Sequence record: MK327932.1
Direction: 5' to 3' (one strand)
Source of the DNA: Escherichia phage vB_EcoM_G2248
DNA: 64,000 nt
Shown here: positions 1 to 64,000 of the stretch, in pieces
How positions within the stretch are numbered: position 1 is the stretch's first letter
How the letters are laid out: the number at the start of each line of letters is the position of its first letter
The notes under the pieces: model-generated
Told to the model about the DNA's origin: nothing
The model's database searches: none
Seen by the model: the letters and a program-made list of their open reading frames with translations, nothing else
Made by a program: the position numbers and the translations under genes

Positions 1-1507
1 TTGCCTCAACTGAGATGGTCCATACTCCACCAGAACGAACACTAATAGCGTGTGGCTGTTTAGTGATGTTCATAGTGGATTTGGTGGCGTCTACAGAAAC
101 CTGAACTTCATTGGAATCTTTAACGATGCGATGATTCGAGATACCCATAGAAACCACGCATTTATAACGACCCTCGTCGGCTTTAGTGATAGCAGAAAAA
201 TGTAATGAATCCGAAGTTTTATTTGGGATCAACTCATTATCCTTATACCACTGATAATCTAATTTGAAATGTTCATAATTAGACGTTGCTCGACAAGTAA
301 GAGTTTGAGATGAACTCACACGAACGTTATTGATCGGCTGTGGTTGTTGGGTGATCGTGATCACCGGAGATGACCCGACCAGAAGTGTTGCTACCTCTGA
401 TTCGGTGATCTGATTATTTCCATATGTAATTCGAGCTTTGAATTTAGCCTCATTAACATCATTGGTCGCCGGAATGATTTTTAACTCTTTTTCCGTTTCT
501 CCAACGATAGGAGTAAATTCACCTTCTTCTTTTTTCTGGCGTAGCCACTGTATTTTAACATTGGTGTAATTTGTTACATAATCAACACTTAGTACCGCTG
601 GCGTTAATGCCGGAACATTAGTGTTTAATGGCTGTCGGGAAATTCGGAAATATGAACGTCCAGACACAACAACATTACAATCTTTAGAATAAACTACAGT
701 ACCCCCTTGACGAACTTCGAGACGCCAGATCCCAGCATCGGCTTGTGTTACATACGGGATGATCATTGCTGTACCGTCTTGATCGATGATCTTTTTCCCG
801 TTATGAATCCATGTGTACTCAATATCACGAGTTGCATCATCGGACCTTACCGTAACTTCTAAATCCAAACGAGCATCTTCTAATACGGTGACAGTATCAG
901 AATAATGTTCTTCGATGTGAATTACTGGCGGTTTATCGTTTTCTTCCACAACAACCGGACTAATACGGTAATATGCTCGTGCGTCCTGGATAACAAATAC
1001 TTTACAAGTATAATTGCCGAAGTCTTCACGAGATACCCTATCAACGTGTACGTTTTTAGCTTGTACTTTGTTGGGGTCAATCATAACATGATCTTTATAC
1101 CAGATTGTATCAAATTGATAACCGTCTTCGACAATCGGAGTGGCAAAAACATCAAGTGCTTCGCCAATTCGTTTGTAGATGTAAGTCGGAGATTGGTCTT
1201 GTGGTGCGATAAATGGAATACGCTCAACCAAAATCGGATCAATATCCACATAATCCAGTGGATTCTCTTTCAATTTGACACGCGCGGTATATGTGCCAAA
1301 TTGTTCTTGAGTCAATTCGGCAATGTACAGAGATTGGTCTGGTTCTGCAACTTGATCCGCTGGCACACTCTGACCGTTTAGCTTCCATTCTACGATATAG
1401 TCTTTAAAATCTGATGTACTTACTACCAATTTAAGAACAAGTTCATGTCCCACTGATGCGTGGACAGGACCAGTAGTTTGATGTAAAATATTGATTTTAT
1501 CAGACAT
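1..1507 (-). CDS. hoc: Hoc-like outer capsid decoration protein with tandem Ig-like domains (partial; C-terminal part beyond window start)
   Basis: Manual translation from ATG at 1505-1507 (RBS AAGAGGA upstream on minus strand) gives MSDKINILHQTTGPVHASVGHELVLKLVV...; repeated Ig-like signatures (YxWYKDN, GxYxCVV). Absent from ORF track, consistent with no stop before window edge. Position upstream of uvsW as in T4. Confidence 0.7.
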   Translation of the reverse strand, partial: MSDKINILHQTTGPVHASVGHELVLKLVVSTSDFKDYIVEWKLNGQSVPADQVAEPDQSLYIAELTQEQFGTYTARVKLKENPLDYVDIDPILVERIPFIAPQDQSPTYIYKRIGEALDVFATPIVEDGYQFDTIWYKDHVMIDPNKVQAKNVHVDRVSREDFGNYTCKVFVIQDARAYYRISPVVVEENDKPPVIHIEEHYSDTVTVLEDARLDLEVTVRSDDATRDIEYTWIHNGKKIIDQDGTAMIIPYVTQADAGIWRLEVRQGGTVVYSKDCNVVVSGRSYFRISRQPLNTNVPALTPAVLSVDYVTNYTNVKIQWLRQKKEEGEFTPIVGETEKELKIIPATNDVNEAKFKARITYGNNQITESEVATLLVGSSPVITITQQPQPINNVRVSSSQTLTCRATSNYEHFKLDYQWYKDNELIPNKTSDSLHFSAITKADEGRYKCVVSMGISNHRIVKDSNEVQVSVDATKSTMNITKQPHAISVRSGGVWTISVEA

Positions 1508-1586
1508 GTTATATCCTCTTTTTAATTGTATAACGGAACTACAATTAAAATCATAACAAATATTTCACAACTTTCATCACCCAAAA

Positions 1587-2315
1587 TTACTTGAGTGTGT
1601 GAAATTGGCTATGTTTGGTTTCCCGTACCTTGACAGACCCATCACGTTTGATATAATAGATCAGTGACTTGAGGGTGTCGTGTACATACGCGTGAGGGAA
1701 ACGCTCTGGATACTTCTTCCAATCTGGAGTATTAACGATCCAGTCGAAAATCCACCACGGGCATGAGTAGTAACCACGACCGCCACCGATCAAACAAATG
1801 GTTGGACGGAAACCAGTAAGATCGCAAAATGAATCAGTATCATGTGCAGGAGAACGATGCTCTGCTTCGTCAGAGAAAATGTTTGCTACCGGAGATTCCA
1901 CTTTAACTTCCGGTACAACCACAATTTCAACTGGTACTGTGTGTGGTTCGGCTTCTTCTACAACTGTAACTGTAATTGTAATTGGTTCTTCTTTTTGTTC
2001 TGGTTCTTTCATTGCTTCAACCAGAGACGGATCAACTTCGTCGAATACCACTTTATCATCTGCGGTATCTGCTGCCAGAATAAGGTCGTTAATGCTGGTT
2101 CCCTCTTCCTGGGTTTCTTCTTCCATTTCGGATGCCAGTTTAGTTAATTCTGTTTCTACGAACTCGATCATGTTCTCTAGTGATAGCGTCTTTTTGACCT
2201 TGATGTCAAATTGTTTTGCGTAGTCCGCTAATTCTGTTTTAGCGGCTTTCTGTGCTTCTTTGTCGTCGGACGCCGCAATAGCGCGGAGTTCTTCGAAATA
2301 TTCTTTATCAAACAT
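1587..2315 (-). CDS. hypothetical protein in the hoc-uvsW interval (position of T4 inh; identity not confirmed)
   Basis: 242-aa ORF with ATG and RBS GGAGA; acidic N-terminal half, Cys/Trp-rich C-terminal half; assignment by position only. Confidence 0.5.
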   Translation of the reverse strand: MFDKEYFEELRAIAASDDKEAQKAAKTELADYAKQFDIKVKKTLSLENMIEFVETELTKLASEMEEETQEEGTSINDLILAADTADDKVVFDEVDPSLVEAMKEPEQKEEPITITVTVVEEAEPHTVPVEIVVVPEVKVESPVANIFSDEAEHRSPAHDTDSFCDLTGFRPTICLIGGGRGYYSCPWWIFDWIVNTPDWKKYPERFPHAYVHDTLKSLIYYIKRDGSVKVRETKHSQFHTLK

Positions 2316-2341
2316 GTTATTCTCCTGATTGGGGGTGTTTG

Positions 2342-2349
2342 TATAAATA
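2342..2349 (+). promoter_or_regulatory. T4-type late promoter box TATAAATA upstream of uvsW
   Basis: Exact TATAAATA 37 nt upstream of the uvsW ATG at 2386; T4 late promoters are defined by this octamer. Confidence 0.5.
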
Positions 2350-2385
2350 TTTGTATACTGTATTTATTGAGTGAGGCTATTCGCT

Positions 2386-3888
2386 ATGCAAGATATTAAA
2401 ATTCACTTTCTGAACTACTCCCATGTTCAAATTGAATGTAGTGATTCAATTTTATTAGAAATGCGAGATTATTTTAGTTTTGAAGTCGAGGGAGCGCGGT
2501 TTCAAAAAAGATTTAAGTATGGCGGTTGGGATGGGCGTATTCGTCTTTTAGACTACAACGGAAAGTTGCCTATCGGCCTAACTAAAACCGTTGGTATCTT
2601 CGCTAAAAATATGGGTTATTCTGTATGGGTAGATCCTCGCTTATTCGAAAAAGAACAGGTTACAGAAGAAGAGATCACAAAATGGTGTAACGACTTAGAA
2701 TTATATTCCGGTGCTAACAGGATCACCCCGCACTGGTATCAATCAAAGGCTGTCTTTGAAGGTATTCATCATAAACGCCGTATGTTAGTTTTGCCTACGT
2801 CCGCTGGTAAATCTGCGATTGCTTGTATGTTGTCTCGTTGGTACTTAGAGAACTACGAAGGGAAAGTGCTGATCATCGTTCCTACCACGTCGCTAGTGCT
2901 GCAAATGCGTGATGATTTTGTTGATTATCGCCAGTTTCCGTATGAAGCAATTCATACTATCATGAGCGGTACTAGTAAACACGTAGGTGATCGCCTGATC
3001 GTTGTTAGTACGTGGCAATCAGCATGTAAACAGCCGAGTGAATGGTTCCAGCAATTTGGGATGGTTATTGTTGATGAATGTCACAAGGCCACTGCTAAAA
3101 ACCTGCTAAACATCGTTACTGATATGGATCATTGCCAGTTTAAGATCGGTATGACTGGTTCCCCTCGTGACGGGAAAGCTAACATGATGCAGTATGTCGG
3201 TCTTTTCGGTGATATTTCTAAGATCGTGAGTATTGACCGCCTGATGGAAGAAGGTCAAGTGACGAAACTGAAAATCAACTGTCTTTTCCTTCGTTATACC
3301 GATGAGGAATGTAGCGCGGTTAAGGGTAGAGAATATGCGGAAGAGATCAAGTATATTACGTCTAACCCACGACGTAATAAGTTTGCTTGTAATTTGGCGC
3401 TAAAACTCGCTAAGAAGGGCGAAAACGTATTCCTGATGTTCCGCAATACTAAGCACGGAAAACTTATGTATGACGCGTTACAGAAGGTACACGACAAGGT
3501 TTATTATATTGACGGTGGAGTTAAGACAGAAGAACGTGATGAATTTAAGAAATTAGCGGAAGGGGAAACAGGGATCATTTGTGTTGCTTCCTATGGTGTT
3601 TTCTCTACTGGTGTTTCAATTAAGAATTTGCACCATGTTATTTTCGGTCATCCCGTGAAGGAATCAACTATCGTTCGTCAGAGTATCGGTCGTGCATTGC
3701 GTAAACATGGTTCGAAAGACATTGCAACGGTCTGGGATCTTATCGATCATTTGGCAGTTAAGACAAAGAGCAAGAATGCTAAGAAACAGTTTAGTCACCT
3801 TAATTATGCTCTTAAACATGCCCTGGAAAGAATAAAAATTTACAACACAGATCGATTCGAATATGTAACGAAAACTATAGAGATTTAA
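2386..3888 (+). CDS. uvsW: UvsW DNA/RNA helicase (SF2)
   Basis: Near-colinear with T4 UvsW as recalled (DIKIHF..SHV, RIRLLDYN, Walker A PTSAGKS, DECH box, HLNYxLKH). Start moved from track GTG 2371 to ATG 2386 (MQDIKIHF, RBS GAGG). Confidence 0.9.
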   Translation: MQDIKIHFLNYSHVQIECSDSILLEMRDYFSFEVEGARFQKRFKYGGWDGRIRLLDYNGKLPIGLTKTVGIFAKNMGYSVWVDPRLFEKEQVTEEEITKWCNDLELYSGANRITPHWYQSKAVFEGIHHKRRMLVLPTSAGKSAIACMLSRWYLENYEGKVLIIVPTTSLVLQMRDDFVDYRQFPYEAIHTIMSGTSKHVGDRLIVVSTWQSACKQPSEWFQQFGMVIVDECHKATAKNLLNIVTDMDHCQFKIGMTGSPRDGKANMMQYVGLFGDISKIVSIDRLMEEGQVTKLKINCLFLRYTDEECSAVKGREYAEEIKYITSNPRRNKFACNLALKLAKKGENVFLMFRNTKHGKLMYDALQKVHDKVYYIDGGVKTEERDEFKKLAEGETGIICVASYGVFSTGVSIKNLHHVIFGHPVKESTIVRQSIGRALRKHGSKDIATVWDLIDHLAVKTKSKNAKKQFSHLNYALKHALERIKIYNTDRFEYVTKTIEI

Positions 3889-3893
3889 TAAAT

Positions 3894-3917
3894 AGGGGCT
3901 TTAATGCCCCTTTATTC
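3894..3917 (+). terminator. rho-independent terminator after uvsW
   Basis: Hairpin AGGGGC-TTTAAT-GCCCCT followed by TTATTCT. Confidence 0.6.
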
Positions 3918-3931
3918 TACGGAGATTAAAA

Positions 3932-4168
3932 ATGATTAGCTTTAAACGTTTTTTGGTTGAGGCCGTTATTGACGGTTTTATGAGTAAGATTTATTCTTGT
4001 AATACTATCGAGGGATTAAATGAACTTGAGGCATATTATGAGAAGCGCAAGAAAGAAACAGAATTGAAACCTGCTGATGATATTTCGATCCGTGATGCCA
4101 TCGCTGGACGCCGTAAGCAACTGGAAGCGGACAACGAGCCGGAAGAGGAGCCGGAAGAGGATTTTTAA
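3932..4168 (+). CDS. uvsW.1: UvsW.1-like small acidic protein
   Basis: 78-aa ORF immediately after uvsW with acidic EPEE tail; synteny with T4 uvsW.1. Confidence 0.6.
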   Translation: MISFKRFLVEAVIDGFMSKIYSCNTIEGLNELEAYYEKRKKETELKPADDISIRDAIAGRRKQLEADNEPEEEPEEDF

Positions 4169-4173
4169 GATAT

Positions 4174-4207
4174 AAAAAAAGCCCCATCATTGATGGGGCA
4201 AAATAAA
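4174..4207. terminator. hairpin terminator between convergent uvsW.1 and uvsY operons
   Basis: A7-GCCCCATCA-T-TGATGGGGC-AAAATAAA; U-run on the minus-strand transcript side. Confidence 0.55.
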
Positions 4208-4232
4208 CCAATTAAAATCGGTTATCAACAAA

Positions 4233-4409
4233 TTACATTAACAGCATTGTTTGCTCTACGAGTTGTTCTTGTTCTTCGCCGTTCGCATCTTCACTAATCG
4301 AACGTTCTGTTACTAGCTGTAAGCAGTAGCCAGTGTGAACAACGCCGTTTTCTGTCTGAACGGATAACGCATCCTCGACAGGTTGTTTACAACAAATACA
4401 GATTTTCAT
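4233..4409 (-). CDS. small Cys-rich protein (uvsY.-2 position)
   Basis: Start moved to internal ATG (MKICICCKQ...) because the track's first 6 codons contain the AGGAGG RBS; 58 aa. Confidence 0.5.
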   Translation of the reverse strand: MKICICCKQPVEDALSVQTENGVVHTGYCLQLVTERSISEDANGEEQEQLVEQTMLLM

Positions 4410-4431
4410 AAAAAATTCCTCCTGCATGTAT

Positions 4432-4839
4432 TTAGCGACCAGATTCCAGCATACGCAATTCTATAGCATTCTTGATCGCAAAGCCACGAGATTTAACGAT
4501 ATCAAGTGCGCGACCAGCAAAATCCATTACCATCTGGTAATATGCAATTTTTGTATCAAGCGGTAAGATCTCGTCGTCTGCTGCCATGACAACTTTCAAT
4601 TCTGATTTCTCATATTCAGCACGACACCAGTCATCACTACGGTTAGTGTAAAAGTCAAGACGATTTTTCATAGCCTTTTTCTTTTTAGCCTCAAGAGCAA
4701 TCGTCTCTCTTTTCGCCTCGCTGTAAATCCTTAACCACTTTGAGTATACTACCGGATTATTCAGCGCCTCCCATTGCAACTTAGTCGCATCGATCTTCAT
4801 GTCAGCTTCTAATTGTTCTTTCAAATCGTTTAGGTCCAT
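4432..4839 (-). CDS. uvsY: UvsY recombination mediator
   Basis: 135 aa; matches T4 UvsY pattern (KLQWEA..YSKWL, C-terminal KSRGFAIK). Confidence 0.9.
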   Translation of the reverse strand: MDLNDLKEQLEADMKIDATKLQWEALNNPVVYSKWLRIYSEAKRETIALEAKKKKAMKNRLDFYTNRSDDWCRAEYEKSELKVVMAADDEILPLDTKIAYYQMVMDFAGRALDIVKSRGFAIKNAIELRMLESGR

Positions 4840-4886
4840 AATATCCCCTTATTCACACTAAGACCTATATCATATCACACACAAAA

Positions 4887-5285
4887 TCACTTTGCAAGTC
4901 TTATGCGTAGTTGTTCAAGATCATCTGGGTTGTCTATTACTGAAAAGTAGATTGATACTATGATTGAGTTATCGTCGTACTGCGGAGTTACTTCTACTGT
5001 CAGGTTTCGGACCCGTGGTTCATAGTTTCGGATCGCCTCATTGATGTTTTTTGATAAGGTATCCACTGTCAGTGGGTTCATGTTCTCAAACAAAGATTTA
5101 TTGAGATCGCATCCAAACAGTGGATCAAATGGACGAGATCCCTTGCGAGTAGTAACGATCAGTAGAATAGAATCCTTAACCGCTTTAATCCCTATGTTCT
5201 TTTTAACGTCGTTATTCCACGATCTGGATATATTGAGATCCAAATCAGTATACATCTGATTAATAGTTGCCATGTTATACCTCAA
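4887..5285 (-). CDS. 25: baseplate wedge protein gp25 (lysozyme-fold)
   Basis: TTRKGSRPFDPxFGCDL and FSVIDNPDD motifs as in T4 gp25. Confidence 0.9.
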   Translation of the reverse strand: MRYNMATINQMYTDLDLNISRSWNNDVKKNIGIKAVKDSILLIVTTRKGSRPFDPLFGCDLNKSLFENMNPLTVDTLSKNINEAIRNYEPRVRNLTVEVTPQYDDNSIIVSIYFSVIDNPDDLEQLRIRLAK

Positions 5286-5911
5286 AGAATTTTAAGGAAA
5301 CTGGATAGACCTGATAATGAATATACACCAGATTCCCCGCATTCGCACTTGATCGGTACTGCCAGCGTGATTTGATTTCTTGTTAGCTCGTCGATCACTT
5401 CTTCCACTTTATCCGTGGTAAGCATATCCAGCAAGCGGTCAAAGTCCTGTGCGTTCAGGTCGTCTATATTGAATTGCTGATCGCCGATCACGATATATTC
5501 GATACATGCAATTACCATCTGCATAATATCAACATCTTCTGTAAACTTAGGTTGACGAAACTTGATTTTTACTTGTCCTAAGTCTAAAATATATGGTTCA
5601 ACTTCTGGTATCTGTGTGCGTGAAACATCAAGAGAGTATACTTTCTCTTTATTGCATACACCACACACCCAAGTAGCATCAATTTTCATCTTATTGAGGC
5701 TGTGACACCATAAGAGAAGAAAAATATATTCTGCTTCGCATTTCTCTAGCTCTAATGCATTGATCCCCGTACATTCATGTATGATCTCTATAACAACCTC
5801 TGACAGCTTGCCAGTCTCTTTTGCTGCTACCAGTTTTTGAAATTCGCCGAAGGTGAAAGCACGGGCGTGTATCAACTTTTCGCCTAATTGGATCTTGAAA
5901 AAGTATTGCAT
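5282..5911 (-). CDS. 26: baseplate hub protein gp26
   Basis: 209 aa, ATGA-overlap with gene 25, synteny 25-26-51. Confidence 0.8.
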   Translation of the reverse strand: MQYFFKIQLGEKLIHARAFTFGEFQKLVAAKETGKLSEVVIEIIHECTGINALELEKCEAEYIFLLLWCHSLNKMKIDATWVCGVCNKEKVYSLDVSRTQIPEVEPYILDLGQVKIKFRQPKFTEDVDIMQMVIACIEYIVIGDQQFNIDDLNAQDFDRLLDMLTTDKVEEVIDELTRNQITLAVPIKCECGESGVYSLSGLSSFLKIL

Positions 5912-5953
5912 AATAAAACACCCTTTATAAACACATAGAATTATTTAGTATTT

Positions 5954-5961
5954 TATAAATA
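5954..5961 (+). promoter_or_regulatory. T4-type late promoter TATAAATA upstream of gene 51
   Basis: Exact TATAAATA 21 nt upstream of ATG 5982, followed by GGGGGA RBS. Confidence 0.55.
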
Positions 5962-5981
5962 CCCGAAAGGGGGATTATACC

Positions 5982-6752
5982 ATGAATATTATCCGAATAA
6001 AACTGCCGGAAGGTGTGCAGAGATTTAAACCATTCACGGTAAAAGATTATAGAGATTTCCTTCTGGTGTCAACTGAAATTAAGATGAATCCAGAAGAAGA
6101 ACAAACGATTCTTGATGAGCTATTAGAAGAAATATATCCAGACGTAGACCCGGCATTTCGTGAATATATTTTCCTGAATGTCTTTACTAGTTCAATTGGT
6201 AAAACTAAGATACCGCTTTGTTTTACTTGCCCGACTTGCAACAAAGAAAGAAAAATGTTGCTTAACTTACAGGTTGAAGCACTAAAACCAATCGTTCTAG
6301 AGGCCGCAGGGCTTAAAATAACTTTCCGGTATGTTAAACCATCAACCGACTATGCAAAAACGTTTCTGGATGCGATAGAGCGTGTATCTGATGGTATTAA
6401 TGATTATCTATGGACTGAATTACCGGAAGAAGTTAGAGAACAGGTTATCGATTCAATCTCATTTGCTGAATTTGAAGAAGTTGTTAAGCAGATGCACACA
6501 ATCAAGATCGAACAAAAGATATCTTGTTGTGAAAGTCATGACCTGAAATACATAGGTCTTCTTCCATTATTCAAATTGTTGTTGAATCCAGATGAGTTAT
6601 TCATCTTTTATCGAATAAACCATCTATTGGCAAAATCAAATTATTCTATCAGTGATCTTATGGATATGTTACCGATTGAGAGAAACATTGCACTGACACT
6701 GGTCGAGAAAGACGTAAAAGAGGCAAATAATGCAAAGAACGGGGTTTCCTAA
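5982..6752 (+). CDS. 51: baseplate hub assembly protein gp51
   Basis: 256 aa, divergent from 26, followed by 27; synteny with T4. Confidence 0.75.
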   Translation: MNIIRIKLPEGVQRFKPFTVKDYRDFLLVSTEIKMNPEEEQTILDELLEEIYPDVDPAFREYIFLNVFTSSIGKTKIPLCFTCPTCNKERKMLLNLQVEALKPIVLEAAGLKITFRYVKPSTDYAKTFLDAIERVSDGINDYLWTELPEEVREQVIDSISFAEFEEVVKQMHTIKIEQKISCCESHDLKYIGLLPLFKLLLNPDELFIFYRINHLLAKSNYSISDLMDMLPIERNIALTLVEKDVKEANNAKNGVS

Positions 6753-7839
6753 TGTCTCAATAAAACTTTATCAGGATTATGAGGCATTTCTAAATCATCG
6801 CTTTATAGAGTTGGGTGCTACCTTTGTTACAATGACTCTGCGTGATTCGATTCGTGGGGTGAATGAAGGATTGTTGCAATTCTATGATAATAAGGCGATG
6901 CATACAAAATTAAACGGGAGAGAGATCATTCAGATTTCGCTATCCACTGCTAATACAGATGAAGTGTTTAACCGAATCTATGGGATCTCTCATAGTAATG
7001 TAACAATTGACCAAAAATCCGACAATATTTTAACATTCCAGTTAAAGAGCTATCACGAAACATTAAACCTTAAATTTTCTCGCTCATTGACAAATAACGC
7101 GGTTAATAACGTAACTAGCATGATTGATGCCATCTATAAGGAAGTTCCTTTATGGAAACCTACTATAAAGGGTGATAACGTTGTTATTCCTCGTTGTCCG
7201 TGGGTTAGTACCATAAATGACTATATGGATTTTGTTAGGGCATACGGGCAAAGCGTAGAAACCGAGTCTTTCGTGTATTGCTGGGAAGATTTTGATGGTA
7301 TAACGATTGCTGGATACGATACAATATTAAAAAATGAGCCAATACCAGCTATAATCTGTGAGCCTAGACTCATGGGGCAATTTATTGATATGTCGCCTAA
7401 TCTGATGGTTTTTAATTTCGAGTGGCAGACTAAGAGCAATGCTAAAGTTAAAAATTCATTTAGCAATGTGACATACACAACTATTGATTTTGTTACTAAG
7501 CAGTATAATAAAATTGTTGTTGGTAATGGGGATAATATTGCACACTTTGCTCATGGTGGCGCTTATGGTAATTTAACTTATAAGAATGCGTTTTTGGAAG
7601 GTTCTAAACTTGCCACAATAGAACAATATGATTCATATGCTACCGCCGTGTGTCACGGTAATTTTTCGTTGCGCCCCGGCATGGTTATTCGATTCTTTGA
7701 TGAGAAGCAACAAGCACGCAATGATTTTATTGTTGACGAAGTGGTGCATGAAATTAGCCGAGAGCAATCATTAACTCACCTGTATATGATCGGTAACAGC
7801 GAAGAATTACAGGAAGTCAAATTTGAAGGTAAGATATAA
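6730..7839 (+). CDS. 27: baseplate hub protein gp27
   Basis: 369 aa; N-terminus MQRTGFPNVSIKLY resembles T4 gp27 start. Confidence 0.85.
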   Translation: MQRTGFPNVSIKLYQDYEAFLNHRFIELGATFVTMTLRDSIRGVNEGLLQFYDNKAMHTKLNGREIIQISLSTANTDEVFNRIYGISHSNVTIDQKSDNILTFQLKSYHETLNLKFSRSLTNNAVNNVTSMIDAIYKEVPLWKPTIKGDNVVIPRCPWVSTINDYMDFVRAYGQSVETESFVYCWEDFDGITIAGYDTILKNEPIPAIICEPRLMGQFIDMSPNLMVFNFEWQTKSNAKVKNSFSNVTYTTIDFVTKQYNKIVVGNGDNIAHFAHGGAYGNLTYKNAFLEGSKLATIEQYDSYATAVCHGNFSLRPGMVIRFFDEKQQARNDFIVDEVVHEISREQSLTHLYMIGNSEELQEVKFEGKI

Positions 7840-8357
7840 TGACAGAAACTAAACCTATGTTAAAATTTGTTGTTCCTGTAAAAAAATTAGAGATAAACGG
7901 GAAACATATTAAGATCCCAAAAATGGGGATTAAGCAACATCGATTATTAAAAGATGTTCGTAGCTGTGATGAAACATTAAAGATTCTTCTTGATTCAATC
8001 TGTCCTGGGTTAAACGCTGCCGAGTCTGAATTGGTTATGCTTAACCTTTGTGCGTTTAATGGTAAGTGTCTGGAAGAAAAAGATGGTCTTAAGCTGTCTG
8101 ATGTGTATATTTGTACAGAGACTGAATTTACTTTAAATGGTAAAGTCTTTAAATTTAAAAATCCAATGTATACTTCTGACCCCATTATCGATGACGCTGA
8201 TTTCTTGAGTCATCATTATCACGATCCTAGCGTAGACTTCCATGATTTCCCAGCTTTTATTATGGATTGGGCTACAGGATTAAGAAAAACTATTGCACTG
8301 GATACACCGGAAGGTACTATCTATGGTGGAATTAACATATTGGATCGCCTATCATGA
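7839..8357 (+). CDS. 28: baseplate hub distal subunit gp28
   Basis: 172 aa, ATGA coupling to 27 and 29. Confidence 0.8.
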   Translation: MTETKPMLKFVVPVKKLEINGKHIKIPKMGIKQHRLLKDVRSCDETLKILLDSICPGLNAAESELVMLNLCAFNGKCLEEKDGLKLSDVYICTETEFTLNGKVFKFKNPMYTSDPIIDDADFLSHHYHDPSVDFHDFPAFIMDWATGLRKTIALDTPEGTIYGGINILDRLS

Positions 8358-10087
8358 ATGACGCATTAACATCATTTCGCGGGATGCGCAAGGAAGCGGA
8401 AGAAAACCCGATTGATAAACTTAACAAATTAGATAAACTTGATTCTATTGATAATTTGCAAGCCGCTACCGAATTGGTGGCAGAGACAGTAGAACAAAAA
8501 TCTAATGAAGTTGTTGGTGCGGTCGAGGATAACACCGCAGCCAATGAATTGACGGCAGAAAATACACAATCTACCGCTGGCAATACACAAAAAACTTATG
8601 AAGAATTGCAAAAACTCAATAATTTCTCTTCTCAGATGAATGAGAAATTACGTGGTTTTGGTGTTATGATGGAACGTAGATTTGGTGTTGTCAGTAAAAT
8701 GGCTAGCGGTATTGGTGCGATTGAAGAAGCATTGAAAAAACCGGAACAACCGCAAACAATGCCATCACCTCAGCCAGTTTTGCCTACTGTACCGGAACAG
8801 CCTAACAATGACAACTATCAAGGTCTTCCAAAGAAAAAACCAGATGTTGAGGAACGGAAGAAAAAGAACGCCGCAGATAAGCGTAATGCTGATTCTATGG
8901 AAAATCTTCTTAAAGTTGTTCGTGGAGGATTTAAAGAAACCATAGGTATCTCTAATAAGGTCTTAGGGATGTTATTTAAGATCACTTTGACCGCTATGGC
9001 AGAAGCCGCAAAATGGGGTGCTATTTTGATGGGTATTGTTTTTGTCATTGATACCCTGATGGTTCATTTCAGATATTGGAGTGATTTATTCGAAACAAAA
9101 TTCAAGGAATTTATGGATAAGGCCGGAGGATGGGCTGGTCCTATTAGCGATATTTTAACTACTGTTCGTCAGGTTCGAGATTATTGGTCTAAAGGAGAAT
9201 ATAAAGAATTAATTAAATCGCTGGTTATGGGTATTGGTGATGCGTTCTATAAAACCTTTATCCAACTTGATCGAATTATCACTACTGGTATTGCTAAAAT
9301 TCTTCGCATGATCCCTGGTATGGGTGATTATGCCGATAATTTAGAATACGGTGCTTTAAAATCTGCTGTTGCTAAAGGCTATAAGCCAAATGAAAGAGAA
9401 CTCGAATTAATGGATAAGGTCGAGTCTGAACACGAAGAAGACAAATATGGAGAGCGCACAGGATGGACAGGAAAAGCCCGTGATATTGGCGAGGCCATAG
9501 GCGAATCTATTAAAGATAAATTTAATGAAGGTCTTGTTAGTCTGGGCTGGAGAGATCAAAAGGATGTTGACGCAGAGAAACGACAAGAAGAATTAAAACG
9601 CGGGGAATACAAGTCTGTTTCTGCTGAACAACGATCTGCTAGTCGTAAACTTAAAATTAAAAGCGAGGGAGCGATCAATAATATTAATGAAGTTATGGAG
9701 AATTTGAGCGGTGACTATGACAAAGAAAGAATGGAAGAGTTGAAAAAGGATATTGATGTTTACCGTGAGCAAGTTCAAGATCCTACATTAGTTGAAAGTG
9801 ACCGTTCTCAGTTAGAGCGTCTTATTGAAAAATTTGATGAGATGTATGCTGATAAAACTAAGGGTGTGGTTCCAACTAATCCTGTTCCTGCAACTGAAAC
9901 GGAAACAGCAAAACAAGCGGAACGTACTGAACAAATGCAGAAACAAGCTGCAATCCAGCAACAAACGACAAATCAGACCTCAAACGTAAATAATACACAA
10001 ATTGTAACAAACAATAGAACTATTAAACAGGGTGCACCAACAACTAGAATTGATGCCCCAGGTACAATTAATATGGGGAACTTTTAA
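8354..10087 (+). CDS. 29: tail tube length determinator (tape measure) gp29
   Basis: 577 aa, low-complexity Q/N/T-rich C-terminus, synteny. Confidence 0.85.
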   Translation: MNDALTSFRGMRKEAEENPIDKLNKLDKLDSIDNLQAATELVAETVEQKSNEVVGAVEDNTAANELTAENTQSTAGNTQKTYEELQKLNNFSSQMNEKLRGFGVMMERRFGVVSKMASGIGAIEEALKKPEQPQTMPSPQPVLPTVPEQPNNDNYQGLPKKKPDVEERKKKNAADKRNADSMENLLKVVRGGFKETIGISNKVLGMLFKITLTAMAEAAKWGAILMGIVFVIDTLMVHFRYWSDLFETKFKEFMDKAGGWAGPISDILTTVRQVRDYWSKGEYKELIKSLVMGIGDAFYKTFIQLDRIITTGIAKILRMIPGMGDYADNLEYGALKSAVAKGYKPNERELELMDKVESEHEEDKYGERTGWTGKARDIGEAIGESIKDKFNEGLVSLGWRDQKDVDAEKRQEELKRGEYKSVSAEQRSASRKLKIKSEGAINNINEVMENLSGDYDKERMEELKKDIDVYREQVQDPTLVESDRSQLERLIEKFDEMYADKTKGVVPTNPVPATETETAKQAERTEQMQKQAAIQQQTTNQTSNVNNTQIVTNNRTIKQGAPTTRIDAPGTINMGNF

Positions 10088-11145
10088 TGAAAATTAGTGT
10101 TATCAATGATGCCGTTGATAGCTTTAAAGCGGGGGTTAAAACCTCCGCTGGTTTTACCTCAAAAAATAAAGGGAAAACATTAACCGCTCAATTCCCCGCT
10201 GAACGTGCTAGCGGTAATGATTCTAGCGGTTATTATATCAACGACTTATATAATAATGGTCTGTTATTCACTGCATACGATTACACATCTCGTACTACTG
10301 GATCGTTGCGTGATTTCAGGAAAAAGAAAAATGTTGCTAGCGGTTTTGGCGGTAGCGTTAATATCGCTGGTTTTGATTTAAATTTGGGTGGGAGAAATGC
10401 TGCATTTGACCGAGAGGCAATTGCTAATATTCTTCTTCCTCGTAGTCAATCTGACGTTGACGCTGCCAGCCATAAGTTTAATGATGTTGGTGAATCTGTT
10501 ATTTCTCGCGGCGGTGGTACTTTAGGCGGTGCTCTTTCTAATATGGCATCTACTGCCGTTTTTGGTGGTATCGAAAGTATTACTGGTGGATACCTTGCCG
10601 ATCACGGTGAACAGATTTATAATACGGCGCGAAGCATGTATGCGGGTGCTGACGCACGAACGAAAAACTACGTATGGCATCTAACCCCACGTAGTATTGA
10701 AGACCTTCGCAATATTCTGATCATATACGAAACGTTTTTAGAGTTGTCTTATGGTTCTAGTGGTATTTCCAGCACCGCAAAAGAATTAAAAGCGGAAGTT
10801 GATGCGTGGTATAAAAATACACTATTGAGCAAATCCACTCCAGCCGAGGCAAAGAGAAATGATACGCTGTTTGAAGGGATCACCGATTTTCTATCAAACG
10901 TAATTACTGTATCTAACCCGACAATATGGATGATCTCTAACTTCGGCAAGCGTACATCGTTTGAAGGGCGTAGCGATGCATTTGGTCCCGCTCAGATCTC
11001 AAGTGTACGTCTGGACAAGTCGCCTGATGGTAAGTTTAATGGCCTTGCTATTTCTCCTAACTTGCCGAGTACCTTTGTTCTGGAAGTATCATTTAGAGAG
11101 ATCTTGACACTTTCCCGTGGTACTATATTTGGGAGTGCGGCATAA
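10087..11145 (+). CDS. 48: baseplate-tail tube junction protein gp48
   Basis: 352 aa, synteny 29-48-54. Confidence 0.85.
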   Translation: MKISVINDAVDSFKAGVKTSAGFTSKNKGKTLTAQFPAERASGNDSSGYYINDLYNNGLLFTAYDYTSRTTGSLRDFRKKKNVASGFGGSVNIAGFDLNLGGRNAAFDREAIANILLPRSQSDVDAASHKFNDVGESVISRGGGTLGGALSNMASTAVFGGIESITGGYLADHGEQIYNTARSMYAGADARTKNYVWHLTPRSIEDLRNILIIYETFLELSYGSSGISSTAKELKAEVDAWYKNTLLSKSTPAEAKRNDTLFEGITDFLSNVITVSNPTIWMISNFGKRTSFEGRSDAFGPAQISSVRLDKSPDGKFNGLAISPNLPSTFVLEVSFREILTLSRGTIFGSAA

Positions 11146-12077
11146 TGTTTGATTTAAATGATTTTAACGAACAAGCCGCTAACCTTGACTTTCAGCGATC
11201 TAACTTATTCAGCGTGGCATTTGCCACCACTCCAAGTAATAAGACACAAGCGATCCTAGAAAGTATGGGTGGTGCGGTATATGATATTATACCAAATGCA
11301 TTAAATGACTATTTCGGGATTACTCGTGGTGATTATACTGACGCATTAACAAATCTTGCTGTACAGGGTGTTAGGCGTGCTGTTGATTCATCTGGTGTCA
11401 AAAAGTATCTTTTAGGTGCAATGTCATCCCGCGTAGTTCAATCTCTTCTGGGGCAATTTGATGTTGGTACATATGCGCTTGACTGGTTCAATATGGCATA
11501 TAAGACAAACGGTCTTCTGGTGTATGCTGTTAAGGTTCCAGAAAACAGATTGAATTATGAAATGGACCGTAACCACAATGCGCCAAACATTCGAATTACC
11601 GGACGTGATTTTGATCCGCTTGTATTGAGCTTTAGAATGGACTCTAGCGCATCAAACTATAGAGCAATGCAGGATTGGGTTAACTCAGTAGAAGACCCCG
11701 TTACAGGGCTTCGTGCGCTTCCTGTTGACGTTGAAGCAGATATTCAGGTCAACTTACATAACCGAATGGGAGTTCCTCACACGATCATGATGTTTAATGG
11801 TTGTGTTCCTGTTGGTGTGAGTGCACCGGAATTAAACTATGAAAACAACAACGAAATCACAACATTCGATGTTACTTTCGCATATCGTTCTATGCAAACT
11901 GGTGCTGTAGGAGAGCAAGCCGCGCGAGAATGGATTGAGGATAAGGCAATAAACGCAATAACAAACACTTTCGGCAATAATTTACTTGATAGTGGGTTAT
12001 CTGCTGCTGGTAATGCTTTATCGCGTCTAAATGGCGTTGGTGGGCGTGTGGTGAATACTGTCACTAACTGGTTCTGA
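11145..12077 (+). CDS. 54: baseplate-tail tube initiator gp54
   Basis: 310 aa, synteny. Confidence 0.85.
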   Translation: MFDLNDFNEQAANLDFQRSNLFSVAFATTPSNKTQAILESMGGAVYDIIPNALNDYFGITRGDYTDALTNLAVQGVRRAVDSSGVKKYLLGAMSSRVVQSLLGQFDVGTYALDWFNMAYKTNGLLVYAVKVPENRLNYEMDRNHNAPNIRITGRDFDPLVLSFRMDSSASNYRAMQDWVNSVEDPVTGLRALPVDVEADIQVNLHNRMGVPHTIMMFNGCVPVGVSAPELNYENNNEITTFDVTFAYRSMQTGAVGEQAAREWIEDKAINAITNTFGNNLLDSGLSAAGNALSRLNGVGGRVVNTVTNWF

Positions 12078-12084
12078 TAAGCGA

Positions 12085-12116
12085 AAGGCGGGGATTATCC
12101 CCGCCTTTTTATTTTG
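12085..12116 (+). terminator. rho-independent terminator after gene 54
   Basis: AAGGCGGGGA-TTAT-CCCCGCCTT followed by TTTTATTTT; overlaps the stop of the convergent lipoprotein gene. Confidence 0.7.
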
Positions 12117-12594
12117 CTAAATCATTGCAGTATTTTAGTGCCTTAGTTTGAAATTCTGCGCTGTTAAGTTCTTCATAACGGTCATAATCACCGTTTAATG
12201 CTGCCTTTCTTGCTTCTTGCTCTATCTGCATGTCAGACATGATAATACAGCGATCCCGTGCTTTCAGCTTCTCAAGTTGTATAGACTCTTCTTTCTGTTT
12301 GCGCAATTCTTCTTGACGCTTCTTTTCTTCTCGTGCTTTCTCTTCCCGCGCTTCTTTGATTGCATCCTTGAACATCTGCGTTTGTGGTGCTAAACCAACT
12401 TTAACGCGATCCACGTCTCGACGTTCCATTTTAGAAATAAAGCATGATTCGATCTGATCATCACTTGCATATGCTGCTTTACATTCACGAAGCAAGAAAA
12501 CCGGATCTGATTTAGCATTCATCATAGCTTCCATGTTGGCACAACCAGTAAGCATGAATGCAGCCGCAAGACCAATCAGTTTAATCATTTTCAT
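12109..12594 (-). CDS. predicted lipoprotein with coiled-coil region
   Basis: N-terminal signal peptide with lipobox LTGC; E/K-rich helical middle. Confidence 0.6.
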   Translation of the reverse strand: MKMIKLIGLAAAFMLTGCANMEAMMNAKSDPVFLLRECKAAYASDDQIESCFISKMERRDVDRVKVGLAPQTQMFKDAIKEAREEKAREEKKRQEELRKQKEESIQLEKLKARDRCIIMSDMQIEQEARKAALNGDYDRYEELNSAEFQTKALKYCNDLAK

Positions 12595-13415
12595 TTAGTC
12601 ACCTCACCGAAAATTGTAAATTGTCTACGATTCTCATCGCCGAAAGATTCTACTACGTCGTTTACCTTGACGCAAGTCCCGCGCGGTAAAATTACTTCAC
12701 ATTCGCAAGGATTCCATGCAATTGACCCAACAACAAAACCTTTATGATCTTTTACGTCAATTACCCATGATACATTACAAGAATGTTGCATCTTTCCGGT
12801 CATTGATTCATATCGATTCTCACAATAAAGGCTAGTGCTGTTTGATAGCCATCCTCCAAAGATGATCGGTGTCATGCTGGTCGATACAAAGTTTTTAAAG
12901 GTAAACTCCTTATCTTCAATGATGCGCTCTATTGTCTGAATGTCAAGATGTTGACCGCGATAAAGAGTACCGTTTAACTTTTCGGTTTTATCCATGACAC
13001 AATCCATCAAATCAACAATCTCTGATATCTCATCGGTCATGTCTTCTTCCCCTAAGAGAGCACCATTTACCCATTCGTATTGTTCAGATACATAATCACA
13101 GATTGCATTATATTCTGCTGGGGTTATGTTGTTATGTTTGTAATGTTTGAATACATTATCTCCAAAGTCTTCGGAGTGTACTTCATACATCACATTAATG
13201 ATTTTCTTGACAAATCCATAATCTTGTGTCTCGCGCTCAAGGAAGCGGATAACCTTCACATAATCATCAAAGTTAATCTGATCGCTGATCATCTCAGTGA
13301 TCATGTAACCATTAATACCCTCAATGTCATATGTTTCGATGTAATTATCCATACGTTCCATCATTGATTCGCGTGATTCTTCTGAAAGACGAAAATCCTG
13401 TAATTTCTTGAACAT
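12591..13415 (-). CDS. Alt-like ADP-ribosyltransferase paralogue (short form)
   Basis: Shares the C-terminal catalytic signature of the adjacent Alt: YRG..., FKNFVSTS..., ECEVILPRG versus Alt YRG, FKNYVSTS, ECEILLPRG. Confidence 0.75.
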   Translation of the reverse strand: MFKKLQDFRLSEESRESMMERMDNYIETYDIEGINGYMITEMISDQINFDDYVKVIRFLERETQDYGFVKKIINVMYEVHSEDFGDNVFKHYKHNNITPAEYNAICDYVSEQYEWVNGALLGEEDMTDEISEIVDLMDCVMDKTEKLNGTLYRGQHLDIQTIERIIEDKEFTFKNFVSTSMTPIIFGGWLSNSTSLYCENRYESMTGKMQHSCNVSWVIDVKDHKGFVVGSIAWNPCECEVILPRGTCVKVNDVVESFGDENRRQFTIFGEVTK

Positions 13416-13436
13416 TTTAAACCTCCCATATAACAG

Positions 13437-13469
13437 AAAACGGGGCTAGTATAAAACTAGTCCCCGTTT
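13437..13469 (-). terminator. hairpin between alt and the Alt-like paralogue
   Basis: AAAACGGGGCTAGT-ATAAAA-CTAGTCCCCGTTT; U-rich run on the minus transcript. Confidence 0.5.
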
Positions 13470-13493
13470 GAGTCAACCATTATTTCTTAAAAA

Positions 13494-15545
13494 TTACATT
13501 TTAAATTTATCTGGCATTGCGTCTACAGATACCAGATCAGCGATAAGCTGACGTAGAGTTGCCTTATCTGCTTTCTTACGTTCGGTTTTAGCTTCGCTAA
13601 TGAAGCTGGAGAAAGACAGGTCAGAAGCAGGTTTAACAACACCTTCACGGATGAATGCATCACCGTCCGCGATCATCTCGCCAGATTCTTGTAATGCTGC
13701 CAGTTCATTTTTGTTCATAATATGTGCCTCAATGTAATAAGTTTCTTGTGAATCCGTCGATGCCGTAGCACGAGTTACCGTATCAAAGGATAACACAACA
13801 CCGCGAGGAAGTAAAATCTCGCATTCTTTGTAAGCAAATGCTTTGTTACCTACTGGCAAGACAGGGATGTTTTCCGCGCCAGCAATGGAGAAAGCAACAT
13901 TAGCGCCACCTTCACCGCGAGAGCCAGCCATAGAATCAACACCAGCAACGGCACTAGCCACGTTTGCATTCCAGCCGCCAAAAATGTTAGGTGCAAGGGA
14001 AGTGCTCACATAGTTTTTAAAGTAAAACGCTTTTTGCTTACGTGCAGTTTCCCACATTTGCGACCGGAAGTCCATACCACGATACAGAATAGTACCCGGA
14101 TCAAGTTTAACGCCATAGTTGGAGAAGGCATTATCCAGTGCATCGCACATCTTGACCAATTCTTCTGGATCTGAGATGCCTTCAAACTCTTCCAGCTTAC
14201 GATCAGTTAGGAAGTTGTTCATATTGATGTATGCTGCATCGGCATATTCGCTCAACACAAAACCTTCCGCGCCTGGCAGATCAAGATCAATATCTGCCAT
14301 CATTTCACCCATGTTACTAGCAATTGCTTCAAACATACCGGAAGCAACATTACGCAGGGCATCGGTTTTAATCTGGGTGATATGACTACGCAGCATTTCA
14401 GCTTTTACATCTGCTGGCATAGACTGGTCTACTCGATCCATTGCCAGGGCGGTGATCTTGTTTTCGAATACTTCCTCGCTCATGATTTCTTTTAAGCGTT
14501 TGATTGATGCTGCGATAACTTCCGCAGACAACGGATCATATTGATCCTGAACTTTTACCAGTTCGCTTACTGCGTATTTTGCATCGGCTTCGCTTTCAAA
14601 AATAGTACGCATGAAACCATAGCGAGTGATAATATCACTTGTCCAGTCATTCAGAGAACGGGCGGTTGAACGTTCTAAGGCTTGACGATCAATCAGAGTA
14701 TTAAACTGTTTCTTAGGTTCGGCTTCGGTGATATCTTCTTCCGGTTTAAGATTAATTTTTTCTGGATGATTCACATAGTCGCTGTTATAGGTCGCTTGAG
14801 TTTTCAGCATTTCTTCTTTAGTCAAACGAGATTTAGCCGCTACGCGTTGTTCCGCTTCCGCGTTTCGTTCTTCTTCTGACACCAGACTAGCCGCATACGC
14901 CTCATCTTTAGTCAGAGATTCACCAGTAGCCTTAGATACCCAGCGATCACCTAAATCACTTTCTACTTTAGTGAACAAGGAATCATCAAGTTTAATCCCT
15001 TTAATCTTATCAATCGCCATACCGCGACGCTTGACAACAACTAAAGCGATCTTTTTGCTGGTCATTACTTCCTGCTGGAATACTTCAAACTTCGGTGTAC
15101 GACGCACCAAACGCTCTATAACGCGCTTAACCAGTTCGGTCTTACCTTTCATGCGGGATACGTTAAAACGGAACATAACAGCGTCTAATTGCGCTTTACG
15201 GGCTGTTTCCATAACCACATCAAAAGCACTTGCCATAACTGCAATCGGGTTATCGCCTAGACCATTTTTAAGCTGTACAATACGACCGCTTTTGTTCATT
15301 TCGCACAGTACAACATGTGCGGTCTTGTCACCCATACGAATGATTTTAGGTGTTTTGTTGGTGAAGTTACAAAGACGGACAATCACATCTTTATCGCGTG
15401 TCTGTACTGCAAAAAGCTGTTTAGGATTCTGCTTAGGCTTTAAGCACTGTACCGGAGCAATACTGCCAAAGTTTTCTTCCTCTTCCGTCAACAGCCATTT
15501 CTCGAAAGATTCAATCATTAGATCGTCGATTTCTAAGTTAAACAT
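13494..15545 (-). CDS. alt: Alt ADP-ribosyltransferase (packaged, modifies host RNA polymerase in T4)
   Basis: 683 aa (T4 Alt ~682); R-S-ExE catalytic motifs; position after gene 54 as in T4. Confidence 0.85.
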   Translation of the reverse strand: MFNLEIDDLMIESFEKWLLTEEEENFGSIAPVQCLKPKQNPKQLFAVQTRDKDVIVRLCNFTNKTPKIIRMGDKTAHVVLCEMNKSGRIVQLKNGLGDNPIAVMASAFDVVMETARKAQLDAVMFRFNVSRMKGKTELVKRVIERLVRRTPKFEVFQQEVMTSKKIALVVVKRRGMAIDKIKGIKLDDSLFTKVESDLGDRWVSKATGESLTKDEAYAASLVSEEERNAEAEQRVAAKSRLTKEEMLKTQATYNSDYVNHPEKINLKPEEDITEAEPKKQFNTLIDRQALERSTARSLNDWTSDIITRYGFMRTIFESEADAKYAVSELVKVQDQYDPLSAEVIAASIKRLKEIMSEEVFENKITALAMDRVDQSMPADVKAEMLRSHITQIKTDALRNVASGMFEAIASNMGEMMADIDLDLPGAEGFVLSEYADAAYINMNNFLTDRKLEEFEGISDPEELVKMCDALDNAFSNYGVKLDPGTILYRGMDFRSQMWETARKQKAFYFKNYVSTSLAPNIFGGWNANVASAVAGVDSMAGSRGEGGANVAFSIAGAENIPVLPVGNKAFAYKECEILLPRGVVLSFDTVTRATASTDSQETYYIEAHIMNKNELAALQESGEMIADGDAFIREGVVKPASDLSFSSFISEAKTERKKADKATLRQLIADLVSVDAMPDKFKM

Positions 15546-15586
15546 TTTATATCCTCTAGTTGATAACCTATAAACCTATATTTATG

Positions 15587-15614
15587 AAAACGGGGCTTAA
15601 CGCCCCCTTTTATT
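15587..15614 (-). terminator. rho-independent terminator closing the early gene array upstream of alt
   Basis: Minus strand reads GGGGGCG-UUAA-GCCCCG followed by UUUUCAU. Confidence 0.55.
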
Positions 15615-15825
15615 ATAATGCACCAGCAAGCAATTGCTCTAAGGTGTATCCTGAATAGTCTTTTTCAATCAGGGTATATTTTCCTACTCGTTTAATCCAG
15701 CCACGCATTTCAACGTATTCTGCGTAGTTGATGGTACGAGTTGTTCCATCTTCTAGCAAAGCAGTACCGATTTCGTTAATGCGGTCATAAGTTACGTCGG
15801 TAATGATGATTTCGATGTTAGCCAT
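15613..15825 (-). CDS. hypothetical early protein
   Basis: 70-aa ORF behind a promoter cassette (-35 TTGACA at 15885-15890 on minus strand). Confidence 0.5.
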   Translation of the reverse strand: MANIEIIITDVTYDRINEIGTALLEDGTTRTINYAEYVEMRGWIKRVGKYTLIEKDYSGYTLEQLLAGAL

Positions 15826-15896
15826 TTGATACTCCTTAGTAGTTCGTTTCGGTATGGGTGTATTATGATATACACCCTCTGTTATGTCAACAACTT

Positions 15897-16076
15897 TTAG
15901 AACATTTTTGAAATTAATTCTGCTTTGATTTCGCAGAGAACATCTAAAGATTTCTCGTCACCCGCTTTTGCTGCTTCTGCTTGCATTTTTGAAATGGCTT
16001 CAATCTCAGTGCAATTATAAGCCGCTTGAACTTTAGCGATTGCGATGATTGCCGATTCGATGGTTAAGTGTTTCAT
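15897..16076 (-). CDS. hypothetical small helical protein (59 aa, not in ORF track)
   Basis: Manual translation MKHLTIESAIIAIAKVQAAY...; preceded by conserved GGAGAATCAAAC leader and promoter cassette. Confidence 0.45.
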   Translation of the reverse strand: MKHLTIESAIIAIAKVQAAYNCTEIEAISKMQAEAAKAGDEKSLDVLCEIKAELISKMF

Positions 16077-16108
16077 GTTTGATTCTCCTTTCGTTTCGGT
16101 ATGTGTGC

Positions 16109-16137
16109 ATTATAGGGGATCGGTGACCCCCTGTCAA
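16109..16137 (-). promoter_or_regulatory. sigma70-type early promoter cassette (example)
   Basis: Minus strand TTGACA (16132-16137), 17-nt palindromic spacer GGGGGTCACCGATCCCC, TATAAT (16109-16114), then conserved leader with GGAGAA RBS. Confidence 0.7.
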
Positions 16138-16144
16138 CAACTTT

Positions 16145-16663
16145 TTAGTTATTTTTTAATTGTTCATCTTGCAATAATGCAATCACATGCTGGCGATGTT
16201 CTTCCGATTGAGGCACACCGAAAAAGTTTGTTTTGTAGAAATACTCTAATCGGTCTTCTCGTGTGCTCTCTTCCATCATGATCGCGGGTAGTCCGAGATT
16301 TCGGAAACGTCGCTTTTCTGCTGGCGTAAAATCACTGTAATACAACATAGAATCATCATTACCAGCAATGCTAAACTCATCATTCATGAAGGAGAATATT
16401 GCGTTTAAACGCTGTTTACCGTCCACGATTTCGATCTCATAGCGAGAGCCATCATCAATCTTAGCCATTGCGATAGCACCAACCGGAAAATCATTAATCA
16501 GGTTTTCGATAAACATACGTTTGTTTTCGGTGTCCCATACCAAAGGACGCTGATAATCTGGGTTCATGTTGATATATCCATCTTCTAACCACGCCTCATA
16601 AACAGAGATGACAAAGTTTTTAGTATTGGTATAGTAACGGCGTTTAGGCGTTAAACGGTTCAT
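16145..16663 (-). CDS. DUF262 / ParB-like domain protein (GmrSD N-terminal-domain-like)
   Basis: Motifs DYQRPLVWD and IVDGKQRL typical of DUF262; start moved to ATG at 16663 (MNRLTPK, RBS AGGAGA), 172 aa. Confidence 0.6.
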   Translation of the reverse strand: MNRLTPKRRYYTNTKNFVISVYEAWLEDGYINMNPDYQRPLVWDTENKRMFIENLINDFPVGAIAMAKIDDGSRYEIEIVDGKQRLNAIFSFMNDEFSIAGNDDSMLYYSDFTPAEKRRFRNLGLPAIMMEESTREDRLEYFYKTNFFGVPQSEEHRQHVIALLQDEQLKNN

Positions 16664-16664
16664 G

Positions 16665-16997
16665 TTATAGTCTCCTGAATGGATCATCACGTAAATCAAT
16701 ATCTTTTAAGAACTCATCCCATGAATGGCGGATATTGTTCTTAATTCTCCAGATAAGCGCAGGGATTGAACGCTCTCCCATCTGGAAGTATGGATCATAT
16801 GATCCGTATGCCCAATATGCTACTACAATTCCACAATCAGCGCAATAGTATTCTATTTCACTTGCTGGCGACCAAAGTCCATCAATATGATCGGTGATCT
16901 TGCTTTCGATGTTATGGCTATGACAATCAGGGCAACGGATGCAATGACCTTGTTTATCGTAATTTGACGTTAGCGAATACTTAAACAATCTCATCAT
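16665..16997 (-). CDS. zinc-ribbon protein
   Basis: CxxC...CxxC (CIRCPDCHSH ... YCADCG); translationally coupled to both neighbours. Confidence 0.55.
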   Translation of the reverse strand: MMRLFKYSLTSNYDKQGHCIRCPDCHSHNIESKITDHIDGLWSPASEIEYYCADCGIVVAYWAYGSYDPYFQMGERSIPALIWRIKNNIRHSWDEFLKDIDLRDDPFRRL

Positions 16998-17710
16998 AGA
17001 TCCTTATTTGCTTCAAATACTGCCTTTGCGAATCCTCGCGGGGTAAGTGACCTGATAGTCTTTGTTTTCGTTCCTTTCCCGCCTAGCTTAGAATGCTGTT
17101 TACTGTACCCTTTATTAATCTGCAAAGGTTTCTTTTCTGGCATTATAAAGCCTTGTCCGGTCCATAAGCAAGTCTTTTTCGGGTACATATCACGGGCGGC
17201 AATATACTCAGGAAAAGTAGGATGTTTATCATCTTCCGGCAAATAACCGCCATATTCCCACGGATGGAACATATAATCAGGCTTACGCCACATGCTAGAG
17301 ATAACGCTTACAGGATTCTCTATCATGTAGGGAACTCCTAGCCATTCACCCAAATAAGCGGTTATTTTAGCTGCCCTTACATCATGAACTTGAATCAATG
17401 GTCCTTGCTCTCGTTTCTTTCGTTCAAAGTGTGCAGCGCCACTAACAGCTAAATTGGTGCACGGTGGGAATGCAAAGATAATATCCGGTTTCCCCCATTC
17501 AAGGTCCATTGCTCTTTCCAGCCAGTTCAAATCAATCCATGTGTTTACATAGGTAATGTTTGGATGTTCAAATCGGGTATTATACTTTTTGTATGTACCG
17601 TGGTCGCCATCGTCAGCATTAAAGCAGATCACCTTATGACCTGCTTTAGCCCATTCTAACCCCATTATCCCCGATCCGTCAAAGTTGCAGAATATTAATT
17701 TTTGTTTCAC
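16994..17710 (-). CDS. minimal C5-cytosine methyltransferase-like protein (no obvious target-recognition domain)
   Basis: Motif I-like FDGSGIMG, motif IV-like FPPCTNLAVSG (Pro-Cys), motif VI-like IENPV, C-terminal RSLTPRG resembling the LTPRE motif; only 238 aa. Confidence 0.55.
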   Translation of the reverse strand: MKQKLIFCNFDGSGIMGLEWAKAGHKVICFNADDGDHGTYKKYNTRFEHPNITYVNTWIDLNWLERAMDLEWGKPDIIFAFPPCTNLAVSGAAHFERKKREQGPLIQVHDVRAAKITAYLGEWLGVPYMIENPVSVISSMWRKPDYMFHPWEYGGYLPEDDKHPTFPEYIAARDMYPKKTCLWTGQGFIMPEKKPLQINKGYSKQHSKLGGKGTKTKTIRSLTPRGFAKAVFEANKDL

Positions 17711-17958
17711 GCTGCCCCCATTGGTTTGATAGTAACAGAATCTAAAAGACCTTTGTTAGCCAGTTCGCGGCAAGTTTTCAGATCCGCAACTTCCCAGCCA
17801 GCCGCAATCAGGTTGTCAATGAGGCTGTTAGCAACTTCTTCGCTCATGAAAGAGCACTGTTTGCCGATGGTGTAGCGTACACGCTGTAATTTCAGTTTAC
17901 GGAAGCCTTTAACGTTCAGGTCTTTAGCGATTTTCTTTGCGGTTTCGATGTTAGCCAT
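17707..17958 (-). CDS. hypothetical early protein
   Basis: 83 aa, promoter cassette upstream (TTGACA at 18022-18027 minus). Confidence 0.5.
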   Translation of the reverse strand: MANIETAKKIAKDLNVKGFRKLKLQRVRYTIGKQCSFMSEEVANSLIDNLIAAGWEVADLKTCRELANKGLLDSVTIKPMGAA

Positions 17959-18041
17959 TGTTTGATTCTCCTAAGTGGTATCTCGTCTTGATGGTTGCAT
18001 TGTAGGGGAGTTATCCTCCCCTGTCAACACTTTTTATAAAA

Positions 18042-18209
18042 TTATTTGTTAATTTCTGGTGCGTTGCTAGGATAGTAACCTTCTTTAACTCCGAGGTATT
18101 TCGCAACCATCCCTACAATCTTCTGTGCTACTACAATGTCAAATTTCAGATAATCTTCGCCGTGGGTTTCAATGATATATGCTTCACATGCTGCTTTAGT
18201 CTCGAACAT
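18042..18209 (-). CDS. hypothetical 55-aa protein, copy A of a duplicated gene (not in ORF track)
   Basis: Manual translation MFETKAACEAYIIETHGEDYLKFDIVVAQKIVGMVAKYLGVKEGYYPSNAPEINK; near-identical to 21322..21489. Confidence 0.6.
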   Translation of the reverse strand: MFETKAACEAYIIETHGEDYLKFDIVVAQKIVGMVAKYLGVKEGYYPSNAPEINK

Positions 18210-18285
18210 TTTGATTCTCCTATTTCGTTTCGGTATGTGTGTAGTATAGGGGATCTCCCGATCCCCGTCAACAACTTTTTTAAAA

Positions 18286-18567
18286 TTATTCGTGATTAGT
18301 TTCGATGTTGTGCATTTTGCACCAGTTCAGCCAATCACCCAGATCCTGATAGTTAATGCTTTTATCTGCTGCCATCGTTTTTGTCTTGATACCCATATGT
18401 GCGTTATGAGTAAGCATTTTTACAGTGAACTCGATTTTATCGCCTTTAGCTTTAACATCAACCAGTTTGGTCCACTGGCTACCAGCGCCGCGAATGTTCA
18501 TGCCAACGATGTTTCCGATGTATGCTTCTTTGTTTTTCATGATTTCGGTTGCTTTGATGAATTTCAT
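18286..18567 (-). CDS. hypothetical early protein
   Basis: 93 aa, own promoter cassette. Confidence 0.5.
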   Translation of the reverse strand: MKFIKATEIMKNKEAYIGNIVGMNIRGAGSQWTKLVDVKAKGDKIEFTVKMLTHNAHMGIKTKTMAADKSINYQDLGDWLNWCKMHNIETNHE

Positions 18568-18636
18568 TTTTGATTCTCCAATTCGTTTCGGTATGGGTGT
18601 ATTATGCTATGTTCTTACTTTGGTGTCAACAACTTT

Positions 18637-18906
18637 TTAGATATTTTCAGAAATAAATTTTAAAACTTGACGTAAATGTTTCTCATCTTTGATAGTCGCC
18701 GGAAGTTCTTCTTTTACTTCTTGTGCAAGATAGATATTTCCGTTCCAAGTGAAAGATCCGTCTTCGTTTACGCGATAGCTGAACATCCACTCGCAATCAT
18801 TTTCGATTTCATATACACACAGAAGGGTGTAATCGTTAAAGCTATTGATTTCAAGGTCGAAGCCGTGACGTTTTGCAAAGTTGGTAGTGGTTTTAGTCAG
18901 TACCAT
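18637..18906 (-). CDS. hypothetical early protein
   Basis: 89 aa, own promoter cassette. Confidence 0.5.
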   Translation of the reverse strand: MVLTKTTTNFAKRHGFDLEINSFNDYTLLCVYEIENDCEWMFSYRVNEDGSFTWNGNIYLAQEVKEELPATIKDEKHLRQVLKFISENI

Positions 18907-19032
18907 TGTTTGATTCTCCTAAGTGGTATCTCGTTTCGATGGTTGTATTATGCTATACACAGGATCTGGTGTCAATACCTTTTTTAAAAATTTTGGCAAT
19001 AAAAAAGCCGACACTAAGGTCGGCTAATAAAA

Positions 19033-19341
19033 TCAACGAGATAGATAATCGTTTTGCGCGATCTGGTCGGCGTATGCTGGTGTTACGTCAATCGCCAGCA
19101 CTTTAACGCGTGCTTTCTTGCGACCTGGGTTTTCTCGTAACCAGTGCTCATGACCGTGAACATTTTTATACTGCGATGCTTCTTCGAAGGTACGGATCGG
19201 ACCTGGGTAATCAGCGTAAAGGATCTCTAGATCTTCGGTGATGTAAAAATATACATCGTAATTGCTGTTCTCTAGCTTAAGCAGAGACTTTCGGAACATT
19301 GGGAGATTTTCGCGGGTAAATTCAAAGATATTATCTTTCAT
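19033..19341 (-). CDS. gp30.3-like family protein (paralogue 1)
   Basis: Conserved core HGHEHW...VKVLAIDV shared with five other ORFs in this region. Confidence 0.55.
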   Translation of the reverse strand: MKDNIFEFTRENLPMFRKSLLKLENSNYDVYFYITEDLEILYADYPGPIRTFEEASQYKNVHGHEHWLRENPGRKKARVKVLAIDVTPAYADQIAQNDYLSR

Positions 19342-19397
19342 AGTATTATCCTCAATAGTTGGATGAAAAGGGGGGGGGGGGCTTAATGCCCCGTATA

Positions 19398-19685
19398 TTA
19401 AAACAGTCCTTCCTGTACACCGTAGTAGAGTTCATCGCTGATAATTTCATTAATGCGACGGTGTGCATATTCCTGATTTGCGAAGTTGTCAGCAAGTTCT
19501 ACTTTAGTTTCGCCGTCATGAGTCCATTTAGTGATAACTTTACCATCTGCAAATTTGAAGTTGAACTCTTTAGCTACCGCATCGCGTACCAGACGTGCAA
19601 ACTTATTGTTGCGGATTGCATTGTCGGTTTCGTGTGCAGCGTGAGCGAATTTGTTAACTTTCAGAGTGATAGTAATGTATGCCAT
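19398..19685 (-). CDS. hypothetical early protein (AKEFN family, paralogue of 22949..23260)
   Basis: Shares VRDAVAKEFNFK segment with VRKALAKEFNTK in 22949..23260. Confidence 0.5.
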   Translation of the reverse strand: MAYITITLKVNKFAHAAHETDNAIRNNKFARLVRDAVAKEFNFKFADGKVITKWTHDGETKVELADNFANQEYAHRRINEIISDELYYGVQEGLF

Positions 19686-19766
19686 AATTTGATTCTCCTA
19701 GTTAGAAAGTGTATCTCGTTTCGATGGGGATATTATGCTATATCCCCGATCCGGTGTCAACACTTT

Positions 19767-20045
19767 TTATAAAATAATTTTTTGATATTTTTCTATGATG
19801 TTCGTGTAAGTCACATCAACCGCTAGCACCGTTGCTTCGAATCCACCGTTTAGCCAATGGCTATGATCATGATCGTGAAAGAAACCTAGACCAGTACGAA
19901 GACCTTCTTTATATTCTGCGCGTACATTCAGTTTGTCGTCGATAAACAGATAAAACCATGAATTTTTACTAGGATTGATGATACAACCTTTCAGATTAGG
20001 GAGAATATCACGACTAAGAATAAACTTATCACCTACTTTGAACAT
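19767..20045 (-). CDS. gp30.3-like family protein (paralogue 2)
   Basis: HDHDHSHW...TVLAVDV; start moved to internal ATG (MFKVGDKF, RBS GAGGA) to remove overlap with neighbour. Confidence 0.55.
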   Translation of the reverse strand: MFKVGDKFILSRDILPNLKGCIINPSKNSWFYLFIDDKLNVRAEYKEGLRTGLGFFHDHDHSHWLNGGFEATVLAVDVTYTNIIEKYQKIIL

Positions 20046-20059
20046 AATATTTTCCTCAC

Positions 20060-20368
20060 TTATAAAGTTTGACCGTTGTTTTTCGCGTAATGCTGAATGC
20101 GTGCTTGATCTGCTTCCGCTGGTGATAGATTCCATGCGATCACTACAACTTCTGGCGCATCATGATCATTATCACTTACCCAATGATTATGATTCATACA
20201 ATTGTTTGCTATCGCGTGAGCAAATGATCTCATTACCGGAGACGTATAATCATAGTAACGGATTTTCAGATTTTCATCAACGTACAAGTAGATCGTATAC
20301 GGCTTATATTCAGTAACCAGTAACAGACAGTTACGCAATTCTGGGAAAATCTTTTTAGTTAATTTCAT
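20060..20368 (-). CDS. gp30.3-like family protein (paralogue 3)
   Basis: NHNHW...VVVIAWN; start moved to MKLTKKIF (RBS GAGGA). Confidence 0.55.
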   Translation of the reverse strand: MKLTKKIFPELRNCLLLVTEYKPYTIYLYVDENLKIRYYDYTSPVMRSFAHAIANNCMNHNHWVSDNDHDAPEVVVIAWNLSPAEADQARIQHYAKNNGQTL

Positions 20369-20369
20369 T

Positions 20370-20588
20370 TTATAATCCTCGGTCGCGGCTATAGTACACG
20401 GTACGCCATACAATTTCATGTTTCGTGTCGCTCCAGCACACGATCTCATTTACTCTTAAATCTTTGTTATCAACAAAAGATGAACATTGTGACGCTTCTT
20501 TCATCATTTTATCTGCTGTTTTCTCATCAAATACAGCACAGATTTCTTTATACACTCGATAATCTTTGAATTGACTCTGGATACCCAT
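20370..20588 (-). CDS. hypothetical protein, tandem paralogue of 20591..20800
   Basis: Both contain FKDYxxYxxIxxVxxxxxAxKMMxxASxCxSF; track start is GTG, ATG at 20588 preferred. Confidence 0.45.
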   Translation of the reverse strand: MGIQSQFKDYRVYKEICAVFDEKTADKMMKEASQCSSFVDNKDLRVNEIVCWSDTKHEIVWRTVYYSRDRGL

Positions 20589-20590
20589 AA

Positions 20591-20800
20591 TTAACACCAC
20601 TCAAGAGTTTTTGAAAACACATCTATCCATTGTTGAGTATATGCGGTTTCTTTCCATGAGACAATACCAGTAGAATAATGGTTTTTGTTTCCAGAAAAGG
20701 ACGGGCATTTTGATGCATCTTCCATCATCTTTTCGGCGAACTCTGGTTCGTATACTCGCAAGATCTGTTGATATGCTTTATAATCTTTAAATTTGCTCAT
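20591..20800 (-). CDS. hypothetical protein, tandem paralogue of 20370..20588
   Basis: 69 aa, ATG start. Confidence 0.5.
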   Translation of the reverse strand: MSKFKDYKAYQQILRVYEPEFAEKMMEDASKCPSFSGNKNHYSTGIVSWKETAYTQQWIDVFSKTLEWC

Positions 20801-21065
20801 AATCGTTAACTACCTTATCAGCTTCTTTTATTGTTTTTACATCAACTGCGATAACCCGTAAAGGTTCGTCATGGTTCCACCAATGATCGTGAATATCGGC
20901 TTGTGATTTATCACCAAAGGAATCACGAATATCATTTTTACATTTATAGCTAATGTGACCGTCATAGTCAACATAAAGGTAATTATCGAAAATCGGCGTT
21001 TTTAAGATCATACCGAAAAATCTTTCTTTGTGTGTCTTATCCAGCGTTGCAGTAATTCGCATCAT
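20787..21065 (-). CDS. gp30.3-like family protein (paralogue 4)
   Basis: HDHWWNHDEPLRVIAVDV. Confidence 0.55.
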   Translation of the reverse strand: MMRITATLDKTHKERFFGMILKTPIFDNYLYVDYDGHISYKCKNDIRDSFGDKSQADIHDHWWNHDEPLRVIAVDVKTIKEADKVVNDYEQI

Positions 21066-21077
21066 AATATATTCCTC

Positions 21078-21257
21078 TTAGAAAGGGATGGTCATTTCTT
21101 GAGCTTGTACATTCTCGTTAGGATTAAACTTCATCCAACCGATATTGTCTACCAGCATATGTACATTTTTATCATATCCTACTTGAGTAGTCAACACTAA
21201 ATGTGCTTTACCTTCAACGATGATTTCCATGTACTTCTGAACTTCGATAGCTTTCAT
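21078..21257 (-). CDS. hypothetical small protein (59 aa, not in ORF track)
   Basis: Manual translation MKAIEVQKYMEIIVEGKAHLVL...; conserved leader/RBS upstream. Confidence 0.45.
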   Translation of the reverse strand: MKAIEVQKYMEIIVEGKAHLVLTTQVGYDKNVHMLVDNIGWMKFNPNENVQAQEMTIPF

Positions 21258-21321
21258 TTTGATTCTCCGTTTGTTGTCTTGATGGGAGTATCTTACTACT
21301 CCCTTTAATCATTGTCAACGA

Positions 21322-21489
21322 TTATTTGTTAATTTCCGGTGCGTTGCTTGGATAGTAGCCTTCTTTAACACCCAGATATTTTGCAACCATTCCGGTGATC
21401 TTCTGTGCTACTACGATATCGAATTTCAGGTAGTCTTCACCGTGGTTTGCTACAATGTATGCTTCGCATTCTGCTTTAGTCTGGAACAT
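21322..21489 (-). CDS. hypothetical 55-aa protein, copy B of duplicated gene
   Basis: MFQTKAECEAYIVANHGEDYLKFDIVVAQKITGMVAKYLGVKEGYYPSNAPEINK; track ORF begins 12 codons earlier inside the promoter leader. Confidence 0.6.
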   Translation of the reverse strand: MFQTKAECEAYIVANHGEDYLKFDIVVAQKITGMVAKYLGVKEGYYPSNAPEINK

Positions 21490-21523
21490 TTTTGATTCTC
21501 CTATATCTCGTTGGTATGTGTGC

Positions 21524-21553
21524 ATTATAGGGGATCTCCCGATCCCCTGTCAA
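21524..21553 (-). promoter_or_regulatory. sigma70-type early promoter cassette (example)
   Basis: Minus strand TTGACA-GGGGATCGGGAGATCCCC-TATAAT, then leader ...GGAGAATCAAAA-ATG. Confidence 0.7.
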
Positions 21554-21562
21554 CAACTTTTT

Positions 21563-21898
21563 TTATTCTTTATACGCATATTTCATAAATTTGTCTGCTA
21601 CTTCATCGGCATGTTCCGATTCTACGCCGGATTCGAGAACAATAGCAAGGTCGGTTTCGTCGTGACCTTCGTACCAGTGATTATGTGTGTCGTTTGAATC
21701 AATATAGAATTTATCACCTTCGTAAGTTCGAGCAAATACATCTAAATTCTCGTCGATGTAAAAGATCCAATCTTCATAAAGAATAACCGTATTAGCCAGA
21801 TTTTTATTGCCTTCAACGAAAGGTTCGACTACAAACAAATTAGTATTTTCCTCAAAATTATACAGCTTCGTAAACTTCCCAATGTTCAGCGCCAACAC
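21563..21898 (-). CDS. gp30.3-like family protein (paralogue 5; start uncertain, no in-frame ATG)
   Basis: THNHWYEGHDETDLAIVLES core; track start is GTG and overlaps the upstream gene. Confidence 0.45.
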   Translation of the reverse strand: MLALNIGKFTKLYNFEENTNLFVVEPFVEGNKNLANTVILYEDWIFYIDENLDVFARTYEGDKFYIDSNDTHNHWYEGHDETDLAIVLESGVESEHADEVADKFMKYAYKE

Positions 21899-22049
21899 GC
21901 TTAACGAAAAGGTTTTCTTTGATGTTATTCATAAACGTCTGGATGGATTTAATGCGGTTGGAAGGTTTCCAGTCTTTGTTGGCATTGCGGCGATACATAA
22001 TAATATTACCAGTTCGCTTATATTCAGCAACCATTTTAAGACCACACAT
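21858..22049 (-). CDS. hypothetical small basic protein
   Basis: 63 aa, ATG with strong RBS GAGGA. Confidence 0.5.
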   Translation of the reverse strand: MCGLKMVAEYKRTGNIIMYRRNANKDWKPSNRIKSIQTFMNNIKENLFVKRVGAEHWEVYEAV

Positions 22050-22105
22050 AATATTATCCTCAATTTGTGGGAGAGTATTACCCTCCCGATTATTGTTATA
22101 CTACA

Positions 22106-22408
22106 TTACGCAAAATGGCGTGTCAATGCTTCTTTTGCTGTTCCGCTAAGATTCTCGATCTCTCCTGGCATAACATCAACCGCCAGAACTTCTACAACAT
22201 CCTCTGATCCTAACCAGTGAGTATGACCTTTGTAGAACTTGATATCCCATTTATCGCTATCGCTAGCCCACCACACATCACCGTCTATAAAGTTGATGTA
22301 AAGCACACTACGACACATTGAATTAGTTACTTTCAATACTGCGCCTTTCATCTCTTCCACGGTATGGTCTTCCATTTTGAAGACCTCGCCTACCTTAACT
22401 TTTGCCAT
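22106..22408 (-). CDS. gp30.3-like family protein (paralogue 6)
   Basis: GHTHWLGSEDVVEVLAVDV; start moved to MAKVKVGEV so the gene abuts the upstream stop. Confidence 0.55.
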   Translation of the reverse strand: MAKVKVGEVFKMEDHTVEEMKGAVLKVTNSMCRSVLYINFIDGDVWWASDSDKWDIKFYKGHTHWLGSEDVVEVLAVDVMPGEIENLSGTAKEALTRHFA

Positions 22409-22409
22409 G

Positions 22410-22676
22410 TTACATGCTCCGAATATGTTTAGATGCATCTTCCAGTTCGTCGATAGTGACACTGTGAGCCAGTAAGTGTACTGGTTGTGGTTCTTCACCT
22501 TCCATAGTATTGATCAGATGACCGTTTCCTGGGTGGAATGTATCGTTGCCGTTCCAAATAGCATACACATCATCTTCTGTTACGTAGATAATAAGTCCAA
22601 TCGGTGATTCTGGTAATTGAAAAATTTTACCCACTGCATCTTTGCGATTGTTTACGATATCTTTTACTGTCTTCAT
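22410..22676 (-). CDS. hypothetical early protein
   Basis: 88 aa; C-terminal PVHLLAHSVTIDELEDA loosely resembles the 30.3-like core. Confidence 0.5.
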   Translation of the reverse strand: MKTVKDIVNNRKDAVGKIFQLPESPIGLIIYVTEDDVYAIWNGNDTFHPGNGHLINTMEGEEPQPVHLLAHSVTIDELEDASKHIRSM

Positions 22677-22695
22677 TTAGTTACCTCTCGTTAAA

Positions 22696-22875
22696 TTACA
22701 TCACAATCACGCCAGCCGTTGAAAGTTGATGTTTCAACTGAGCATTTTCTGCTACTGTCAAATCAATGATTTCTTGTGACGCTGCAATCATATAGCCATT
22801 GGTGATATTGTTTTGCATCAGTTCAATGGTTTCTTCGTTGTAGCGGATTTTAGCGATGATTTCGTTGAAGTTCAT
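22696..22875 (-). CDS. hypothetical small helical protein
   Basis: Start moved to MNFNEIIAK after the GGAGAATCAAAC leader; 59 aa. Confidence 0.5.
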   Translation of the reverse strand: MNFNEIIAKIRYNEETIELMQNNITNGYMIAASQEIIDLTVAENAQLKHQLSTAGVIVM

Positions 22876-22948
22876 GTTTGATTCTCCTAGTTCGTTTCGG
22901 TATGTGTGTATTATAGGGGAGTTTAACCTCACCTGTCAACAACTTTTT

Positions 22949-23260
22949 TTAAAGTTTTTCCATGATAACGGTCATAATTACATCTTCTGCGCGAGCGGTC
23001 AGATTATCAGCGTCAGTATGTGGGCGGTTGGTTGTTACAGAGATAACACCGTTGCGCACTGGTTTGATATTGATATCAAGATGATCCGCGAAACGTTCGC
23101 CAGTTACAGAATGAATTTTGGTGTTAAATTCTTTTGCCAGTGCCTTGCGAACTTCACGAATCAGGATAGCGTTTTTCAGTTGGTTCTCCGCGCTCATGGT
23201 CTTCTGGGTGTTCATGGTTCCGTCGAAGTCAATCATTGGCAGCGTTACGATGTATTTCAT
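22949..23260 (-). CDS. hypothetical early protein (AKEFN family)
   Basis: Start moved to MKYIVTLP after the conserved leader; 103 aa; paralogue of 19398..19685. Confidence 0.5.
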   Translation of the reverse strand: MKYIVTLPMIDFDGTMNTQKTMSAENQLKNAILIREVRKALAKEFNTKIHSVTGERFADHLDINIKPVRNGVISVTTNRPHTDADNLTARAEDVIMTVIMEKL

Positions 23261-23289
23261 TTTTGATTCTCCGTTTAAGAAAGTGTGTT

Positions 23290-23369
23290 TCGTTTTGATG
23301 TGTGTAGTATAGGGGATACGTGATCCCCTTCGTTTTGATGTGTGTAGTATAGGGGATACGTGATCCCCT
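23290..23369. repeat. perfect tandem duplication (2 x 40 bp) of a promoter core
   Basis: TCGTTTTGATGTGTGTAGTATAGGGGATACGTGATCCCCT occurs twice back to back (23290-23329, 23330-23369). Confidence 0.85.
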
Positions 23370-23387
23370 GTCAACAACTTTTTTGAA

Positions 23388-23732
23388 TTATTTTTTCATG
23401 AGCTTAATGGCTTCTTCCATAGCCAGCACATTTCGATAGTTAGGGTATCGTGTTAGATCGTCATACATTCGCTTAAGGGTGGAAACTTCCTCAAACTCTG
23501 GGTTTTCTAGATATAGTTGAACAAATTGTTTCTCTACCATCTCGGCTTTTAGCTTGTCTGCTTGTTCCTGTTCATATGATTTCGTTGGACCCAACACCAA
23601 CAAAATGATAAAGGTGATCAACGGGCTAATGATCAATGATAGGATAACATAACCGATAACGCTACGGTTTAAACGGCTTGCGTACATGCCTACCAGGAAA
23701 ACAAAAAGGATATAGATAAACAGAAAGAACAT
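23388..23732 (-). CDS. small membrane protein (two predicted TM helices)
   Basis: Hydrophobic N-terminus MFFLFIYILFVFLVGMY ... ILSLIISPLITFIILLVLG. Confidence 0.5.
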   Translation of the reverse strand: MFFLFIYILFVFLVGMYASRLNRSVIGYVILSLIISPLITFIILLVLGPTKSYEQEQADKLKAEMVEKQFVQLYLENPEFEEVSTLKRMYDDLTRYPNYRNVLAMEEAIKLMKK

Positions 23733-23739
23733 ATAATGG

Positions 23740-24213
23740 TTACTCCTTATTTTCGCGCTCGTACTTTTCGAAATAAAATTCTACTGGCTGGTCATGAATT
23801 GACAGCAAGCCAAAGCGTTTAGCCGCTCGCAATCCCATATTGCGCTGAATGTACTTCTGGAAGTTCTCGCGTATACACTTACGCCAGTATTCTAAGCCCA
23901 TACAGCTTTTATAAAGATTGCATTGCACACACGCCGGATTCATGTTATCAAGTATATCATGTTCCGGTTTATGCATTCCTACAACCTTATACTTCCACGA
24001 TCCATCATCATTACGGGCAATTCGTCCATTTTCATCATAGACTACCTTTGAGCGTCGCAATACTGGTTTGATGTGGTCTGCGTGCCAGCGATCCCCTAGT
24101 TCCTCGCCACAATAGGCACAACGTCCACCATATTTCATTTTCAGGATCTGGCGTTGCTCTTTCTTTGACAATTTTTTAGGTTTAGGGGCTTTCGCCCCTT
24201 CATTATCACACAT
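23740..24213 (-). CDS. HNH endonuclease-like protein
   Basis: CAYCGEEL...HADHIKP...N...CVQCN arrangement (CxxC, HxxH, second CxxC). Confidence 0.6.
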   Translation of the reverse strand: MCDNEGAKAPKPKKLSKKEQRQILKMKYGGRCAYCGEELGDRWHADHIKPVLRRSKVVYDENGRIARNDDGSWKYKVVGMHKPEHDILDNMNPACVQCNLYKSCMGLEYWRKCIRENFQKYIQRNMGLRAAKRFGLLSIHDQPVEFYFEKYERENKE

Positions 24214-25708
24214 CGAATACCTCTTTTACTGTATTTGCAGTGGTCTTGTCGTAGCGAATACGTTTGATGATCGGGAGAAATAAAGAGAACTCAGGTTCAT
24301 CTTCTTTACGTGATTTGCTGCGAATGTACCCGTTGCATGTCATCTCAATGACTTTTCCAATCAGGTTATGACGGTCAGCCCATAACATTTCTCGGTCGAG
24401 TTCATTTCGACGATCGAACGGAATTACACGTTCAATACCATCATCACCTTTTTCGGTTGTGGTGTCGGTTAATCCCGATCCGGTGTTAGTCATCATTCGT
24501 CCGCACGCACTACGGACAGTAAAACCGCCTACCTTATTAGGATCTTTACTATGCGGATATACATCAACAATTTCAGCGTCGAAGTCAATCACTTCTTTAA
24601 ATTTAACCTGGTCTTTACTGCGACGATCTTCAAATACACCATGTAAATTTTTAAGGATAATACCTTCTAAGCCCATGTTTACATAGCGATGATATACTTC
24701 GCGAGCTTCATCTATATTGTTAACTACAGTGTTTTCGATTATCTGAACACGAGGATCGTTAAGTTCTTCAACAATCTGTTTTAGTTCTTCGAATCGATCT
24801 TTATATTGCTTCGTTGCTTTCTCGTTTCCGTAATACACATCACGGTCGATAACATCCCAGACAGTATAAACAATACATTGGGCTTCTTCTTTTGGAATAG
24901 TTCCTTTAAGTGATTTGTTGAGGATACCATTTCCGGTCTGACGATCTGCAACAACGGATTCTTTTACTGCTTCCGCTACTGGCGTTAATGGCATTTCCTC
25001 TTCTTCAAATATCCATGACAGAGTACCATCATAAACGCTCTCAACGAAGTTCTGCGCTGGTGTTTGCGAAAGGGTAGGCATATATACCAATTCGCCATCT
25101 AGAACAATTCCACGGCCTCGTAGACGCTCTAAAACCGCAAACAAATCATCAAGTCCTTGATAGGTATTACCTGAGCGGGTATAGATTGCTAATGTTTCCC
25201 CGTCAATATCAGCCATACCACGAGCGCCATCGCTTTTAAGTTGTGCATACGCCGGATACTTGATATTAGCAATAGTCTTATCAGAACATGACGATGCAAG
25301 GTGACACGGTTGCTGGGGGATCAGTTTCTTCCATACCTTGTTTGCAGTGGTAGCGGAACAACCACATTCCAGATCACGATTCAGGACCATCATTGCAACT
25401 TTAGCATCATCTTCTGACAAGCAAGTCAGAGTATCGGTAACTAGCTGTAATGCTGCGTTACCAGTTACTTGACGCGTGGCAAGTTTATTTTTAAAGACCT
25501 GTAATGCACCGGATAAAGACAATACAGACGAATAACGCGATGGTTTATCGTATTTCTTTACGCCAAACGTAACCTGTTTGCAATATGCCAGATAAAAGCA
25601 TTCTTTCAGTGTTTCATTGCTTGCAGATTCTTTCAGGATCTTTTCTTTCAGCGATGTTTTGTCTGTTGCTGCAAGCTGGTTAATGATATTAAGAATTGAC
25701 ATTTTCAC
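24206..25708 (-). CDS. 30: ATP-dependent DNA ligase
   Basis: 500 aa; colinear with T4 gp30 as recalled (KADGAR adenylation motif, IDGELV, EGIILKN, C-terminal DKTxANT). Confidence 0.9.
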   Translation of the reverse strand: MKMSILNIINQLAATDKTSLKEKILKESASNETLKECFYLAYCKQVTFGVKKYDKPSRYSSVLSLSGALQVFKNKLATRQVTGNAALQLVTDTLTCLSEDDAKVAMMVLNRDLECGCSATTANKVWKKLIPQQPCHLASSCSDKTIANIKYPAYAQLKSDGARGMADIDGETLAIYTRSGNTYQGLDDLFAVLERLRGRGIVLDGELVYMPTLSQTPAQNFVESVYDGTLSWIFEEEEMPLTPVAEAVKESVVADRQTGNGILNKSLKGTIPKEEAQCIVYTVWDVIDRDVYYGNEKATKQYKDRFEELKQIVEELNDPRVQIIENTVVNNIDEAREVYHRYVNMGLEGIILKNLHGVFEDRRSKDQVKFKEVIDFDAEIVDVYPHSKDPNKVGGFTVRSACGRMMTNTGSGLTDTTTEKGDDGIERVIPFDRRNELDREMLWADRHNLIGKVIEMTCNGYIRSKSRKEDEPEFSLFLPIIKRIRYDKTTANTVKEVFDV

Positions 25709-26168
25709 CTCGTTTTGTTAAACGTTCACGAATATCATTGAGGATACTACAAAATTCCGATTCAGTCAATATAGTCTTTAACGGATCAGTTCCACCTATG
25801 CTATGACGTAATTTCTTATTTCCTGTAGCGAGTAATGCTTTACAAAATTCTGGGTTATCCCGTGCCATCGTAACAAATGCCAGATGTACCAGTCTGTAAT
25901 AATGCTCACTCATTCGATGAATAGGGCGACCCTGAAAATATAACATGTGATTCTCAATCTTTTCAGTTCTTCCGGTTCTTTTTGCTTTGCCACCGTGCAT
26001 CAAAAAGATTTCTCTTTGTCTCTGAGGGTTCTTAAATCTTAGCCCCTGTAAAAATCCTTCTGTGCTGTTAATATCGCAACCAAATAGACGGAATGGTCTT
26101 TTATTGAAATTGCTCAATTCACCCGATGGATAAGGTCCACCCGCATAGATATCAATTTCAGAAGTCAT
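25689..26168 (-). CDS. NADAR/YbiA-like (DUF1768) protein
   Basis: N-terminal GELSNF motif and ~160-aa length typical of the YbiA/NADAR family. Confidence 0.6.
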   Translation of the reverse strand: MTSEIDIYAGGPYPSGELSNFNKRPFRLFGCDINSTEGFLQGLRFKNPQRQREIFLMHGGKAKRTGRTEKIENHMLYFQGRPIHRMSEHYYRLVHLAFVTMARDNPEFCKALLATGNKKLRHSIGGTDPLKTILTESEFCSILNDIRERLTKRGENVNS

Positions 26169-26404
26169 TGAAACTAATCTCGCTAATCAGAGAGAACGGA
26201 TCATAATCGTCATTAGGAATATCGATAGTAATCGAATGAGGATTTACCCATACACCAAACTGGTCTTCTTCGGTGAATACTTCGGTATGGATTTCGTGGA
26301 TGTTTACATTCATAGTTTTCATAATAAAATTCCTTAATAATCAATAACTTACAAAATCATATAGCCAAAATATAGGCGGGATTATTACCCGCCGTTTAAA
26401 ATCA

Positions 26405-26728
26405 TTAACCGTAAACTACCACAATATTCTGTTTGTGTGTTACAGTCCATTTCAGGTCGATCTCTTCTTCCTTCTTAACGCCGTTAATAACGTCTGGATG
26501 AGGAACTTTATTCATCTTTCCATGTGGCAGTAGAACAGTTTTACCCAGCAATTCTTGATCTACCGTTTCACCAATATCAATAATCTTACCTACCAGCGGA
26601 ATCTCGCCCATAGTGCGCTTTTGCTCAATAATGATCCCCATAGAGCTTTTTACTTCGGTCCCTGCGCTTTCTGCTTTAGCTTCGATAATTACATAATCAC
26701 CAAGTGCTTTAGGAGTTTTAACGGTCAT
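26405..26728 (-). CDS. 31: GroES-like head-assembly cochaperonin
   Basis: 107 aa; GDYVIIEA and VPHPD segments as in T4 gp31; synteny. Confidence 0.8.
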   Translation of the reverse strand: MTVKTPKALGDYVIIEAKAESAGTEVKSSMGIIIEQKRTMGEIPLVGKIIDIGETVDQELLGKTVLLPHGKMNKVPHPDVINGVKKEEEIDLKWTVTHKQNIVVVYG

Positions 26729-26769
26729 AATTTTATTACCTCTTCAAATCAATACAGTTTAATGATGAA

Positions 26770-27090
26770 TTATTTATAAATTTCGACGATCTGCGCTGGA
26801 GTCAGCCCGTCTACATTAATCAGACTATCAAGCCCAAAACTACGGAAACCTTCAACTGCAATTTCATATACTGGCAAAGATGTTTCTGATTCTTTACGCG
26901 GTTTTTCAACATTCGGAACTAACCACTTTTCGTATGTTTCGAAAGGCATCAGTGCCGGATCTCGCGTAGCGATCATATCTCGGACAGTACCATCTTTCTT
27001 AGTAAACTGCAAAGAGTGAGTACCGACCGAAAACATTTTCTTTAGTGCTTCACGAAGTGCGATATTATCAACTTGTTCAGTCATTATCAA
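26770..27090 (-). CDS. hypothetical protein
   Basis: 106-aa ORF between cd and 31. Confidence 0.45.
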   Translation of the reverse strand: MIMTEQVDNIALREALKKMFSVGTHSLQFTKKDGTVRDMIATRDPALMPFETYEKWLVPNVEKPRKESETSLPVYEIAVEGFRSFGLDSLINVDGLTPAQIVEIYK

Positions 27091-27583
27091 TACCCTTCAA
27101 ATCAGTCAATAATGCTTTTGGAATACGCGTGATCGTAATATCGGCATTATTCAGAATATCAGCCCAATCACGCCCACCATTTCGATCATATGTGTCGCAA
27201 TAGTATAGATGTTTAATTCCACTGTTTGCAATTGCTTTAGCGCAATCTGGACACGGTGAAGCAGTACACCACATACTAGCGCCTTCAATCGATACACCGC
27301 TACGGGCAGCAAACAAAATAGCATTTAATTCAGCGTGGATCTCGTTTTTCTGTGACCATGCACTATGCTCTGGTCGTTTTTCTGGGATCATTTTGCCGTC
27401 ATCATCCAGCCAACCGCTTTTATGTGCATGACAGCTACAATTTACTTGCCCTGCTGGAGTTCCGTTAAATCCAGTAGAAATGATTCGCCCGTCTTTTTCG
27501 ATCAGTGCGCCTACCTTCCACGAAACACATTTAGAGTTCTTTGCGATCAGATAGGCGATCTGCATGTAAGTTTGTGACAACAT
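27077..27583 (-). CDS. cd: dCMP deaminase
   Basis: Zinc-binding deaminase motifs HAELNA and PCxxCA. Confidence 0.85.
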   Translation of the reverse strand: MLSQTYMQIAYLIAKNSKCVSWKVGALIEKDGRIISTGFNGTPAGQVNCSCHAHKSGWLDDDGKMIPEKRPEHSAWSQKNEIHAELNAILFAARSGVSIEGASMWCTASPCPDCAKAIANSGIKHLYYCDTYDRNGGRDWADILNNADITITRIPKALLTDLKGIDND

Positions 27584-27604
27584 AATATAATCCTCACATA
27601 TTAA

Positions 27605-27808
27605 TTAACCGTATACGCGAAAGTATTCTACTGATCCGTCGCTATACTGTTTTACATTGAATGTATTCACACCATGATTATTTCTCATGATGACATATAC
27701 ACTGCGACGCTCATCACCAAACGGCATAACTGGCGCTGGTTCAATATCAACACTAAAACCACGTTTAGCAAGTGCTTCGCCTAATTGCTTGATTTTATCG
27801 GTAAACAT
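27605..27808 (-). CDS. hypothetical protein
   Basis: 67 aa, coupled to pseT stop. Confidence 0.45.
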   Translation of the reverse strand: MFTDKIKQLGEALAKRGFSVDIEPAPVMPFGDERRSVYVIMRNNHGVNTFNVKQYSDGSVEYFRVYG

Positions 27809-28707
27809 TAAAAGTCTCCGTAGTTAACCTGAAAACATTCTACACCAATTGAGCGGTACATGTCAACCACTTGATCACGATCATCTACTGCCAACACAAC
27901 ATGATAACGCGGTGCAATTTCAGAGAAGAAAATCTCTTTCTTCACTTCATGATCGGGACGACGATCATTAGTTTCACGTTGAAAGTGATCACTCGGTTCA
28001 ATACCCTGTTCACGCAACCATTGCAGAGTATCTTCTTCGCAAACATCCTCACGCCCTGAGCATGTAATGATACGATAACCATTATCACGATACAGTTTAA
28101 GCATTTCGATCACTTGCGGACGCGGTTTATCTTCTTTGACCTTTGTCCAGTCAAACGGATGACGACCGCCCTTATCCGCTAATGTTCCATCAATATCAAA
28201 GATCACTGCCTTCGGCAGCATGGTATTCGGTTTGTATACTTCTTGACCCATATATTCCTGCATCAGATAAAATTGGTTACGCAAATGAGAAAGTGGAATT
28301 GCTTTCTCGCCTCGATAGAAATTACGTTTCTTTAGTGTCTCAAATGATTCATTGAACACTTGTTCAGTATACACCGCGTTAAATTCTTTTGCAAGTTCTT
28401 TGTAGAATACACGATGTTTTTCTTTCAGGTTAGTATCAGAGATAATGATACTTAATCCGCGTGATAGAGTCTCACGAGCAATCATTCTCTGAATAGACTC
28501 TACCAGTTTTTCTTTTTCCTTAGTATACTTGTATTTCAAATGTGAGTCAACACCAAACAACATAAGACGAAGATCATCGCGATTCACATTACGATAATTA
28601 CTAAACCGTTTACACGTTTCCATAGCCCATGTAGTTTTACCGGACCCAGAACAACCAACGGTTAAAATCACTTCACATTTCGGCATTATTTCTCCTTCGG
28701 TTTGCAC
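27808..28707 (-). CDS. pseT: polynucleotide 5'-kinase/3'-phosphatase
   Basis: Walker A GCSGSGKTT, NRDDLR, HAD phosphatase motif IFDIDGTLA, C-terminal ECFQV as in T4 Pnk; exact start ambiguous (28707 or 28686). Confidence 0.85.
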   Translation of the reverse strand: MQTEGEIMPKCEVILTVGCSGSGKTTWAMETCKRFSNYRNVNRDDLRLMLFGVDSHLKYKYTKEKEKLVESIQRMIARETLSRGLSIIISDTNLKEKHRVFYKELAKEFNAVYTEQVFNESFETLKKRNFYRGEKAIPLSHLRNQFYLMQEYMGQEVYKPNTMLPKAVIFDIDGTLADKGGRHPFDWTKVKEDKPRPQVIEMLKLYRDNGYRIITCSGREDVCEEDTLQWLREQGIEPSDHFQRETNDRRPDHEVKKEIFFSEIAPRYHVVLAVDDRDQVVDMYRSIGVECFQVNYGDF

Positions 28708-29018
28708 CGTTCCTCATTAAGTTCTTTTCGATAATAACACATGATCAACTTACTTTCAAGTGTATATCTCTTAATATCAGCAAGCCAGACTCTAAATTTT
28801 TGGGAGTCCTCCCACGACATAGAAACTCTAGGTTTACCGTCTATTGTATCCACTTTCAGGTCAATGTCAACTTTTTCTATTGGTGCTGGTAGTTGAGGAT
28901 GTAATTTCGGTTCCTGTGAATAATGGTCCAGTGTACACGAAGAAAGAGCAAATACAATAGGCACAGCGAAGACATGGATTATGGCGGTCTGAAAATTCTT
29001 ATGTGCTTTCTTAAACAT
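28686..29018 (-). CDS. o-spanin-like outer-membrane lipoprotein (pseT.2 position)
   Basis: Internal start MFKKAHK... gives signal peptide with lipobox ALSSC and a Pro-rich periplasmic region; lies directly after the i-spanin candidate. Confidence 0.5.
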   Translation of the reverse strand: MFKKAHKNFQTAIIHVFAVPIVFALSSCTLDHYSQEPKLHPQLPAPIEKVDIDLKVDTIDGKPRVSMSWEDSQKFRVWLADIKRYTLESKLIMCYYRKELNEERCKPKEK

Positions 29019-29134
29019 CCGGTGTATCACGAAAATTGAAAACACCATCAGGATAATAATGCTTGCCCCTATCCCCAGATAATCAACCAGATTAAAATTG
29101 CTTATCTGCTCTTGCGTAGGCAATATTTCTATGC

Positions 29135-29458
29135 TCATTTAGTAGCCTCCTTTAATTCTTCGGTAAACTCCTTAAATGAATCATTAAGCTGTTTCTCTAC
29201 CAACTTGGGTTTTTGTGCTACTACATAGCCTCGTGTAGCGTCTTTCATTGCTTTGTTTTGTTCTTCTGCAAACTTAGTTCTTATTCCGTACATATCCTTT
29301 TGTAGTGAGTCTACGACCTTCATCTTTTCATCTGTCTTTTTCTTATACTCTGTAAATTCCTGATTCAGTCGGTCTACCTCCTTTTTATTTTCCCACCACA
29401 TATTACCACCTACCCCTAGCAACACAGAGATGATAACAATGTATATCAGCTTTGACAT
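29135..29458 (-). CDS. i-spanin-like protein (pseT.3 position)
   Basis: Start moved to MSKLIYIVIISVLLGVGG (N-terminal TM) followed by coiled-coil; RBS GGGGG. Confidence 0.55.
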   Translation of the reverse strand: MSKLIYIVIISVLLGVGGNMWWENKKEVDRLNQEFTEYKKKTDEKMKVVDSLQKDMYGIRTKFAEEQNKAMKDATRGYVVAQKPKLVEKQLNDSFKEFTEELKEATK

Positions 29459-29502
29459 ATTACCCCCAACGACAAAAGGCGGGGAACTAGCCCCGCTTAT
29501 TA

Positions 29503-30672
29503 TTACCAATCAATCTTATCAGCCGGAATAAGTTTCTTATAATTCCGTAGATAGTAAGTTTTCATTGAATCCAGAATACGGTCATAATCAAGACCATCAA
29601 ATGCAATCATCAGACACATGAAAATATATGCTTGTGCATCACCATGTTTACGTGATTCGATAGTCGCATTTGATGCATATGTCTTTCTGTCTTCTCCCGC
29701 GTGTGCGTTATAAAATTCTGTTGCTGTCGTGAAGGCATTGCGAAGAATAGACCTGAATGCTTCCTCGAATAGCTCGATTCGTTCCAGTGCTTCCGGTTCG
29801 CCTTCATATGCAGCACGCAAATCATCGGTTTCGCTTTCTACGACATAGTAGATCAGGTTATTAGGAAACATCGATGTGTTTTTAATGTTATGCACACCAA
29901 TATACCATTCACTCTTCACTTTGAACATTTGACCGTCTTTAGTGCGTGCAACAATTCCTTCGATACCTTCTGCGGTCCGAACTTCGTCAAGAATATTGCC
30001 AAAACGCGCTGAATCAACCTGTAACGCATTTACCAGATGAGGACGTAGGATTGCGTCAGCAAATAGCATTTGATGCGGTACGTACTCTCCTGTGACGTTA
30101 TGGCGTACATTCAGAAGTGTTAGCGACGGTTCAGAATATTCTACAACAATTCGGTTGCTGGGTGCTGTATATTCAAAGTTGAAAGTATAATCAGACCCAA
30201 TATCAGCAATCTTAGCGCGTAGATCCGCATACTTCTCTGAATACAGAAGACCGTTTGCTCTCTCTGCCTGGCTTGAGTACAAGGCCGCTTTAGACTTCAA
30301 CTGAACATAGCCGTTATCAATGTATGTGCTTACTAGACTACCGTCCATTTTGTCCATGACCATTTCCACATCTTCCGGCTTAAAGCGAGCGCGATCATTC
30401 TCACCCAAATTAAAAAACTTCTCCATAGGACGAGATGCGATGCGGACCGGACGACCTTTATCGTCAATTTCAAACATGATCCCGCGACACTCTAACGCAT
30501 CTGGTTTATTCCACATTTCCGGTTTGCTCAAGTACAGATAACTAAAAATGCGCATACGGGTTTGCATCGCCGTAATTTCATCTTTGTAATAGAACGTATC
30601 AGATCCGTCACATAGTGCCATCAGATTTTTGAACAATGCTAAAACTTTTTTGTTGTTTTCTTTTGTTGACAT
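29503..30672 (-). CDS. rnlA: RNA ligase 1 / tail-fibre attachment protein
   Basis: LECRGIMFE, RIASRPMEKFFNL and nucleotidyltransferase Lys motif region as in T4 Rnl1. Confidence 0.85.
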   Translation of the reverse strand: MSTKENNKKVLALFKNLMALCDGSDTFYYKDEITAMQTRMRIFSYLYLSKPEMWNKPDALECRGIMFEIDDKGRPVRIASRPMEKFFNLGENDRARFKPEDVEMVMDKMDGSLVSTYIDNGYVQLKSKAALYSSQAERANGLLYSEKYADLRAKIADIGSDYTFNFEYTAPSNRIVVEYSEPSLTLLNVRHNVTGEYVPHQMLFADAILRPHLVNALQVDSARFGNILDEVRTAEGIEGIVARTKDGQMFKVKSEWYIGVHNIKNTSMFPNNLIYYVVESETDDLRAAYEGEPEALERIELFEEAFRSILRNAFTTATEFYNAHAGEDRKTYASNATIESRKHGDAQAYIFMCLMIAFDGLDYDRILDSMKTYYLRNYKKLIPADKIDW

Positions 30673-31069
30673 AATTTGTGTTCCATTCTGGTTTAAATTT
30701 GGTGATCAAAACAGGTTCTTCGATATCGGCAGTGCTTATAATATCCTTACCCGTTGGATTCTCGATGTACAACTCAAAGCACTGTCGGTAATAGAATGTT
30801 ACTGTCTTACCTTCCTCTAGCGCCTTATGAATATTCTTACTCTTGCGAGTATCCGCTGTTGGTGTTTGTCTGTTAATGCTAGTCCTGTAATAATTGATCC
30901 TCTTTCTGAGATTGACAGTCTGACCAATGTATACCAGTTCATCATCAACAACAATAGCGTAAAGAACATTTAAACGGTTCTTCTGAGGCGGCAGAATCAC
31001 ATCACCATCTTTACACTCTAAACATGAATATTTAACGAATCCATAGTTTTCTATTAGCTCATTAATCAT
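30608..31069 (-). CDS. denA: GIY-YIG nuclease, probably endonuclease II (denA-like)
   Basis: LYAI...x9...YIGQT...R..R..Y GIY-YIG core; position between rnlA and nrdB as T4 denA. Confidence 0.6.
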   Translation of the reverse strand: MINELIENYGFVKYSCLECKDGDVILPPQKNRLNVLYAIVVDDELVYIGQTVNLRKRINYYRTSINRQTPTADTRKSKNIHKALEEGKTVTFYYRQCFELYIENPTGKDIISTADIEEPVLITKFKPEWNTNYVNKRKQQKSFSIVQKSDGTM

Positions 31070-31119
31070 TATCCTTTCCTCACGTCACAACAAAGGCGGG
31101 ATTTCTCCCGCCCACCTTA

Positions 31120-31518
31120 TTAACTTTCCAGAATATCGCGAGCTTCGTTACGCTCCTTGATGATTTTCAGGACAAATTCCAGTTTTTCTTTGTTCAGTGT
31201 TCCGTTTTCCATTGCTTCTTTGACGGTAAACACTCCGCCACCTTGCCCGTATACAGTGACAGTGATTTCACCTAACATCGTGGTGTGAAAACCGCCAATT
31301 TTCGGTGATTCGAAAGAAACAATTACCTCGCGGACAGTATTACCGTCGTTGATTTCTGAGAGGGTAATGTCGTTTTTGTAGGCGGTTGCTTTAACCATAC
31401 GGATCAGCATAGTCTGATCTGGGGAGATGGTCATTTTGTCCATTGCATGTTGCAATGCAGCGTAACCGAAAACTTTAACGAAGTCCAGAACGTCTTTGCG
31501 AGTTTGAAATTTAATCAT
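31120..31518 (-). CDS. hypothetical protein
   Basis: 132 aa behind a promoter cassette. Confidence 0.5.
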   Translation of the reverse strand: MIKFQTRKDVLDFVKVFGYAALQHAMDKMTISPDQTMLIRMVKATAYKNDITLSEINDGNTVREVIVSFESPKIGGFHTTMLGEITVTVYGQGGGVFTVKEAMENGTLNKEKLEFVLKIIKERNEARDILES

Positions 31519-31588
31519 CTTGATACTCCTTAGTTGTTTTGGTATGGGAGTATCTTACTACTCCCGTGATATGCTGTCAACTGCTTTT

Positions 31589-31738
31589 TTATGCAACCGC
31601 AAACATCAACATTTGAACATTCTTGGCTGTCTGGCTTTCAAAGTTCTGACATTCTTTGATAATGTCCTCTACTTTCTCGCCGGAGATCTCCGCGTAAGTT
31701 TCGATTGCCATTTTCAGTACCGCGTCAAAGTTGTTCAT
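31589..31738 (-). CDS. hypothetical small helical protein
   Basis: Start moved to MNNFDAVLK after conserved leader; 49 aa. Confidence 0.45.
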   Translation of the reverse strand: MNNFDAVLKMAIETYAEISGEKVEDIIKECQNFESQTAKNVQMLMFAVA

Positions 31739-31806
31739 TTGATTCTCCTTAAAGTGTATTTCGTTTCGATGGGGGTATATTACTACCCCCCGTTTCATGC
31801 TGTCAA

Positions 31807-32025
31807 CTACTTTTTAATGACAAGTTCGAATTTTGCTACCTTGCGTCCTCGTTTATTGAAAGCAACCCACGGACGATTTTCAATGTAGAACAATTCTTCG
31901 CCAATAATGAATACTGGCTGATTGTAAAGGCGACCCATCAGGTCACGCTGGCGAATGGTAGTAGATTCGTATACTTCGCCTACTACAAAGTGCTTGCTGA
32001 TAGAGTCGGTGCAAGTAAATTTCAT
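31807..32025 (-). CDS. hypothetical protein
   Basis: 72 aa, own promoter cassette. Confidence 0.5.
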   Translation of the reverse strand: MKFTCTDSISKHFVVGEVYESTTIRQRDLMGRLYNQPVFIIGEELFYIENRPWVAFNKRGRKVAKFELVIKK

Positions 32026-32094
32026 TTTGATTCTCCTTTGTTTCGTTTCGATGGGGGTATATTACTACCCCCGTTATTCAGTGTCAACTACTTT

Positions 32095-32313
32095 TTACTT
32101 GTTGTATTCATTCCACCATTGGGTTAGCTTATCAATTATTTTTGTGTTTCTATCCAACTTATCCCACCGTTTTCGAGGGTTTATCAACCGTAATAGGTAA
32201 GGTGTACTTGTTAAGTGAACTCGGTCAATGTAGTGATTGATGTACTGTTTTTCGATTCTAAGTTTCATCTTTTTACGATGAAAATATGCAATGACTTGTT
32301 CTTCTGTTTCCAT
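32095..32313 (-). CDS. hypothetical basic protein
   Basis: Start moved to METEEQVIAY (RBS GGAGG); 72 aa. Confidence 0.45.
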   Translation of the reverse strand: METEEQVIAYFHRKKMKLRIEKQYINHYIDRVHLTSTPYLLRLINPRKRWDKLDRNTKIIDKLTQWWNEYNK

Positions 32314-32411
32314 ATGTTCCTCCGTTTCGATGTGCATTATGCTATACCCCGATCCGATTGTCAACACCCAATAACAAAAAAGTCGCCACGATGGGCGACT
32401 TTGAACAAACA

Positions 32412-32888
32412 TTAATCATGACCGTGATTTGCAATATCCGCTCGCGTCTTATCTTTGTGATTTCCTACGTCAAAGACACGATAACCATTTTCACGCAAAA
32501 CTTTAATCACTTCTGGGTTATCCTCAAAGACTCCGACAACTTCATCTTTATCAAAGGATTTAATTACCTCTAATTTGATGTGATAGTCTTTACGGGAATC
32601 GGTACGGCCTCTCATAAAGATTTTATCAAAACACACCCCGTTAGAAATTAACCAATCAATTGTTTCCATGTAAGCATGTGAACTTCGTCCGGTGAGGATG
32701 TAAATCAAATGCCCGTTGTCGGAAAGAGCATTAATAACACGAATTACATCGTAAATGGGGGAATCTCCCCCACATGCTTTGTTATATTCGATCCATGACT
32801 CGACTTTATCAAGATTTTCGGTTGGCATCTTTGCTAGTCGATGCGTTGGATCTGTGATCGTAAAATCTAAATCGACAAAATATATCAT
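32412..32888 (-). CDS. HAD-superfamily phosphatase-like protein
   Basis: N-terminal DLDFT (DxDxT) motif at residues 6-10; coupled to nrdB. Confidence 0.55.
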   Translation of the reverse strand: MIYFVDLDFTITDPTHRLAKMPTENLDKVESWIEYNKACGGDSPIYDVIRVINALSDNGHLIYILTGRSSHAYMETIDWLISNGVCFDKIFMRGRTDSRKDYHIKLEVIKSFDKDEVVGVFEDNPEVIKVLRENGYRVFDVGNHKDKTRADIANHGHD

Positions 32889-34045
32889 AGATATTTCCCG
32901 AATCGGTTGTAGTCGTCGTCTGTTAAATCGGTATTAACCTGAGATACCAGATACATGATCTCTACTTCTTGCGCCGCGTTTTGAACTTCGTCAGAGTTTA
33001 ACCACTTACGCATCCACGGTAAAGGATGACGACGAACACTAAACGGGCTTTTCAGTCCGGCAGCACGCATACGGGAATCTGCCAGGTATTCTACATAGGT
33101 TTTCAGAATTTCCGGTGACAGGTTAGGAATTGCCCCCATTGCGAATAAGTGATCTACCCATTCTTTTTCTTGCTCGACAACATCCAGAAAGATTTTCGTT
33201 GCTTCGCCTTCAAGTTCTTCCGCAATCTGTTTCCACTCATCACCATCAGCCCCCGTTTGCCATTGACGAATAATGTATTGTGTGCCTTTTAAGTGAAGTT
33301 GTTCATCACGCGCAATAAATTTCATGATCTTCGCGTTACCTTCCAGTAAACCACGTTCGGCAAAGCTGAAAGTACATGCAAAGGACACATAAAAACGGAT
33401 TGCTTCCAGTGCATTTACGCAGTGTGCACACAGATAAATCGAAGCCATCAGATCTCGTTTTGTATCTTCAAAAAATCTTCTTGCATCATCTAATTCTGTC
33501 TGATCGTCTCGTTCTTCCCAATAGCGGAGATCTTCTTTTGCATTCTCATACTTACGAATCCAATAGAGAACATCATCATAATATTGCCCGATAGATTCCG
33601 CTCGCTTCATGATAGCAGGGTTATCGATGATCTGGTCGAACTCACTAGCCGGATCAATGAAACAGTTACGCATAATGTGTGTATAGCTTCGGCTATGAAT
33701 CGTTTCGCTGAATGTCCATGTTTGCAACCATGTATCAAGAGTCGGATCAGATACAATTGGACCAAATGCTGCGGACGGTGCGCGACCTTGAATAGAATCA
33801 AGTAATGTCTGATACTTCAAGTTTTCGGTAAAGAAACGCTTTTCAACGTCACCCATATTAAGATATTGAATACGGTCGGTTGCAAGTGAAATCTCTTCTG
33901 GACGCCAGAAAAATGACAATTGCTTTTCGATCAGTTCTTCAAATACTTGATGACGCTGAATATCATAGCGAGCGATACCCAACCCACTACCCAGAAACAT
34001 TGGTTCGTTCATAATATCAACATGTTCGCGGTTAAATACGCTCAT
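32885..34045 (-). CDS. nrdB: ribonucleotide reductase class Ia beta subunit
   Basis: 386 aa; diiron-carboxylate R2 features; uninterrupted ORF. Confidence 0.9.
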   Translation of the reverse strand: MSVFNREHVDIMNEPMFLGSGLGIARYDIQRHQVFEELIEKQLSFFWRPEEISLATDRIQYLNMGDVEKRFFTENLKYQTLLDSIQGRAPSAAFGPIVSDPTLDTWLQTWTFSETIHSRSYTHIMRNCFIDPASEFDQIIDNPAIMKRAESIGQYYDDVLYWIRKYENAKEDLRYWEERDDQTELDDARRFFEDTKRDLMASIYLCAHCVNALEAIRFYVSFACTFSFAERGLLEGNAKIMKFIARDEQLHLKGTQYIIRQWQTGADGDEWKQIAEELEGEATKIFLDVVEQEKEWVDHLFAMGAIPNLSPEILKTYVEYLADSRMRAAGLKSPFSVRRHPLPWMRKWLNSDEVQNAAQEVEIMYLVSQVNTDLTDDDYNRFGKYL

Positions 34046-34060
34046 TAATTCACCTCACTG

Positions 34061-34228
34061 TCACTTTTTAACACAAAAGAACTTAGTATTTCTGTTAACT
34101 TCGCTATCCTGCTGCAATTCCTGCACAGCTTCAAAACAATTTTGATGTGATGAAAACTCTACGCTGGTAACAGTTCCTTTATTATATAATCCTACGCTAA
34201 CGGAAAGCAATAACCATATTGTAGCCAT
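34061..34228 (-). CDS. small protein with hydrophobic N-terminus (55 aa, not in track), paralogue of 34228..34401
   Basis: MATIWLLLSVSVGLYNKGTVTSVEFSS...; TAATG overlap with next gene. Confidence 0.45.
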   Translation of the reverse strand: MATIWLLLSVSVGLYNKGTVTSVEFSSHQNCFEAVQELQQDSEVNRNTKFFCVKK

Positions 34229-34401
34229 TAGTTCACCTTCTGCTTTTCAACACAGTACAGATTCATAAAGCGTTTATTGTCTTCGCGGATAATCTCGCGA
34301 GCTTTAACGCAATCCTGCTTTGTTGCAAATTCAATGCTTGACATATTTCCGTAATTATACATTGAATTGCTGATTGCAATCAATAACCATACAGTAGCCA
34401 T
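34228..34401 (-). CDS. small protein with hydrophobic N-terminus (57 aa, not in track)
   Basis: MATVWLLIAISNSMYNYGNMSSIEFAT...; TAATG overlaps on both sides. Confidence 0.45.
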   Translation of the reverse strand: MATVWLLIAISNSMYNYGNMSSIEFATKQDCVKAREIIREDNKRFMNLYCVEKQKVN

Positions 34402-34568
34402 TATCCGACAACCTCAAAACATTTATCATCAGGAAGAATCGCCCATTCTACGCCATATTCATCCTCAACGTAGTAGCAAGCCCCATCATGTCGAGCATCA
34501 TATACATCACCGACAACAAAGCTATCAGCTAGCTCAAAATCTACAGCAACACATTTTAATTTGGTCAT
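34401..34568 (-). CDS. hypothetical small protein
   Basis: Start moved to MTKLKCVAVDF (RBS GAGGA); 55 aa. Confidence 0.45.
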   Translation of the reverse strand: MTKLKCVAVDFELADSFVVGDVYDARHDGACYYVEDEYGVEWAILPDDKCFEVVG

Positions 34569-34636
34569 AATAAAATCCTCACTTGTTTTTGATGGTTGTA
34601 TTATAGCGGGGATTTCTCCCCGCGTCAACACTTATT

Positions 34637-36880
34637 TTACAGCTTGCAAGATGAGCACTCGCTAGCGTCTTCTGTACCATCTGCACCGTCGCGAACGTTC
34701 GCATAATACAGGGTTTTCAGACCGTAATGTTGAGCGAACAACATATCATCTAACACATCAGCAATATCGACTTTACCAGTCTTATAAGTGCTTGGATCAT
34801 AGGATGTATTGGAACTAATCGCCTGATCTACAAACTTCTGCATGATCGCTGCCAGTGTCAGATAGGGCTTGTTACCTTTCTTGATCAGTGTCCAAAGCAG
34901 GTCAATAACATCAGCATTATTCTCTACGTTCGGAATAACCTGATTAAATTGCCCTTCTTTCGATCCTTTAACCGATACAATCCCGCGAGGCGGTTCAATA
35001 CCGTTTGTGCTGTTAGACACCTGAGAAGATGACTCACAGGGCATCAGCGCCGAAAGCGTACTGTTACGAATGCCATATTTTTTCAGGTCTTCGCGCAGTT
35101 CTTCCCAATCCATCTCATACACCGGATCAACCAGTTCATCTACTGTCTTTTTGTACCAGTCGATAGGAAGTTCACCGCGACCATAGCGTGTTTCGTGCAT
35201 CAGTTCGCAAGCACCCTTCTCTTTAGCCAGTCGCACACTAGCCTTAATCAGAGCATATTGCAAGCGTTCAAACGTTTTATGCGTAAACTCGTTAGCGTCT
35301 TCATATGTGAAGAAATTATCTGCTAGATATGATGCAAAGTTAGTAACACCAACACCCAGAGAGCGACGTTTTTTGGCTGTCAGAGCTTGTTCTACAGGAT
35401 AATCCTGATAATCTAACAGGTTGTCAAGTGCACGCACCATAACCATAGCAATGCGTTCTACTTCTTCCATATTTTCGATATCGAAATTACCTAAAACATA
35501 TGCTGCCAAAGTACATAGGCTAATTTCTGAATCATCACGACCCATCGGTTTTGTTGGCAGAGCAATTTCACAACACAGGTTAGATTGTTTAATCGGTGCT
35601 ACATTACGAATAAACGCCCCGTGATTGTTCATGTTGTCTGTGAACGCTGGATAGATTCGACCAGTGTTAAAACGTTCAATTGCCACCGCTAAAAACAGGT
35701 CTTCGGCTTTAACACGAGTTTTACGAACACTCGGATCTTTTTCCAGTTTTTCGTAAAGCTGGCGGAAACCTTCCTCATCTCGGAAGTACAGATCCCACAA
35801 CAAGCCACCCGCAACATCTGGACTAAACAGAGTAATGTAATCCCGTTTAAGGAATCGCTCTACCATCAGGTTATTAATCTGTACGCCGTAATCAAGATGA
35901 CGAATGCGGTTATCTTCCACCCCCTTATTGTTCTTTAACACAATCAGACTTTCAAACTCTAAATGCCACATTGGGTAATAGAGTGTCGCTGCCCCGCCAC
36001 GAATACCGCCTTGTGAGCATGACTTAACGGCAGTCTGAAAATGTTTCCAGAATGGGATAACGCCAGTATGACGAACTTCACCATGCCCGATCTTAGATCC
36101 TTCCGCGCGAATCATACCAGCATTGATACCGATACCAGCACGCTTGCTAATATACTTGATGATTGCATTTGCTGTTTCGTTGATGCCCGGCAATGAGTCA
36201 TCACTTTCAATCACCACACACGAACTAAATTGGCGTGTTGGGGTACGCACACCTGCCATAATCGGAGTAGGCAGAGAGATTTGCTTATTCGCAACAGCAT
36301 TATAAAAATCAATCACATGTTCAAGTCGATTTTCTGTCTCTTCTTGATGCAAGCACATACCGATCAGCATATACGCAAATTGCGGTGTTTCGATTATTTT
36401 CTTAGTGCTGCGATCCTGAACAAGATATTTCTCTTTTAACTGCATCGCACCAGCATAGGTCATTTTAAAATCAAGTTTATGGTCGATGAATTTCTCCAGA
36501 TATTCCACTTCTTCACGGGAATACTTTTGCAGAATTTCGCGATCATATTTTCCGGTTGCAATATTACTCTCAATATGGCTGTAAAAATCAATCGGTTGGA
36601 ATTGACCGTATACTGATTTGCGAAGCGCGAACATTGCAAGGTTACTTGCTACATATTGATAATCGGGTGTTTCTACAGTGATGTTATCTGCGGCGACCTT
36701 AATCAATACTTTCTGGATATCATTGGTAGACATACCTTCTGTCAGAAGTGGTTCAACCATATCAAACAATTCATATGGATCAACGTTATGACCTTCGGCT
36801 GCCGCTTCCAGAATTTTCATTACTTTTTCTTTTTCAAACGGAACAGTCAGACCGGAAGACTTAACAACATTTTTAATCAT
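34637..36880 (-). CDS. nrdA: ribonucleotide reductase class Ia alpha subunit
   Basis: 747 aa; ATP-cone N-terminus, catalytic Cys-containing core, C-terminal CSSCKL-type tail. Confidence 0.9.
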   Translation of the reverse strand: MIKNVVKSSGLTVPFEKEKVMKILEAAAEGHNVDPYELFDMVEPLLTEGMSTNDIQKVLIKVAADNITVETPDYQYVASNLAMFALRKSVYGQFQPIDFYSHIESNIATGKYDREILQKYSREEVEYLEKFIDHKLDFKMTYAGAMQLKEKYLVQDRSTKKIIETPQFAYMLIGMCLHQEETENRLEHVIDFYNAVANKQISLPTPIMAGVRTPTRQFSSCVVIESDDSLPGINETANAIIKYISKRAGIGINAGMIRAEGSKIGHGEVRHTGVIPFWKHFQTAVKSCSQGGIRGGAATLYYPMWHLEFESLIVLKNNKGVEDNRIRHLDYGVQINNLMVERFLKRDYITLFSPDVAGGLLWDLYFRDEEGFRQLYEKLEKDPSVRKTRVKAEDLFLAVAIERFNTGRIYPAFTDNMNNHGAFIRNVAPIKQSNLCCEIALPTKPMGRDDSEISLCTLAAYVLGNFDIENMEEVERIAMVMVRALDNLLDYQDYPVEQALTAKKRRSLGVGVTNFASYLADNFFTYEDANEFTHKTFERLQYALIKASVRLAKEKGACELMHETRYGRGELPIDWYKKTVDELVDPVYEMDWEELREDLKKYGIRNSTLSALMPCESSSQVSNSTNGIEPPRGIVSVKGSKEGQFNQVIPNVENNADVIDLLWTLIKKGNKPYLTLAAIMQKFVDQAISSNTSYDPSTYKTGKVDIADVLDDMLFAQHYGLKTLYYANVRDGADGTEDASECSSCKL

Positions 36881-36948
36881 ATTACCTCACTTCATATTTT
36901 AGCAGGAACAAGTTTATCCTCCATATTGGGGGCTTTCGCCCCCTTTGT

Positions 36949-38169
36949 TTATACTGCCATTTGAGCGGTGATTGCTGGATGGCTTTGATAGTTGTGAATT
37001 TTAAAGTCTTTCGGAGTCTTTGTCAATACCTCATCTAAAGATTTAAATTCCGGCAACTCAATTGTTGGTTTATCAAACGGAACACGGCTTAACTGTTCCA
37101 TAACTTGATCAAAATGGTTTTTGTAAATGTGAGTATCTCCACCAGAGAAAATCAGTTCTCCTACCTCAAGATCACACATTTTCGCTATGATGTGAGTTAA
37201 CAGCGCATAGCTGGCGACGTTAAAGGGCAAGCCCAAAAAGCTGTCTACGCTTCGCTGAAACCACATACAAGACAGTTTACCTTCATTGACGTAGAATTGC
37301 ACGAAAGGATGACATACACCTAATACAGCATTATGTGTTCCTTGTACGTTCCATGAGTCAATAATGATCCGGCGATCCGTTGGATTGTTTTTAATTTGTT
37401 CAATCACGTTTTGTAACTGGTCTTCCCAAATCTTCTGGCGATAGACATATTCTTCATCGTCTTTAGGGCTTGATGTGTCTACGTCCATACTAACAAAGAT
37501 CGTGGTATCCGGTGCTAAAATGTCACCGCCCAGATATTCATTATCAAGCAGATAACCGAAATAACCATCATCTACCCATTCCTGGAATCCCCACAAGCAA
37601 TATGCATCATTAACAAAATTAGATTGAGTCTTCCAGTGGTCTGCTACCAGAATATAATCAAACTCTTCATAACGCATACCACGCCAGATAGCACATAAAC
37701 GGTCTTCTGTGTCGTTGGTTGGTGTAAAGTCTTCTACCCACGGGTGCTTAAATGTATGTGTATATTTGCTCTTAACGCGCTTAATTTTGATTTCACCATG
37801 TGGATGAATCGGTTTTCGTCGCCACGCCATACCATACATATTGCCGACATTATAACCATTGAATCGCAAGGGATTCTTTTCTTTCATATCAAGACAGTTG
37901 CCGCGCCAAATATCAAAGGCTTCCTCGTCAAACTTGCCGCGTGTAATTTCCTGTAAGCGACGGCGGTCAAGTGATCCCTCCATAAACCATAGCAATTCGC
38001 CAATTACAGAGGCTGTAGCCATCTTTTTAGTGGTCAGTAATGGGAAACCCTTGCTTAAATCAATTCGCATCTCTGCGCCGAATTTAGAGAGCGTACCTAC
38101 CCCCGTGCGGTCTTCACGAGGACAGCCATTATCAAGAACATCACGCAATAGTTTCAAATATTCTTTCAT
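36949..38169 (-). CDS. td: thymidylate synthase with a ~125-aa in-frame insertion
   Basis: Conserved TS blocks (DRTGVGT, catalytic-Cys region GVCHPFVQFY, RSVDSFLGLPFN) interrupted between WRRKP and DRRIIIDSWN. Confidence 0.85.
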   Translation of the reverse strand: MKEYLKLLRDVLDNGCPREDRTGVGTLSKFGAEMRIDLSKGFPLLTTKKMATASVIGELLWFMEGSLDRRRLQEITRGKFDEEAFDIWRGNCLDMKEKNPLRFNGYNVGNMYGMAWRRKPIHPHGEIKIKRVKSKYTHTFKHPWVEDFTPTNDTEDRLCAIWRGMRYEEFDYILVADHWKTQSNFVNDAYCLWGFQEWVDDGYFGYLLDNEYLGGDILAPDTTIFVSMDVDTSSPKDDEEYVYRQKIWEDQLQNVIEQIKNNPTDRRIIIDSWNVQGTHNAVLGVCHPFVQFYVNEGKLSCMWFQRSVDSFLGLPFNVASYALLTHIIAKMCDLEVGELIFSGGDTHIYKNHFDQVMEQLSRVPFDKPTIELPEFKSLDEVLTKTPKDFKIHNYQSHPAITAQMAV

Positions 38170-38410
38170 CCCACATCACCTTTTTCTTATTGATTGCTTT
38201 CTTACGCAGTTTTGCTACTGTATCGTCAATGTCTATAAAGATAACACCACGGTCGAATATAGTAGCAGGTCTTGATATATCGCTATTTTCTTGCACAGGA
38301 AGCCATGATGCGCTCGCTTCATCATAGAGATATTGTAAACCGTAATAATCTACGGCTACTGCGTAGTTTTCACTGGTAGCTGACCATAATTGAATAATAC
38401 CGACTTTCAT
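38141..38410 (-). CDS. hypothetical protein (start uncertain)
   Basis: ORF between frd and td; overlaps td start by 29 nt. Confidence 0.35.
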   Translation of the reverse strand: MKVGIIQLWSATSENYAVAVDYYGLQYLYDEASASWLPVQENSDISRPATIFDRGVIFIDIDDTVAKLRKKAINKKKVMWDERIFETIA

Positions 38411-38503
38411 TATTGTTCCCGTCCGCAATGTAAACACCGACTACCAGCAAACATCAAAGATTCACCACAATGTTTGCACTCATAATCTGTCAGAATTTTC
38501 ATG

Positions 38504-39073
38504 TTACGCCTTCTTACGTTCTAAAATTTTTTCGCTGATCAGGTAATCATCAAGGAAGTAATTATGTTCTTCTTTTGTTGCAAAATCAAAATATAATTCC
38601 TGAATCATTTCCTTAGAGATACCAACATCATATTCAAATGGATCGTTGATTCCTGAGCGTTGAACATACGTTAACACAATACGATCCGCAAAGTCAACCG
38701 CTTTTTCAATCAGGGAAGGTCCGCCGATAACACTTACCAAACCTTGCATTTTCTCCATGACTTTTAACAGATCCTTCAATTCAATTCCAGTATATACATC
38801 TGGTTGGTCTCCATTTTTTGTTTTCGGTTCTGGCTTGCTGGCATCGGTACTAATAACCACATTCACACGACCTTCCAGTGCTTTAGGGAGACTTTCAAAG
38901 GTATTGCGACCCATCACAACCGCAGCAAGATCAACATCTCCCATAGTGCGCATTTTAAAGTTTTCCATGTCCTTTTTGATTGGACGTCCCCACGGTAAAC
39001 CGCCTTTAAAACCAAAAGCCCAATTTTCATCTGACATTTTAGTGTTACCAATCGCAAATACACATTGAATCAT
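38504..39073 (-). CDS. frd: dihydrofolate reductase
   Basis: 189 aa; GGLPW and glycine-rich NADPH-binding region. Confidence 0.8.
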   Translation of the reverse strand: MIQCVFAIGNTKMSDENWAFGFKGGLPWGRPIKKDMENFKMRTMGDVDLAAVVMGRNTFESLPKALEGRVNVVISTDASKPEPKTKNGDQPDVYTGIELKDLLKVMEKMQGLVSVIGGPSLIEKAVDFADRIVLTYVQRSGINDPFEYDVGISKEMIQELYFDFATKEEHNYFLDDYLISEKILERKKA

Positions 39074-39087
39074 AATATAATCTCCTG

Positions 39088-39417
39088 TCAGATCAGTTTA
39101 AAGAAGTTTTCGTTTACATTTTCTTCGGTGATTGCTGTCTTAAATTCTTGACCGTTATCCGGTGTGATGAAATAACGGTCAGAATAATCACGAAAACGTT
39201 TTAAGTGAGATACCCCAACATTAACACCATTTTCCCAGAAACGAAAGGTAATCATTTTTGGTTCATATCGATAGTCGCTGGTTAACACAGTACCATCACC
39301 GCGACGGGCTTCATAAACCGTAATACATTCACGATTAGCGGCTTTAATACATTCTTCAATAGTGCCACATGAGATAATACTTACTGTTTCATCTACGATT
39401 TGTTCTACAGTCCACAT
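39088..39417 (-). CDS. hypothetical protein
   Basis: 109 aa. Confidence 0.45.
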   Translation of the reverse strand: MWTVEQIVDETVSIISCGTIEECIKAANRECITVYEARRGDGTVLTSDYRYEPKMITFRFWENGVNVGVSHLKRFRDYSDRYFITPDNGQEFKTAITEENVNENFFKLI

Positions 39418-39470
39418 AATATAATCCTCTTTGTTTCGATGTTTGTATTATACATCATCTGTGTTTGACG

Positions 39471-39800
39471 TCAACCTTTTTGTTCCATGAAAAGCGGTGC
39501 TGTTTCTTCTTTCAGTTTAATAACTAGCGCGGAAACTTCATCAAGAAAATCTTTTTCCATATGAGCAAGCATTGATTTAGAATCTTTGATGACTTTCAAA
39601 GAATATTCACTTAGATTTCCTTTTCCTAACAATAATGCGGGATACACACTATGTGGGATCTCGATTTCGTGATATTCGCTCATAGTATAATATTTGTGAA
39701 TTTTTAAATCTATATTTCTTCGTTGTACGTCTACATCAGCAATGACATACAGAAGTTCGATTTTATCACTTTTCTGGGAAAGGGTAGCATTCAAAAACAT
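39471..39800 (-). CDS. hypothetical protein
   Basis: 109 aa, own promoter cassette. Confidence 0.45.
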   Translation of the reverse strand: MFLNATLSQKSDKIELLYVIADVDVQRRNIDLKIHKYYTMSEYHEIEIPHSVYPALLLGKGNLSEYSLKVIKDSKSMLAHMEKDFLDEVSALVIKLKEETAPLFMEQKG

Positions 39801-39919
39801 TGTTAATCCTCCGTTGTTTCGATGAGTTCATTATACATTACCTCGCCAACATGTCAACACCTTTTTCATAAATTTTTAGGCAATAAAAAAGCCTCCCCGA
39901 AGGGAGGCTGTAAAATTCA

Positions 39920-40867
39920 TTACATCGCTAACAGAGAGTCCAGGTCATCCAGATCAGAAGCGGAGGAAGTACCGCCACCCAAGTCCAGAGATGCCATCAG
40001 GTCATCAGCGGAAGAATCGGACGCTGTGCTAGTTGCGGTAGTACCAGCGTCGAATGCATTCATCTGTGCATCAAAATCATCAAGCTGGCTGTTAATCGCT
40101 GCCGCAGCACCAGAAGCCGAAGCACCAGCTACCAGGCTTACACCTTTAACTTTCTTAAATTTAGCATCCAGTTCCTCGAAAGATTTAAACTGGTCTTTTG
40201 CTACGATAACATCAATATCTACCATGTTTTCGAACAGATATTTCTGGAATGCTTCATCTTCGATGTTCGGAATCGCTGATTGCTGCATGAAACGTGAATC
40301 ATCGTAGTTCAGGAATTTATCTACTTTCTTAGCTTTCAGAAGGAAGTTAGCGCCTTCGAACGGACATACGATGTTTACAGGTTTTTCGCCCAATTCCGTG
40401 TTTACGTTGCTCATTGCCAGAATCTTGTCATAAATTTTCTTACCGAAGCGGAATTTAAATACTTTACCTTCGTTTTCCGGCGCTTTCGGATCTTTCATTA
40501 CCAGAATGTTTGCGAAGTAAGAAGATTTACGCTTAACATCTTGATATTCTTTATTGTTGGTGTTGTACAGGTCATTTTCGCTAATGTATTTGCACACAGG
40601 GCAAGAATCAAAATCGCCGTGGGTGCTAGGGCAGTTTTCCCAATAATACTTACCATTTACTTTGAAAGAATGGTTTACAAGGTTGATGATCGGTAAACCG
40701 TCTTCGGTGCGTGCTGGAAGAAAACGAATCACCGCTTCACCGTTACCCGCCGCGTCAGTTTTAATCTTCCACTCTTTCGGATCTTCTTTGGAGAAGCCGT
40801 TGCTACCTTTCAGTGCTGCCAGTTGAGCTTGCAGTTTGGAAGAATCTTGACGACGAAAAATGTTCAT
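39920..40867 (-). CDS. 32: single-stranded DNA-binding protein gp32
   Basis: Zinc site [26 protein letters not shown] and acidic C-tail as in T4 gp32; start moved to MNIFRR. Confidence 0.9.
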
Positions 40868-40933
40868 AATTATACCTCTTTTATACATTAACTATTAATT
40901 TGCTAGATTATTATACAGATTTAAATTTACTTG

Positions 40934-41614
40934 TCAACTATTTGTTTCGGCTTTTAATTGAGATATTTCTTTACACTCTTTAACTACTTTAACAAATAAT
41001 GCTCTTGCTTTTGCGGCGTCAATAACAAGTAGTTTCTTGTACGCCTTCATTTTAACACTATAAGTTTGCCAAATCAAGTCTTTGGCTACCTTGTCGTGTT
41101 CGTCGATTATATTTAGAAAGCTATCTAACAACATAAACGACTCAAACGATATAATCCGATTTTGCAGTAGTTTAAAGATACCGCTAGTTTCGGTTGCGGG
41201 ATTGTATGTAATTAGCTCTTTAAGAGTAACCCCGCGTTTCTCGGAGAAGTATACCAGACTTTTAATGTCATCGTCAAATCTTGTTGCTGCATCGGTTATC
41301 TTTCCTATGTATTCCATATAAAAGCCGTATGCGTCAACATCAGTGATTTCACCTACCCATGCATCGGTATTAGCTACCAGATTGCTTAGGAATAGGAAGT
41401 ATAATTCTCTTAGATTGTACTTATCCGCTAATTTCGCGAAATAATACTTATCTCTGCGTTTATTGAATGCGGCATCAGATAACCGCATCCTCCAATTATA
41501 TTTTACGCAATCATAACGCCCGTTCATATGAGCTTTCATCATGCAATATAACATATACACAGATTTAGCATTAATTCGCATATCTGGATCTGGAGGAAGA
41601 CGGTTTCTGATCAT
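40934..41614 (-). CDS. 59: helicase loader gp59
   Basis: 226 aa; KSVYMLYCM, HMNGRYD, KYNW, LSNLVAN segments matching T4 gp59. Confidence 0.85.
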   Translation of the reverse strand: MIRNRLPPDPDMRINAKSVYMLYCMMKAHMNGRYDCVKYNWRMRLSDAAFNKRRDKYYFAKLADKYNLRELYFLFLSNLVANTDAWVGEITDVDAYGFYMEYIGKITDAATRFDDDIKSLVYFSEKRGVTLKELITYNPATETSGIFKLLQNRIISFESFMLLDSFLNIIDEHDKVAKDLIWQTYSVKMKAYKKLLVIDAAKARALFVKVVKECKEISQLKAETNS

Positions 41615-41623
41615 ACATACCCC

Positions 41624-41893
41624 TTAAATATCGAGAGTGTTGGTCGGTTCGTCGATCACTCCCTTCCTGAGCGTTCTATTTACTATACATTCTTGTGTGA
41701 TCTTGTCAATAATGGACACCGGAATATACTTCTGATAGTGACCATATTCTATAGAGTTTTCCTCTACAAACTGCGTTGTCGCTTCAAGATAAGTCAATCC
41801 CTCTTCAACAACCAGTTTTTCGATTGCAAGACCGTTTGCTGTTTTATTCGCGGCTTTTACCGCATGTTCATTAAGCATTGAACACCCGATCAT
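41624..41893 (-). CDS. 33: late transcription accessory protein gp33-like
   Basis: 89 aa; assignment mainly by synteny (59-33-dsbA). Confidence 0.5.
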   Translation of the reverse strand: MIGCSMLNEHAVKAANKTANGLAIEKLVVEEGLTYLEATTQFVEENSIEYGHYQKYIPVSIIDKITQECIVNRTLRKGVIDEPTNTLDI

Positions 41894-42146
41894 AGAGTTC
41901 TACCGCTTCGTCGCGTTCTGCTTCGAAGGTTTCGCGCTGTTGTTGGTGATACAGTTTAAACAGAATGCCCCACATTTTACCATCTACGCCTAATTCTTCT
42001 TTAGCACGCTGTTTGATCTCTTTGATCTTATCGCCATATGCTTCTTGAATTGTTTTCTGATCGCTGGCTTCTTTAATCAGTTGTGCCAGGGTATTTCCGT
42101 GTACTGCTTCGTCAAATACTACTTTTTCTTTTTTCTGTTCAGTCAT
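41871..42146 (-). CDS. dsbA: DsbA-like double-stranded DNA-binding protein
   Basis: 91-aa basic/acidic helical protein; synteny. Confidence 0.5.
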   Translation of the reverse strand: MTEQKKEKVVFDEAVHGNTLAQLIKEASDQKTIQEAYGDKIKEIKQRAKEELGVDGKMWGILFKLYHQQQRETFEAERDEAVELYDRVFNA

Positions 42147-42150
42147 AATA

Positions 42151-42750
42151 TTAACCCTCTTTCGTCATTAATTGAAAACCACGTTCAGCTTTTGAGATTT
42201 CGCTAGGACTTAAATCATCGCCGACATATTCTAGCATCATTTCTCGGATAATGTCAAGTGCTTTTTCATCACCTGATTTTAACTCGAACTCAAGTTCATA
42301 ATGAGCAGTGTCGCCCATTCCTTCGCCTACTTTGCCATAATAGAAAGTGTCTTTGCACATTTCCACTATACCGCAACCCATATCTAGAGTCAATGACTTG
42401 CGATATGTCATTACTTGCATTATTGTAGTGATATAGTCGGAGTTTACCCCTAGACTATCAATAAAATGGACGAACTCATCCCAATTTGAAAATGTCATTT
42501 CCTCGCGGTTGAATATTCCAGATTCATTATCACCCATTTTGACCATGATCTCTGATTTTCTACAGTCAAGTCGTGCATAAATTCCTTTTTGACGTAGTGC
42601 ATGGTCTTCGGTGTCATAATAAAAATCGTGTTTTAATATGTTATCACGGTCTACGAGATTGTACCCGTCATACATTGCCACCCACAAATCACAGATTGTT
42701 TCTACACCATCCTGTGAATGGGCATAGTATTTTAATTCAAGTTCTTTCAT
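42151..42750 (-). CDS. CYTH-domain (triphosphate tunnel metalloenzyme / CyaB-like) protein
   Basis: N-terminal ExExK (KELELK) and C-terminal acidic YELEFELK motifs; ~200 aa. Confidence 0.5.
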   Translation of the reverse strand: MKELELKYYAHSQDGVETICDLWVAMYDGYNLVDRDNILKHDFYYDTEDHALRQKGIYARLDCRKSEIMVKMGDNESGIFNREEMTFSNWDEFVHFIDSLGVNSDYITTIMQVMTYRKSLTLDMGCGIVEMCKDTFYYGKVGEGMGDTAHYELEFELKSGDEKALDIIREMMLEYVGDDLSPSEISKAERGFQLMTKEG

Positions 42751-42760
42751 ATGTCAACCC

Positions 42761-43708
42761 TTAGAACTCACCAATTTTCTGCAACATTTTAACTAACGCA
42801 TTTGTTACAAAATAGTTATAAATTTTACCGCGTGGTGCTGGTTTAGACTTTTCCCATGACTCCAGAATCTGAGTCTGAATATCATCTGGGATGTAATCGA
42901 AATCAATAAGTTCGCGGTTTTCGTCAAAGCGTCGTGATTCTTCCTCTGTCATCAAAGACTTTGGATCTTCGGCATCGAAAATTTGCTCTAACCATTTGGT
43001 CGCAACTGGTTTAGCTCGCTCCCCTTCCAGTCGAGAGATAATAAAATCACTACGACATTTGACAGAGGCTACACCGTCTTTTGCGTCACCCTTAACACAT
43101 TTTACCATAAGGTCTTTGTAAGGGCTACCATATTTGCATTTCTTCCATGCTTTCTGTACTGGCGCCCACTGTTTCACGTTTTTGTATTTGTGCAACTGTG
43201 TGTAGTCACCATCGCCGGAGTTGATCAGTACCTGGCGACCTTCTACAGAAAACTTTTTAGTTAATACAGCGATTATATCATCTGCTTCAACTTTGTCAAC
43301 CTTAATAACGTGATAAGGCATGTTCTCTTTAAACTCTTCGGTGATCTTATTGATCGCAGCAAAGATCATCTCCCAATCACGCGGATCTGCGTCTCGTTTT
43401 TCCTTACGGTTGCGTTTATAGTAAGGGGCGATATCACGTCGCCAGTAACCTTTGCTTGAATCAAAAGCAAGTACCGTAATAGGGTATTGCTCTTTGAATT
43501 TTGTCATATTATAACGCATGGTGTCAAGAATAAGATGACGGATCATACCTTCACTAATAAGGTCTTCCGGTTTAAAGGTATGCGAGATAGTAGCAATCAT
43601 AAGCTGAGACATATCAATCAAATGCACACCTTCCGGCAGTTTATCTTCTGGATCATCGAAGAAATCATTAAGTGTAGCGGTAGTTTTTGTAAACGGGTTA
43701 TACGTCAT
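42761..43708 (-). CDS. rnh: RNase H (FEN-1 family 5'-3' exonuclease)
   Basis: YWRRD, PYYKxNR, EADDIIAVL, SGDGDYTQLHKY, VKQW, C-terminal PRGKIY as in T4 RNase H. Confidence 0.9.
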   Translation of the reverse strand: MTYNPFTKTTATLNDFFDDPEDKLPEGVHLIDMSQLMIATISHTFKPEDLISEGMIRHLILDTMRYNMTKFKEQYPITVLAFDSSKGYWRRDIAPYYKRNRKEKRDADPRDWEMIFAAINKITEEFKENMPYHVIKVDKVEADDIIAVLTKKFSVEGRQVLINSGDGDYTQLHKYKNVKQWAPVQKAWKKCKYGSPYKDLMVKCVKGDAKDGVASVKCRSDFIISRLEGERAKPVATKWLEQIFDAEDPKSLMTEEESRRFDENRELIDFDYIPDDIQTQILESWEKSKPAPRGKIYNYFVTNALVKMLQKIGEF

Positions 43709-43710
43709 AA

Positions 43711-43896
43711 TTAAGTTCTCTCCACTCTCACAACAACAGTCTCATCAAACGAGTTAGATACTTCACGATCATACCCGTATTTCTCCATAACACGCAGAAT
43801 TGCATTGTTTAGTTCTGCGCGAAAATAATTGTAATCCTTATCAGGGATTCTGTCAACTACCCATTTTGCACCGTCTGACAAATCAACTTTAACCAT
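43711..43896 (-). CDS. hypothetical protein
   Basis: 61 aa, coupled to rnh. Confidence 0.4.
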   Translation of the reverse strand: MVKVDLSDGAKWVVDRIPDKDYNYFRAELNNAILRVMEKYGYDREVSNSFDETVVVRVERT

Positions 43897-43934
43897 AATA
43901 TATCATCCTCTTTTGTTTCTATCAAGCCTCATTT

Positions 43935-43942
43935 TATAAATA
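43935..43942 (+). promoter_or_regulatory. T4-type late promoter TATAAATA upstream of gene 34
   Basis: Exact octamer 29 nt upstream of ATG 43971. Confidence 0.55.
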
Positions 43943-43970
43943 TGAACATACTATAAAAGGAGACCCAATA

Positions 43971-46900
43971 ATGGCAGATTTTTCTCAACATTTCAAGGCC
44001 ACATTTGGCTTTGATGCTGGTAATGAAAAGGTCGTCAATGTAGCATTGGCTGATAAGAATGTCAACACCGATGCGGTCAACGTTGAATTTTTCAATTACC
44101 ATAATGGTATTACTCAGTATGACACAACTCGCGGTTATGATCAATACGGAACTACAATCCATCAAAACCGTCCGTATTATGCAAAAGAAGATATCACAAA
44201 GCCAGCAGGTGACTTTGACCCGACTAAATGGCAAGCACTGCGCACGGACCCACGTTGGGATTATGTTGCAGCAACTTCCGGCGATACTCCTTTAAAGTCC
44301 GGTGATTATATCGCAGCGGACTGTCAGTTTGCAAACTTAACATTCTCAATGCCTACTAATCCGGCAGAGGGCGACACTATAACAGTGAAAGATATCGGTG
44401 GCAAGTGCGGTGTTAATGAGTTATCGTTCCTTGCGGCTGGTCATGAGTTCTATCATAACGGTGTGGTAAACAACCGCAAATGGTACTGTACTACCCCTTA
44501 TGCAATGAACTACTTCATTTTTGTTCGCAATCGCTGGCACGTTTACCAGACGGGAACAGAGCCGCGCGGGGTATATGCACAGCCGTCTATTGATCCGATT
44601 CAGATGCAAAACGGTGATCAGGTATTCCGTCGTAGTTCTTTAGGTAACATCGTTTTGATGCTTCCTAAATTTGCTAATAACGGTGATATGATTCAGACTA
44701 CCGACCTTGACGGATTGACTGCAACCAACCATGTTACGGTAAAAGTGCATGAAGGTGCGCAAGAACAATCAATCGGTACTTTCGGGTTAAAAGAAATTGT
44801 TGGTAAGCGTAGCGGTCACGGCGTATTCATCTTTGACAAGCCGGAAAACTTATGGCGTGTGTGGGATGGTGATCAGTCAGTTCGCTTGAATCCAATCATT
44901 GATGATACTCGCTTATCCCCCAATAGCTATGTTGCTGTATTTGGTGATCATGATGTTACTCTGACATTACCGACTAACGTAGAGCCTGGCGATCGTATCC
45001 AAGTTTCTATGCAGTATATGCACGGAAACCAGACCTGCCGAATCATTACCGCCGCAGAAGATACAAAAATTCTTATGCAGAAAAACATGGTTCAGTTTCC
45101 TAAGCGTAGCGAGTACCCATTCAATGGGACCGATACATGGACGGAAGTGTCTGAATTGTCTTTCAACGCTGCAAATGATTATGTACCTTATCTGGAGTTC
45201 TCTTATTCAGAAGGTGATGATGGTAAGAAACACTGGTTGGTGGCACATGCTCACCCGATTGTAGAACGAGTAGATCCGACTCGTAAAGATCGTGTTGGTG
45301 TAATTGCACTGGCTACCCAGGATGAAACAAACAAAAACCATGAAGATAATCCTAGCGACGAAGTTGCGGTGACTCCAAAGGTTCTGGCTAACAAAACAGC
45401 CAACGAGACTCGACGCGGTATTGCTCGCATTGCGACTCAAGCGGAAACGCATCAAGATACTGGTTCCAGCTTCCTGGATGATGTTATCGTTACACCTAAA
45501 AAGTTAAATGACTGTGTTGCTACCGAAGCCCGTCGTGGTGTGATGGAAATTGCAACTCAGCATGAAACCAACGAAGGTTTAGACGATACTCGCGCAATCA
45601 CTCCTAAGAAGTTAGAAGAACGTCGCGCGTCCGAGGATCTTGCTGGTATCGCTGAAATTGTTCAGGTAGGCGGTAATGCTGCCGCTCGAAGGGGTGAAGC
45701 TGGCACGGGGATCTATAACATCAACGACCACGCTAAAATCGTTACTCCGCAAAACATCAACGAAGTTAAAGCTACTGAAACTTCTCGTGGTGTTGGGTAT
45801 CTGGCAACTGACGCGGAAGTGCAAGGGGCTACTGAATCAACCCCGCAAGATGCATTGCTGATCACTACTCGCACGTTAACTAAGCGTATTGCTACCGAAT
45901 CACGTACTGGTATCGCTGAAATTGCAACTCAGGAAGAAACAAACTTAGGTCAAAGTGATAACCATATCATCACGCCTAAAAAGCTACATACTCGCCGTGC
46001 AACTGAAACTTTACACGGTTTAGCAGAAATTGCAACTCAACCGGAGTTTGACGCAGGTCGTGACGATGCTCGCATTTCTACCCCATTGAAGATTAAAACC
46101 TTCTTTGAGAATGCACAGCGTTTGAAAGTAGATCCGACTCAGGGGCTTAACCTTACTGGTGACTTGTGGCAGGGTATCATGATCAGCGGTCTTGATGCAA
46201 CCGAAGATACAAAAGGTGTCGCGAAAGTTGCAACTACTCAGCTTACGGACGCAGGAGAAGATGACGCTACGATCATTACTCCTAAAAAGCTGCAAGGCAA
46301 AAAGGCCACCGAAGGTAAAGAAGGTATTATCCGAGTTGGTACTCAAGCCGAAACCGTCGCTGGTACTATGGACAATGTAGCAATTTCGCCTAAAAACTTC
46401 AAGTATGTTGCGCAGACAGAAGAGTCATGGCAAGCAACGGAAGCCCGTCGCGGATTCCTGAAAGTAGCAACACAAGAAAACTGTTTTGTTGGTGACAATC
46501 TGCAAGGTTCTACTCAAGATCTCGATAACTATCAGCATGATGGGATTGCAGTAACTCCGAAAGGATTAAACTACGCACTTGCTAATTTCTTACCTAAGAT
46601 GGCAACAGCCCAGAATAGTTTGAAATTGGGTAACGTAGAGGCCGCTAAATGGGCGCGTAGAGACATTGATCAGACCATCGAGAGCAATTACACGTTTAAT
46701 AAAAACGTCAACGTGAAGGGCGATTTAGAGTGCTTAAAATCAGGTTCCTTTGAAACTCTGTATGTGACTAAAAACTCTACTGACGATCCAAGTAATGGTC
46801 ATCTGGTATTGGGTGAGCGTGGAGTTGATGGTCACACCGGAATTACATTGCATGGTACTACCCTGTCAGAAGGTATGGAAAACTCATGGTCTATTATCGT

Positions 46901-47711
46901 TGGTGGTACTGGTACGGCGCAAGTAGTTGATAGTGATGCTATCGCTTTCGGTAAGATTAACGATTCTGGGTTTGTTGAGCATTACGCCTTTGCTATGGAA
47001 CATAATGGCGACGCGGCAGCATATAGAGACTTTATCGCAGGTCGTAACCTGTATGCGAAACAAGGCGGTTTATACATTGTTGATCAGTCTAATCCGGCAA
47101 TGACTCGCTCAGAAGATGGTATGTTGAATATCGGTCACGGTGGAAGTGTTAACATCAAAGCAGGTTATCAGACGCTTACTACAGAGATTGCCGGGCAGAA
47201 ATATCAGATCGTCCACGCAGGAAACGCAGACGAAGTTCTTAATCGTCAGTTTGTTAAGAATGCTGGCGATACAATGACTGGTAAATTGATTATGGATAAT
47301 GCGTCTATTGTATCAGTTAAGCATGAAGCGATCGCTACTACTGCACCAGCAATTGGTAACATTGGCTTCTGGAACATGCGAGTAACTACCCAAAACATCA
47401 AAGAAACCTACCCAGAAAAGAAAAATGGTACATTGATGCAATGGGGTACTGATGAAAACGGCCTTACCCAAATCTGGTCGCCTGATGGTACTCATAAGCA
47501 TTATATCCGTTCCGGTACAGATGGTCAATGGACCGCATGGGGCGAAATTTACACCAAACAGAACAAGCCTACCGCTCAGGAAATAGGGGCAGTGGTTGCC
47601 GAAGGTGGTTTGATGAACTCTATGACGGTTCGTGACTGGATCAAGGTTGGTAATGTTAAAATTATTGCCAATAATCTGACTCGTACCGTAGATTTTATCT
47701 GGGAAGACTAA
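43971..47711 (+). CDS. 34: long tail fibre proximal subunit gp34
   Basis: 1246 aa; N-terminal VNVALADKNV and repeated TExRRGIAxIATQxET units characteristic of gp34. Confidence 0.9.
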   Translation: MADFSQHFKATFGFDAGNEKVVNVALADKNVNTDAVNVEFFNYHNGITQYDTTRGYDQYGTTIHQNRPYYAKEDITKPAGDFDPTKWQALRTDPRWDYVAATSGDTPLKSGDYIAADCQFANLTFSMPTNPAEGDTITVKDIGGKCGVNELSFLAAGHEFYHNGVVNNRKWYCTTPYAMNYFIFVRNRWHVYQTGTEPRGVYAQPSIDPIQMQNGDQVFRRSSLGNIVLMLPKFANNGDMIQTTDLDGLTATNHVTVKVHEGAQEQSIGTFGLKEIVGKRSGHGVFIFDKPENLWRVWDGDQSVRLNPIIDDTRLSPNSYVAVFGDHDVTLTLPTNVEPGDRIQVSMQYMHGNQTCRIITAAEDTKILMQKNMVQFPKRSEYPFNGTDTWTEVSELSFNAANDYVPYLEFSYSEGDDGKKHWLVAHAHPIVERVDPTRKDRVGVIALATQDETNKNHEDNPSDEVAVTPKVLANKTANETRRGIARIATQAETHQDTGSSFLDDVIVTPKKLNDCVATEARRGVMEIATQHETNEGLDDTRAITPKKLEERRASEDLAGIAEIVQVGGNAAARRGEAGTGIYNINDHAKIVTPQNINEVKATETSRGVGYLATDAEVQGATESTPQDALLITTRTLTKRIATESRTGIAEIATQEETNLGQSDNHIITPKKLHTRRATETLHGLAEIATQPEFDAGRDDARISTPLKIKTFFENAQRLKVDPTQGLNLTGDLWQGIMISGLDATEDTKGVAKVATTQLTDAGEDDATIITPKKLQGKKATEGKEGIIRVGTQAETVAGTMDNVAISPKNFKYVAQTEESWQATEARRGFLKVATQENCFVGDNLQGSTQDLDNYQHDGIAVTPKGLNYALANFLPKMATAQNSLKLGNVEAAKWARRDIDQTIESNYTFNKNVNVKGDLECLKSGSFETLYVTKNSTDDPSNGHLVLGERGVDGHTGITLHGTTLSEGMENSWSIIVGGTGTAQVVDSDAIAFGKINDSGFVEHYAFAMEHNGDAAAYRDFIAGRNLYAKQGGLYIVDQSNPAMTRSEDGMLNIGHGGSVNIKAGYQTLTTEIAGQKYQIVHAGNADEVLNRQFVKNAGDTMTGKLIMDNASIVSVKHEAIATTAPAIGNIGFWNMRVTTQNIKETYPEKKNGTLMQWGTDENGLTQIWSPDGTHKHYIRSGTDGQWTAWGEIYTKQNKPTAQEIGAVVAEGGLMNSMTVRDWIKVGNVKIIANNLTRTVDFIWED

Positions 47712-47745
47712 TTAAAAGGGGGCGAAAGCCCCCTATGGGGTTATT

Positions 47746-48885
47746 ATGACACAAGAGATAGAATTACGCAATACTGGAATTAAGTTTGCGCATTTCGACG
47801 AAGACTCCGCGACATTTACAAGCATTTCAGAAAACAACTCTGTGATGTATAAGCTGGAAGTGCGCGGATCTAATGCGGATTCTTCCAAACCAGCAAGGAT
47901 TAGATTTAATGGAGTGGAGATCGTCGGGACTGGCTATGAGACTGGCCTAAACTTTAAAGTTCTTACTCCAACTGGACAATTGCACGAAGAAAAGGTATTC
48001 TATGGTCGTGGTGCTGTATTGGCAATGCGTGATTATCTTTCTTTACTGAAAGGGGATTATATTATCGCAATGGCATCACATGGAGAACTATTTGCAGATG
48101 TTGTAAGTGATGGCATATTTGCTAAGTTAGGATCTGTGTCTTTCCCTAATTATATTCTATTACAGCAAATGCCTCGTGTATCGTATGCAGCAATTTACTC
48201 TACTAAAATGGGTAAAATTGTTTGTGAAGGCATGCAAGCAACTCACGGAGAAGGGCAAGATTCATCTATACAGATTGAGAAAGTCTATGATACTATAGGT
48301 GATCTTGCAATTACAGGAACACCACAACGATTTTTAGATTATCCGGTCGAGTATGTTAGCGAAGATGCCGAACATTTCGAGCTAATACAATGGCCTCATG
48401 ATGAGATCAGCGCACCACTTGAAGATTTTAACATCAAGGCAGGTGACAAACTATCAATATCTTTTGAATTGTTCCGTGATAGTGCCGCAGCCGCAGCCAA
48501 CGTAACAGCGCGATTCTTCCATAACTATTTTATGGAGGGGCAATATAAAACTGGCGTTCGCTACAATGCCAGCCAGAAAGATCAATGGGAAAAATTCGAA
48601 GCTGTTTATACTGTACCGGAAGGTGTCGATAGTGTAGTAACTGGTTGTATCAGATATCCAACCAACTCCAATGAAGGTGTTGTTAAGGTTAGAAACATCC
48701 TGATTACTCCTATAAGCGGTGTCGTCAAAACTACCGGACCTACTTCCTTTGGTGTTAACGGTATTAGAACAACTCACATTCAGGATAACGGCAATTTCGA
48801 TAACCCTGTTATGAGTCTTCTTAAACTACCTAGAGATAATAAACATATCACGTCAAACAACTTTAAAGAGTTTGATGTTGATTAA
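47746..48885 (+). CDS. 35: long tail fibre hinge protein gp35
   Basis: 379 aa; synteny 34-35-36-37. Confidence 0.8.
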   Translation: MTQEIELRNTGIKFAHFDEDSATFTSISENNSVMYKLEVRGSNADSSKPARIRFNGVEIVGTGYETGLNFKVLTPTGQLHEEKVFYGRGAVLAMRDYLSLLKGDYIIAMASHGELFADVVSDGIFAKLGSVSFPNYILLQQMPRVSYAAIYSTKMGKIVCEGMQATHGEGQDSSIQIEKVYDTIGDLAITGTPQRFLDYPVEYVSEDAEHFELIQWPHDEISAPLEDFNIKAGDKLSISFELFRDSAAAAANVTARFFHNYFMEGQYKTGVRYNASQKDQWEKFEAVYTVPEGVDSVVTGCIRYPTNSNEGVVKVRNILITPISGVVKTTGPTSFGVNGIRTTHIQDNGNFDNPVMSLLKLPRDNKHITSNNFKEFDVD

Positions 48886-48896
48886 CATTTTTAACA

Positions 48897-48926
48897 AGCC
48901 GATCCTCGTGGTCGGCTTTATTTTTA
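48897..48926 (+). terminator. rho-independent terminator after gene 35
   Basis: GCCGATCC-TCGT-GGTCGGC followed by TTTATTTTTAT. Confidence 0.6.
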
Positions 48927-49046
48927 TGCAGTTGGTTAAAACATAACCAAAACGAAGAAAGATCTTTAGAATAATAGAAAATTTGTTTCGGTTAAAAAAT
49001 AATCAGTGCCTACGGCACGTCGCGAAGCGATATTTTGTTAACATTC

Positions 49047-49054
49047 TATAAATA
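49047..49054 (+). promoter_or_regulatory. T4-type late promoter TATAAATA upstream of gene 36
   Basis: Exact octamer 34 nt upstream of ATG 49088. Confidence 0.55.
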
Positions 49055-49087
49055 CTCGGAACTATAACTAATTTTTGAGGTTACTTT

Positions 49088-50578
49088 ATGGCAGATTTGA
49101 AACATGGATCTACTGTAGGCGGATCTCCCATTTGGACGCAAGGAAACTTGACGATCCAGCCAGCGGGGGACCAGCTTTTCTATAAAGGTCATAAAATCTA
49201 TACTGCGTTTGACAAGCCAACGGCGGAAGATTCTGATTCCGTCAGTGCAACCGAAGGTGGTACATTTCAGAAACTGGTCCATTTTGAGGAAGGTTTAAGC
49301 GTAGGTAGCGCATCCGGTGGAGAAACCAAAAAGAACGGGATCTTTAAAGGCAAGAGTGATGCTGCTAACTTTGATGGTGTAAGTTGGGGTTTGCATTCGT
49401 GGAAATCCATCGGTTTTGTTAATGCTCGTGATGATGTTATCATGGCTTATATTGACACTACCACAGGTGATTTTAAAACTAAAGGGACCATCGAAGGGAC
49501 AACCATTAAAGACACTGGTCAACGCGTCTATAGCCCTGTTAATAAGCCGACGAATAATGATTTAGATTTGGTGTCTCGTCGCGGTGATACTCTCACAGGA
49601 ACATATAACTTAAACACTGTCACTGTTAAACTATCGGTTGATTCGAAATTAATTGCAAGGGGACGTGATTTAATTAATTTTGATGCGACTAAGATCTATT
49701 ATGGTAACGTTCTTGATACGTTGGTATTCCGTAGCAAAGATGAGCCTACCATTTTTGTTAATGGCAAAGAAGGTCGTTTTTATCACACCAACAATAAACC
49801 AACTAAAGCCGATGTTGGACTAGGTAATGTCACCAATGATGCACAGGTTAAACGTGCTGGTGATATTATGGAAGGTAACTTGCAAGCGCCTAGAATGTTG
49901 GCGACAAACGATCCTGCTGGTCCGAATGAATTGGTTCGTTTGAGCTACTTTGAGAAAAAATCAATGGTAGCAAATCCAACAATCATTGGAAACGTTGATT
50001 GGAACACTCTTATTAATCGCGGTATCTATCGTGTGGAAAATGCTGGATCAGGTACTAATAAACCGTCTGATAGCTATTATAACGGCGTTTTGATGGTATA
50101 TCGCCCAGAAGATGCGGTCGGTACTCGTCGAATTGTTCAGGTATACTATCCTGAATCTATTGATCATCCGATGTGTTGGCGTTCTTGTTCTAATGAATCA
50201 TGGACCGCATGGAACTATGTAGATCACCGTAAATTGGCTGATGCTCGCTATGTTAATGTGACTGGCGATACCATGACGGGTGCTTTGACAGTTCCCGCTG
50301 CAAACGGCGTTCGTACAGCAAAAGCCAACTATAATGGTGATAATTGCTACGCTGGACTTAATAGCTTAGATGGTACAGCAATGATTCATCGTGTTAGCGA
50401 TATTAAAGCGCACGAGAAACTAGGCATCACACATGATTCTAAAATTATTTTCGTTAAATCCCGTGACAATACTCAGGACACCGATACATTTGAATTATAC
50501 CACGAAGGACACAAACCAACTCCTGATGATGTTGGTGCTGTTCCGCTTAATGCGGTAATTGATTTTGGTACTTTCTAA
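49088..50578 (+). CDS. 36: long tail fibre distal subunit gp36 (enlarged, 496 aa)
   Basis: N-terminus MADLKHGSTVGGSPIWTQGN matches T4 gp36 start; internal fibre repeats (NKPT...GDTxTG). Confidence 0.85.
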   Translation: MADLKHGSTVGGSPIWTQGNLTIQPAGDQLFYKGHKIYTAFDKPTAEDSDSVSATEGGTFQKLVHFEEGLSVGSASGGETKKNGIFKGKSDAANFDGVSWGLHSWKSIGFVNARDDVIMAYIDTTTGDFKTKGTIEGTTIKDTGQRVYSPVNKPTNNDLDLVSRRGDTLTGTYNLNTVTVKLSVDSKLIARGRDLINFDATKIYYGNVLDTLVFRSKDEPTIFVNGKEGRFYHTNNKPTKADVGLGNVTNDAQVKRAGDIMEGNLQAPRMLATNDPAGPNELVRLSYFEKKSMVANPTIIGNVDWNTLINRGIYRVENAGSGTNKPSDSYYNGVLMVYRPEDAVGTRRIVQVYYPESIDHPMCWRSCSNESWTAWNYVDHRKLADARYVNVTGDTMTGALTVPAANGVRTAKANYNGDNCYAGLNSLDGTAMIHRVSDIKAHEKLGITHDSKIIFVKSRDNTQDTDTFELYHEGHKPTPDDVGAVPLNAVIDFGTF

Positions 50579-50582
50579 TTCT

Positions 50583-50606
50583 AGCGGGGATAATCCCCGC
50601 TTTTCT
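50583..50606 (+). terminator. rho-independent terminator after gene 36
   Basis: AGCGGGGA-TAAT-CCCCGCT followed by TTTCT. Confidence 0.55.
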
Positions 50607-50645
50607 AAATAATATTATTCTAATAACCGTTAAGGATTTTATAAA

Positions 50646-53600
50646 ATGGCAGATTTACAGAGAATCCAATTTAAAAGAACAAGTACGGCAGGTCGCAAGC
50701 CGGATGCGAATATTCTAACTCCGGGTGAACTTGCTATTAACCTAGCGGATCGAGAACTATATACAAAAGATGACAGCAATAATGTAATTACTTTGGGACA
50801 GTTTCGCGGTGAATTGCCATCTGATGCAAATTTAGATAATTATGGACCTACTGGTAAATTTACTGGCATTTGGTCTAAATCAACTTCAACCAACGCTCAA
50901 CCAACGCATAAATTCCCAGAAGAGAATGCTGTAGGTGTATTAGAAGTATTTGTGGCTGGCCAATTTGCTGGTACTCAGCGATATACAACTAGGTACGGTA
51001 ACGTCTTTATTCGATCTTTGTCTGCTAAATGGAATGGTGTTGATGGTCCGTGGGGTGTGTGGAGAAATATTCAATCCGGTACTCGTCCATTGTCAACCAC
51101 AATTGATCTTAATGATCTAGGTGGCGCGGAACATTTTGGTTTGTGGCGGAATAGTTCAAATACCATTGCTACCTTTGACAGAAATTTCCCAGAAGAAGGA
51201 TCGTCCGCTCAAGGACTTTTAGAAGTATATGAAGGTGGAAACTATTCTCGCACACAGAGATATACGACCAGATTTGGTGTTGTTTATACTCGTTGTCTTG
51301 CTGCTGCGTGGGATGCTACTGCTCCTAAATGGGGACCGTGGCAACAAGTCGGTAACGTCACACCAGCGACTTTCTATGACGGAAACCTGAATGATTTTAA
51401 AACTCCTGGGTTATATAATATTTTAGGCACTGATGCCGTTATTAACTGTCCTACAGGTGAAGGTTTGCCGCCTGTTATTGTTGGTTTACTGGAAGTTAAA
51501 CAGCGTGCTTCCGGTGGTGCTATTTTCCAAAAATTTACTACTGCCGGAACGAGTGCAACTACTCGCGGACGTATTTTTGAGCGTGCATATACTGGTGGTG
51601 CGTGGGGAGCATGGAACGAAGTATATACATCTTATTCTCTGCCAATTACTTTGGGTATGGGTGGTGTTAAATCTCAATTAACAGAGTTAGATTGGCAAAC
51701 ATTTGACTTTATTCCTGGTGGGATGTATAGCGTACCGCTGAATAAAGTCAAGAACATGCCAGCAAATATGGATTGGGGAACGATTGACGGTAACTTAATT
51801 ATGTTATCCGTTGGACCTAGTGAGCATACCGGAACAGGTCGCACCGTTCAAGTTTGGCGTGGTACTGTGACACAAGCTAACTACCGTTATTTTGTCGTTC
51901 GTGTTGCTGGTAATCCGGGAAATAGAACTAATACCGTTCGCCGTGTTGTTGTTGAAGATGGTCGCCACACATGGACGGCGCAGCAAGATTTTAATGGCGC
52001 TGTTAATTTCGGCGGTTCGACCGTATTTAAATCAACTACAACATTCAATACAGAAGTTAAATTCCGCTCATCTAATGCATTTAAAATGTACGGCGGTAAA
52101 TTTGGTACAATTTTCCGTAATGATGGTGAAAGTCTTTATATTCTTTCCACCGACGAAGATGATCAAGATGGAAACTTTAACACAAATAGACCTTTCCGGT
52201 ATCAATTCAAAACTGGTGATGTTACTTTAGGTGGAACTAGCGGTGCTGATATTTTAAGATTAAAAAGTAGTTCGCTTGCTGCTACCTTTGGTGGTGATGT
52301 TAACTTAAGTAAAGGTACATTGACGTTTGCAGCTGGTGGTAAGCAATCACGCGATTACTTCCGGTTTAATCATTGGGGTGATAGCAATAACGCTCGTGAT
52401 AACATTATTCAGTTAGAAGATAGTAAAGGCGCTCATTTTTCCACTGAACGTACTTTAGCGACGGGTGCAATTAAAACTAAATTCTTTGGTGAAGTTGAAT
52501 CCGATGGTCGATTGACTATTAAACGTCCGGGTGATGCTATTGTATTATCGACTACAGCTAGCAACGCTTTGCATATTCGCGGCGATGTTGATGGAAACAA
52601 TAACTGGTATATTGGTAAAGGTGGTGCTGATAATTCACTAGCATTTTATAGCTATGCAACTCAGGCTGGTATACACATCACGAATAATGGCGAGATAGCA
52701 CTTGCGCCACAAAATTTTAATAATGTTAGTATTAGCAAAGACCGCATCTATATCAACGCTACACAGTGGGTTGCTAATCATTCTGGTGCGTGGGATGGGC
52801 AATGGCGCGAAGAAGCACCTATCTTTGTTGATCAGGGTAGTGTTGGAGAAGATAGCTATTATCCACTTATTAAAGGACATAGCCAGATCACAGGTCAAGG
52901 TTATTCTACTAAGGTTGATTTTGGCTTACGTCGTACTCCCCAAACATGGGGACAAGCTGTTATTCGTGTTGGTTCTGCGGAAAACTCTCCGGCTTCTGGA
53001 CGCCCTCAAGGAATATTTGAGTTTCATGCTAACGGAACTTCATATTCTCCTAAAGTTAAAACCGAAGCACTTGCCATCGGTACAGAGTCTATTTGGGGAT
53101 CGCCACATTTAGTTCTCGGTGATAATGACACTGGCTTAATGTGGGGTGGTGATGGACGTATTAACCTGCTTGCTAACGGACAGCATATTGCATCATGGGG
53201 TGTTTTCCATCAAGAACATCCTGGACTATGGTCTGTCGGTGCTGGGTTATGGACAGAAGTCGATAAAGCGATTATTTCTCATGGTCATTTGATTCAGGCG
53301 AATGACAACTATTCGACATATGTTCGTGACATTTATATCCGTTCTGATATTCGCGTGAAGAAGGATTTAGTTAAATTTGAAAATGCATCACAGACACTTT
53401 CAAAAATTAATGGATATATGTACCTTCAAAAGCGAGGATTAAATGAAGACGGTAGCGAACGATGGGAGCCTAATGCTGGTTTGATTGCTCAGGAAGTTCA
53501 ATCCATTTTGCCGGAACTAGTTGAAGGTGATCCGGTTGGTGAGAATCTTCTTCGTTTGAACTATAACGGCGTTATTGGTTTAAATACTGCTGCAATCAAC

Positions 53601-53690
53601 GAACACACAGAAGAAATTTCACTTCTTAAAGAAGAAAATAAACTTCTTCGTGATCGTCTTGCTGCAATTGAGGCTAAATTATTTGGTTAA
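50646..53690 (+). CDS. 37: long tail fibre distal subunit gp37 with C-terminal intramolecular chaperone (peptidase S74-like) domain
   Basis: N-terminus MADLQRIQFKRTSTAGRKPDANILTPGELAINL as in T4 gp37; C-terminal ~130 aa (DIRVKKDLVKF...GYMYLQKRG...LKEENKLLRDRL) resembles autoproteolytic chaperone domains. Confidence 0.85.
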   Translation: MADLQRIQFKRTSTAGRKPDANILTPGELAINLADRELYTKDDSNNVITLGQFRGELPSDANLDNYGPTGKFTGIWSKSTSTNAQPTHKFPEENAVGVLEVFVAGQFAGTQRYTTRYGNVFIRSLSAKWNGVDGPWGVWRNIQSGTRPLSTTIDLNDLGGAEHFGLWRNSSNTIATFDRNFPEEGSSAQGLLEVYEGGNYSRTQRYTTRFGVVYTRCLAAAWDATAPKWGPWQQVGNVTPATFYDGNLNDFKTPGLYNILGTDAVINCPTGEGLPPVIVGLLEVKQRASGGAIFQKFTTAGTSATTRGRIFERAYTGGAWGAWNEVYTSYSLPITLGMGGVKSQLTELDWQTFDFIPGGMYSVPLNKVKNMPANMDWGTIDGNLIMLSVGPSEHTGTGRTVQVWRGTVTQANYRYFVVRVAGNPGNRTNTVRRVVVEDGRHTWTAQQDFNGAVNFGGSTVFKSTTTFNTEVKFRSSNAFKMYGGKFGTIFRNDGESLYILSTDEDDQDGNFNTNRPFRYQFKTGDVTLGGTSGADILRLKSSSLAATFGGDVNLSKGTLTFAAGGKQSRDYFRFNHWGDSNNARDNIIQLEDSKGAHFSTERTLATGAIKTKFFGEVESDGRLTIKRPGDAIVLSTTASNALHIRGDVDGNNNWYIGKGGADNSLAFYSYATQAGIHITNNGEIALAPQNFNNVSISKDRIYINATQWVANHSGAWDGQWREEAPIFVDQGSVGEDSYYPLIKGHSQITGQGYSTKVDFGLRRTPQTWGQAVIRVGSAENSPASGRPQGIFEFHANGTSYSPKVKTEALAIGTESIWGSPHLVLGDNDTGLMWGGDGRINLLANGQHIASWGVFHQEHPGLWSVGAGLWTEVDKAIISHGHLIQANDNYSTYVRDIYIRSDIRVKKDLVKFENASQTLSKINGYMYLQKRGLNEDGSERWEPNAGLIAQEVQSILPELVEGDPVGENLLRLNYNGVIGLNTAAINEHTEEISLLKEENKLLRDRLAAIEAKLFG

Positions 53691-53728
53691 TTAAAATAGC
53701 GGGGAGAAATCCCCGCTAAGGATCTTAA

Positions 53729-54025
53729 ATGGGATATTGGTTCGGTAGTGAAATTAATACTAAAATTGATGCTTTAAAGTGGCATGTTTTTGATATTCCT
53801 AATGGATATGTTCCCGGACGTGCTGGTGTTGCCGTTTTGCGGCATACCGCTCGTGATGGTTGGGGCGATATGCATATTTTCGTTGACGGTGTGGTCGCCG
53901 CGCGTCGTCGTGGTGGTGGGGATTGGGGATTTACGGTTAATGCGTTTGTTCCTGCTGGATGTACTGTCACCTTTGGTCATGGGGGTGTCGGTGGTATTGA
54001 ATACTTTAAATTTATGGAGTTTTAA
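53729..54025 (+). CDS. Gly-rich small protein, paralogue 1 of 3 (gene 38 position)
   Basis: 98 aa, RBS AAGGA; shares W..DIPNGY/W core and GGG(G)D block with next two ORFs. Confidence 0.6.
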   Translation: MGYWFGSEINTKIDALKWHVFDIPNGYVPGRAGVAVLRHTARDGWGDMHIFVDGVVAARRRGGGDWGFTVNAFVPAGCTVTFGHGGVGGIEYFKFMEF

Positions 54026-54027
54026 TT

Positions 54028-54333
54028 ATGGCTGGATGGGTTGCTGGAAGAATGGCTAATGCCATTAGCATTTATGCTAATGGTGGGTGGTTTGGTATCC
54101 CTAATGGTTGGGTGGCTGATTCATGCGGTATTGTGTCTGTTCATGCCGAAGCCGTTGGTGGCGGTGGGGACCTGGACGCAGAATTATATGTAAACGGTAC
54201 TCTCGAATCAGGTCATCACGCTGGTAATGCAGGAAGTTGGGGAGCAAGTTCTTTAGTTGGTGCTGGCGCTACTGTCAGTTTTAGTATTGGTAAAGGAAGT
54301 TTAAACCACTTCCAATTTAGGAGAATGCAATAA
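54028..54333 (+). CDS. Gly-rich small protein, paralogue 2 of 3
   Basis: 101 aa, RBS GGAG; WFGIPNGWVAD, GGGGD. Confidence 0.6.
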   Translation: MAGWVAGRMANAISIYANGGWFGIPNGWVADSCGIVSVHAEAVGGGGDLDAELYVNGTLESGHHAGNAGSWGASSLVGAGATVSFSIGKGSLNHFQFRRMQ

Positions 54334-54635
54334 TGGCATTTTGGGTAGATGGTGCTTTAGGTAATAGAGCAGGTAAAGCGAATCAAGGATGGTTTGATAT
54401 TCCTAACGGTTGGACACCTGACGCTTTCGGCACGGTTTCATTTGGTGCTCATTCTTCTGGTGGTGGCGGTGGTGACTCAGAATTGCTTTTGCATGGCTTT
54501 TGTGTGTCTGGAAGTCATAAGGGTCATGATTGGGGACAGATCCATTCTTGTATTGTGCCGCAGGGAGTAACGATCACGGTAACTACAAACAGGGGTATTT
54601 CCCATCTTCGTTATAGACGCTTGAGCAACCGTTAA
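54333..54635 (+). CDS. Gly-rich small protein, paralogue 3 of 3
   Basis: 100 aa, RBS AGGAGAA; WFDIPNGWTPD, GGGGGD. Confidence 0.6.
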   Translation: MAFWVDGALGNRAGKANQGWFDIPNGWTPDAFGTVSFGAHSSGGGGGDSELLLHGFCVSGSHKGHDWGQIHSCIVPQGVTITVTTNRGISHLRYRRLSNR

Positions 54636-54686
54636 AAAGAATTAAGGAAACCTCCCACGGAAGGGAACTACTAAGGAGAAACGGCT

Positions 54687-54926
54687 ATGGTCTATAATAT
54701 CGTCATTGGTGCTTTGTCTAATTTCGGAATGAAACTATTGTCAAAGTTAATTAGTGAAAAGATGCTCACTAAAATTTTCTTCTATTGCGCTCGTCGTCTT
54801 GCGGCTTATACCAATACGCCAATTGACGATCGTTTCGTGGAAGAACTTTATAAGGAGTTTAATAAAGATCAGTCAGAAGATAGCAACGAGCAAAATAAAA
54901 ATGGTGATAGTCAAGTACCTAAATAA
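54687..54926 (+). CDS. hypothetical protein
   Basis: 79 aa, RBS AAGGAGAA. Confidence 0.45.
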   Translation: MVYNIVIGALSNFGMKLLSKLISEKMLTKIFFYCARRLAAYTNTPIDDRFVEELYKEFNKDQSEDSNEQNKNGDSQVPK

Positions 54927-54959
54927 GAGTACACTGTCATAGTTATCTTAGGGCATTAT

Positions 54960-55616
54960 ATGCAAGTTTCTGAAAAAGGGAAAGACTTTGCTATCTCAAA
55001 TGTCCTGCGCGCTATTTTCACAACTAAAAGCACGGAGTTGCTCGTACTTCGTGTTTTTGCTGCCGTCGTGTTGTCCATATTAGCATTTGTCGTTTATAGT
55101 AAAAACGAGTTATTTGCGCTTTATAAAGAGACTCGTTATGAGACTTATGCTCACGTTCTCCAGGTAGAGAAAGACCGCAATTTTGATAATGCAGCACAGG
55201 AGCAGTTACAGATAGTTCATGTGTCGGCTGATGCCGATTTTTCTGCTGTTTTTAGTTTTCGTCCGAAAAACCTAAACTATTTTGTTGATTTGGTGGCATA
55301 TGAAGGAAAGCTACCGCATACAATCGATGAAAAAAATTTAGGCGGATTCCCTATCAATAAAACGAGTGAAGAATATCGTAGGCATCTTTTAGGTAAATCC
55401 TATTTTACCGATAAAGATTTCCAGTATATTCCATCAAGAGAAAAGAAATTAGAGAGTATCGATATAGGGGTTATGTATTCTTGTCCTATATTCAATCTCG
55501 ACAATGTCTATTCTGGTAGTATCTCCATTGCATGGAAGAATAAACCGGATATTGACATTGAGAATTTAGATACTCTTTGCAATCAATCTGCCAGAATCCT
55601 CGGAAGGATTAGATAA
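54960..55616 (+). CDS. t: holin / lysis-inhibition sensor T
   Basis: 218 aa; single N-terminal TM, QEQLQIVHVSADADFSAVFSFRPKNLNYFVDLVAYEGKLP and C-terminal ARILGR nearly as in T4 T. Confidence 0.9.
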   Translation: MQVSEKGKDFAISNVLRAIFTTKSTELLVLRVFAAVVLSILAFVVYSKNELFALYKETRYETYAHVLQVEKDRNFDNAAQEQLQIVHVSADADFSAVFSFRPKNLNYFVDLVAYEGKLPHTIDEKNLGGFPINKTSEEYRRHLLGKSYFTDKDFQYIPSREKKLESIDIGVMYSCPIFNLDNVYSGSISIAWKNKPDIDIENLDTLCNQSARILGRIR

Positions 55617-55620
55617 CTTA

Positions 55621-55655
55621 AAGGGGAAGCCTTTCGGCCTCCCCTTCTTTTTTAT
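55621..55655. terminator. bidirectional rho-independent terminator after t
   Basis: AAGGGGAAGCC-TTTC-GGCCTCCCCTT followed by CTTTTTTATT. Confidence 0.75.
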
Positions 55656-55900
55656 TGACGCATAGACGCGCCTGAATCGCATTTTGACGCTGTATGATGA
55701 AAACATGTAGCGTACCAGTCATCGGATTGTTTGTCTTCGTCAGAAAACGCGTAATTTCGTTGTATGCCGTTTTCTACTTTGACCAGTGCAATAGCTGTTT
55801 CTGGAAGATCAATCAATCGGACAAAATCACCATCTTCCCACTCTACACGAGCAATATCATAGCCCATCTCAAAGTATACAATCGCTTGTTCTAATTTCAT
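55652..55900 (-). CDS. hypothetical protein
   Basis: 82 aa. Confidence 0.45.
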   Translation of the reverse strand: MKLEQAIVYFEMGYDIARVEWEDGDFVRLIDLPETAIALVKVENGIQRNYAFSDEDKQSDDWYATCFHHTASKCDSGASMRQ

Positions 55901-56226
55901 TCTGGAAACTTCCCGTAAACATTCTCTGCCAGCTTACGTGCATCTTTTACAATATCTTTCATGTAATGACTATAATTTTTAGCTAGATCAATGATACAAT
56001 CAACAAAGAAGTAATAGCGTCGCAGTGCTACCAGCTCAACATCTTCAAGATGACCATTTTCTCCAATCGCTGAAATGTGTTTAAATTCCTTTCGGATCGC
56101 GTCCATCGCTACATTAACTTCTTTTATAATATCTTTAGTATTATATGCACCTCGACTAATCAAAATTTTGGTTAGGTCTTCTGCTTTTTCGTGAAAGTTG
56201 TCAATTTCAAACTCGATCATAATCAC
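55897..56226 (-). CDS. hypothetical protein (paralogue of 56335..56667)
   Basis: C-terminal ...KLAENVYGKF vs ...RIMTENIFGKF; similar length. Confidence 0.45.
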   Translation of the reverse strand: MIMIEFEIDNFHEKAEDLTKILISRGAYNTKDIIKEVNVAMDAIRKEFKHISAIGENGHLEDVELVALRRYYFFVDCIIDLAKNYSHYMKDIVKDARKLAENVYGKFPE

Positions 56227-56334
56227 CTCTCATAATTTCACGCTGTTGTTTCAACATTTTTTCGTGGTTTGCTAATTCTATACAGTGTAATAACATAACC
56301 AGTGCAATTTTCAATGATTCATCATCTTTCATAA

Positions 56335-56667
56335 TCAAAATTTACCGAAAATATTCTCTGTCATAATTCTTGCTTCGTCGATTATTTTCGTCATGTTCAT
56401 GGTGTAGTTATGATCATTTAGTGCCTTAATGACAACGAGCAAGGAATCTAAAAACACTCGATACCGTGTATATTCTACGCTATTTGTGAATACCGATGTT
56501 TTCTCTACTTTATCGATCAGATAGCCTAAAACCGATAGCGCCTCGTTGACTTCCCTTGTTACTTTATCGGCGCTAAACAGCACCGGATAAAGACGCGGTG
56601 TGATTAACCGCGCTGCCTCTTTCAATTCGGTCGCTTTCCATGATTCATATTTGTCATAGTTAAACAT
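56335..56667 (-). CDS. hypothetical protein (paralogue of 55897..56226)
   Basis: 110 aa. Confidence 0.45.
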   Translation of the reverse strand: MFNYDKYESWKATELKEAARLITPRLYPVLFSADKVTREVNEALSVLGYLIDKVEKTSVFTNSVEYTRYRVFLDSLLVVIKALNDHNYTMNMTKIIDEARIMTENIFGKF

Positions 56668-56679
56668 TGTATAATCTCC

Positions 56680-57012
56680 TTACAGATGAAAACCTGTTAC
56701 AATAACCGCATCGATCATACCGCTAGGAATAAACGGTTCGCCCTCTTTTATTTCAACTTTGAATTGATGCCATTTCGCTAATACTTCTTCCGGTACACCC
56801 AGCGATTCGGCGTCTGCTTTAGTTTCATCCATAATCCAACTAGGCTGCATGAGAGCATAGTTTACATAGTCCATTTCTGGGGTCATGTCATCAATGTTAA
56901 TATATTTGCAGTTGACGCGTTTCAGAATTTCAAATTCTTTATTATCAACCTGTACCATGTATAATTCAGTAGTTTCTGGAATCAGTTCCCACACAATCAG
57001 TACATTTTTCAT
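56680..57012 (-). CDS. hypothetical protein
   Basis: 110 aa. Confidence 0.45.
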   Translation of the reverse strand: MKNVLIVWELIPETTELYMVQVDNKEFEILKRVNCKYINIDDMTPEMDYVNYALMQPSWIMDETKADAESLGVPEEVLAKWHQFKVEIKEGEPFIPSGMIDAVIVTGFHL

Positions 57013-57020
57013 AGTTCACC

Positions 57021-57389
57021 TCACTTAACAAAGATTTTCTTTAATGCTTTCAGGATCGTTGCTTCCGGCGCTTCTTCCGGTGGAGGGAGCAATTCTACCA
57101 CTTCCTCTTCCAACTCGATATAGTCTACCAGATATTCTACATAGAATGCAAGTGCTTCCATGAAATTAGATGCTACATCCGATTCACCACACGCGCCTAC
57201 ATGCATTGTATAAACATCACTGCGATCAAGTTTGTGGATGCTTCCCAGATAGTTCCGGTTATACCAGACTTCCCACACTTTCAGCTTTCCAGTTTTGGTT
57301 GCTGTTTTATAATCGGTTTCGTAATGCTGCAATTGACGTTGCAAATCATTGATAATAACACATTTTTCGTAATTGTTTTGAATTTCCAT
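57021..57389 (-). CDS. hypothetical protein
   Basis: 122 aa with acidic/Pro-rich C-terminus. Confidence 0.45.
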   Translation of the reverse strand: MEIQNNYEKCVIINDLQRQLQHYETDYKTATKTGKLKVWEVWYNRNYLGSIHKLDRSDVYTMHVGACGESDVASNFMEALAFYVEYLVDYIELEEEVVELLPPPEEAPEATILKALKKIFVK

Positions 57390-57399
57390 GATGTAATCC

Positions 57400-57591
57400 T
57401 CACTTATCGTTAAGAAGTTCTAAAACTTTCTGTCGTACTTTGTCAATATTAGTTGATTCAAAAACTGTACGGTATCCCCAGCTTTGACCGTATGAGCGGT
57501 TGCAATCTCCATATCCCCATTGTTCAACCTGATAGTATTCAAGGAATGGGTGCTGCCGAACTATGATACCATCGCGATTAAAAATTACCAT
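57400..57591 (-). CDS. hypothetical protein
   Basis: 63 aa. Confidence 0.4.
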   Translation of the reverse strand: MVIFNRDGIIVRQHPFLEYYQVEQWGYGDCNRSYGQSWGYRTVFESTNIDKVRQKVLELLNDK

Positions 57592-57614
57592 AATATAATC
57601 CTCACGTCAACAAC

Positions 57615-57902
57615 TTATTTTCGGTTGTGGTCACGATATGTTTTAAAATATCCCTCGTACCACGGTAAAACATCTGGATTTTTACCACTATACAGACCTT
57701 TAACCATCATGTCAATAAGGCCATCCGGTGTTTGATAGTTTCCAGCTTTTATAAGCTCTCTGATTAAAATCTCTCTGTATATGTCTTTCGGATCTTCGTA
57801 ATCAACTTGTATTGTGGTTGTGGTCTCATTCAATTTGGTTTCTGGAGTATCTCGCATCACATCCCACCAATCTTTTGTGATCTTCATGTTATTGAATTGC
57901 AT
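57615..57902 (-). CDS. hypothetical protein
   Basis: 95 aa. Confidence 0.45.
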   Translation of the reverse strand: MQFNNMKITKDWWDVMRDTPETKLNETTTTIQVDYEDPKDIYREILIRELIKAGNYQTPDGLIDMMVKGLYSGKNPDVLPWYEGYFKTYRDHNRK

Positions 57903-57913
57903 AATTTAACCTC

Positions 57914-58672
57914 TTACTTGCAAACGTATTGATCTACATCAATTGCGCCACCGAATGTAGGATGACGTTTTTCAAATCTAATAGTTCCGTCGTTTGGTTC
58001 GAAAACGGAGTATTCATATAGATCTTTCTTGCCAACATTCTTATAAAACCCGCCTTTAGTCATAACGGTTTCTTGTACGTTTGCTTTGTGTACGTTGTAT
58101 TCGTCAATGTATACAAAATCAACCATCTTCCCATTTTTAATGGTTACTTTAAGATCTACTGGTTGATTTCCATATTTTGCATACAGTGGCGCTTCTTTAA
58201 TTTTTGTGGAAATTCCATCTTTCATACTCCACTCATAACGAACGGTGCATTGATAGGTAAAAGTTTCGACCTTCGGTTCTTCTACCACTTTTGCTTCCTG
58301 TTTCGGTTGTTCTTCTTCAACCTTTGCAGAAGTCTCTGAATCGCTTTCTGACGCGGTTTCTTCTTTAGGTAATACATTCATCAAGTTTTGGATTTGAGCG
58401 TTGTATACAGCCTCCAGTGGCTGAATCTGCCCGATATTGATCATTGTATCACGAACAGTTTTATTCCAGTTTCGTTGCTCTTGTTTCAGAGACGGATCAA
58501 TCTTAACAGCCTTAACATACACCTCATGAAGTTTAGAGTCCAGTGCGGAGATAGACTCATTAGCACAAATAAACTTCTCTGATTTGGTAGTAGCTTTAGC
58601 GCAATCAAAGGACGCAGCGTTAGCACCGAAAGCAGTAGCAGAAAGAACGATAGCAGCGATAATGTTTTTCAT
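57914..58672 (-). CDS. secreted protein with DUF1311/LprI-like N-terminal domain
   Basis: Signal peptide MKNIIAAIVLSATAFGANA; FDCAKA...FICAN...LDxxLxxxY pattern; E/K-rich linker; C-terminal beta-rich domain. Confidence 0.55.
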   Translation of the reverse strand: MKNIIAAIVLSATAFGANAASFDCAKATTKSEKFICANESISALDSKLHEVYVKAVKIDPSLKQEQRNWNKTVRDTMINIGQIQPLEAVYNAQIQNLMNVLPKEETASESDSETSAKVEEEQPKQEAKVVEEPKVETFTYQCTVRYEWSMKDGISTKIKEAPLYAKYGNQPVDLKVTIKNGKMVDFVYIDEYNVHKANVQETVMTKGGFYKNVGKKDLYEYSVFEPNDGTIRFEKRHPTFGGAIDVDQYVCK

Positions 58673-58742
58673 AATATATTCCTCAGTGTTTTGTCTTGAT
58701 TGGAGTATCTTACTACTCCCTTAATCCGGTGTCAACTACTTT

Positions 58743-58898
58743 TTAAATTTCTTCTACAGTAAAGTCTTCAATGTTGTTGTGCTCGGCGAACGTTGCCAGA
58801 CCAGCATTCCATGCATCATCCTCAGAGAAGAATACACCGTAACGTTCATATCCTTTAGCGCCTTCAAATTTAACCATTAATTTGTGAGTATGTTTCAT
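58743..58898 (-). CDS. hypothetical small protein
   Basis: Start moved to MKHTHKL after conserved leader; 51 aa. Confidence 0.45.
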   Translation of the reverse strand: MKHTHKLMVKFEGAKGYERYGVFFSEDDAWNAGLATFAEHNNIEDFTVEEI

Positions 58899-58968
58899 TT
58901 TGATTCTCCTTCGTTGTCTTGATGAGTTTAGTATAGGGGATCGCCGATCCCCTGTCAACAACTATTTT

Positions 58969-59181
58969 TTAATTTTTACCCGCTCGTGCATTAATACGCA
59001 TTTTCTGCATAGCCATGATCTGGCTTACTGCTTCTTCTTTACGTTCTTGCGTGATAACGTGACCAGATTCCGCAAACTCTCCCGCAACTTCTTCTACGAT
59101 CTCGCGAACTTGAGAACGTCCAAAGATGCGGTTTCCTTCGTAGCTCATAAATTCAGTCACTACTTGCTCGATAGATTTCAT
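58969..59181 (-). CDS. hypothetical small protein
   Basis: Start moved to MKSIEQVV after GGAGAATCAC leader; 70 aa. Confidence 0.45.
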   Translation of the reverse strand: MKSIEQVVTEFMSYEGNRIFGRSQVREIVEEVAGEFAESGHVITQERKEEAVSQIMAMQKMRINARAGKN

Positions 59182-59242
59182 GTGATTCTCCTTTCGTTTG
59201 GTATGGGAGTATAATACTACTCCCATTTCTTTACGTCAACAA

Positions 59243-59404
59243 CTATTTTAAATTATTTTCGACCTTCACCCATTCCGCGTATTCTTGCGCGGCTACTTTC
59301 GGATTTAGTCCGTCTTCGTACATTGCATCAAGTAATTCTTTGTCGGTGGGCTTATACCCTAGATAAGCCTCCACCTGATTTTTCCAAATTTTATACCAGT
59401 TCAT
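59243..59404 (-). CDS. hypothetical small protein
   Basis: Start moved to MNWYKIW to abut upstream stop; 53 aa. Confidence 0.4.
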   Translation of the reverse strand: MNWYKIWKNQVEAYLGYKPTDKELLDAMYEDGLNPKVAAQEYAEWVKVENNLK

Positions 59405-59408
59405 ATTA

Positions 59409-59681
59409 TCACCAGTCAAGAGCGCGTGTCTCTGCGTCTTCCCATGCTTGGTCCATAACAGCCTTGAAAACATATTCTAAAGTATCATCTTTAGAGAATC
59501 CGAAGACCTTAGACGGGATATCTTCAATTGCTACTCCAGCAACTTCTGCATTACGCGCTTGGCAATAATGCAACTCTAAGTTATCGAGATAGCGACCGCC
59601 TAATTTCTCCATATCATCCCAGCATTTCCAGTAACCTACTTTATTTGCAATTGCTAACACTTTGCTGTTTTCGTTGCTCAT
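59409..59681 (-). CDS. hypothetical protein
   Basis: Start moved to MSNENSKV after conserved leader; 90 aa. Confidence 0.45.
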   Translation of the reverse strand: MSNENSKVLAIANKVGYWKCWDDMEKLGGRYLDNLELHYCQARNAEVAGVAIEDIPSKVFGFSKDDTLEYVFKAVMDQAWEDAETRALDW

Positions 59682-59791
59682 CTTTGATTCTCCTTTTGTT
59701 TGGTATGTGTGTATTATGCGAGGCTGGATTCGTGAAGTCAACAACTTTTTAAAATAAAAAAGCCGACCACACGGATCGGCTTAATAATCAG

Positions 59792-60187
59792 TTACTTACT
59801 AAATTTCTTTTTGGCTTCGTCTACCGCATGAGATGCCAGTACCGCAGCCGCATGTGCACTTTTATCTGTGTTGCAGAGAACGCCCAGATAAACATCACGC
59901 CAAAGTTTAATCATCTCGTAGATCATATCAATATCATTTTCTTGTTTGTTGGCGATGCTATTCGTTGTTATCTGGTAAGGTAACGGCTTAATCTGTACTG
60001 GTTCCGCCATAGGGCTAATCGGTTGCGGATCAGTCATAATAGGTGCTGTTGTGGGTGGTGTTTTCCATACGCCATTATTCCACGGTTTAATCGTTGTATC
60101 GTAAAGTTTATAAGGATTTTTGTCTGGGTCAACCATCCAGGCATGATGAGTACCCAAACCATTTGAAGTAATGCGTCGTTCAGTCAT
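59792..60187 (-). CDS. hypothetical protein
   Basis: 131 aa. Confidence 0.45.
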   Translation of the reverse strand: MTERRITSNGLGTHHAWMVDPDKNPYKLYDTTIKPWNNGVWKTPPTTAPIMTDPQPISPMAEPVQIKPLPYQITTNSIANKQENDIDMIYEMIKLWRDVYLGVLCNTDKSAHAAAVLASHAVDEAKKKFSK

Positions 60188-60389
60188 ACTTTCCCTCCAA
60201 AAATTCTTTCATCAAATAGTCTATCGTTGCTCTGTGTTCTGGTGTGTTTGTTATCTCTGCTAACTTGTTCAGAGATTCAATAGTGATCCGGTTGGCTTCT
60301 TCCATAGTCTCAACGACCATTGGTACAATCTTTTCATTGTTGTATACGAAAGCCACATAACCGCCTTCTGGATATTCTTTCATAATCAA
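60180..60389 (-). CDS. hypothetical protein
   Basis: 69 aa, coupled between 52 and next gene. Confidence 0.45.
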   Translation of the reverse strand: MIMKEYPEGGYVAFVYNNEKIVPMVVETMEEANRITIESLNKLAEITNTPEHRATIDYLMKEFLEGKYD

Positions 60390-61765
60390 CCCTTCTTAAG
60401 TTCTTTAAGATCTTTCTTATATTCCTTCATTGCGGTCGTCTTTGTCCAATACTCATATTCACTATGATGTTTATCGGCATCTTTGACCAGTCGATCATAC
60501 TCTTCTTGAGTAACGCTATACAATGGCATAGAAACTAGCTTATCGGCGTATGGACGCAGTTTTTCATGTCCATTGATGGATTGCATTACCTCGGCCTTTT
60601 TCTTGCCCTGTAGCTCGATTTCGCCCTTAATTACGCGATCGATAAATTCGGCTTTAGCCATTGCATAATTGTATGCTTCCAGCGTTTCCGCTTGCATCAA
60701 TTCAATGCGTTTATCGACATACCCTAATCGGATTTCGACGAATCGACGGATCAGATCGCTCGCTTTCTCGAATACTTCTACTAAACCACGTTCATTAACC
60801 ACTACGATATTCTGGGCTACTAACTGTGTTAGTTTAAAATCCTTCATGATTTGCTCATGTCGAGCGGATTCATCTTCGCTTTTGAAATAATCGCGTTTCA
60901 GTGTTACTTCAAATCTGAATCCATCCTTAGAGCAACGGTCATTATACGATACAATCAGATCTTTTTCTTCCAGTGCATCCAGTACCGCTACATATTCTTC
61001 ACGGTCGAACTTATAAGGAACTTCTGATATTGTCAGCTTAGTCTTGCCGTTTAGTTCATATGTACCCTCAAGAATCACACCATCGCGGTCATCACGAGGG
61101 ATAACTTTACCCGTGAATTTCGGGAATTGAACACTAGGTTCTTTATCCAGTTTTCCGGCAAGTGCTAGCTCTGTGCATTCAATAAGGCTTTCCAGTGAAT
61201 GCGGTAAAATGTCAGTTTTATACCCTGTAGCAATACCACTAATACCATTAGCCAATACCATTGGCACAACTGGCAAGTAGAACGCTGGCGGGGTGTGTTC
61301 CAGATCTTCGTGCTTAGGTGCGCAATTCATATCTTTATAGATTTTAAAGAAGTTTTCATGCACACGAGCAAAGATATAACGTGCCGCACCTGCTTTCTGG
61401 ACTAAACGCGATCCGAAGTTACCTTGACCGTCAAGCAGTGGAGTATTATTGCTCCATGTATTCGCCATTAGTGATCCGGCTTCTACGGCATTAGTTTCCC
61501 CGTGGTGATAACCCAACTCAGCAACACCAGATCCAATATCTGCCATCTTACGGAATTTCTTACGGTCGCCTTTACTCTTTTGTAAAGCACATTCCATAAC
61601 AAAGCGTTGCACTGGTTTAAGCCCATCCACTAATTGAGGAATCCCGCGTTCCTCGGCAGAATAGATCGCATATTCCTTAGCTTCATTATGTACAATGCTT
61701 TCAAGGCTGCGGTAAGTAAATGTGTTTACAATTTGACTAATTTTATCCATCTTCACCTCATACAC
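60386..61765 (-). CDS. 52: DNA topoisomerase II medium subunit (GyrA-like)
   Basis: 459 aa; GLKPVQR, Q..G.FGS and active-site Tyr region of type IIA topoisomerase A subunit. Confidence 0.85.
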   Translation of the reverse strand: MYEVKMDKISQIVNTFTYRSLESIVHNEAKEYAIYSAEERGIPQLVDGLKPVQRFVMECALQKSKGDRKKFRKMADIGSGVAELGYHHGETNAVEAGSLMANTWSNNTPLLDGQGNFGSRLVQKAGAARYIFARVHENFFKIYKDMNCAPKHEDLEHTPPAFYLPVVPMVLANGISGIATGYKTDILPHSLESLIECTELALAGKLDKEPSVQFPKFTGKVIPRDDRDGVILEGTYELNGKTKLTISEVPYKFDREEYVAVLDALEEKDLIVSYNDRCSKDGFRFEVTLKRDYFKSEDESARHEQIMKDFKLTQLVAQNIVVVNERGLVEVFEKASDLIRRFVEIRLGYVDKRIELMQAETLEAYNYAMAKAEFIDRVIKGEIELQGKKKAEVMQSINGHEKLRPYADKLVSMPLYSVTQEEYDRLVKDADKHHSEYEYWTKTTAMKEYKKDLKELKKG

Positions 61766-62120
61766 GCTTACAAATCACATTCTTTACTTTATCAGATTTA
61801 TCAGCCCAATCCAATAGCCATTTTAACGGAAGGATTGAAACAATAAACGGGGCAGCAATCAAAGCAAACATGATACACCTGATAATCAGGAAAACGCAAG
61901 TGACAAAACTAGCGATAGTGATCCCGACAAAACAAAATACCATAGAAAACAGAGTAATGATATAGAAAGGCCAGAATACCCACTCCCGCATCTTAACGCC
62001 TTTGTATTCTCTGAATTGCTTAAAATCTACAAACAACTCTCGGATAGACGCGTACAGGACCGAAAAATCATCTTTCATTGCTCTGAATGAGCAATCTTCT
62101 ATTTTAGAATGACCTAGCAT
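61758..62120 (-). CDS. small membrane protein (start uncertain)
   Basis: Two hydrophobic helices (FYIITLFSMVFCFVGITIASFV, IMFALIAAPFIVSILPL). Confidence 0.45.
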   Translation of the reverse strand: MLGHSKIEDCSFRAMKDDFSVLYASIRELFVDFKQFREYKGVKMREWVFWPFYIITLFSMVFCFVGITIASFVTCVFLIIRCIMFALIAAPFIVSILPLKWLLDWADKSDKVKNVICKRV

Positions 62121-62122
62121 TA

Positions 62123-62416
62123 TTAACCGCCTTTAACCATTGATACCGGAATTGTTTTCTGATTTGTGTATAAGTGGCCTACTTCAATTTTTTCTTGAAT
62201 CACCACGACGTTACAATATCCACTGTCTTTAAGTTTTCTGATAATGACTCGCTTTTGTTCGTCGGTGATAGGATTGACTGTTCTCACCAATTCACCACAA
62301 ATAATAGCACCATCTTTACAATTACCAGTAACTTTCATGCTACGACCGTGAACAACAACCACGTCACCGTAAATCACATTTTCGTCGTCGTATTTGGTAA
62401 TAACCGTGACCGTCAT
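62123..62416 (-). CDS. hypothetical protein
   Basis: 97 aa. Confidence 0.45.
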   Translation of the reverse strand: MTVTVITKYDDENVIYGDVVVVHGRSMKVTGNCKDGAIICGELVRTVNPITDEQKRVIIRKLKDSGYCNVVVIQEKIEVGHLYTNQKTIPVSMVKGG

Positions 62417-62461
62417 AATGTATTCCCTCTAAGAAAGGCCGCGCAAAGCGGCCTATGTTGA

Positions 62462-62788
62462 TTATTGTTCTACAGTATAACCGTTGTTTTCAAGCCATGC
62501 AATAACAATCTTTTCGCCAATTTCATCGAGCATTTCATCAGAGCCATATTCTTTGATGAAAATCGATGGATCGTTATTGCTTACTACGTGCTGGATCACA
62601 ACATGTTCAGGAATTGCGTCTAGCAGTTCACTATGATCATACTCATTAACGATATCTTCAACACTAACATTATTAACCAAATCAACATCATCCATAGTCA
62701 CAGTAACGCGGCCTGACGGACGCAATGAATATTGGCTACTTTCAACTTCAACATGTGCACTTTCGCAAGTAACTTTCATATCAACCAT
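62462..62788 (-). CDS. hypothetical acidic protein
   Basis: 108 aa. Confidence 0.45.
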   Translation of the reverse strand: MVDMKVTCESAHVEVESSQYSLRPSGRVTVTMDDVDLVNNVSVEDIVNEYDHSELLDAIPEHVVIQHVVSNNDPSIFIKEYGSDEMLDEIGEKIVIAWLENNGYTVEQ

Positions 62789-62802
62789 AATTAATTCCTC
62801 TG

Positions 62803-63804
62803 TTAGTAATGGCTAAAACCTTCGGTTACATCTTCAACCACATAGTAACGATGACAGCGCATTTTGGCATTCGCATAATCTTTCGGGATACTTACAACGT
62901 GACGCGGATCAACTTTACATTTAATGATTCGGCCTCGTCCACCGCCATAGTGCGGAATATAGTGTTTCGCTGCAACGTGGAGGCCATTAGAGCAAGTGCG
63001 ATCATCATCTGGGTCCACGTCTTTACGCTTCATTTTAACCGTGCGCCCTGGGCTATTATCAAACGTATGCGTAAAGAAATCTTTATAATCAACATCAACA
63101 CGTTTCCATGCATAGAAACAACCATCTTCCCCGATCTCAATGTCGTTGTGCTCTAAGAAGTCAAACAGACGATCTACGGCCTTACGGCTAGGGTTTTTCT
63201 TGCACTTCTCAAAGAAGTTCAGATAGTGCGTATATGGCTTATTCTCTTTAATCGACTCCACAACTCGACGAGTCAGATTATTATCAAGAACAATATTATG
63301 ATAATACACAATACCATTTTCGATACGGAAAGCGCCGTGATAATATACTTCAACCGCTTTCTTAATGTCAATCAGCGTAATAGCTTTGATGAAATCATTA
63401 TGTTTAATCGCTTCCAGTGCTTCATTAAAGTTAACATGCGACGGATCAGCAGTATAAACAATGTCACCACATGTAATAGTAATAAACTTAGTTGAGGCTA
63501 TTGCTACGATTTTTGAGGAAGTAGTCACTGGCTTTTTTGCGCGTTCACCGCCTTTTCCTTTACTGGTTTTACGGCGTGCTTTACGTTTTTCTAGTGCCTT
63601 GCGACCTTCCGCTACTGCGTCTTTCTGAATCAGTAATACACGGGAGGCAGTACGACGAGATACCCCAAATGCTGCCGCAAGTGCTTCGCGGGTAGTAAAC
63701 TTACCTTCGCCCCACTGTTTAGCCAGTTTGATTTGTTTTTCAGAATCCAGGCATTGAACGTTACGGTCAGAGACGGTGATTTTTGCTTTAGTCATAGTAT
63801 TCAT
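62803..63804 (-). CDS. rIIB: rIIB-like protein
   Basis: 333 aa; C-terminal half (SRLFDFL..DIEI.EDG.FYAWK...TFDNSPG..VKM...D.DDD.TCS.GLHV..K.YI.H.G......K..V.PR.VVSIP.DY..AKMR...Y.VVEDVTE) fits my recollection of T4 rIIB; lies near gene 52 as in T4. Confidence 0.55.
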   Translation of the reverse strand: MNTMTKAKITVSDRNVQCLDSEKQIKLAKQWGEGKFTTREALAAAFGVSRRTASRVLLIQKDAVAEGRKALEKRKARRKTSKGKGGERAKKPVTTSSKIVAIASTKFITITCGDIVYTADPSHVNFNEALEAIKHNDFIKAITLIDIKKAVEVYYHGAFRIENGIVYYHNIVLDNNLTRRVVESIKENKPYTHYLNFFEKCKKNPSRKAVDRLFDFLEHNDIEIGEDGCFYAWKRVDVDYKDFFTHTFDNSPGRTVKMKRKDVDPDDDRTCSNGLHVAAKHYIPHYGGGRGRIIKCKVDPRHVVSIPKDYANAKMRCHRYYVVEDVTEGFSHY

Positions 63805-63857
63805 TCCTCTATTAGTTTGGCGACTATCGCCGCCCGATTCACATCATTATACCAGAA

Positions 63858-63989
63858 TTATTTTGCTTCTACAACCTTGCGGATTGTGCGGTCTGATACA
63901 TTATAGATTCGTGCCAGTTCGCCTTTAGTCAAGCCGCGAGCGTATTGTTTACGGATGGTTTCTTTCTGGATAGCGGTCAGTTTAGTCAT
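63858..63989 (-). CDS. small HTH-like protein resembling the N-terminal module of the rIIB-like protein (43 aa, not in track)
   Basis: MTKLTAIQKETIRKQYARGLTKGELARIYNVSDRTIRKVVEAK with RBS GAGGTGA; compare rIIB-like residues KQIKLAKQWGEGKFTTREALAAAFGVSRRTASRVL. Confidence 0.45.
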   Translation of the reverse strand: MTKLTAIQKETIRKQYARGLTKGELARIYNVSDRTIRKVVEAK

Positions 63990-64000
63990 AATATCACCTC

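Follow-up and report, generated by a model that had tools for sequence, protein, structure and literature searches.

The Alt protein of bacteriophage T4 (gpAlt) is a head-packaged, arginine-specific mono-ADP-ribosyltransferase (ART), whose substrate is Arg265 of the RNA polymerase α subunit. It is present in the core at ~40 copies, is trimmed by gp21 and enters the cell by injection (PMC9958956), and the ARTs ModA and ModB are early products (PMC2988021). In T2 (alt and KMC23_gp211), JS98 (alta/altb), 44RR (ORF187c) and T4 (alt.-1/alt.-2), a duplicate of alt occupies one and the same slot, between alt and gene 54; some of these duplicates are full length (685-708 aa), the others non-catalytic remnants of the N-terminal part. 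For phage RB49, a pair of Alt and a short paralogue has been annotated since 2003. RB49p183 (ORF183c, NP_891754.1) is annotated as 'ADP-ribosyltransferase; similar to C-terminal part of T4 Alt'; under the name RB49ORF183c, it is listed by Nolan et al. 2006 (PMC1524935) as a paralogue duplicated from alt. RB49 and phi1 furthermore carry PeSL cassettes (Arbiol et al. 2010, PMC2839356; Comeau et al. 2014, PMC4122927), in which a stop codon in an AT-rich stretch is followed by σ70 -35 and -10 elements, a G-run/C-run stem-loop over the -10, a Shine-Dalgarno sequence (SD) and a start codon (PMC2839356).

We analyzed a window of 64,000 nucleotides from Escherichia phage vB_EcoM_G2248 (MK327932.1), a Krischvirus (RB49-like) genome. 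The sequence-only reading had placed two Alt-family ART genes in tandem here, and both ORFs were found at exactly those coordinates and lengths (Table 1). The 683-aa product matched PHROG 802 'Alt-like RNA polymerase ADP-ribosyltransferase' over residues 16-683 (E=5.9e-180), has the N-terminal Alt domain of ~330 aa (PF26846, Tevenvirinae_ADPRT) and contains a PF03496 (ADPrib_exo_Tox) match at residues 425-610 (37.7 bits, gathering score 23.4 bits). Its RB49 counterpart is RB49p184 alt. The 274-aa ORF is the same gene as RB49p183 and the orthologues that all Krischvirus genomes carry, with no difference at the sequence level, and the implied novelty of the pair was thus preceded by the RB49 annotation and by Nolan et al. 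2006 (PMC1524935). In the literature searched, we did not find an account of the expression logic, selection or mosaic boundary of the short gene. Across Krischvirus records the gene is labelled inconsistently, as 'hypothetical', as 'ADP-ribosyltransferase' or even as 'Alt'.

Table 1. Features of the alt region in the window, with positions counted from its first nucleotide.
Feature	Position	Strand	Remarks
Bidirectional terminator	12083-12109		Separates lipoprotein ORF from converging gene 54; closes the predicted unit
Lipoprotein ORF	12109-12594	-	161 aa; ATGA overlap with short ART gene; PHROG 16112, unknown function
Short Alt paralogue (RB49p183/ORF183c)	12591-13415	-	274 aa; ART domain ~82-266
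PeSL-type cassette (predicted σ70 promoter + stem-loop)	13416-13493	-	78-nt spacer between alt and short gene
Cassette SD	13427-13422	-	GGGAGG, before short gene
Cassette T-run	13440-13437	-	After hairpin
Cassette -10	13453-13448	-	TATACT, within loop/stem; 17-nt spacing from TTGACT
Cassette hairpin	5' arm 13468-13457, loop 13456-13450, 3' arm 13449-13439	-	11 pairs, loop TTTTATA
Cassette -35	13476-13471	-	TTGACT
alt, full-length Alt-like ART	13494-15545	-	683 aa; presumed virion-packaged copy
Terminator and late-promoter-like motif 5' of alt	15579-15606	-	GC hairpin 15606-15592, then CATAAATA 15586-15579

The two proteins are paralogues. BLASTP aligned the short with the long one over 109 aa (37% identity, E=1e-16), and the aligned stretch includes, in both, the Alt catalytic signatures LYRG, FKN[FY]VSTS and ECE[VI][IL]LPRG. 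The PF03496 score of the short protein (59.3 bits) also exceeds the cutoff, and PHROG 15144 matched it over its full length (E=2.6e-198); a search of NCBIfam yielded no matches. The predicted catalytic set comprises R153, S178-T179-S180 and E238-C-E240. The concern that these residues might not align with those of known enzymes was not borne out in an alignment of nine proteins (both proteins of the window, T4 Alt, the T2 and JS98 Alt pairs, ModA and ModB): R153 and S178-T-S180 match the corresponding residues of T4 Alt in position, and E238 and E240 are invariant, ModA and ModB included. Among six members of the short family, with identities down to 42%, the R/STS/ExE set is invariant, as are 70 positions in total and a family-specific loop at residues 186-202 (FGGW..NSTS..CE..Y).

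A sequence search of the PDB gave only marginal matches (Tre1, SpvB and Vis; E 0.07-0.55), and a fold search was therefore needed. An AlphaFold2 model of the 274-aa protein (pLDDT 81.9, pTM 0.81) has a predicted ART fold, with a helical N-subdomain and a split beta-sandwich core. Using this model, Foldseek returned Vis, C3bot, Certhrax, CDTa and iota Ia as top matches (E 4e-11 to 1e-8, probability 1.0). These toxins belong to the R-S-E clade; however, they share only 13-20% sequence identity with the phage protein, C3 carries Q-x-E instead of the arginine-type E-x-E, and the toxins are secreted, whereas the short ART is predicted to be intracellular. Since the catalytic residues align, the PF03496 score exceeds the cutoff and the predicted fold is that of an ART, we infer that the short ORF encodes a functional mono-ADP-ribosyltransferase of the arginine type (R-S-ExE).

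According to the sequence-only reading, the C-terminal half of the short protein reproduces Alt and is joined to a different N-terminal region, possibly for targeting. The signatures are indeed present, but the homology is wider, and detectable similarity to Alt spans about three quarters of the protein or more. Profile-profile comparison (hhalign) aligned residues 65-273 with Alt 384-616 (probability 99.9), and an HMM of 61 Alt sequences aligned residues 5-264 with profile positions 324-585. What had been taken for a distinct N-terminal region is thus mostly the middle segment of Alt, and the stretch without confident similarity to Alt is limited to the first ~20-64 residues at most. From these alignments, the short protein is a doubly truncated Alt, colinear with Alt ~330-600, rather than an ART core fused to a foreign domain. 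It lacks the ~330 N-terminal residues of Alt (the PF26846 region) and the C-terminal ~80 aa, whose tail, ending in MPxKF, is present in all seven full-length Alts. In relatives as well, the long copy consists of PF26846 and PF03496 and the neighbouring short copy of PF03496 only. The gene would have arisen by tandem duplication of alt, followed by loss of both ends. Compared with T4 Alt, the short protein thus shares the PF03496/PHROG 802 ART family, the catalytic set and a neighbourhood near genes 54 and 48, but lacks both terminal regions and adds the invariant loop. Unlike the second copies of T2, JS98, 44RR and T4, it retains the catalytic portion only, has a predicted promoter of its own and precedes a lipoprotein gene instead of alt.-3.

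The short gene is under purifying selection, with a dN/dS of 0.098 for the gene as a whole and 0.042 for its catalytic core (dS >1). It is present with an intact reading frame in all sequenced Krischvirus genomes (58/58, at least 97% identity), and the amino acid sequence is 100% identical to that of RB49, Phi1, GEC-3S and others. The frame is likewise intact in five metagenomic lineages, which also retain the order Alt, short ART, lipoprotein, gene 54. We considered whether the 60-90% identity bands represent divergent alleles of sequenced phages and rejected this, as the full-length matches there (58/58) are all at least 97% identical; divergent alleles were found in metagenomes only.

The hairpin that had been noticed between the two genes was confirmed: it forms 11 pairs with a fold z-score of -2.6, and none of 200 shuffled sequences folded equally well. 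Together with its surroundings it has the anatomy of a PeSL cassette, namely an AT-rich leader, a σ70 promoter with a 17-bp spacer, a G/C stem-loop over the promoter, an SD and a start codon. Across six lineages the core is essentially invariant; the -35, -10, loop and AT-rich leader are unchanged, and the stem covaries (98.5% of cells paired, two pairs with compensatory changes, slid controls at most 58%). At this position in RB49 an early promoter, Pe:112388, is predicted in the supplement of Nolan et al. 2006, albeit with a low HMM score (9.3 versus 30-39 for neighbouring promoters). The late-promoter motif ATAAATA does not occur in the 78-nt spacer, and the promoter of the short gene is predicted to be σ70-type, not late-type as for T4 Alt. 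We predict from the sequence that the cassette acts both as promoter and as terminator. This sequence occurs once in the window (0-3 mismatches allowed) and does not belong to a set of near-identical repeats, which rules out a generic PeSL repeat and indicates that its conservation is orthologous rather than the result of repeat homogenization. The spacer coincides with a mosaic boundary, fitting the PeSL shuffling model. Downstream, the lipoprotein ORF is predicted to be translationally coupled to the short ART gene within one early transcription unit. Its lipobox (L-x-G-C) and four further cysteines do not vary among five lineages. At the end of the unit, Nolan et al. 2006 list a terminator, '54-><-RB49ORF182c'.

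Upstream of alt, the organization is different: a GC hairpin is followed by the late-promoter-like motif CATAAATA, 34 nt before the start codon. One relative (L006) has an equal layout, a hairpin followed by AATAAATA. ATAAATA is rarer than expected in the window (8 copies versus 23±5), and five of the eight copies stand before late-type genes. The supplement of Nolan et al. 2006 (PMC1524935) lists a terminator, 'alt<--RB49ORF185c', upstream of RB49 alt, and its late-promoter list has no entry there.

The best overall explanation, to which we assign a probability of about 0.6, is that Alt is a late, packaged product, and the short ART an early one that stays out of the virion and works in the cytoplasm. 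The terminator would shield alt from upstream early transcription and leave it to be read from the late-type promoter; Alt would therefore appear late and, as in T4, be packaged into the head and injected. The hairpin 3' of alt would end the alt transcript, and the σ70 promoter inside the cassette would open a new, early transcript for the short ART gene and the lipoprotein gene coupled to it. With an early transcript of its own, the short enzyme would be made in the newly infected cell and would act on one or more host proteins without being packaged. The short ART would thus be similar to ModA and ModB in timing, and derived from Alt in ancestry. In our search of the literature no transcriptome, virion proteome or enzymology was found for any RB49-type phage, and timing and packaging are hence inferred from sequence signals only.

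The hairpin may, however, merely attenuate transcription and permit late read-through from alt. In that case the short ART could also be a head-internal virion protein, packaged and injected with Alt, perhaps by means of an N-terminal leader cut by the prohead protease. The gene directly follows that of its packaged paralogue in equal orientation, and ARTs of phages in T4-like contexts are often packaged (PMC9503650). The N-terminus MFKKLQDFRLSE is faintly similar to the capsid-targeting sequence of T4 IPII/IPIII (MKTYQEFIAE, taken from the T4 genome) and ends in an L-x-E protease-like motif. Yet this leader is not conserved in the short-family members P0003-P0006 and occurs in no other ORF of the RB49 proteome, and we take the resemblance to be chance; a similar motif is also found at the N-terminus of ModA, an early product and not a head protein (PMC2988021). 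The conserved σ70 promoter, the lack of a late-promoter motif and the absence of the entire Alt N-terminal domain and of the conserved MPxKF tail likewise argue against packaging, although the signal that sends T4 Alt to the head is not known (PMC9958956), and loss of the N-terminus is therefore no proof that packaging was lost. We regard a packaged short ART as rather unlikely.

Much less room is left for two other explanations. Because T4 has non-functional remnants of alt (alt.-1/alt.-2) in the equal slot, and because the short ORF lacks both ends of Alt, it might be a decaying duplicate. A dN/dS of ~0.1 with dS >1, the invariance of all catalytic residues among the 70 conserved positions, the intact frame throughout the sequenced genomes and the metagenomic lineages, and the confidently predicted fold effectively refute this view. 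Alternatively, the enzyme could be the ModA/ModB-family member of this lineage, misplaced beside alt, considering that 274 aa is closer to Mod (200-207 aa) than to Alt and that an early promoter is predicted, as for mod genes. It does resemble ModA and ModB in its small size, predicted early synthesis in the infected cell and R-S-ExE chemistry, but it belongs to a separate sequence family: hhalign against ModA, ModB and RB49p014 gave a probability of ~1%, BLASTP against Mod an E-value of 1.2, and PF03496 matches the short protein and not the Mod proteins. RB49 moreover encodes one intact Mod homologue (RB49p014) elsewhere, between srd and gene 56, the position syntenic with T4. At the level of sequence family a Mod identity is refuted. 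Given the intact homologue, a role as Mod substitute is not required either, and we dropped the argument that the short ART replaces Mod.

Returning to an early, cytoplasmic short ART, it is plausible that it modifies a different host target than Alt, as had been proposed from the sequence. More tentatively, and with the odds against the proposal as a whole, the early promoter, short ART and lipoprotein gene may form an exchangeable cassette, reaching from the PeSL to the gene-54 terminator, that RB49-like phages swap independently of alt. In that case the short ART would have a substrate other than Arg265 of RNA polymerase α, such as a translation factor or a component of a defence system, or would catalyze ModB-like RNAylation, with loop 186-202 as recognition element.

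These findings do not overturn current understanding, and their added value is modest. They mainly amount to housekeeping, in that the Krischvirus short gene can be described as an intact, selected, truncated Alt paralogue. The conserved promoter-hairpin cassette on a recombination boundary neatly illustrates the PeSL model as published. Akin to T4, RB49-type phages appear to have three ARTs, but their make-up differs: Alt, which is packaged, an early enzyme derived from Alt, and just one Mod. RB49-type phages would thus be a natural system for studying how ARTs diverge after duplication in substrate choice and in delivery route, injected versus made in the cell.

The sequence-only reading had placed two tandem Alt-family ADP-ribosyltransferase (ART) genes here, and both ORFs were confirmed at the lengths it gave, at the genomic position that alt occupies in T4. 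The longer product, Alt, matched PHROG 802 'Alt-like RNA polymerase ADP-ribosyltransferase' along its full length (E=5.9e-180), the shorter one (short ART) matched PHROG 15144 'ADP-ribosyltransferase' over 274/274 positions (E=2.6e-198), and each exceeded the Pfam PF03496 threshold. Pairwise, they were 37% identical over 109 aa (E=1e-16), an alignment that takes in the shared catalytic signatures LYRG, FKN[FY]VSTS and ECE[VI][IL]LPRG, as had been noted. The alignment of catalytic residues was extended to ModA, ModB, T4 Alt and the two copies each of T2 and JS98. Both glutamates of E-x-E were invariant throughout, Mods included, and the arginine and S-T-S of the short ART fell in Alt columns. 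Since Arg, S-T-S and E-x-E align with Alt, the misaligned or unconserved residues looked for against T4 Alt, ModA and ModB were not found and the gene pair is confirmed.

Positions of features in and around the alt/short ART locus
Feature	Position	Strand	Details
gp48	neighbour	+	PF11091, E=4e-125
gp54	neighbour	+	
Alt ORF	13494-15545	-	683 aa
Short ART ORF	12591-13415	-	274 aa
Lipoprotein ORF	12109-12594	-	161 aa
TAA in AT-rich stretch	start of 78-nt spacer, gene direction		
-35 TTGACT	13476-13471	-	
17-nt spacer	between TTGACT and TATACT	-	
-10 TATACT	13453-13448	-	
Stem AACGGGGACTAG / CTAGCCCCGTT	13468-13439	-	11 pairs
TTTT, GGGAGG, then ATG	3' part of spacer, after stem	-	
GC hairpin upstream of alt	15606-15592	-	also in terminator list of Nolan et al.
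CATAAATA	15586-15579	-	after GC hairpin, upstream of alt
ATAAATA, window-wide	2343, 2361, 3888, 5955, 15579, 26771, 43936, 49048		
RB49p014	8917-9420 of RB49 genome, outside window		167 aa

The pair is already annotated and published. A 3.9-kb region around it is 98.6-98.9% identical in nucleotides to 58 Krischvirus phage records, including RB49, Phi1, JSE, GEC-3S and TB34, and the short protein is encoded in 58/58 of them at an identity of at least 97%. In RefSeq RB49 it is RB49p183, product 'ADP-ribosyltransferase', annotated as 'similar to C-terminal part of T4 Alt protein', and RB49ORF183c was listed as a paralogous duplication of alt (Nolan et al. 2006, PMC1524935). Related phages often have a second alt copy here too: two full-length copies are present in T2 and in JS98, whereas T4 keeps the N-terminal remnants alt.-1 and alt.-2.

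The sequence-only reading had further given the short protein a distinct N-terminal targeting region. Profile-profile comparison of six short-family members (down to 42% identity) with seven full-length Alts aligned short 65-273 to Alt 384-616 (probability 99.9). An HMM from 61 full-length Alt-like proteins aligned short 5-264 to its positions 324-585, corresponding to window Alt ~330-601, with low confidence over the first ~60 residues; PHROG 802 gave an agreeing registration (8-268 vs 330-602). When 1.84 billion cluster representatives were searched exhaustively, only ~4 short-family clusters came up, the remaining matches being Alt-like proteins of 600-710 aa, several of which align from short-ART residue ~20-40 onward. 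Because these alignments are colinear, the short ART is, on sequence grounds, Alt shortened by ~330 N-terminal and ~80 C-terminal residues, and no ART core joined to a foreign targeting domain. Thus the tandem Alt-family ARTs stand, and the targeting region is unsupported. The AlphaFold2 model (pLDDT 81.9, pTM 0.81) had Vis, C3bot, Certhrax, CDTa and iota Ia as best PDB neighbours. Its only poorly modelled stretch was a loop at residues 187-207; all short-family members keep the loop sequence FGGW..NSTS..CE..Y unchanged, and it differs from that of Alt. This loop sequence (FGGWLSNSTSLYCENRY, residues 186-202, window ~12810-12860) is a candidate substrate-recognition element.

That the short ART is a pseudogene is very improbable, being contradicted by a dN/dS of 0.098 against an 83%-identical metagenomic allele (0.042 for residues 151-274; dS above 1), by 70 positions invariant across six family members, every catalytic residue included, and by the order long Alt, short ART, ~160-170-aa ORF and converging gene 54, kept in five metagenomic lineages. 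Such conservation argues that the gene is functional and no relic. Still less credible is a displaced Mod: the hhalign probability was ~1% and BLASTP gave E>1, so Mod-family membership was rejected. RB49-type phages have a single Mod homologue where T4 has the modA-modB pair; in RB49 it is RB49p014, which lies between srd and gene 56. It is 25-27% identical to T4 ModA and to T4 ModB and retains R44, S70 and E132-x-E134. With this intact homologue in addition to Alt and the short ART, the RB49 lineage apparently runs three ARTs, all seemingly active. T4 also has three (Alt, ModA and ModB), but in RB49 Alt is accompanied by a short enzyme derived from it and a single Mod.

Packaging of the short ART through a CTS-like leader is also unlikely, if less so; MFKKLQDFRLSE faintly resembles T4 MKTYQEFIAE, but the family does not conserve this leader, and no other protein of RB49 shares it. 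In T4, Alt is present in the core at ~40 copies, is trimmed by gp21 and is injected (PMC9958956; PMC2988021), and alt would here likewise be a late, packaged product. No transcriptome or virion proteome of any RB49-type phage was found in the literature. Upstream of alt, a divergent relative has the same GC hairpin followed by AATAAATA. The late-promoter core ATAAATA is far rarer in the window than expected (8 copies vs 23±5), and 5/8 precede inh, uvsW, uvsW.1, gene 51 or alt by 25-45 nt. The copies at 26771 (-; within 30.3, upstream of gene 30), 43936 (+; antisense inside the gp33 gene) and 49048 (+; within gene 34) are unexplained. Nolan et al. 2006 (PMC1524935) describe poor conservation of the late octamer's first T in RB49, but list no late promoter upstream of alt.

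The spacer between alt and the short ART has the anatomy of the PeSLs of RB49 and phi1, combined early promoters and terminators/attenuators (Arbiol et al. 2010, PMC2839356). Its hairpin loop, TTTTATA, holds most of the -10. No differences were seen in the AT-rich leader, -35, loop/-10, G4/C4 stem and T-run among six lineages, in which the identity of the flanking proteins is down to ~42-46%. Two variable stem pairs show compensatory changes, and 98.5% of cells are paired vs at most 58% in slid controls. The element occurs once in the window; an early promoter, Pe:112388, was independently predicted at the same RB49 spot, with a low score (Nolan et al. 2006, PMC1524935).

A lipoprotein ORF, its start overlapping the short-ART stop codon (ATGA), is kept downstream in five divergent lineages and evolves fast (dN/dS ~0.4). 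It has a lipobox (L-T-G-C), four further invariant cysteines and a charged, coiled-coil-like middle, belongs to PHROG 16112 (unknown function), shows a weak, signal-peptide-level match to the Cor superinfection-exclusion family and is unrelated to T4 alt.-3. Elsewhere, a second PeSL-like element (15862-15890, -; TTGACA-17-CATAAT with hairpin GGGTGTAT/ATACACCC across the -10) precedes a 70-aa ORF (15613-15825), and a perfect-consensus TTGACA-17-TATAAT lies at 16137-16109. The 184-aa ORF at 16145-16699 (-), RB49p187, 'hypothetical' in RB49, has a GmrSD_N/DUF262 domain (PF03235, E=5e-20), which forms the N-terminus of the type IV restriction enzymes inhibited by T4 IPI. Here it is a stand-alone phage gene, adjoining a zinc-ribbon ORF and a DNA methyltransferase gene.

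Between the window and the metagenomic source of the 83%-identical allele, Alt is nearly identical (dS 0.28, dN 0.01), whereas the short ART, at dS 1.15, and the lipoprotein ORF, at dS 1.9 and dN 0.78, are far more diverged, which places a recombination boundary at or near the spacer (13416-13493), as the PeSL shuffling model predicts. The short ART would be expressed as one early unit with its coupled lipoprotein gene, ending at a bidirectional terminator (12083-12109). We put at roughly one in four the probability that this unit is an exchangeable cassette with a new substrate.

Follow-up and report, generated by a model that had tools for sequence, protein, structure and literature searches.

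The promoter-leader unit repeated through the early region of Escherichia phage vB_EcoM_G2248 (MK327932.1) is the published PeSL (promoter-early stem-loop) of RB49-type T4-like coliphages, genus Krischvirus. We analyzed a 64,000-nucleotide stretch of this genome (the window), which is about 95% identical to the Krischvirus phages RB49, phi1, JSE and GEC-3S. The 15.8- to 23.4-kb interval is the alt-to-ligase hyperplastic region, collinear with RB49 ORF185 to ORF211, and the GEC-3S record annotates the equivalent cassette sites as promoters. The array noticed in the first-pass annotation is confirmed, yet the element was already known, named and characterized; that annotation did not recognize the published name and characterization, and its interpretation as a whole is partly supported. 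The PeSL cassettes very probably combine three functions: early promoter, insulator and recombination substrate.

"Promoter-early stem-loops" were defined in the alt-to-ligase hyperplastic region by Arbiol et al. (2010; PMC2839356), who demonstrated their promoter activity, the terminator activity of one stem-loop, and inter-PeSL recombination. The published element has an AT-rich upstream tract, TTGACA-N17-TATAAT, a Gn-loop-Cn stem in five placements, a Shine-Dalgarno sequence and an ATG, and it precedes ORFans in hyperplastic regions (PMC2839356). A lacZ fusion of PeSL206/205 gave about 13,000 Miller units, and the PeSL211/210 stem-loop cut lacZ about as strongly as rrnB T1 in a reporter context (PMC2839356). 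Mini-circles with crossovers inside PeSLs were detected by inverse PCR in RB49 and phi1 (PMC2839356). Mapping of transcript 5' ends agrees with the RB49 early-promoter consensus; we found no Krischvirus transcript 3'-end data in the searchable literature.

We searched both strands of the window with a profile HMM trained on 20 seed copies. It matched 22 full cassettes (E-values of 2e-18 to 1.5e-3) and one partial copy (23328-23253), in agreement with the earlier count of more than 20, and all 22 of the -35 hexamer coordinates listed previously were matched on the minus strand. Every cassette lies on the minus strand, the coding strand of the early genes; the plus strand of the window held no credible cassette (best E = 2.9). 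The order of parts is an A-rich upstream tract (at about -44 to -40), TTGACA, a spacer of 16 to 18 nt, a -10 hexamer, an A-rich leader, GGAGAATCAAA and ATG. This alignment anatomy bears out the A/T-rich tract, TTGACA, TATAAT or variant, and leader running to the ATG that had been described. TTGACA is the -35 in 17/22 cassettes, and the spacer is 17 nt in 17/22. The -10 variants are TATAAT, CATAAT, TATACT, TAAGAT and TAATAT, and an A stands 7 nt past the -10, at the predicted +1, in 21/22. The leader is 23 to 40 nt long and 50% A, with the exception of 79 nt in the duplicated copy 23374. Either GGAG(A/T)ATCAAA or GAGGA lies between leader and ATG, and the ATG opens a real ORF in 22/22. Pairwise identity between copies, 59% at the median and 78% at most, clearly marks them as paralogues. 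The statement that the unit precedes nearly every small gene was too strong: there are 11 cassettes per about 24 genes at 15613-23260, and it is the units that are headed by cassettes. The cassette marks each transcription unit rather than each gene.

The hairpins take two main placements, offset from each other by about 10 bp with respect to the -35 and -10. In class I (eight copies), the inverted repeat lies within the spacer and ends at -12. In class II (eight or nine copies), it begins in the spacer, overlaps the -10 and extends to -1. The earlier description of an inverted repeat in the spacer thus holds for eight copies; the others run over the -10 (eight or nine), have an upstream terminator (four) or have neither (two).

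The first class I copy is 16137 (16074-16157; -35 at 16132-16137, +1 at 16102, ATG at 16076), with the spacer stem AGGGGGTC/GATCCCCT containing one G·T. Copy 18027 (17956-18047; AGGGGAG-gataa-CTCCCCT) heads a four-gene unit that includes a DNA methyltransferase. Copy 18271 (18207-18291; GGGGATC-ggga-GATCCCC) is the site of the RB49/G2494 ORF192 insertion and of a different insert in JSE; its ORF is paralogous to the one behind copy 21553 (21487-21573; AGGGGATC-ggga-GATCCCCT). Copy 22939 (22873-22959) is imperfect, with AGGTGAG/CTCCCCT and one T·C mismatch, and heads a five-gene unit. Copy 23374 (23258-23394; AGGGGAT-cacgt-ATCCCCT) corresponds by homology to RB49 PeSL211/210, for which reporter work demonstrated termination at the stem-loop; 40 bp of it are duplicated in tandem (23329-23368 and 23289-23328), a feature private to this phage. 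Copy 34628 (34566-34648; GCGGGGA-gaaa-TCCCCGC) lies downstream of nrdA. The last is copy 58958 (58896-58978; AGGGGATC-ggc-GATCCCCT); the example GGGGATCGCCGATCCCC, given earlier as a minus-strand reading, is actually the plus-strand reading of this copy.

Among the class II copies, 15890 (15823-15910) has the stem GGGTGTAT/ATACACCC around the -10 CATAAT, with the -35 at 15885-15890, predicted +1 at 15855 and ATG at 15825. Copy 19760 (19683-19780) has GGGGATAT/ATATCCCC. Copy 21318 (21255-21338; GGGAGTA-gtaaga-TACTCCC, -10 TAAGAT) heads a six-gene unit. GGGAGTA/TACTCCC recurs in copy 31580 (31516-31600), and GGGGGTA/TACCCCC is found in copies 31806 (31736-31826; 18-nt spacer) and 32087 (32023-32107). 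The RB49 orthologue of the latter is the G·T variant GGGGGTA/TACTCCC. Copies 58735 (58670-58755) and 59239 (59179-59259) have GGAGTA/TACTCC and the 9-bp ATGGGAGTA/TACTCCCAT.

Six cassettes lack the embedded stem, and four of the six have an ordinary GC-stem and T-run terminator upstream of the -35. These are copies 18975 (18904-19025; AGCCGAC..GTCGGCT plus TTTTTT at 19006-19025), 32364 (32311-32400; GTCGCC..GGCGAC plus TTTTTT), 39857 (39798-39911; CCTCCC-ttcg-GGGAGG plus CTTTTTT) and 59741 (59679-59790; GCCGATC..GGTCGGC plus TTTTTT). The last three are PeSL-type promoters; copy 18975 has a weak embedded stem, TGTAT/ATACA, and is the doubtful ninth member of class II. The two copies with neither feature are 18629 (18565-18649), a PeSL-type promoter and leader that keeps the 3' arm ATACACCC and lacks the 5' arm, and 39474 (39415-39494; E = 1.5e-3), a weak match whose -35, TTGACG, overlaps the upstream ORF's stop codon. 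Two divergent minus-strand promoters were also seen. The one at 13449-13489, absent from the earlier list, consists of TTGACT-17-TATACT and a stem, GGGG(A)CTAGT/ACTAGCCCC, that covers the -10, and GTTTTCTG comes next; the equivalent site is an annotated promoter in GEC-3S. The other, at 22051-22126, reads TTGACA-17-TAGTAT and has a stem, GGGAG..CTCCC, downstream of the -10, which is the literature's "downstream" placement.

The hairpins are far above chance. Scores of at least 13 were found in 16/22 cassette cores and of at least 18 in 13/22, against means of 1.9 and 0.1 in shuffled cores; 9.7% and 1.6% of random 42-mers from the window reached these scores. The RNA minimum free energy of hairpin-bearing copies is -9 to -15 kcal/mol. 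Embedded hairpins and ordinary upstream terminators replace one another and are mutually exclusive. In a set of 153 unique cassettes drawn from 16 genomes, 108 had only an embedded hairpin, 25 only an upstream terminator, 5 both and 15 neither (Fisher p of 9e-14, for copies that are not independent).

The alignments indicate that the stems are kept by compensatory change and that pairing, not sequence, is what is conserved. GGGAGTA/TACTCCC alternates with GGGGGTA/TACCCCC among cassettes. At one orthologous locus, that of copy 19760, GGGGATAT/ATATCCCC stands against GGGTGTAT/ATACACCC in relatives, and a G·T intermediate was seen. RB49 has a chimeric stem, GGGGGTA-gtaaga-TACTCCC, and different PeSL types precede the same downstream ORF in different phages. 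Stem mismatches comprised six G·T, no A·C and one T·C. This pattern fits RNA structure on the sense strand; the asymmetry between G·T and A·C comes from about three to four independent events, so the one-sided p is only about 0.06.

We suggest that host RNA polymerase would fire the near-consensus sigma-70 early promoter immediately upon infection. Transcription would begin at the A lying 7 nt past the -10 and yield an RNA whose short, A-rich leader has little predicted structure and a GGAG Shine-Dalgarno sequence; therefore, the small ORFan behind the cassette should be strongly expressed. Because the stems end at -12 or -1, upstream of the predicted +1, no hairpin would be in its own cassette's transcript, and the repeat would be transcribed only by polymerase reading in from the upstream unit. 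In that read-through RNA, it may fold into the -9 to -15 kcal/mol hairpin and terminate or attenuate the incoming transcript, or at least fix its 3' end, so that each cassette would be insulated from its neighbors. Marking of the upstream transcript's end by a hairpin in read-through RNA was one of the functions first proposed, and it is a published one (PMC2839356); the hairpin positions, the exclusivity with terminators and the G·T mismatches agree with it. In the RB49/phi1 work, termination was demonstrated for a single class I stem placed in a reporter, and we infer that class II hairpins act likewise.

No T-run follows any embedded hairpin, the bases after class II stems are AUACCG or AUCGAA, and a terminator scan of the minus strand called no embedded hairpin. 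Therefore, the embedded hairpins are not textbook intrinsic terminators. They could instead be RNA 3'-end stabilizers or processing barriers against 3'-to-5' exonucleases, setting mRNA half-life rather than stopping polymerase. The missing U-tract, a location just past the stop codon of the preceding gene, as expected of a protective 3' hairpin, and the RNA-level structure suggested by the G·T-only mismatches all speak for this explanation. However, the tested class I stem-loop lowered downstream reporter output to an extent similar to rrnB T1 (PMC2839356), and embedded hairpins stand in for genuine intrinsic terminators. We think it unlikely, though the most probable of the rival explanations. 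The two roles are compatible with each other.

As a recombination substrate, a unit of about 100 bp, present in one orientation at intervals of a few hundred bases, would serve the very active homologous recombination of the phage, and exchange between copies would delete, duplicate, insert or swap the intervening genes. Shuffling of gene cassettes at a recombination hotspot had been raised at first pass and is a published function (PMC2839356). We compared the region with 15 relatives. Cassette footprints make up 15% of the region and contained 14/27 indel breakpoints (p about 8e-6), an enrichment in cassettes that agrees with this function. The commonest two indels (17694/17709 and 22408/22674) are at junctions between genes where no PeSL is present; therefore, cassettes are not the sole route of gene turnover. 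It is improbable that exchange is targeted by the inverted repeat as a DNA signal, through an extruded hairpin or cruciform that a structure-specific phage protein cleaves or binds (for example, a resolvase of the endonuclease VII type or some unknown GGGG..CCCC-recognizing protein), rather than being a by-product of homology. One RB49 mini-circle crossover was mapped to the loop, and Arbiol et al. speculated on a GGGG..CCCC-binding protein (PMC2839356). The chimeric RB49 stem and the presence of all four combinations of loop type (ggt/acc) and -10 type (TATAAT/TATACT) also point this way. However, the other mapped crossovers fall in the -10-to-ATG interval or the AT-rich tract, and short homology is enough for T4-type recombination (PMC2839356). 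Cassettes with an ordinary terminator in place of the embedded stem, such as 18975, are also at breakpoints, and a symmetric cruciform should tolerate A·C as well as G·T, of which only G·T was seen, in few events.

An operator at which a dimeric phage or host regulator turns early promoters off or on, also put forward at first pass, is very unlikely. A protein bound to a palindrome inside the promoter would block RNA polymerase, and GGGGATC..GATCCCC is common to many copies. However, the stem arms have at least four unrelated sequences (GGGGATC, GGGGAG, GGGAGTA and GGGTGTAT), loops of 3 to 6 nt alter half-site spacing, the element has two placements, pairing rather than sequence appears conserved, and six cassettes have no palindrome at all, four of them with an ordinary terminator. 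Least probable, and disfavored, is a functionless palindrome copied along with the promoter during duplication of these paralogous cassettes, given the compensatory double changes, the three pairing registers that each end upstream of +1, the real terminators that replace absent stems and the excess of hairpin scores over shuffled copies.

The G2248 unit matches the RB49/phi1 PeSLs (Arbiol, Comeau, Kutateladze, Adamia and Krisch 2010, Genome Biol Evol 2:140; PMC2839356) in every testable respect: genus, alt-to-ligase region, orthologous positions (PeSL193/192, 206/205 and 211/210), AT-rich tract, TTGACA-N17-TATAAT, multi-placement Gn-loop-Cn stem, Shine-Dalgarno sequence, ATG, downstream ORFans and indel association. 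As a new isolate, G2248 differs in detail only. ORF192 and ORF189.1 are missing from it, an additional ORF of 88 aa is present at 22410-22676, and its PeSL211/210 homologue carries the private duplication. The PeSLs of T4/PST and KVP40/nt-1 and the PmSLs of nt-1 (Comeau, Arbiol and Krisch 2014; PMC4122927) are the same composite of promoter and stem-loop, in hyperplastic regions with gene-content differences. However, they are analogous and not homologous: the T4/PST and KVP40/nt-1 promoter consensuses are TTTACW..TAYWAT and TTGYVH..TAWWAT, their stems are AGnA-loop-TCnT and A3-4G3-loop-C3T3-4, and some elements of the set are built on MotA-type middle promoters (PMC4122927). E. coli Rho-independent terminators likewise place a GC-rich hairpin just after a gene and interchange with embedded hairpins across cassettes, whereas the embedded hairpins lack the U-tract and are nested in the next promoter. 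Morons (Hendrix et al. 2000) and integron gene cassettes are likewise single small genes with their own expression signals, gained or lost as units. In contrast, PeSLs involve no integrase or attC-type site, and their mobility is attributed to homologous exchange between repeated regulatory sequences (PMC2839356). To the published picture of these elements, our analysis adds the absence of a U-tract, the hairpin placements, the compensatory changes, the exclusivity of hairpin and terminator, and the enrichment of breakpoints.

A profile HMM built from 20 cassette copies and searched against both strands of the window recovered 22 complete cassettes plus a partial one, each of them on the minus strand (E values, 2e-18 to 1.5e-3). 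On the plus strand, the same profile found no match better than E = 2.9. Their -35 hexamers match every one of the 22 positions listed in the first-pass annotation. Upstream of the -35 is an A-rich tract (consensus aaAaaattttaAAAAAGtTG), and this AT-rich segment holds the stop codon of the preceding gene, 5 to 25 nt before the -35. The -35 is an exact TTGACA in 17 of the 22 copies, and the spacer is 17 nt long in 17 copies, 18 nt in 3, and 16 nt in 2. The -10 takes the form TATAAT, CATAAT, TATACT, TAAGAT, TAATAT, TACAAT, or TATTAT, zero to two bases off TATAAT. It is followed by a C-rich discriminator of six bases (e.g., gcacac or acaccc), and 21 of 22 copies have an A at the usual sigma-70 start position. 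The leader is 23 to 40 nt long, with 50% A and just 15% T, and ends in GGAG(A/T)ATCAAA or GAGGA (GGAG or GAGG core), followed by ATG. In all 22 cassettes, this ATG opens an ORF of 49 to 252 codons. The earlier statement that nearly every small gene is preceded by a cassette is too broad. Each transcription unit, not each gene, is headed by one: the interval 15613 to 23260 holds 11 cassettes and about 24 genes. Overlap with late promoters was considered and rejected; the -10 regions read TATAATAC or TATAATGC, not TATAAATA. GATC occurs at 22.7 per kb in the cassette spacers and at 5.6 per kb across the window, an approximately fourfold enrichment. A connection to Dam methylation was considered, but the enrichment arises because the GGGGATC arm recurs.

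The inverted repeat in these promoters is real and far above chance. The hairpin score is at least 13 in 16 of the 22 cores and at least 18 in 13 of them. Shuffled cores gave means of 1.9 and 0.1 at these two thresholds, and only 9.7% and 1.6% of random 42-mers from the window reached them. Folded as RNA, the hairpin-bearing copies have energies of -9 to -15 kcal/mol. The repeat had been described as a palindrome of the -35/-10 spacer, which is correct for 8 copies but not for the others: 8 or 9 have it over the -10, 4 have an ordinary terminator upstream instead, and 2 have neither. In the 8 copies of class I, the stem begins at the final A of TTGACA and extends to the first T of the -10 (e.g., AGGGGATC-ggga-GATCCCCT, AGGGGAG-gataa-CTCCCCT, and GCGGGGA-gaaa-TCCCCGC). 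In class II (8 or 9 copies), the 5' arm lies in the spacer and the 3' arm is formed by the end of the -10 and the discriminator (e.g., GGGTGTAT-atcata-ATACACCC and GGGAGTA-gtaaga-TACTCCC). The four copies with an ordinary terminator carry a GC stem and T-run 15 to 35 nt upstream of the -35, and the embedded stem is absent. The stems stop at -12 in class I and at -1 in class II. Therefore, the hairpin is outside the cassette's own transcript and can affect only transcripts that enter from upstream.

The region shares about 95% identity with some 60 genomes of Krischvirus, the RB49-type T4-like coliphages, including RB49, Phi1, JSE, GEC-3S, and ECD7. It is 92 to 98% identical to, and collinear with, Phi1 and RB49 ORF185 to ORF211, the latter situated between alt and DNA ligase. 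In the GenBank record of GEC-3S, these sites carry promoter annotations that include -35 and -10 signals. Cassettes cluster from alt to ligase, from denA to nrdB, after nrdA, from frd to gene 32, and at 58.7 to 59.7 kb, the last cluster being beyond the annotated RB49 stretch used for comparison. Arbiol et al. (2010; PMC2839356) named the equivalent motifs of RB49 and phi1 PeSLs, for promoter-early stem-loops. They defined a PeSL as a sigma-70 consensus promoter with an AT-rich upstream region, a Gn-loop-Cn stem-loop, and the Shine-Dalgarno sequence and start codon of the next gene. Five placements of the stem are allowed: within the spacer, across the -10 or the -35, inside the AT-rich tract, or downstream of the -10. 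The commonest are between the -35 and -10 and overlapping the -10. Each genome has about 50 PeSLs, mostly in hyperplastic regions ahead of ORFans (PMC2839356).

Our cassettes show the same features: a near-consensus sigma-70 early promoter (TTGACA-N17-TATAAT), an AT-rich tract containing the upstream stop codon, and a terminal Shine-Dalgarno sequence and start codon in 22 of 22 copies. The Gn-loop-Cn stem takes published placements (spacer, 8; over the -10, 8 or 9; upstream tract, 4), and one divergent copy at 22051-22126 has it after the -10. The cassettes are concentrated in hyperplastic regions ahead of ORFans, they are orthologous to described RB49 and phi1 elements, and they are associated with insertion, deletion, and replacement breakpoints. 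Ten cassette-driven ORFs that were scanned had no Pfam match and matched only PHROGs of unknown function. The cassette whose -35 lies at 23374 shares its stem with the RB49 element found between ORF211 and ORF210; it is the PeSL211/210 homologue. We conclude that the cassette is the known PeSL, real and functional, found in the locus of its first description and now in a further Krischvirus isolate; no new kind of element is added.

The promoter and terminator activities in vivo, and the mini-circles described below, are known from the RB49 and phi1 orthologues only (PMC2839356). That paper reports about 13,000 Miller units for a PeSL206/205 lacZ fusion. It also states that most clones of intact PeSLs acquired -35 or -10 mutations, which suggests that the native promoters are too strong to tolerate. 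According to Nolan et al. (2006), the RB49 early-promoter consensus, which is C-rich at -3 to -1 and A-rich at -40 to -44, is consistent with mapped 5' ends of early transcripts. The PeSL concept was carried over to T4/PST and KVP40/nt-1 by Comeau et al. (2014); in those phages, the promoter and stem consensus sequences are different. In IMG/VR, exact matches to the 16-nt leader in a cassette context came from two Krischvirus contigs only, the other 14 contigs being chance matches. Searching IMG/VR for relatives with the methyltransferase protein and with the 16-nt leader gave no sign of this type of cassette outside the genus. By these searches, the cassette family appears restricted to Krischvirus. 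No Rfam 15 family matched at gathering score anywhere in the window.

The first-pass annotation had offered three roles for the repeat: a read-through hairpin marking the end of the upstream transcript, a recombination hotspot, and a site for a dimeric regulator. All three had been published before, two of them with experimental support. The first agrees with the position of the stems upstream of the predicted +1 and with the way an ordinary terminator tends to stand in where the embedded stem is missing. The 153 unique cassettes divide into 108 with the embedded hairpin alone, 25 with an ordinary terminator upstream and no embedded hairpin, 5 with both, and 15 with neither (Fisher p = 9e-14, with orthologues that are not independent). 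Four of the five cassettes with both have weak stems, and the 15 with neither represent about five loci. This exclusivity is the best in silico argument for a terminator-like job, class II included. The original description reports that the PeSL211/210 stem-loop cut read-through about as much as rrnB T1 (PMC2839356). Experiments have shown termination by a single class I stem; class II stems are presumed to act likewise.

The embedded stems are not classed as intrinsic terminators, because our terminator scan skips them: it called only ordinary terminators (e.g., 19006-19025) and no embedded stem on the minus strand. In an intrinsic (rho-independent) terminator, a U-rich tract comes directly after the GC-rich hairpin. 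The embedded stems all lack a T-run at this position; their tails read UAUAAU or AUACCG. The missing U-tract invites another reading, in which the embedded hairpins are not intrinsic terminators and work by a structure-specific mechanism through a phage or host factor. It is most relevant for class II stems, which end exactly at -1. Such a factor could recognize the hairpin in RNA, for 3'-end formation or protection, or in DNA, to initiate targeted cassette exchange. The hairpin may then be a 3'-end stabilizer or the target of a structure-specific factor. We consider this reading unlikely. We found no transcript 3'-end data for Krischvirus in the searchable literature.

Homologous regions from 15 relatives yielded 195 cassettes, which reduced to 113 unique promoter cores. 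The arms belong to several unrelated sequence families and are nearly always perfectly paired, and the loops are 3 to 6 nt long. GGGAGTA/TACTCCC and GGGGGTA/TACCCCC form a compensatory pair. At the locus upstream of ORF 19398-19685, the arms are GGGGATAT/ATATCCCC in five genomes and GGGTGTAT/ATACACCC in seven, with the G·T intermediate GGGGGTAT/ATATCCCC in a single genome. Pairing kept despite unrelated arms and variable loops argues against neutral hitch-hiking and against a sequence-specific dimeric operator. With a detection rule that treated all mismatch types alike, the stem mismatches were six G·T, no A·C, and one T·C. G·U pairs are tolerated only in sense-strand RNA. The excess of G·T over A·C weakly favors a structure at the RNA level, coming from just three to four independent events. 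Four further genomes added no independent G·T or A·C event, and the asymmetry is suggestive only. Protein binding to GGGG..CCCC was speculated on by the original authors (PMC2839356). An operator for a dimeric regulator is not supported here, with unrelated arms in place of a conserved half-site, loops of 3 to 6 nt in place of fixed spacing, and two placements about 10 bp apart in place of a fixed promoter position.

Several variant elements lie among the cassettes. A 40-bp tandem duplication (GGGGATCACGTATCCCCTATACTACACACATCAAAACGAA twice; 23289-23368, minus strand) within the PeSL211/210 homologue puts a second stem-loop copy into the 79-nt 5' UTR of ORF 22949-23260. It was in none of 58 matching phage records; in the best-matching records listed, the 146-nt query maps onto only about 100 to 106 nt. 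Either unequal exchange in the recent past or an assembly artifact accounts for it. At 19375-19386, an expanded C run, C12 in total, comes between the terminator hairpin GGGGCATTAAGCCCC and TTTT, where relatives have C4 to C6; this could be homopolymer slippage or a sequencing error. At 57590-57625 on the minus strand, the ribosome-binding site GTGAGGATTATATTATG follows immediately on an AT-rich tract and GTTGTTGAC, without spacer, -10, or leader. This looks like a collapsed cassette, the deletion relic of a PeSL. Two divergent minus-strand elements with a promoter and stem-loop, at 13449-13489 and 22051-22126, are absent from the first-pass list and fit the looser published definition of a PeSL; one has its stem over the -10, followed by GTTTTCTG, and the other has it downstream of the -10. 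A second conserved translation-initiation motif, GAGGAWWWTAYTATG, has nine copies in the window, all of them on the minus strand. Of these, five (19353, 20057, 21077, 22061, and 27595) precede genes without a directly upstream cassette; the remaining four are part of cassette leaders or of the collapsed cassette (34580, 39429, 58684, and 57603).

Some of the genes are related to one another or to genes elsewhere. The small ORFs 18042-18209 and 21322-21489, in one hyperplastic region, are paralogs with 84% identical DNA, and both follow class I PeSLs that share the stem-loop GGGGATCGGGAGATCCCC. In this same region, the paralogs 19398-19685 and 22949-23260 both match phrog_7474 and have different PeSL classes ahead of them. 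Within the methyltransferase gene (16994-17710), the stretch 17160-17335 has about 80% DNA identity to methyltransferase genes of the unrelated, approximately 48-kb Salmonella phages NBSal001, F115, and vB_GS156, which suggests that this gene has been exchanged horizontally.

Comparison of the stretch from 15400 to 24400 with 15 relatives revealed 16 distinct indels, which together have 27 breakpoints. Of these breakpoints, 14 fall inside cassette footprints, which make up 15% of the region (binomial p = 8e-6), in agreement with the proposed recombination hotspot. They include the published ORF192 site at cassette 18271 (-35 coordinate). Three deletions run exactly from cassette to cassette (15866-16078, 18049-18210, and 15866-18210). 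One downstream ORF has different PeSL types ahead of it in different phages, and all four combinations of loop type and -10 type are present. In the original work, the genes that differ between RB49 and phi1 were flanked by PeSLs, and inverse PCR detected mini-circles with junctions inside PeSLs, one of them in the loop itself (PMC2839356). The two commonest indels lie at gene-gene junctions without a PeSL. At 17694/17709, ORF189.1 is absent from this phage (17694-17709), and at 22408-22674, an 88-aa ORF (22410-22676) is present here and absent from 11 of 15 relatives. Therefore, the cassettes are not the sole route of gene turnover.

To the published picture, this analysis adds a comparison of 16 genomes, where the original had 2, and with it comparative support for the stem being selected as an RNA structure. 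It also adds the mutual replacement of embedded stems and ordinary terminators, and it recalls that termination is known from just one stem and that the embedded stems have no U-tract. PeSLs are among the few concrete mechanisms proposed for the gain, loss, and shuffling of accessory small genes in large lytic phages, and shuffling through them would, as proposed, leave neighboring genes undisrupted.

Follow-up and report, generated by a model that had tools for sequence, protein, structure and literature searches.

A compact cytosine-C5 methyltransferase-fold protein in a four-gene early unit of an RB49-like phage

Layout and prior annotation of the locus

The window, i.e. the whole stretch of DNA that was analysed, comprises 64,000 nucleotides of Escherichia phage vB_EcoM_G2248 (MK327932.1). 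The phage is a Krischvirus: the region of 15.5–18.3 kb shares 98.6% identity with Escherichia phage RB49 and 97.5–98.2% with other Krischvirus genomes among the matches listed. Three ORFs of this region, encoding a methylase-like, a zinc-ribbon and a DUF262 protein, lie just upstream of alt (13494–15545) (Table 1).

Table 1. Features of the early unit, with positions in the window
Feature	Position	Strand	Basis
Sigma-70-type early promoter cassette, TTGACA-17-TACAAT, GGGG...CCCC stem in spacer	17999..18027	-	Consensus scan 11/12
83-aa ORF, gene 1 of unit	17707..17958	-	phrog_14908, E 5e-59
Compact C5-cytosine-methyltransferase-fold protein, 238 aa, GTG start	16994..17710	-	RB49p189 homologue, phrog_757
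Zinc-ribbon protein, 110 aa	16665..16997	-	RB49p188 homologue, phrog_2993
Stand-alone DUF262 protein (GmrSD_N, ParB/Srx fold), 172 aa from ATG	16145..16663	-	RB49p187 homologue
Next early promoter cassette, perfect TTGACA-17-TATAAT, GGGGG...CCCC stem	16109..16137	-	12/12 consensus match

The first promoter cassette heads the unit (sequence context 'aaaagtgttgacaggggaggataactcccctacaat'), and the second one, where the cassette pattern match spans 16091–16138, is its downstream boundary. Elsewhere in the window, this type of cassette has four tighter copies of the pattern GTTGACR-N18-AYART-N5-CATACCGAAACGA, against a chance expectation of 0. Early promoter/stem-loop (PeSL) cassettes of RB49-type phages have reportedly been described by the Krisch laboratory. 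Like these, the window copies combine a repeated TTGACA, a GC stem, TATAAT and CATACCGAAACGA with an SD sequence before small early genes, and they show nothing unusual in comparison. It is probably through PeSL-type cassettes that genes without any relation to each other come to be shuffled into a common unit.

The earlier note on this DNA had described three coupled minus-strand genes behind one promoter. These ORFs and their coupling were as described: an ATGA overlap joins the methylase-like and zinc-ribbon ORFs, and the junction between the zinc-ribbon and DUF262 ORFs reads TAA-C-ATG. The gene count has to be corrected, however. The promoter is followed first by the 83-aa ORF, the stop codon of which overlaps the GTG start of the methylase-like ORF (GTGA), so the unit comprises four genes. 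A Pfam search with the 83-aa ORF found nothing above threshold. In RB49, TB34 and SAP, the corresponding unit contains a fifth gene, RB49p189.1 (246 nt). This gene is present or absent depending on the phage, meaning that the make-up of the unit varies even within Krischvirus.

The three genes are accessory early genes of RB49-like phages, and they were annotated before this analysis. Public labels of the methylase-like gene are "DNA methyltransferase", "putative C-5 cytosine DNA methylase" and "Dcm"; the DUF262 gene is labelled "DUF262 domain protein" in the record of phage W115. To our knowledge, the three-gene combination is absent from T4, as had been suggested, but the RB49 reference set contains all three genes with annotation. 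PHROG matches had E-values of 2e-90 for the methylase-like protein (phrog_757, "DNA methyltransferase"), 5e-34 for the zinc-ribbon protein and 3e-53 for the DUF262 protein. With hundreds to thousands of homologues per ORF, none of the pattern is due to chance.

Motifs and fold of the methylase-like protein

The 238-aa translation contains FDGSGIMG (residues 10–17), FPPCTNLAVSG (81–91), ENPV (131–134) and RSLTPRG (220–226). The motif I-like element, motifs IV and VI and the C-terminal element are thus present in the order claimed earlier. The nucleophile of motif IV (F81-P82-P83-C84) was a cysteine in 64 of 64 aligned family members. In motif VI, E131 and P133 were found in all 64 members and N132 in 61. 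The invariant positions of the family alignment are C84, G91, E131, P133, P150, K178, T180, W183, P191 and R220. Motif I (canonically F-x-G-x-G-G) reads F10-D-G-S-G14 in the window protein; across the family, the consensus reads L-F-D-x-[ST]-G, and the first glycine occurs in 7 of 64 members. Strand 2 ends in aspartate in 57 of 64 members and in asparagine in the window protein. An N-terminal Rossmann cofactor motif is retained, and cofactor binding is plausible.

The C-terminal part is less canonical. In place of motif VIII (Q-x-R-x-R), the family carries an invariant Y176-x-K178-x-T180-C-x-W183, and motifs IX and X look merged (IRSxTPRGFAxAV). No variable target-recognition domain (TRD) was found between VIII and IX. 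Only ~35 residues, partly conserved (LGGKSxxTK), separate W183 from R220, which leaves no space for a conventional TRD, as had been noted before. In M.HhaI (327 aa), the TRD alone comprises roughly 80 residues, and the phage protein is about 90 residues shorter overall.

The protein scored 14.4 bits against PF00145 (gathering threshold 22). Below threshold were also 62 of 64 family members, and only two reached E < 0.01. Against PDB sequences, the single protein had no match, and the family profile yielded nothing significant (M.HaeIII at E 1.1). An hhalign comparison of the family with the single sequence of E. coli Dcm aligned motif I alone (E 0.4), which was too weak to use. NCBIfam gave no match for the methylase-like protein or the DUF262 protein. 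Fold comparison was informative for the methylase-like protein where the PDB sequence searches were not.

The fold is that of class I AdoMet-dependent methyltransferases, with a C5-type motif order. The closest solved structures are the catalytic domains of DNMT3A and DNMT3B, at 11–18% identity and a TM score of about 0.5. Unlike these, the phage protein has no regulatory domains, is shorter (238 aa vs about 285 aa for the catalytic domain) and carries Y-x-K-x-T-C-x-W instead of Q-x-R-x-R as motif VIII. The likeness to DNMT3 is probably convergence in compactness and not close kinship. With PF00145 enzymes (M.HhaI, M.HaeIII, Dcm and 3g7u of prophage CP-933R), the protein shares the fold, the motif order I, IV, VI, VIII-like, IX/X-like and its naming as C5-cytosine methyltransferase in RefSeq and GenBank. 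The fold comparison, the catalytic Pro-Cys and ENx-Glu show that the original class assignment was right: the 238-aa protein is an unusually small cytosine-C5 methyltransferase-fold enzyme.

Distribution and neighbours of the methylase-like family

The family had 7,310 matches in a database clustered at 90% identity and formed 1,152 clusters at 50% identity, nearly all of 200–260 aa. A large family of such uniform size points to purifying selection on a compact enzyme. The gene was found in 1,521 of 50,697 phage records (1,458 of these covered ≥80% of the query), i.e. in about 3% of those searched. By organism name, 575 were Escherichia and 521 Klebsiella phage records. Examples of carriers are Dhillonvirus (Sponge), Vequintavirus (FV3) and phiKO2.

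In these phages and in metagenomic contigs, the gene lies among helicase, polymerase, primase, HNH and Dam genes. A fixed neighbour was seen neither in the five annotated contexts nor in the viral loci, where no family occurred in more than 15 of 80. Recurrent neighbours included integrase-like, replicative helicase-like and HNH families (assigned by eye from representative sequences). Fusions in longer members were considered and dropped: those tested had no extra Pfam domain except for one sub-threshold match.

The remaining interest of the locus lies in this Pfam-invisible, TRD-less family of C5 methyltransferase fold, for which no experimental characterisation of any member was found in the literature searched. 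Surveys based on PF00145 overlook the compact gene, and it is routinely named "DNA methyltransferase" or "Dcm" without evidence.

DUF262 and zinc-ribbon proteins

The DUF262 ORF contains the motifs DYQR and DGKQR. The 172-aa protein matched PF03235 (DUF262 / GmrSD_N) at 73.1 bits (threshold 33.2) and has the ParB/Srx fold. YQR, DGKQR and GVPQSEEH were invariant in the 10 DUF262 proteins aligned. Neither the protein nor the flanking ORFs contained a DUF1524/HNH nuclease domain, and there was no separate GmrD. Pfam match, fold and length hence agree with the earlier description of a genuine DUF262/ParB-fold domain without a nuclease half.

Compared with GmrSD, BrxU and SspE, the protein comprises only 172 aa, without the DUF1524/HNH half, and its gene belongs to a lytic phage whose DNA is unmodified. 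Compared with ParB N-terminal (CTPase) proteins, PadC, KorB and sulfiredoxin, it has no HTH or dimerisation domain, and no parS-type partner is evident. The best PADLOC matches are defence proteins.

Short DUF262 proteins were also found in RB43, RB16, KP27-type phages, a Morganella T4-like phage and prophage ST64B. The DUF262 genes of KP27 and the Morganella phage each overlap an unannotated gene of ~300 aa. These downstream genes were considered as GmrD-like nucleases and rejected, as they had no Pfam or PADLOC support. Likewise, the genes upstream of DUF262 in RB43 and KP27 were rejected as zinc-ribbon homologues (BLASTP E-values of 0.39 and 8).

The 110-aa protein contains two CxxC knuckles (C19-x-x-C22 and C52-x-x-C55), which bears out its designation as a zinc-ribbon protein. 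Its match to Pfam Zn_Ribbon_TF (E 5.6e-4) was below the cut-off. Homologues occur in Nonagvirus and Felixounavirus, where they stand beside unrelated genes and without the other two genes.

Co-occurrence of the three genes

The co-occurrence of the genes was checked in IMG/VR loci with flanks of 6 kb, by tblastn and an HMM search of all ORFs. Eighty loci were anchored on the methylase-like gene (1 from Krischvirus) and 37 on DUF262 (2 from Krischvirus). The sole Krischvirus methylase-like locus and both Krischvirus DUF262 loci carried the partner genes. Outside Krischvirus, a DUF262 or zinc-ribbon gene was found within 6 kb in 0 of 79 methylase-like loci, and a methylase-like or zinc-ribbon gene in 0 of 35 DUF262 loci. 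The DUF262 genes of RB43, RB16, KP27-type phages, the Morganella phage and ST64B had no zinc-ribbon or methylase-like neighbours either. The three genes thus have no conserved neighbourhood across unrelated genomes, and their adjacency is genus-specific.

These counts weigh against the idea that the three or four genes are one system, in which the DUF262 NTPase and the zinc ribbon would target a TRD-less methylase to DNA and which would act in modification, anti-restriction or exclusion. Several observations are in line with such a system: the shared promoter and the overlapping start and stop codons, the presence of the three genes at ≥95% identity in an equal number of Krischvirus records (56 each), and a methylase without a recognition domain of its own. 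ParB-like domains fused to DNA methyltransferases are, moreover, common in phages. Tight packing and overlapping codons are, however, the norm in T4-type early regions. The contexts in RB43, KP27, ST64B, the Morganella phage, JenP1, Alf5, Sponge, FV3 and phiKO2 agree with the missing adjacency outside Krischvirus, RB49p189.1 is variably present even inside the genus, and the longer methylase-like members tested showed no additional Pfam domain, the single sub-threshold match aside. A common system is therefore improbable, although the coupling and the retention of all three genes in the 56 Krischvirus records leave some room for genus-specific cooperation.

The simplest account of the adjacency is cassette-mediated shuffling of unrelated early genes. 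The four-gene unit, which lies in a plastic early region, would then be built from independently mobile accessory genes that did not co-evolve. The zinc-ribbon protein would be an independent small protein, and the DUF262 protein an independent NTP-binding protein of ParB/Srx fold. The suggestion of a single modification, anti-restriction or decoy unit finds no support in the loci outside Krischvirus or in the literature on RB49, TB34 and SAP (see the following subsection). Hence, the chief value of this follow-up is negative: the three genes are a genus-specific juxtaposition in a region prone to shuffling and no new system.

DNA modification and restriction in related phages

Published data on three Krischvirus phages constrain what the genes can do. 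RB49 lacks hmC, and expression of GmrSD in the host does not impair its plating (PMC4437046, Table 3). HpaII and NheI, two enzymes that m5C blocks, cut its DNA (PMC4041780, Fig. S1). In virion DNA of TB34, no modified nucleoside was detectable, and BrxU, which cleaves 5mC DNA, does not cut TB34 DNA (PMC13390438). For SAP, hmC and glycosylated hmC were reported, with the same profile as seven Tequatrovirus of the collection, and SAP is sensitive to BrxU (PMC13390438).

SAP and TB34 do not differ by substitutions across this region, so their three proteins are identical. The single-base indels between them all lie outside the three ORFs, and the promoter cassette that follows the DUF262 gene differs by a tandem duplication of 80 bp. 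The SAP DUF262 protein, identical to that of TB34, shares 98.8% identity with the window protein. We therefore dropped the idea that the hmC and glucosyl-hmC of SAP are due to these genes, which do not account for what sets SAP apart from TB34. It also follows from the literature on the three phages that the methylase-like enzyme does not bulk-modify virion DNA and that the DUF262 protein gives no protection against BrxU. The cutting of RB49 DNA by HpaII and NheI and the TB34 data together mean that methylation of packaged DNA is rare or absent.

As a homologue of the N-terminal GmrSD/BrxU/SspE domain that lacks the nuclease half, the DUF262 protein might serve as a decoy for type IV restriction enzymes of the GmrSD/BrxU kind in the host, or might inhibit them. 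This role is highly improbable. GmrSD does not restrict RB49, a phage without hmC, so no selective need for a decoy is apparent, and SAP is still restricted by BrxU with the same DUF262 protein. Furthermore, related short DUF262 proteins occur, in the distribution found here, mainly in T4-like genera that are reported to be without non-canonical bases (PMC8056088).

The same distribution is in favour of another role, namely a GmrS-like sensor of phage exclusion directed against competitors with modified cytosine, with the nuclease encoded elsewhere. The protein is found in the ordinary-cytosine T4-like genera Krischvirus, Pseudotevenvirus and Slopekvirus, and Tequatrovirus and Mosigvirus are apparently missing among the DUF262 matches. 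The overlap with the ~300-aa gene in KP27 and the Morganella phage and the defence proteins among the PADLOC matches point in the same direction. A nuclease domain was, however, detected neither in the DUF262 protein nor in the neighbours examined, and RB49-type phages have no equivalent downstream gene. We consider such a sensor very doubtful.

Possible function of the methylase-like protein

The preferred reading is that the 238-aa protein methylates C5 of cytosine in DNA as an AdoMet-dependent orphan enzyme whose recognition element is minimal, and that it is made early and acts on sparse sites. The Pro-Cys and ENx-Glu motifs, invariant in a large and size-uniform family, argue for a working C5-pyrimidine-modifying enzyme, and the solitary distribution and the neighbouring replication modules fit an orphan methyltransferase. 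Our confidence is middling, because we infer its activity, cofactor and substrate alike.

Mechanistically, Cys84 would attack C6 of a flipped-out cytosine, Glu131 would protonate N3 and the methyl group of AdoMet would be transferred to C5. The ~35 residues between the VIII-like (Y-x-K-x-T-C-x-W) and IX/X-like (IRSxTPRGFAxAV) elements suggest that the sequence recognised is short. Recognition may rely on self-association, which would resemble DNMT3, whose solved structures come closest in fold. The early-made enzyme would mark sparse sites in replicating phage DNA, i.e. it would serve as orphan anti-restriction methylation. The usual place of the family among replication genes in other phages would fit such early marking.

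The main rival is an active enzyme with a substrate other than packaged phage DNA or with another transferred group. The substrate might be host DNA, single-stranded replication intermediates, or tRNA/RNA as for Dnmt2. Another group might be e.g. carboxymethyl from Cx-SAM, as in CmoX of Synechococcus phage S-B43 (PDB 8yf3; PMC12783734), a DNA cytosine C5-carboxymethyltransferase of 333 aa compared with 238 aa here. A non-virion substrate or a different C5 group would explain why RB49 and TB34 virion DNA has no detectable modified cytosine. Rare site-specific m5C would slip past the published assays as well, however. The top fold matches are enzymes that act on DNA, the family mostly has DNA replication genes and Dam as neighbours, and no Cx-SAM synthase or other cofactor gene is nearby; no hypermodification genes were seen near the methylase-like gene in the window. 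We regard this alternative as unlikely, and as stronger than a module, a decoy or an exclusion system. Somewhat less likely still is its more specific form, a TRD-less DNMT3-like core with a non-virion substrate or a different C5 group, which in Krischvirus might also borrow the co-transcribed DUF262 NTPase and zinc-ribbon protein to be targeted to DNA.

In the BASEL collection, the methyltransferase genes of Drexlerviridae showed no simple pattern with restriction resistance or sensitivity (PMC8594841). The methylation capacity of the compact family and its sites would bear on predictions of how phages withstand restriction, BREX and type IV systems. Moreover, the family could yield a very small C5-modifying tool enzyme.

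Comparison of SAP and TB34

Modified cytosines have been reported for the Krischvirus phage SAP and not for TB34 (PMC13390438). Across the region of the trio (methylase-like, zinc-ribbon and DUF262 genes), the two phages differed only by one tandem duplication and four 1-nt indels. The duplication, in SAP, was perfect and involved the promoter cassette (80 bp) that lies directly downstream of the DUF262 gene. Three of the indels were in T-runs, two of these directly beside promoter -35 elements. There were no substitutions between SAP and TB34 in this region, meaning that the proteins of the trio are identical. As the modification profile reported for SAP is that of seven Tequatrovirus phages from the same collection (PMC13390438), a mixed lysate is a possible source of it.

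DUF262-only proteins in other phages

DUF262-only proteins (~170 aa) were present in Krischvirus, Pseudotevenvirus and Slopekvirus, T4-like genera reported to be without non-canonical bases (PMC8056088), and in one Salmonella prophage. None were seen among Tequatrovirus or Mosigvirus matches. A downstream gene of ~300 aa overlaps the DUF262 gene of KP27 and that of Morganella phage vB_Mm5; this downstream gene had no match in Pfam or PADLOC and has no counterpart in RB49-type phages. Its product could be a partner protein of the DUF262 protein.

Early region of the window

Nearly every small gene in the early region has a repeated promoter/stem-loop cassette upstream, comprising TTGACA, a GC stem, TATAAT, CATACCGAAACGA and SD. 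The cassette pattern had four matches in the window (zero expected by chance). An Alt-like gene adjoins the early-gene block immediately downstream; in RB49, a second, shorter ADP-ribosyltransferase paralogue is located beside it. In RB49, TB34 and SAP, the 83-aa gene is separated from the methylase-like gene by an additional gene of 246 nt, RB49p189.1, which is absent from the window and from phage E26.

The methylase-like protein (window 16994-17710) was also matched by phrog_27471, a 93-aa profile of unknown function (E 9e-8). The match was confined to residues 129-154, the segment from ENPV to F-x-P, and the family was probably built from fragments of the methylase-like enzyme itself.

Coordinates of the features in the window and in related phages
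Feature	Genome	Position	Strand	Remark
Promoter/stem-loop cassette	window	15844-15891	minus	pattern match
Promoter/stem-loop cassette	window	16091-16138	minus	pattern match
Promoter/stem-loop cassette	window	18225-18272	minus	pattern match
Promoter/stem-loop cassette	window	18583-18630	minus	pattern match
Looser cassette copy	window	17999-18027	minus	
Alt-like RNA polymerase ADP-ribosyltransferase	window	13494-15545	minus	phrog_802, E 6e-180
Shorter ADP-ribosyltransferase paralogue	RB49 (L001)	93-917		
RB49p189.1	RB49 (L001)	5207-5452		corresponding window site ~17707-17710
Cassette duplication	SAP (L012)	2079-2238		vs TB34 (L002) 2079-2159
1-nt indel sites, SAP/TB34 comparison	SAP; TB34	SAP 4599, 4957, 5813; TB34 5705		
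DUF262-only gene	RB43 (L003)	2971-3507		
DUF262-only gene	KP27 (L004)	2980-3507		
DUF262-only gene	Morganella phage vB_Mm5 (L006)	2974-3489		
DUF262-only gene	ST64B (L005)	2995-3510		
~300-aa gene KP27_188	KP27 (L004)	3504-4418		
~300-aa gene MM5_149	Morganella phage vB_Mm5 (L006)	3482-4372

Follow-up and report, generated by a model that had tools for sequence, protein, structure and literature searches.

Two genes encoding nearly the same 55-aa protein lie about 3.3 kb apart in Escherichia phage vB_EcoM_G2248 (MK327932.1), which raises the question of how the second copy arose and why both have been kept. The window analyzed here is a stretch of 64,000 nt, with positions counted from its first letter. 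Its top DNA matches are Krischvirus genomes, at 92–97% identity, which on sequence grounds makes the window part of an RB49/phi1-like, T4-like coliphage of that genus. The two genes, designated copies A and B, are located in a variable island with an Alt-like gene on one flank and DNA ligase on the other, and each is bordered by composite promoter and stem-loop elements known as PeSLs.

17959..18041, minus strand: PeSL 3' of copy A, the promoter of an 83-aa gene (17707-17958)
18042..18209, minus strand: copy A, 55-aa gene, RB49p191 equivalent, phrog_8009 (from translation; PHROG E = 6.8e-38)
18210..18285, minus strand: PeSL 5' of copy A, with AT-rich tract, promoter boxes, stem-loop, leader and Shine-Dalgarno (SD) sequence
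18286..21257, minus strand: 10-gene accessory block between the copies; phages Cognac and FL04 lack it along with one unit of the repeat
21258..21321, minus strand: degenerate PeSL 3' of copy B, on the promoter side of gene 21078-21257
21322..21489, minus strand: copy B, 55-aa gene, RB49p205 equivalent, phrog_8009 (from translation; PHROG E = 1.2e-38)
21490..21562, minus strand: PeSL 5' of copy B, with TTGACA (21553-21548), spacer GGGGATCGGGAGATCCCC and TATAAT (21529-21524)

Both ORFs are present where the first-pass annotation had placed them, but their strand had to be corrected: the plus strand translates to nonsense, and the minus strand yields exactly the peptides that had been quoted. 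Copy A is indeed absent from the ORF track, being shorter than 60 aa, and copy B is listed as a 67-aa ORF solely through an in-frame ATG inside its promoter; its true start is 21489, after GGAGAATCAAAA. The two proteins cover the phrog_8009 profile in full length (positions 1–55 of 55) and align at 89% identity by BLASTP (E = 1e-34). The near-identity described earlier holds for the proteins, which differ at 6 of 55 residues, but not for the DNA, in which 27 of 168 nt differ (83.9% identity) and the changes fall heavily on synonymous sites. A repeat search recovered the copies as a 172-nt direct repeat with 84% identity and 3280 nt from start to start, matching the spacing of about 3.3 kb given before. 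The homology begins inside the upstream PeSL, in its AT-rich/-35 portion, and ends just past the stop codon, and the copies with their promoters form a direct repeat of ~250 nt and ~83% identity around the 10 accessory genes.

The similarity might be merely that of a shared regulatory element, or the 55-aa ORFs might not be genes; many spurious ORFs in the list do have peptides in common ('HTYRNE' is one) that are translated PeSLs. However, repeat search and alignment both extend the identity past the promoter and leader and through all 168 coding bases, as expected of the coding duplicate that had been proposed. Furthermore, a PHROG family exists for the protein, and its homologues occur without PeSLs in siphoviruses and in a lambdoid-type contig. 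A purely regulatory explanation is therefore hardly credible, and it is refuted by the pattern of substitutions. These number 20 over 33.7 synonymous sites and 7 over 131.3 non-synonymous sites (pS 0.59, pN 0.053, dN/dS ~0.047), so that the comparison of site classes suggested in the first-pass annotation gave a clear concentration at synonymous sites.

With ~59% of synonymous sites different, a recent duplication is ruled out. Two copies are found in 51 of 58 Krischvirus records. The copy A protein is 98–100% identical among the records retaining the A type, and all eight B copies compared encode an identical protein, synonymous changes notwithstanding. A-type proteins are nearly invariant, B-type proteins likewise, and the differences between the types are lineage-fixed in helix 1 of the predicted structure (positions 3, 7 and 13-15). 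As judged from these substitution counts, the results demonstrate that purifying selection keeps both copies, that the protein sequence of each is fixed separately, and that the duplication is old and maintained by selection. Both copies would be expressed as small early accessory proteins.

Nearly all genes of the island are preceded by a PeSL, in which an AT-rich tract is followed by TTGACA, a GC stem-loop, TATAAT and GGAGAATCAAA-ATG. The AT-rich tract takes in the previous gene's stop codon and reads TAATTTTAAAAAAGTTG ahead of copy A and TAAAAAAAGTTG ahead of copy B. Upstream of copy A, the -35 box TTGACG (18271-18266), the spacer GGGATCGGGAGATCCCC and the -10 box TATACT (18248-18243) lead into the leader and then GGAGAATCAAA ahead of the ATG at 18209. 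The boxes are 17 nt apart at copy A and 18 nt apart at copy B (TTGACA to TATAAT), the 17–18 nt typical of sigma-70 promoters. The spacer between them, GGGGATC-GGGA-GATCCCC, has a predicted folding energy of -13.9 (A) or -15.4 kcal/mol (B), and GGAGAATCAAA(A)ATG supplies the SD sequence and start codon at both copies. In this phage, the PeSL 5' of copy B carries an A-type loop; in the relatives examined, the loop differs. On the 3' sides, the PeSL of copy A carries TTGACA, spacer GGGGAGGATAACTCCCC and TACAAT, and the degenerate PeSL of copy B carries TTGACA, a stem GGGAGTA..TACTCCC overlapping the -10 box TAAGAT, and GGAGAATCAAA ahead of the ATG. The PeSL spacers fold into stem-loops of -13 to -15 kcal/mol. 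The motif AAAGTKGTTGAC was counted 17 times, where 0.8 were expected, and GGAGAATCAAA 16 times, where 1.9 were expected. Every one of these is on the minus strand, with 11 of the 16 SD blocks within 15.8–23.3 kb. Each cassette thus consists of a strong early promoter of the sigma-70 type that encloses a GC-rich stem-loop, a conserved leader with Shine-Dalgarno sequence, and an ORF.

PeSLs are recombination hot-spots, and modular shuffling through them has been published for the hyperplastic region HPR3 of RB49/phi1, where their promoter and terminator activity was tested (Arbiol 2010; PMC2839356). Mini-circles were demonstrated experimentally for RB49 ORF191-194, which includes the copy A equivalent RB49p191, and for ORFan210, and reversible insertion of mini-circles was proposed (PMC2839356). 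The PeSLs of RB49/phi1 and other T4-like phages (Arbiol et al. 2010, PMC2839356; Comeau et al. 2014, PMC4122927) come from the same genus and the same HPR3 as the present locus. Shared features are the composite motif (AT-rich tract, sigma-70 boxes, stem-loop, SD, ATG), single chimeric PeSLs at indel junctions, and crossovers from the -10 box to the ATG or in the stem-loop, as for the ORF192 and ORF210 mini-circles (PMC2839356). In contrast to the published PeSLs, homology here continues beyond the PeSL through the 168-nt coding sequence, and a ~250-nt repeat around 10 genes is associated with gene conversion and 3.28-kb deletions. The terms 'paralog', 'tandem', 'gene conversion' and 'direct repeat' are absent from PMC2839356 and PMC4122927, 'duplicat' appears only in an unrelated methods sentence, and no relevant earlier account of these paralogues came up in a literature search.

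Comparison with related genomes, which the first-pass annotation had recommended, revealed deletions, cassette loss and gene conversion at the pair. Within the hyperplastic region, indel boundaries between relatives fall inside PeSLs, and a presence/absence matrix showed that the gene content of the island varies. The one copy in Cognac is a chimera, of B type as far as the leader and switching to A type at the SD/ATG, and all 10 genes between A and B are missing; FL04 lacks the same 3.28-kb block, with its crossover in the -35/stem region. In Brandy, JK32 and UPWr_E1, copy A is absent and one chimeric PeSL is left, joining the -35/stem/-10 of the PeSL 5' of A to the leader of the PeSL 3' of A. 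Synonymous mosaics were also found: an A-type tract in the B copy of Brandy, and B-type 3' sites in the A copy of G2494 and in the Cognac copy. In these alignments, the junctions and mosaics demonstrate recombination among PeSLs and between the two copies. The phage recombination system would use the A/B repeat and the PeSLs to swap synonymous tracts by gene conversion, to eliminate the 3.28-kb block, or to remove cassette A alone. We infer the direction of each indel; since PeSL exchange is reversible, 'deletion' and 'insertion' leave identical junctions.

Taken together, copies A and B are best read as PeSL cassettes that are paralogues of each other, located in the hyperplastic region from alt to ligase of a Krischvirus, selected and recombining, to which we assign a probability of roughly 0.8. 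One cassette would have been copied long ago into a second PeSL site by homologous PeSL–PeSL exchange, and the route could have been an excised mini-circle or unequal exchange in a concatemer. Copy A, which adjoins a phrog_6147 gene, is probably the original and copy B the derived one, as suggested by a few residues and one short metagenomic contig: at three of the six sites where the copies differ, the outgroup homologues P0003, swi2 and P0005 match A, and in the distant contig a phrog_6147 homologue is directly upstream of a 55-aa homologue. The near-saturated synonymous divergence could mean that copy B came from a diverged phage rather than arising in situ.

A rival origin is a Campbell-type insertion, in which a circle from a co-infecting relative, carrying a diverged 55-aa allele and the 10-gene block, integrated by homologous recombination at a resident single copy. 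One integration step would create both flanking copies, the direct repeat does bracket a block absent from two phages, and the A/B pS of 0.59 far exceeds the divergence of orthologous copies in the eight Krischvirus relatives compared; reversible insertion of mini-circles has also been proposed (Arbiol 2010). However, the crossovers of Cognac and FL04 differ, as two independent deletions would and unlike a shared ancestral single copy, and both copies are present in 51 of 58 records. A and B are also each other's closest known relatives and have H16 in common, against Y16 in P0003, swi2 and P0005. Moreover, the phrog_6147 gene belongs to the block, and its synteny with the 55-aa gene is seen in the distant contig too, so copy A and the block are not strangers to each other. 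We thus regard insertion of this kind as unlikely and favor copying between PeSL sites.

Further paralogues surround the pair, as listed below.

19033..19341, minus strand: H-x-H-W member 1, 102 aa, phrog_9345 (iterative HMM)
19398..19685, minus strand: 95-aa gene, phrog_7474, remote paralogue of 22949-23260
19767..20045, minus strand: H-x-H-W member 2, 92 aa, phrog_17255, weak phrog_9345 match (iterative HMM)
20060..20368, minus strand: H-x-H-W member 3, 102 aa, phrog_9345 (iterative HMM)
20370..20800, minus strand: tandem pair, 20591-20800 (69 aa) then 20370-20588 (72 aa), both phrog_8471
20787..21065, minus strand: H-x-H-W member 4, 92 aa, phrog_15972 (iterative HMM)
21563..21838, minus strand: H-x-H-W member 5, phrog_15965 (iterative HMM)
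22106..22408, minus strand: H-x-H-W member 6, 100 aa, phrog_16486 (iterative HMM)
22410..22676, minus strand: candidate divergent seventh H-x-H-W member, 88 aa (hhalign)
22949..23260, minus strand: 103-aa gene, phrog_7474, RB49 ORFan210 equivalent

The tandem pair noticed on first reading is real, both genes matching phrog_8471 in full length (E = 2e-33 and 6e-37). The other proposed pair, 19398 with 22949, shares phrog_7474, but the relationship is remote and does not amount to a clear paralogue pair; a sub-threshold Pfam match of gene 19398 to Tox-ART-HYD1 (E = 0.06) was disregarded. Iterative HMM searching added a family missed by the first-pass annotation, six paralogues of ~90–100 aa that detect one another by profile and share an H-x-H-W motif and a VLAVDV-like strand. 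The family corresponds to no curated family and is split among PHROGs, and searching its profile against PDB sequences returned noise alone. In member 5, a 9-nt deletion removed the canonical ATG; translation may start at a TTG (21838). Gene 22410-22676 matched the family by hhalign with E = 8e-4 and a probability of just 24% and was not recovered by the HMM iteration, so it was reduced from a firm to a possible seventh member; an 88-aa JSE protein, its candidate orthologue, was matched by the family model in BFVD (E = 6e-3). With four families within ~5 kb and contents differing between relatives, the first-pass view of an accessory island holds, and the island is rich in paralogues. Calling it duplication-prone overstates its present activity, because the main pair is old and the other sets are older still (36–41% identity or remote).

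These neighbors bear on another origin, tandem duplication by unequal crossing-over with later cassette insertions spreading the copies 3.3 kb apart. The tandem pair 20591/20370 lies in the same block, members of the H-x-H-W family adjoin one another, and unequal exchange is possible through PeSLs. Yet none of the genomes examined has adjacent copies or more than two, this route would require the insertion of ten genes between A and B, and the PeSLs 3' of the two copies are unrelated in detail. Such an origin appears very improbable, and PeSL-mediated copying remains the preferred account.

The pair clearly exemplifies a mechanism of shuffling that has already been described, and no new kind of system; neither a new mechanism nor a protein function is revealed. 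The 55-aa gene resembles morons and accessory early genes of tailed phages in being small, having its own promoter, being dispensable in some relatives and having homologues scattered across unrelated phages. Morons in the classical sense are lambdoid inserts in a late operon that bring a terminator of their own. Unlike morons, the Krischvirus gene is present in two copies inside a dense array of similar early-strand cassettes. Integron gene cassettes are likewise small, mostly promoter-proximal ORFs between repeated recombination sites and can exist as excised circles, whereas PeSL cassettes have no integrase and no attC/attI, each carries its own promoter, and exchange is general homologous recombination between promoter/terminator repeats. 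The poxvirus 'gene accordion' of host-range genes also expands and loses accessory paralogues by recombination in a variable region of a lytic dsDNA virus, but the island copies are old and diverged rather than recent tandem amplifications, and there is no evidence tying them to a selective pressure.

The locus provides a natural example of promoter/terminator repeats letting a strictly lytic phage copy, homogenize and discard small accessory genes, and of a duplicated cassette turning into an extended substrate for recombination, by which a block of several genes is toggled. As regards annotation, a genuine gene of under 60 aa was identified, the spurious N-terminal extension of copy B was corrected, and six 'hypothetical proteins' were united as one family. 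Genes dispensable in natural isolates were also flagged, which is useful for engineering therapeutic Krischvirus phages.

Homologues of the 55-aa protein are scattered, occurring in Swiduovirus swi2, in Salmonella phages SeSz-2, D10 and Pu29, and in one contig right after NinG. A profile search of 1.84 billion representatives gave nine matches, including four true homologue clusters, and no informative distant relatives; a Pfam scan of the paralogues gave no accepted match, and a PDB sequence search with the family profile gave no match. Binding of a host factor soon after infection is the protein's most probable role, an assignment held with low confidence. More speculatively, and we consider this doubtful, the island may be an arms-race locus in which PeSL copying diversified the host or defence specificities of early proteins, involving the two-copy 55-aa family, the six-member H-x-H-W family and the two further pairs, with a 10-gene block that can be excised and re-inserted. 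In that case, the ~3.3-kb module could travel as a circle between co-infecting phages, and the helix 1 differences between A and B would represent two target specificities. AlphaFold predicted a two-helix hairpin at low confidence (pLDDT 67), and the C-terminal tail that follows it, EGYYPSNAPEINK, is the same in P0003 as in the Krischvirus copies and is partially retained by the remaining homologues.

Two genes encoding 55-aa proteins, referred to here as copies A and B, bracket a block of ten accessory genes (18286–21257, minus strand) in the genome of vB_EcoM_G2248:

18042–18209, minus strand: copy A
21322–21489, minus strand: copy B

The first-pass annotation had reported this duplicate, and both genes proved real, with the peptides exactly as quoted; the strand is minus, and the plus-strand translation is meaningless. 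Its figure of about six differing positions agrees with the protein comparison (6 of 55 residues; 89% identity, E = 1e-34 by BLASTP); in the DNA, 27 of 168 bases differ. A repeat search of the window returned a direct repeat of 172 nt with 84% identity, 3280 nt from start to start. Rather than being limited to the promoter or leader, the identity covers the entire coding sequence and the upstream promoter, and it ends just past the stop codon. Copy A does fall below 60 aa, as had been stated. Copy B was listed as a 67-aa ORF solely through an in-frame ATG within its promoter, and its true start is 21489, preceded by GGAGAATCAAAA.

The 7.6 kb surrounding the two copies matched 63 phage records, all of them RB49/phi1-like (Krischvirus, Straboviridae), at 92–97% identity and with highly uneven coverage (59% to 99%). 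The genes of this island lie on the minus strand throughout, and its borders are as follows:

13494–15545, minus strand: Alt-like ADP-ribosyltransferase gene, one border
from 23740, minus strand: HNH and DNA ligase genes, the other border

A composite element was found upstream of nearly every island gene or short operon. An AT-rich tract holding the stop codon of the preceding gene leads into AAAGTTGTTGACA, a spacer consisting of a GC-rich palindrome of 17–18 nt, and TATAAT, after which come a conserved leader and GGAGAATCAAA-ATG. In the window, 17 occurrences of the −35 block were counted (0.8 expected) and 16 of the SD block (1.9 expected), both on the minus strand without exception; of the latter 16, 11 fall within 15.8–23.3 kb. 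This element is the promoter-early stem-loop (PeSL) known from phi1 and RB49, whose promoter strength and terminator activity were tested in work on those phages; PeSL–PeSL recombination was proposed there as the source of indels in hyperplastic regions (PMC2839356), and PeSLs were later extended to further T4-like phages (PMC4122927). Together, the PeSL and coding sequence of the two copies form a repeat unit of ~250 nt with 82–83% identity, in which the longest exact runs are 22–37 nt. From 15613 to 24213, 15 of 26 genes were either absent from at least one of eight relatives or swapped for a far more divergent allele (60–85% identity), a plasticity that agrees with the published hyperplastic region HPR3.

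Footprints of recombination at the two copies were observed in other Krischvirus genomes. Cognac has a single copy directly between the homologues of genes 21563 and 17707, with all ten intervening genes absent; at the diagnostic sites, its promoter and leader are B-type and the sequence from SD/ATG onward is A-type. The same ten-gene deletion is present in FL04, with the B-to-A switch already in the interval from the −35 to the leader, upstream of the Cognac position, and this different switch point indicates a second event, independent of that in Cognac. Brandy, JK32 and UPWr_E1 are without copy A and carry at its site one chimeric PeSL, whose AT tract, −35, stem-loop and −10 derive from the PeSL preceding A and whose leader derives from the one following A. 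MIZ4 and MIZ5 have the B type alone. A run of A-type synonymous sites was found in the Brandy B copy, and B-type sites near the 3′ end in the G2494 A copy and the Cognac copy. The stem-loop of the B PeSL in the window has an A-type loop, and the B PeSLs examined in relatives have other loops. We interpret these mosaic patches as gene-conversion tracts.

The junction positions in the relatives agree with the published crossovers, which lie between the −10 and the ATG or between the SD and the −10 (PMC2839356). Copies A and B correspond to locus tags RB49p191 and RB49p205, respectively. The RB49 'band H' mini-circle holds ORFs 191–194 (PMC2839356), which places copy A inside it, and mini-circles are also formed by ORFan210, the counterpart of 22949–23260 (PMC2839356). 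Judged from these genome comparisons, the active process in the relatives is homologous recombination mediated by PeSLs and by the repeat, a mechanism already published.

Substitutions between A and B were counted by the Nei–Gojobori method. Of 33.7 synonymous sites, 20 differed (pS 0.59; dS ~1.2), as against seven of 131.3 non-synonymous sites (pN 0.053), giving a dN/dS of ~0.047. These values imply that the duplication is old and that both copies are translated and constrained. The earlier description of a duplication-prone island is accordingly only partly apt: the island is accessory and holds several paralogue families, but its duplications are old. By tblastn, the gene is present in 58 Krischvirus records, with two copies in 51 and one in seven. 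In the eight relatives compared, identity is 98–100% for the A-type protein and 100% for the B-type protein, with variation at synonymous sites. The six residue differences between A and B (positions 3, 7, 13–15 and 32) all lie within predicted helices, and the final 23 residues are the same.

The 55-aa family corresponds to phrog_8009, which is annotated as function unknown; a Pfam scan gave no match and a PDB sequence search no relative. The AlphaFold model, of low confidence, is a two-helix hairpin (residues 5–16 and 18–39) followed by a disordered tail. The conserved tail EGYYPSNAPEINK does not differ between the Krischvirus copies and P0003, a metagenomic homologue. In a profile search of 1.84 billion representatives, just four of nine matches were true homologue clusters. 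Homologues with 70–72% identity occur in siphoviruses of 45–48 kb, namely Swiduovirus swi2 and Salmonella phages SeSz-2, D10 and Pu29; that of swi2 lies beside the terminase gene on the strand opposite to the surrounding genes, and a remote homologue follows NinG on a short contig. Taken together, these results describe a small, horizontally mobile accessory gene. That its product binds a host factor early in infection is only a guess.

Copies A and B are 89% identical to each other and at most 83% identical to every other homologue, and they share H16, where the outgroup homologues P0003, swi2 and P0005 have Y. On these comparisons, they are the closest known relatives of one another. It is unlikely that a Campbell-type insertion brought in a diverged 55-aa allele together with the block. 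At the six differing positions, the majority outgroup residue is kept by copy A at three (3, 14 and 15) and by copy B at position 7, so copy B looks like the more derived copy. P0003 (83% identity), on a distant metagenomic contig (L010 4723–5165; Logan SRR5584643), overlaps the stop codon of its upstream gene, a homologue of window gene 18637–18906 (phrog_6147; 41% identity), an arrangement resembling the surroundings of copy A. The outgroup residues and this neighbourhood thus favor A as the original locus, B being a copy that would have been set at another PeSL. The contig pair forms a two-gene operon, preceded by a terminator-promoter and followed by a PeSL-like TTGACA element, and adjacent genes encode PHP and 2-hydroxyacid dehydrogenase domains.

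The largest family in the island, overlooked in the first-pass annotation, comprises six proteins of ~90–100 aa with an H-x-H-W motif and a VLAVDV-like strand:

19033, 19767, 20060, 20787, 21563 and 22106, minus strand: H-x-H-W members (iterative HMM)

PHROGs divides the six among five families. A profile search returned ~90 clusters, none with a Pfam domain, and the contigs >150 kb with members are all ~164–176 kb, as in Krischvirus genomes. A seventh member at 22410–22676 is possible. This six-member family, the coding repeat bracketing the ten-gene block, the two independent block deletions and the A/B gene conversion were not found in the PeSL papers (PMC2839356, PMC4122927), to which they are incremental additions.

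In gene 21563, the canonical start codon is gone (21838–21871, minus strand): relatives have GAGGAAATTACTATGGAACATACTAATTTG and the window GAGGAAAATACTAATTTG, nine nucleotides including the ATG having been deleted between ACTA repeats. Translation may begin at TTG 21838 or be inefficient; compared with the proteins of relatives, identity is only 69–85%. Further paralogue sets were observed in the window:

53729/54028/54333, within 53729–54635, plus strand: tandem triple of ~100-aa proteins
34061/34228, within 34061–34401, minus strand: tandem pair of ~55-aa proteins
12591–15545, minus strand: Alt and a shorter Alt-like protein

Several other island loci (all minus strand) were characterized. 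The 20370–20588 protein is 100% identical in RB49 and only 61–64% in six other relatives, and that of 20787–21065 is 95–99% identical in most relatives and 60% in GEC-3S; both loci look like cases of allelic replacement, not gradual divergence. The 59-aa gene 22696–22875, whose protein begins MNFNEIIAKIRYNEE, is exceptional in the otherwise highly variable island, with 100% identity in 8/8 relatives compared. The three-gene operon 16145–17710 has no PeSLs inside and encodes a GmrSD_N/DUF262-like protein (Pfam E = 4e-20), a zinc-ribbon protein and a 238-aa protein annotated in relatives as a DNA (cytosine-5) methyltransferase. A 12-C run (19370–19381) after the GGGGC..GCCCC terminator hairpin behind gene 19398–19685 could be variable in length or prone to sequencing error.

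Finally, the PeSL upstream of 22949–23260 contains an exact 40-nt tandem duplication (23289–23368, minus strand) that takes in the stem-loop GGGGATCACGTATCCCC together with the −10 TATACT and some of the leader. In its counterpart, PeSL211/210, the stem-loop has been shown to act as a transcription terminator, and mini-circle crossovers were mapped within this element (PMC2839356). Among the matches listed (40 of 58 related records), every full-length match spans just 151 nt of the 191-nt query, indicating a single unit in those relatives; to judge from these records, the duplication is apparently specific to vB_EcoM_G2248.
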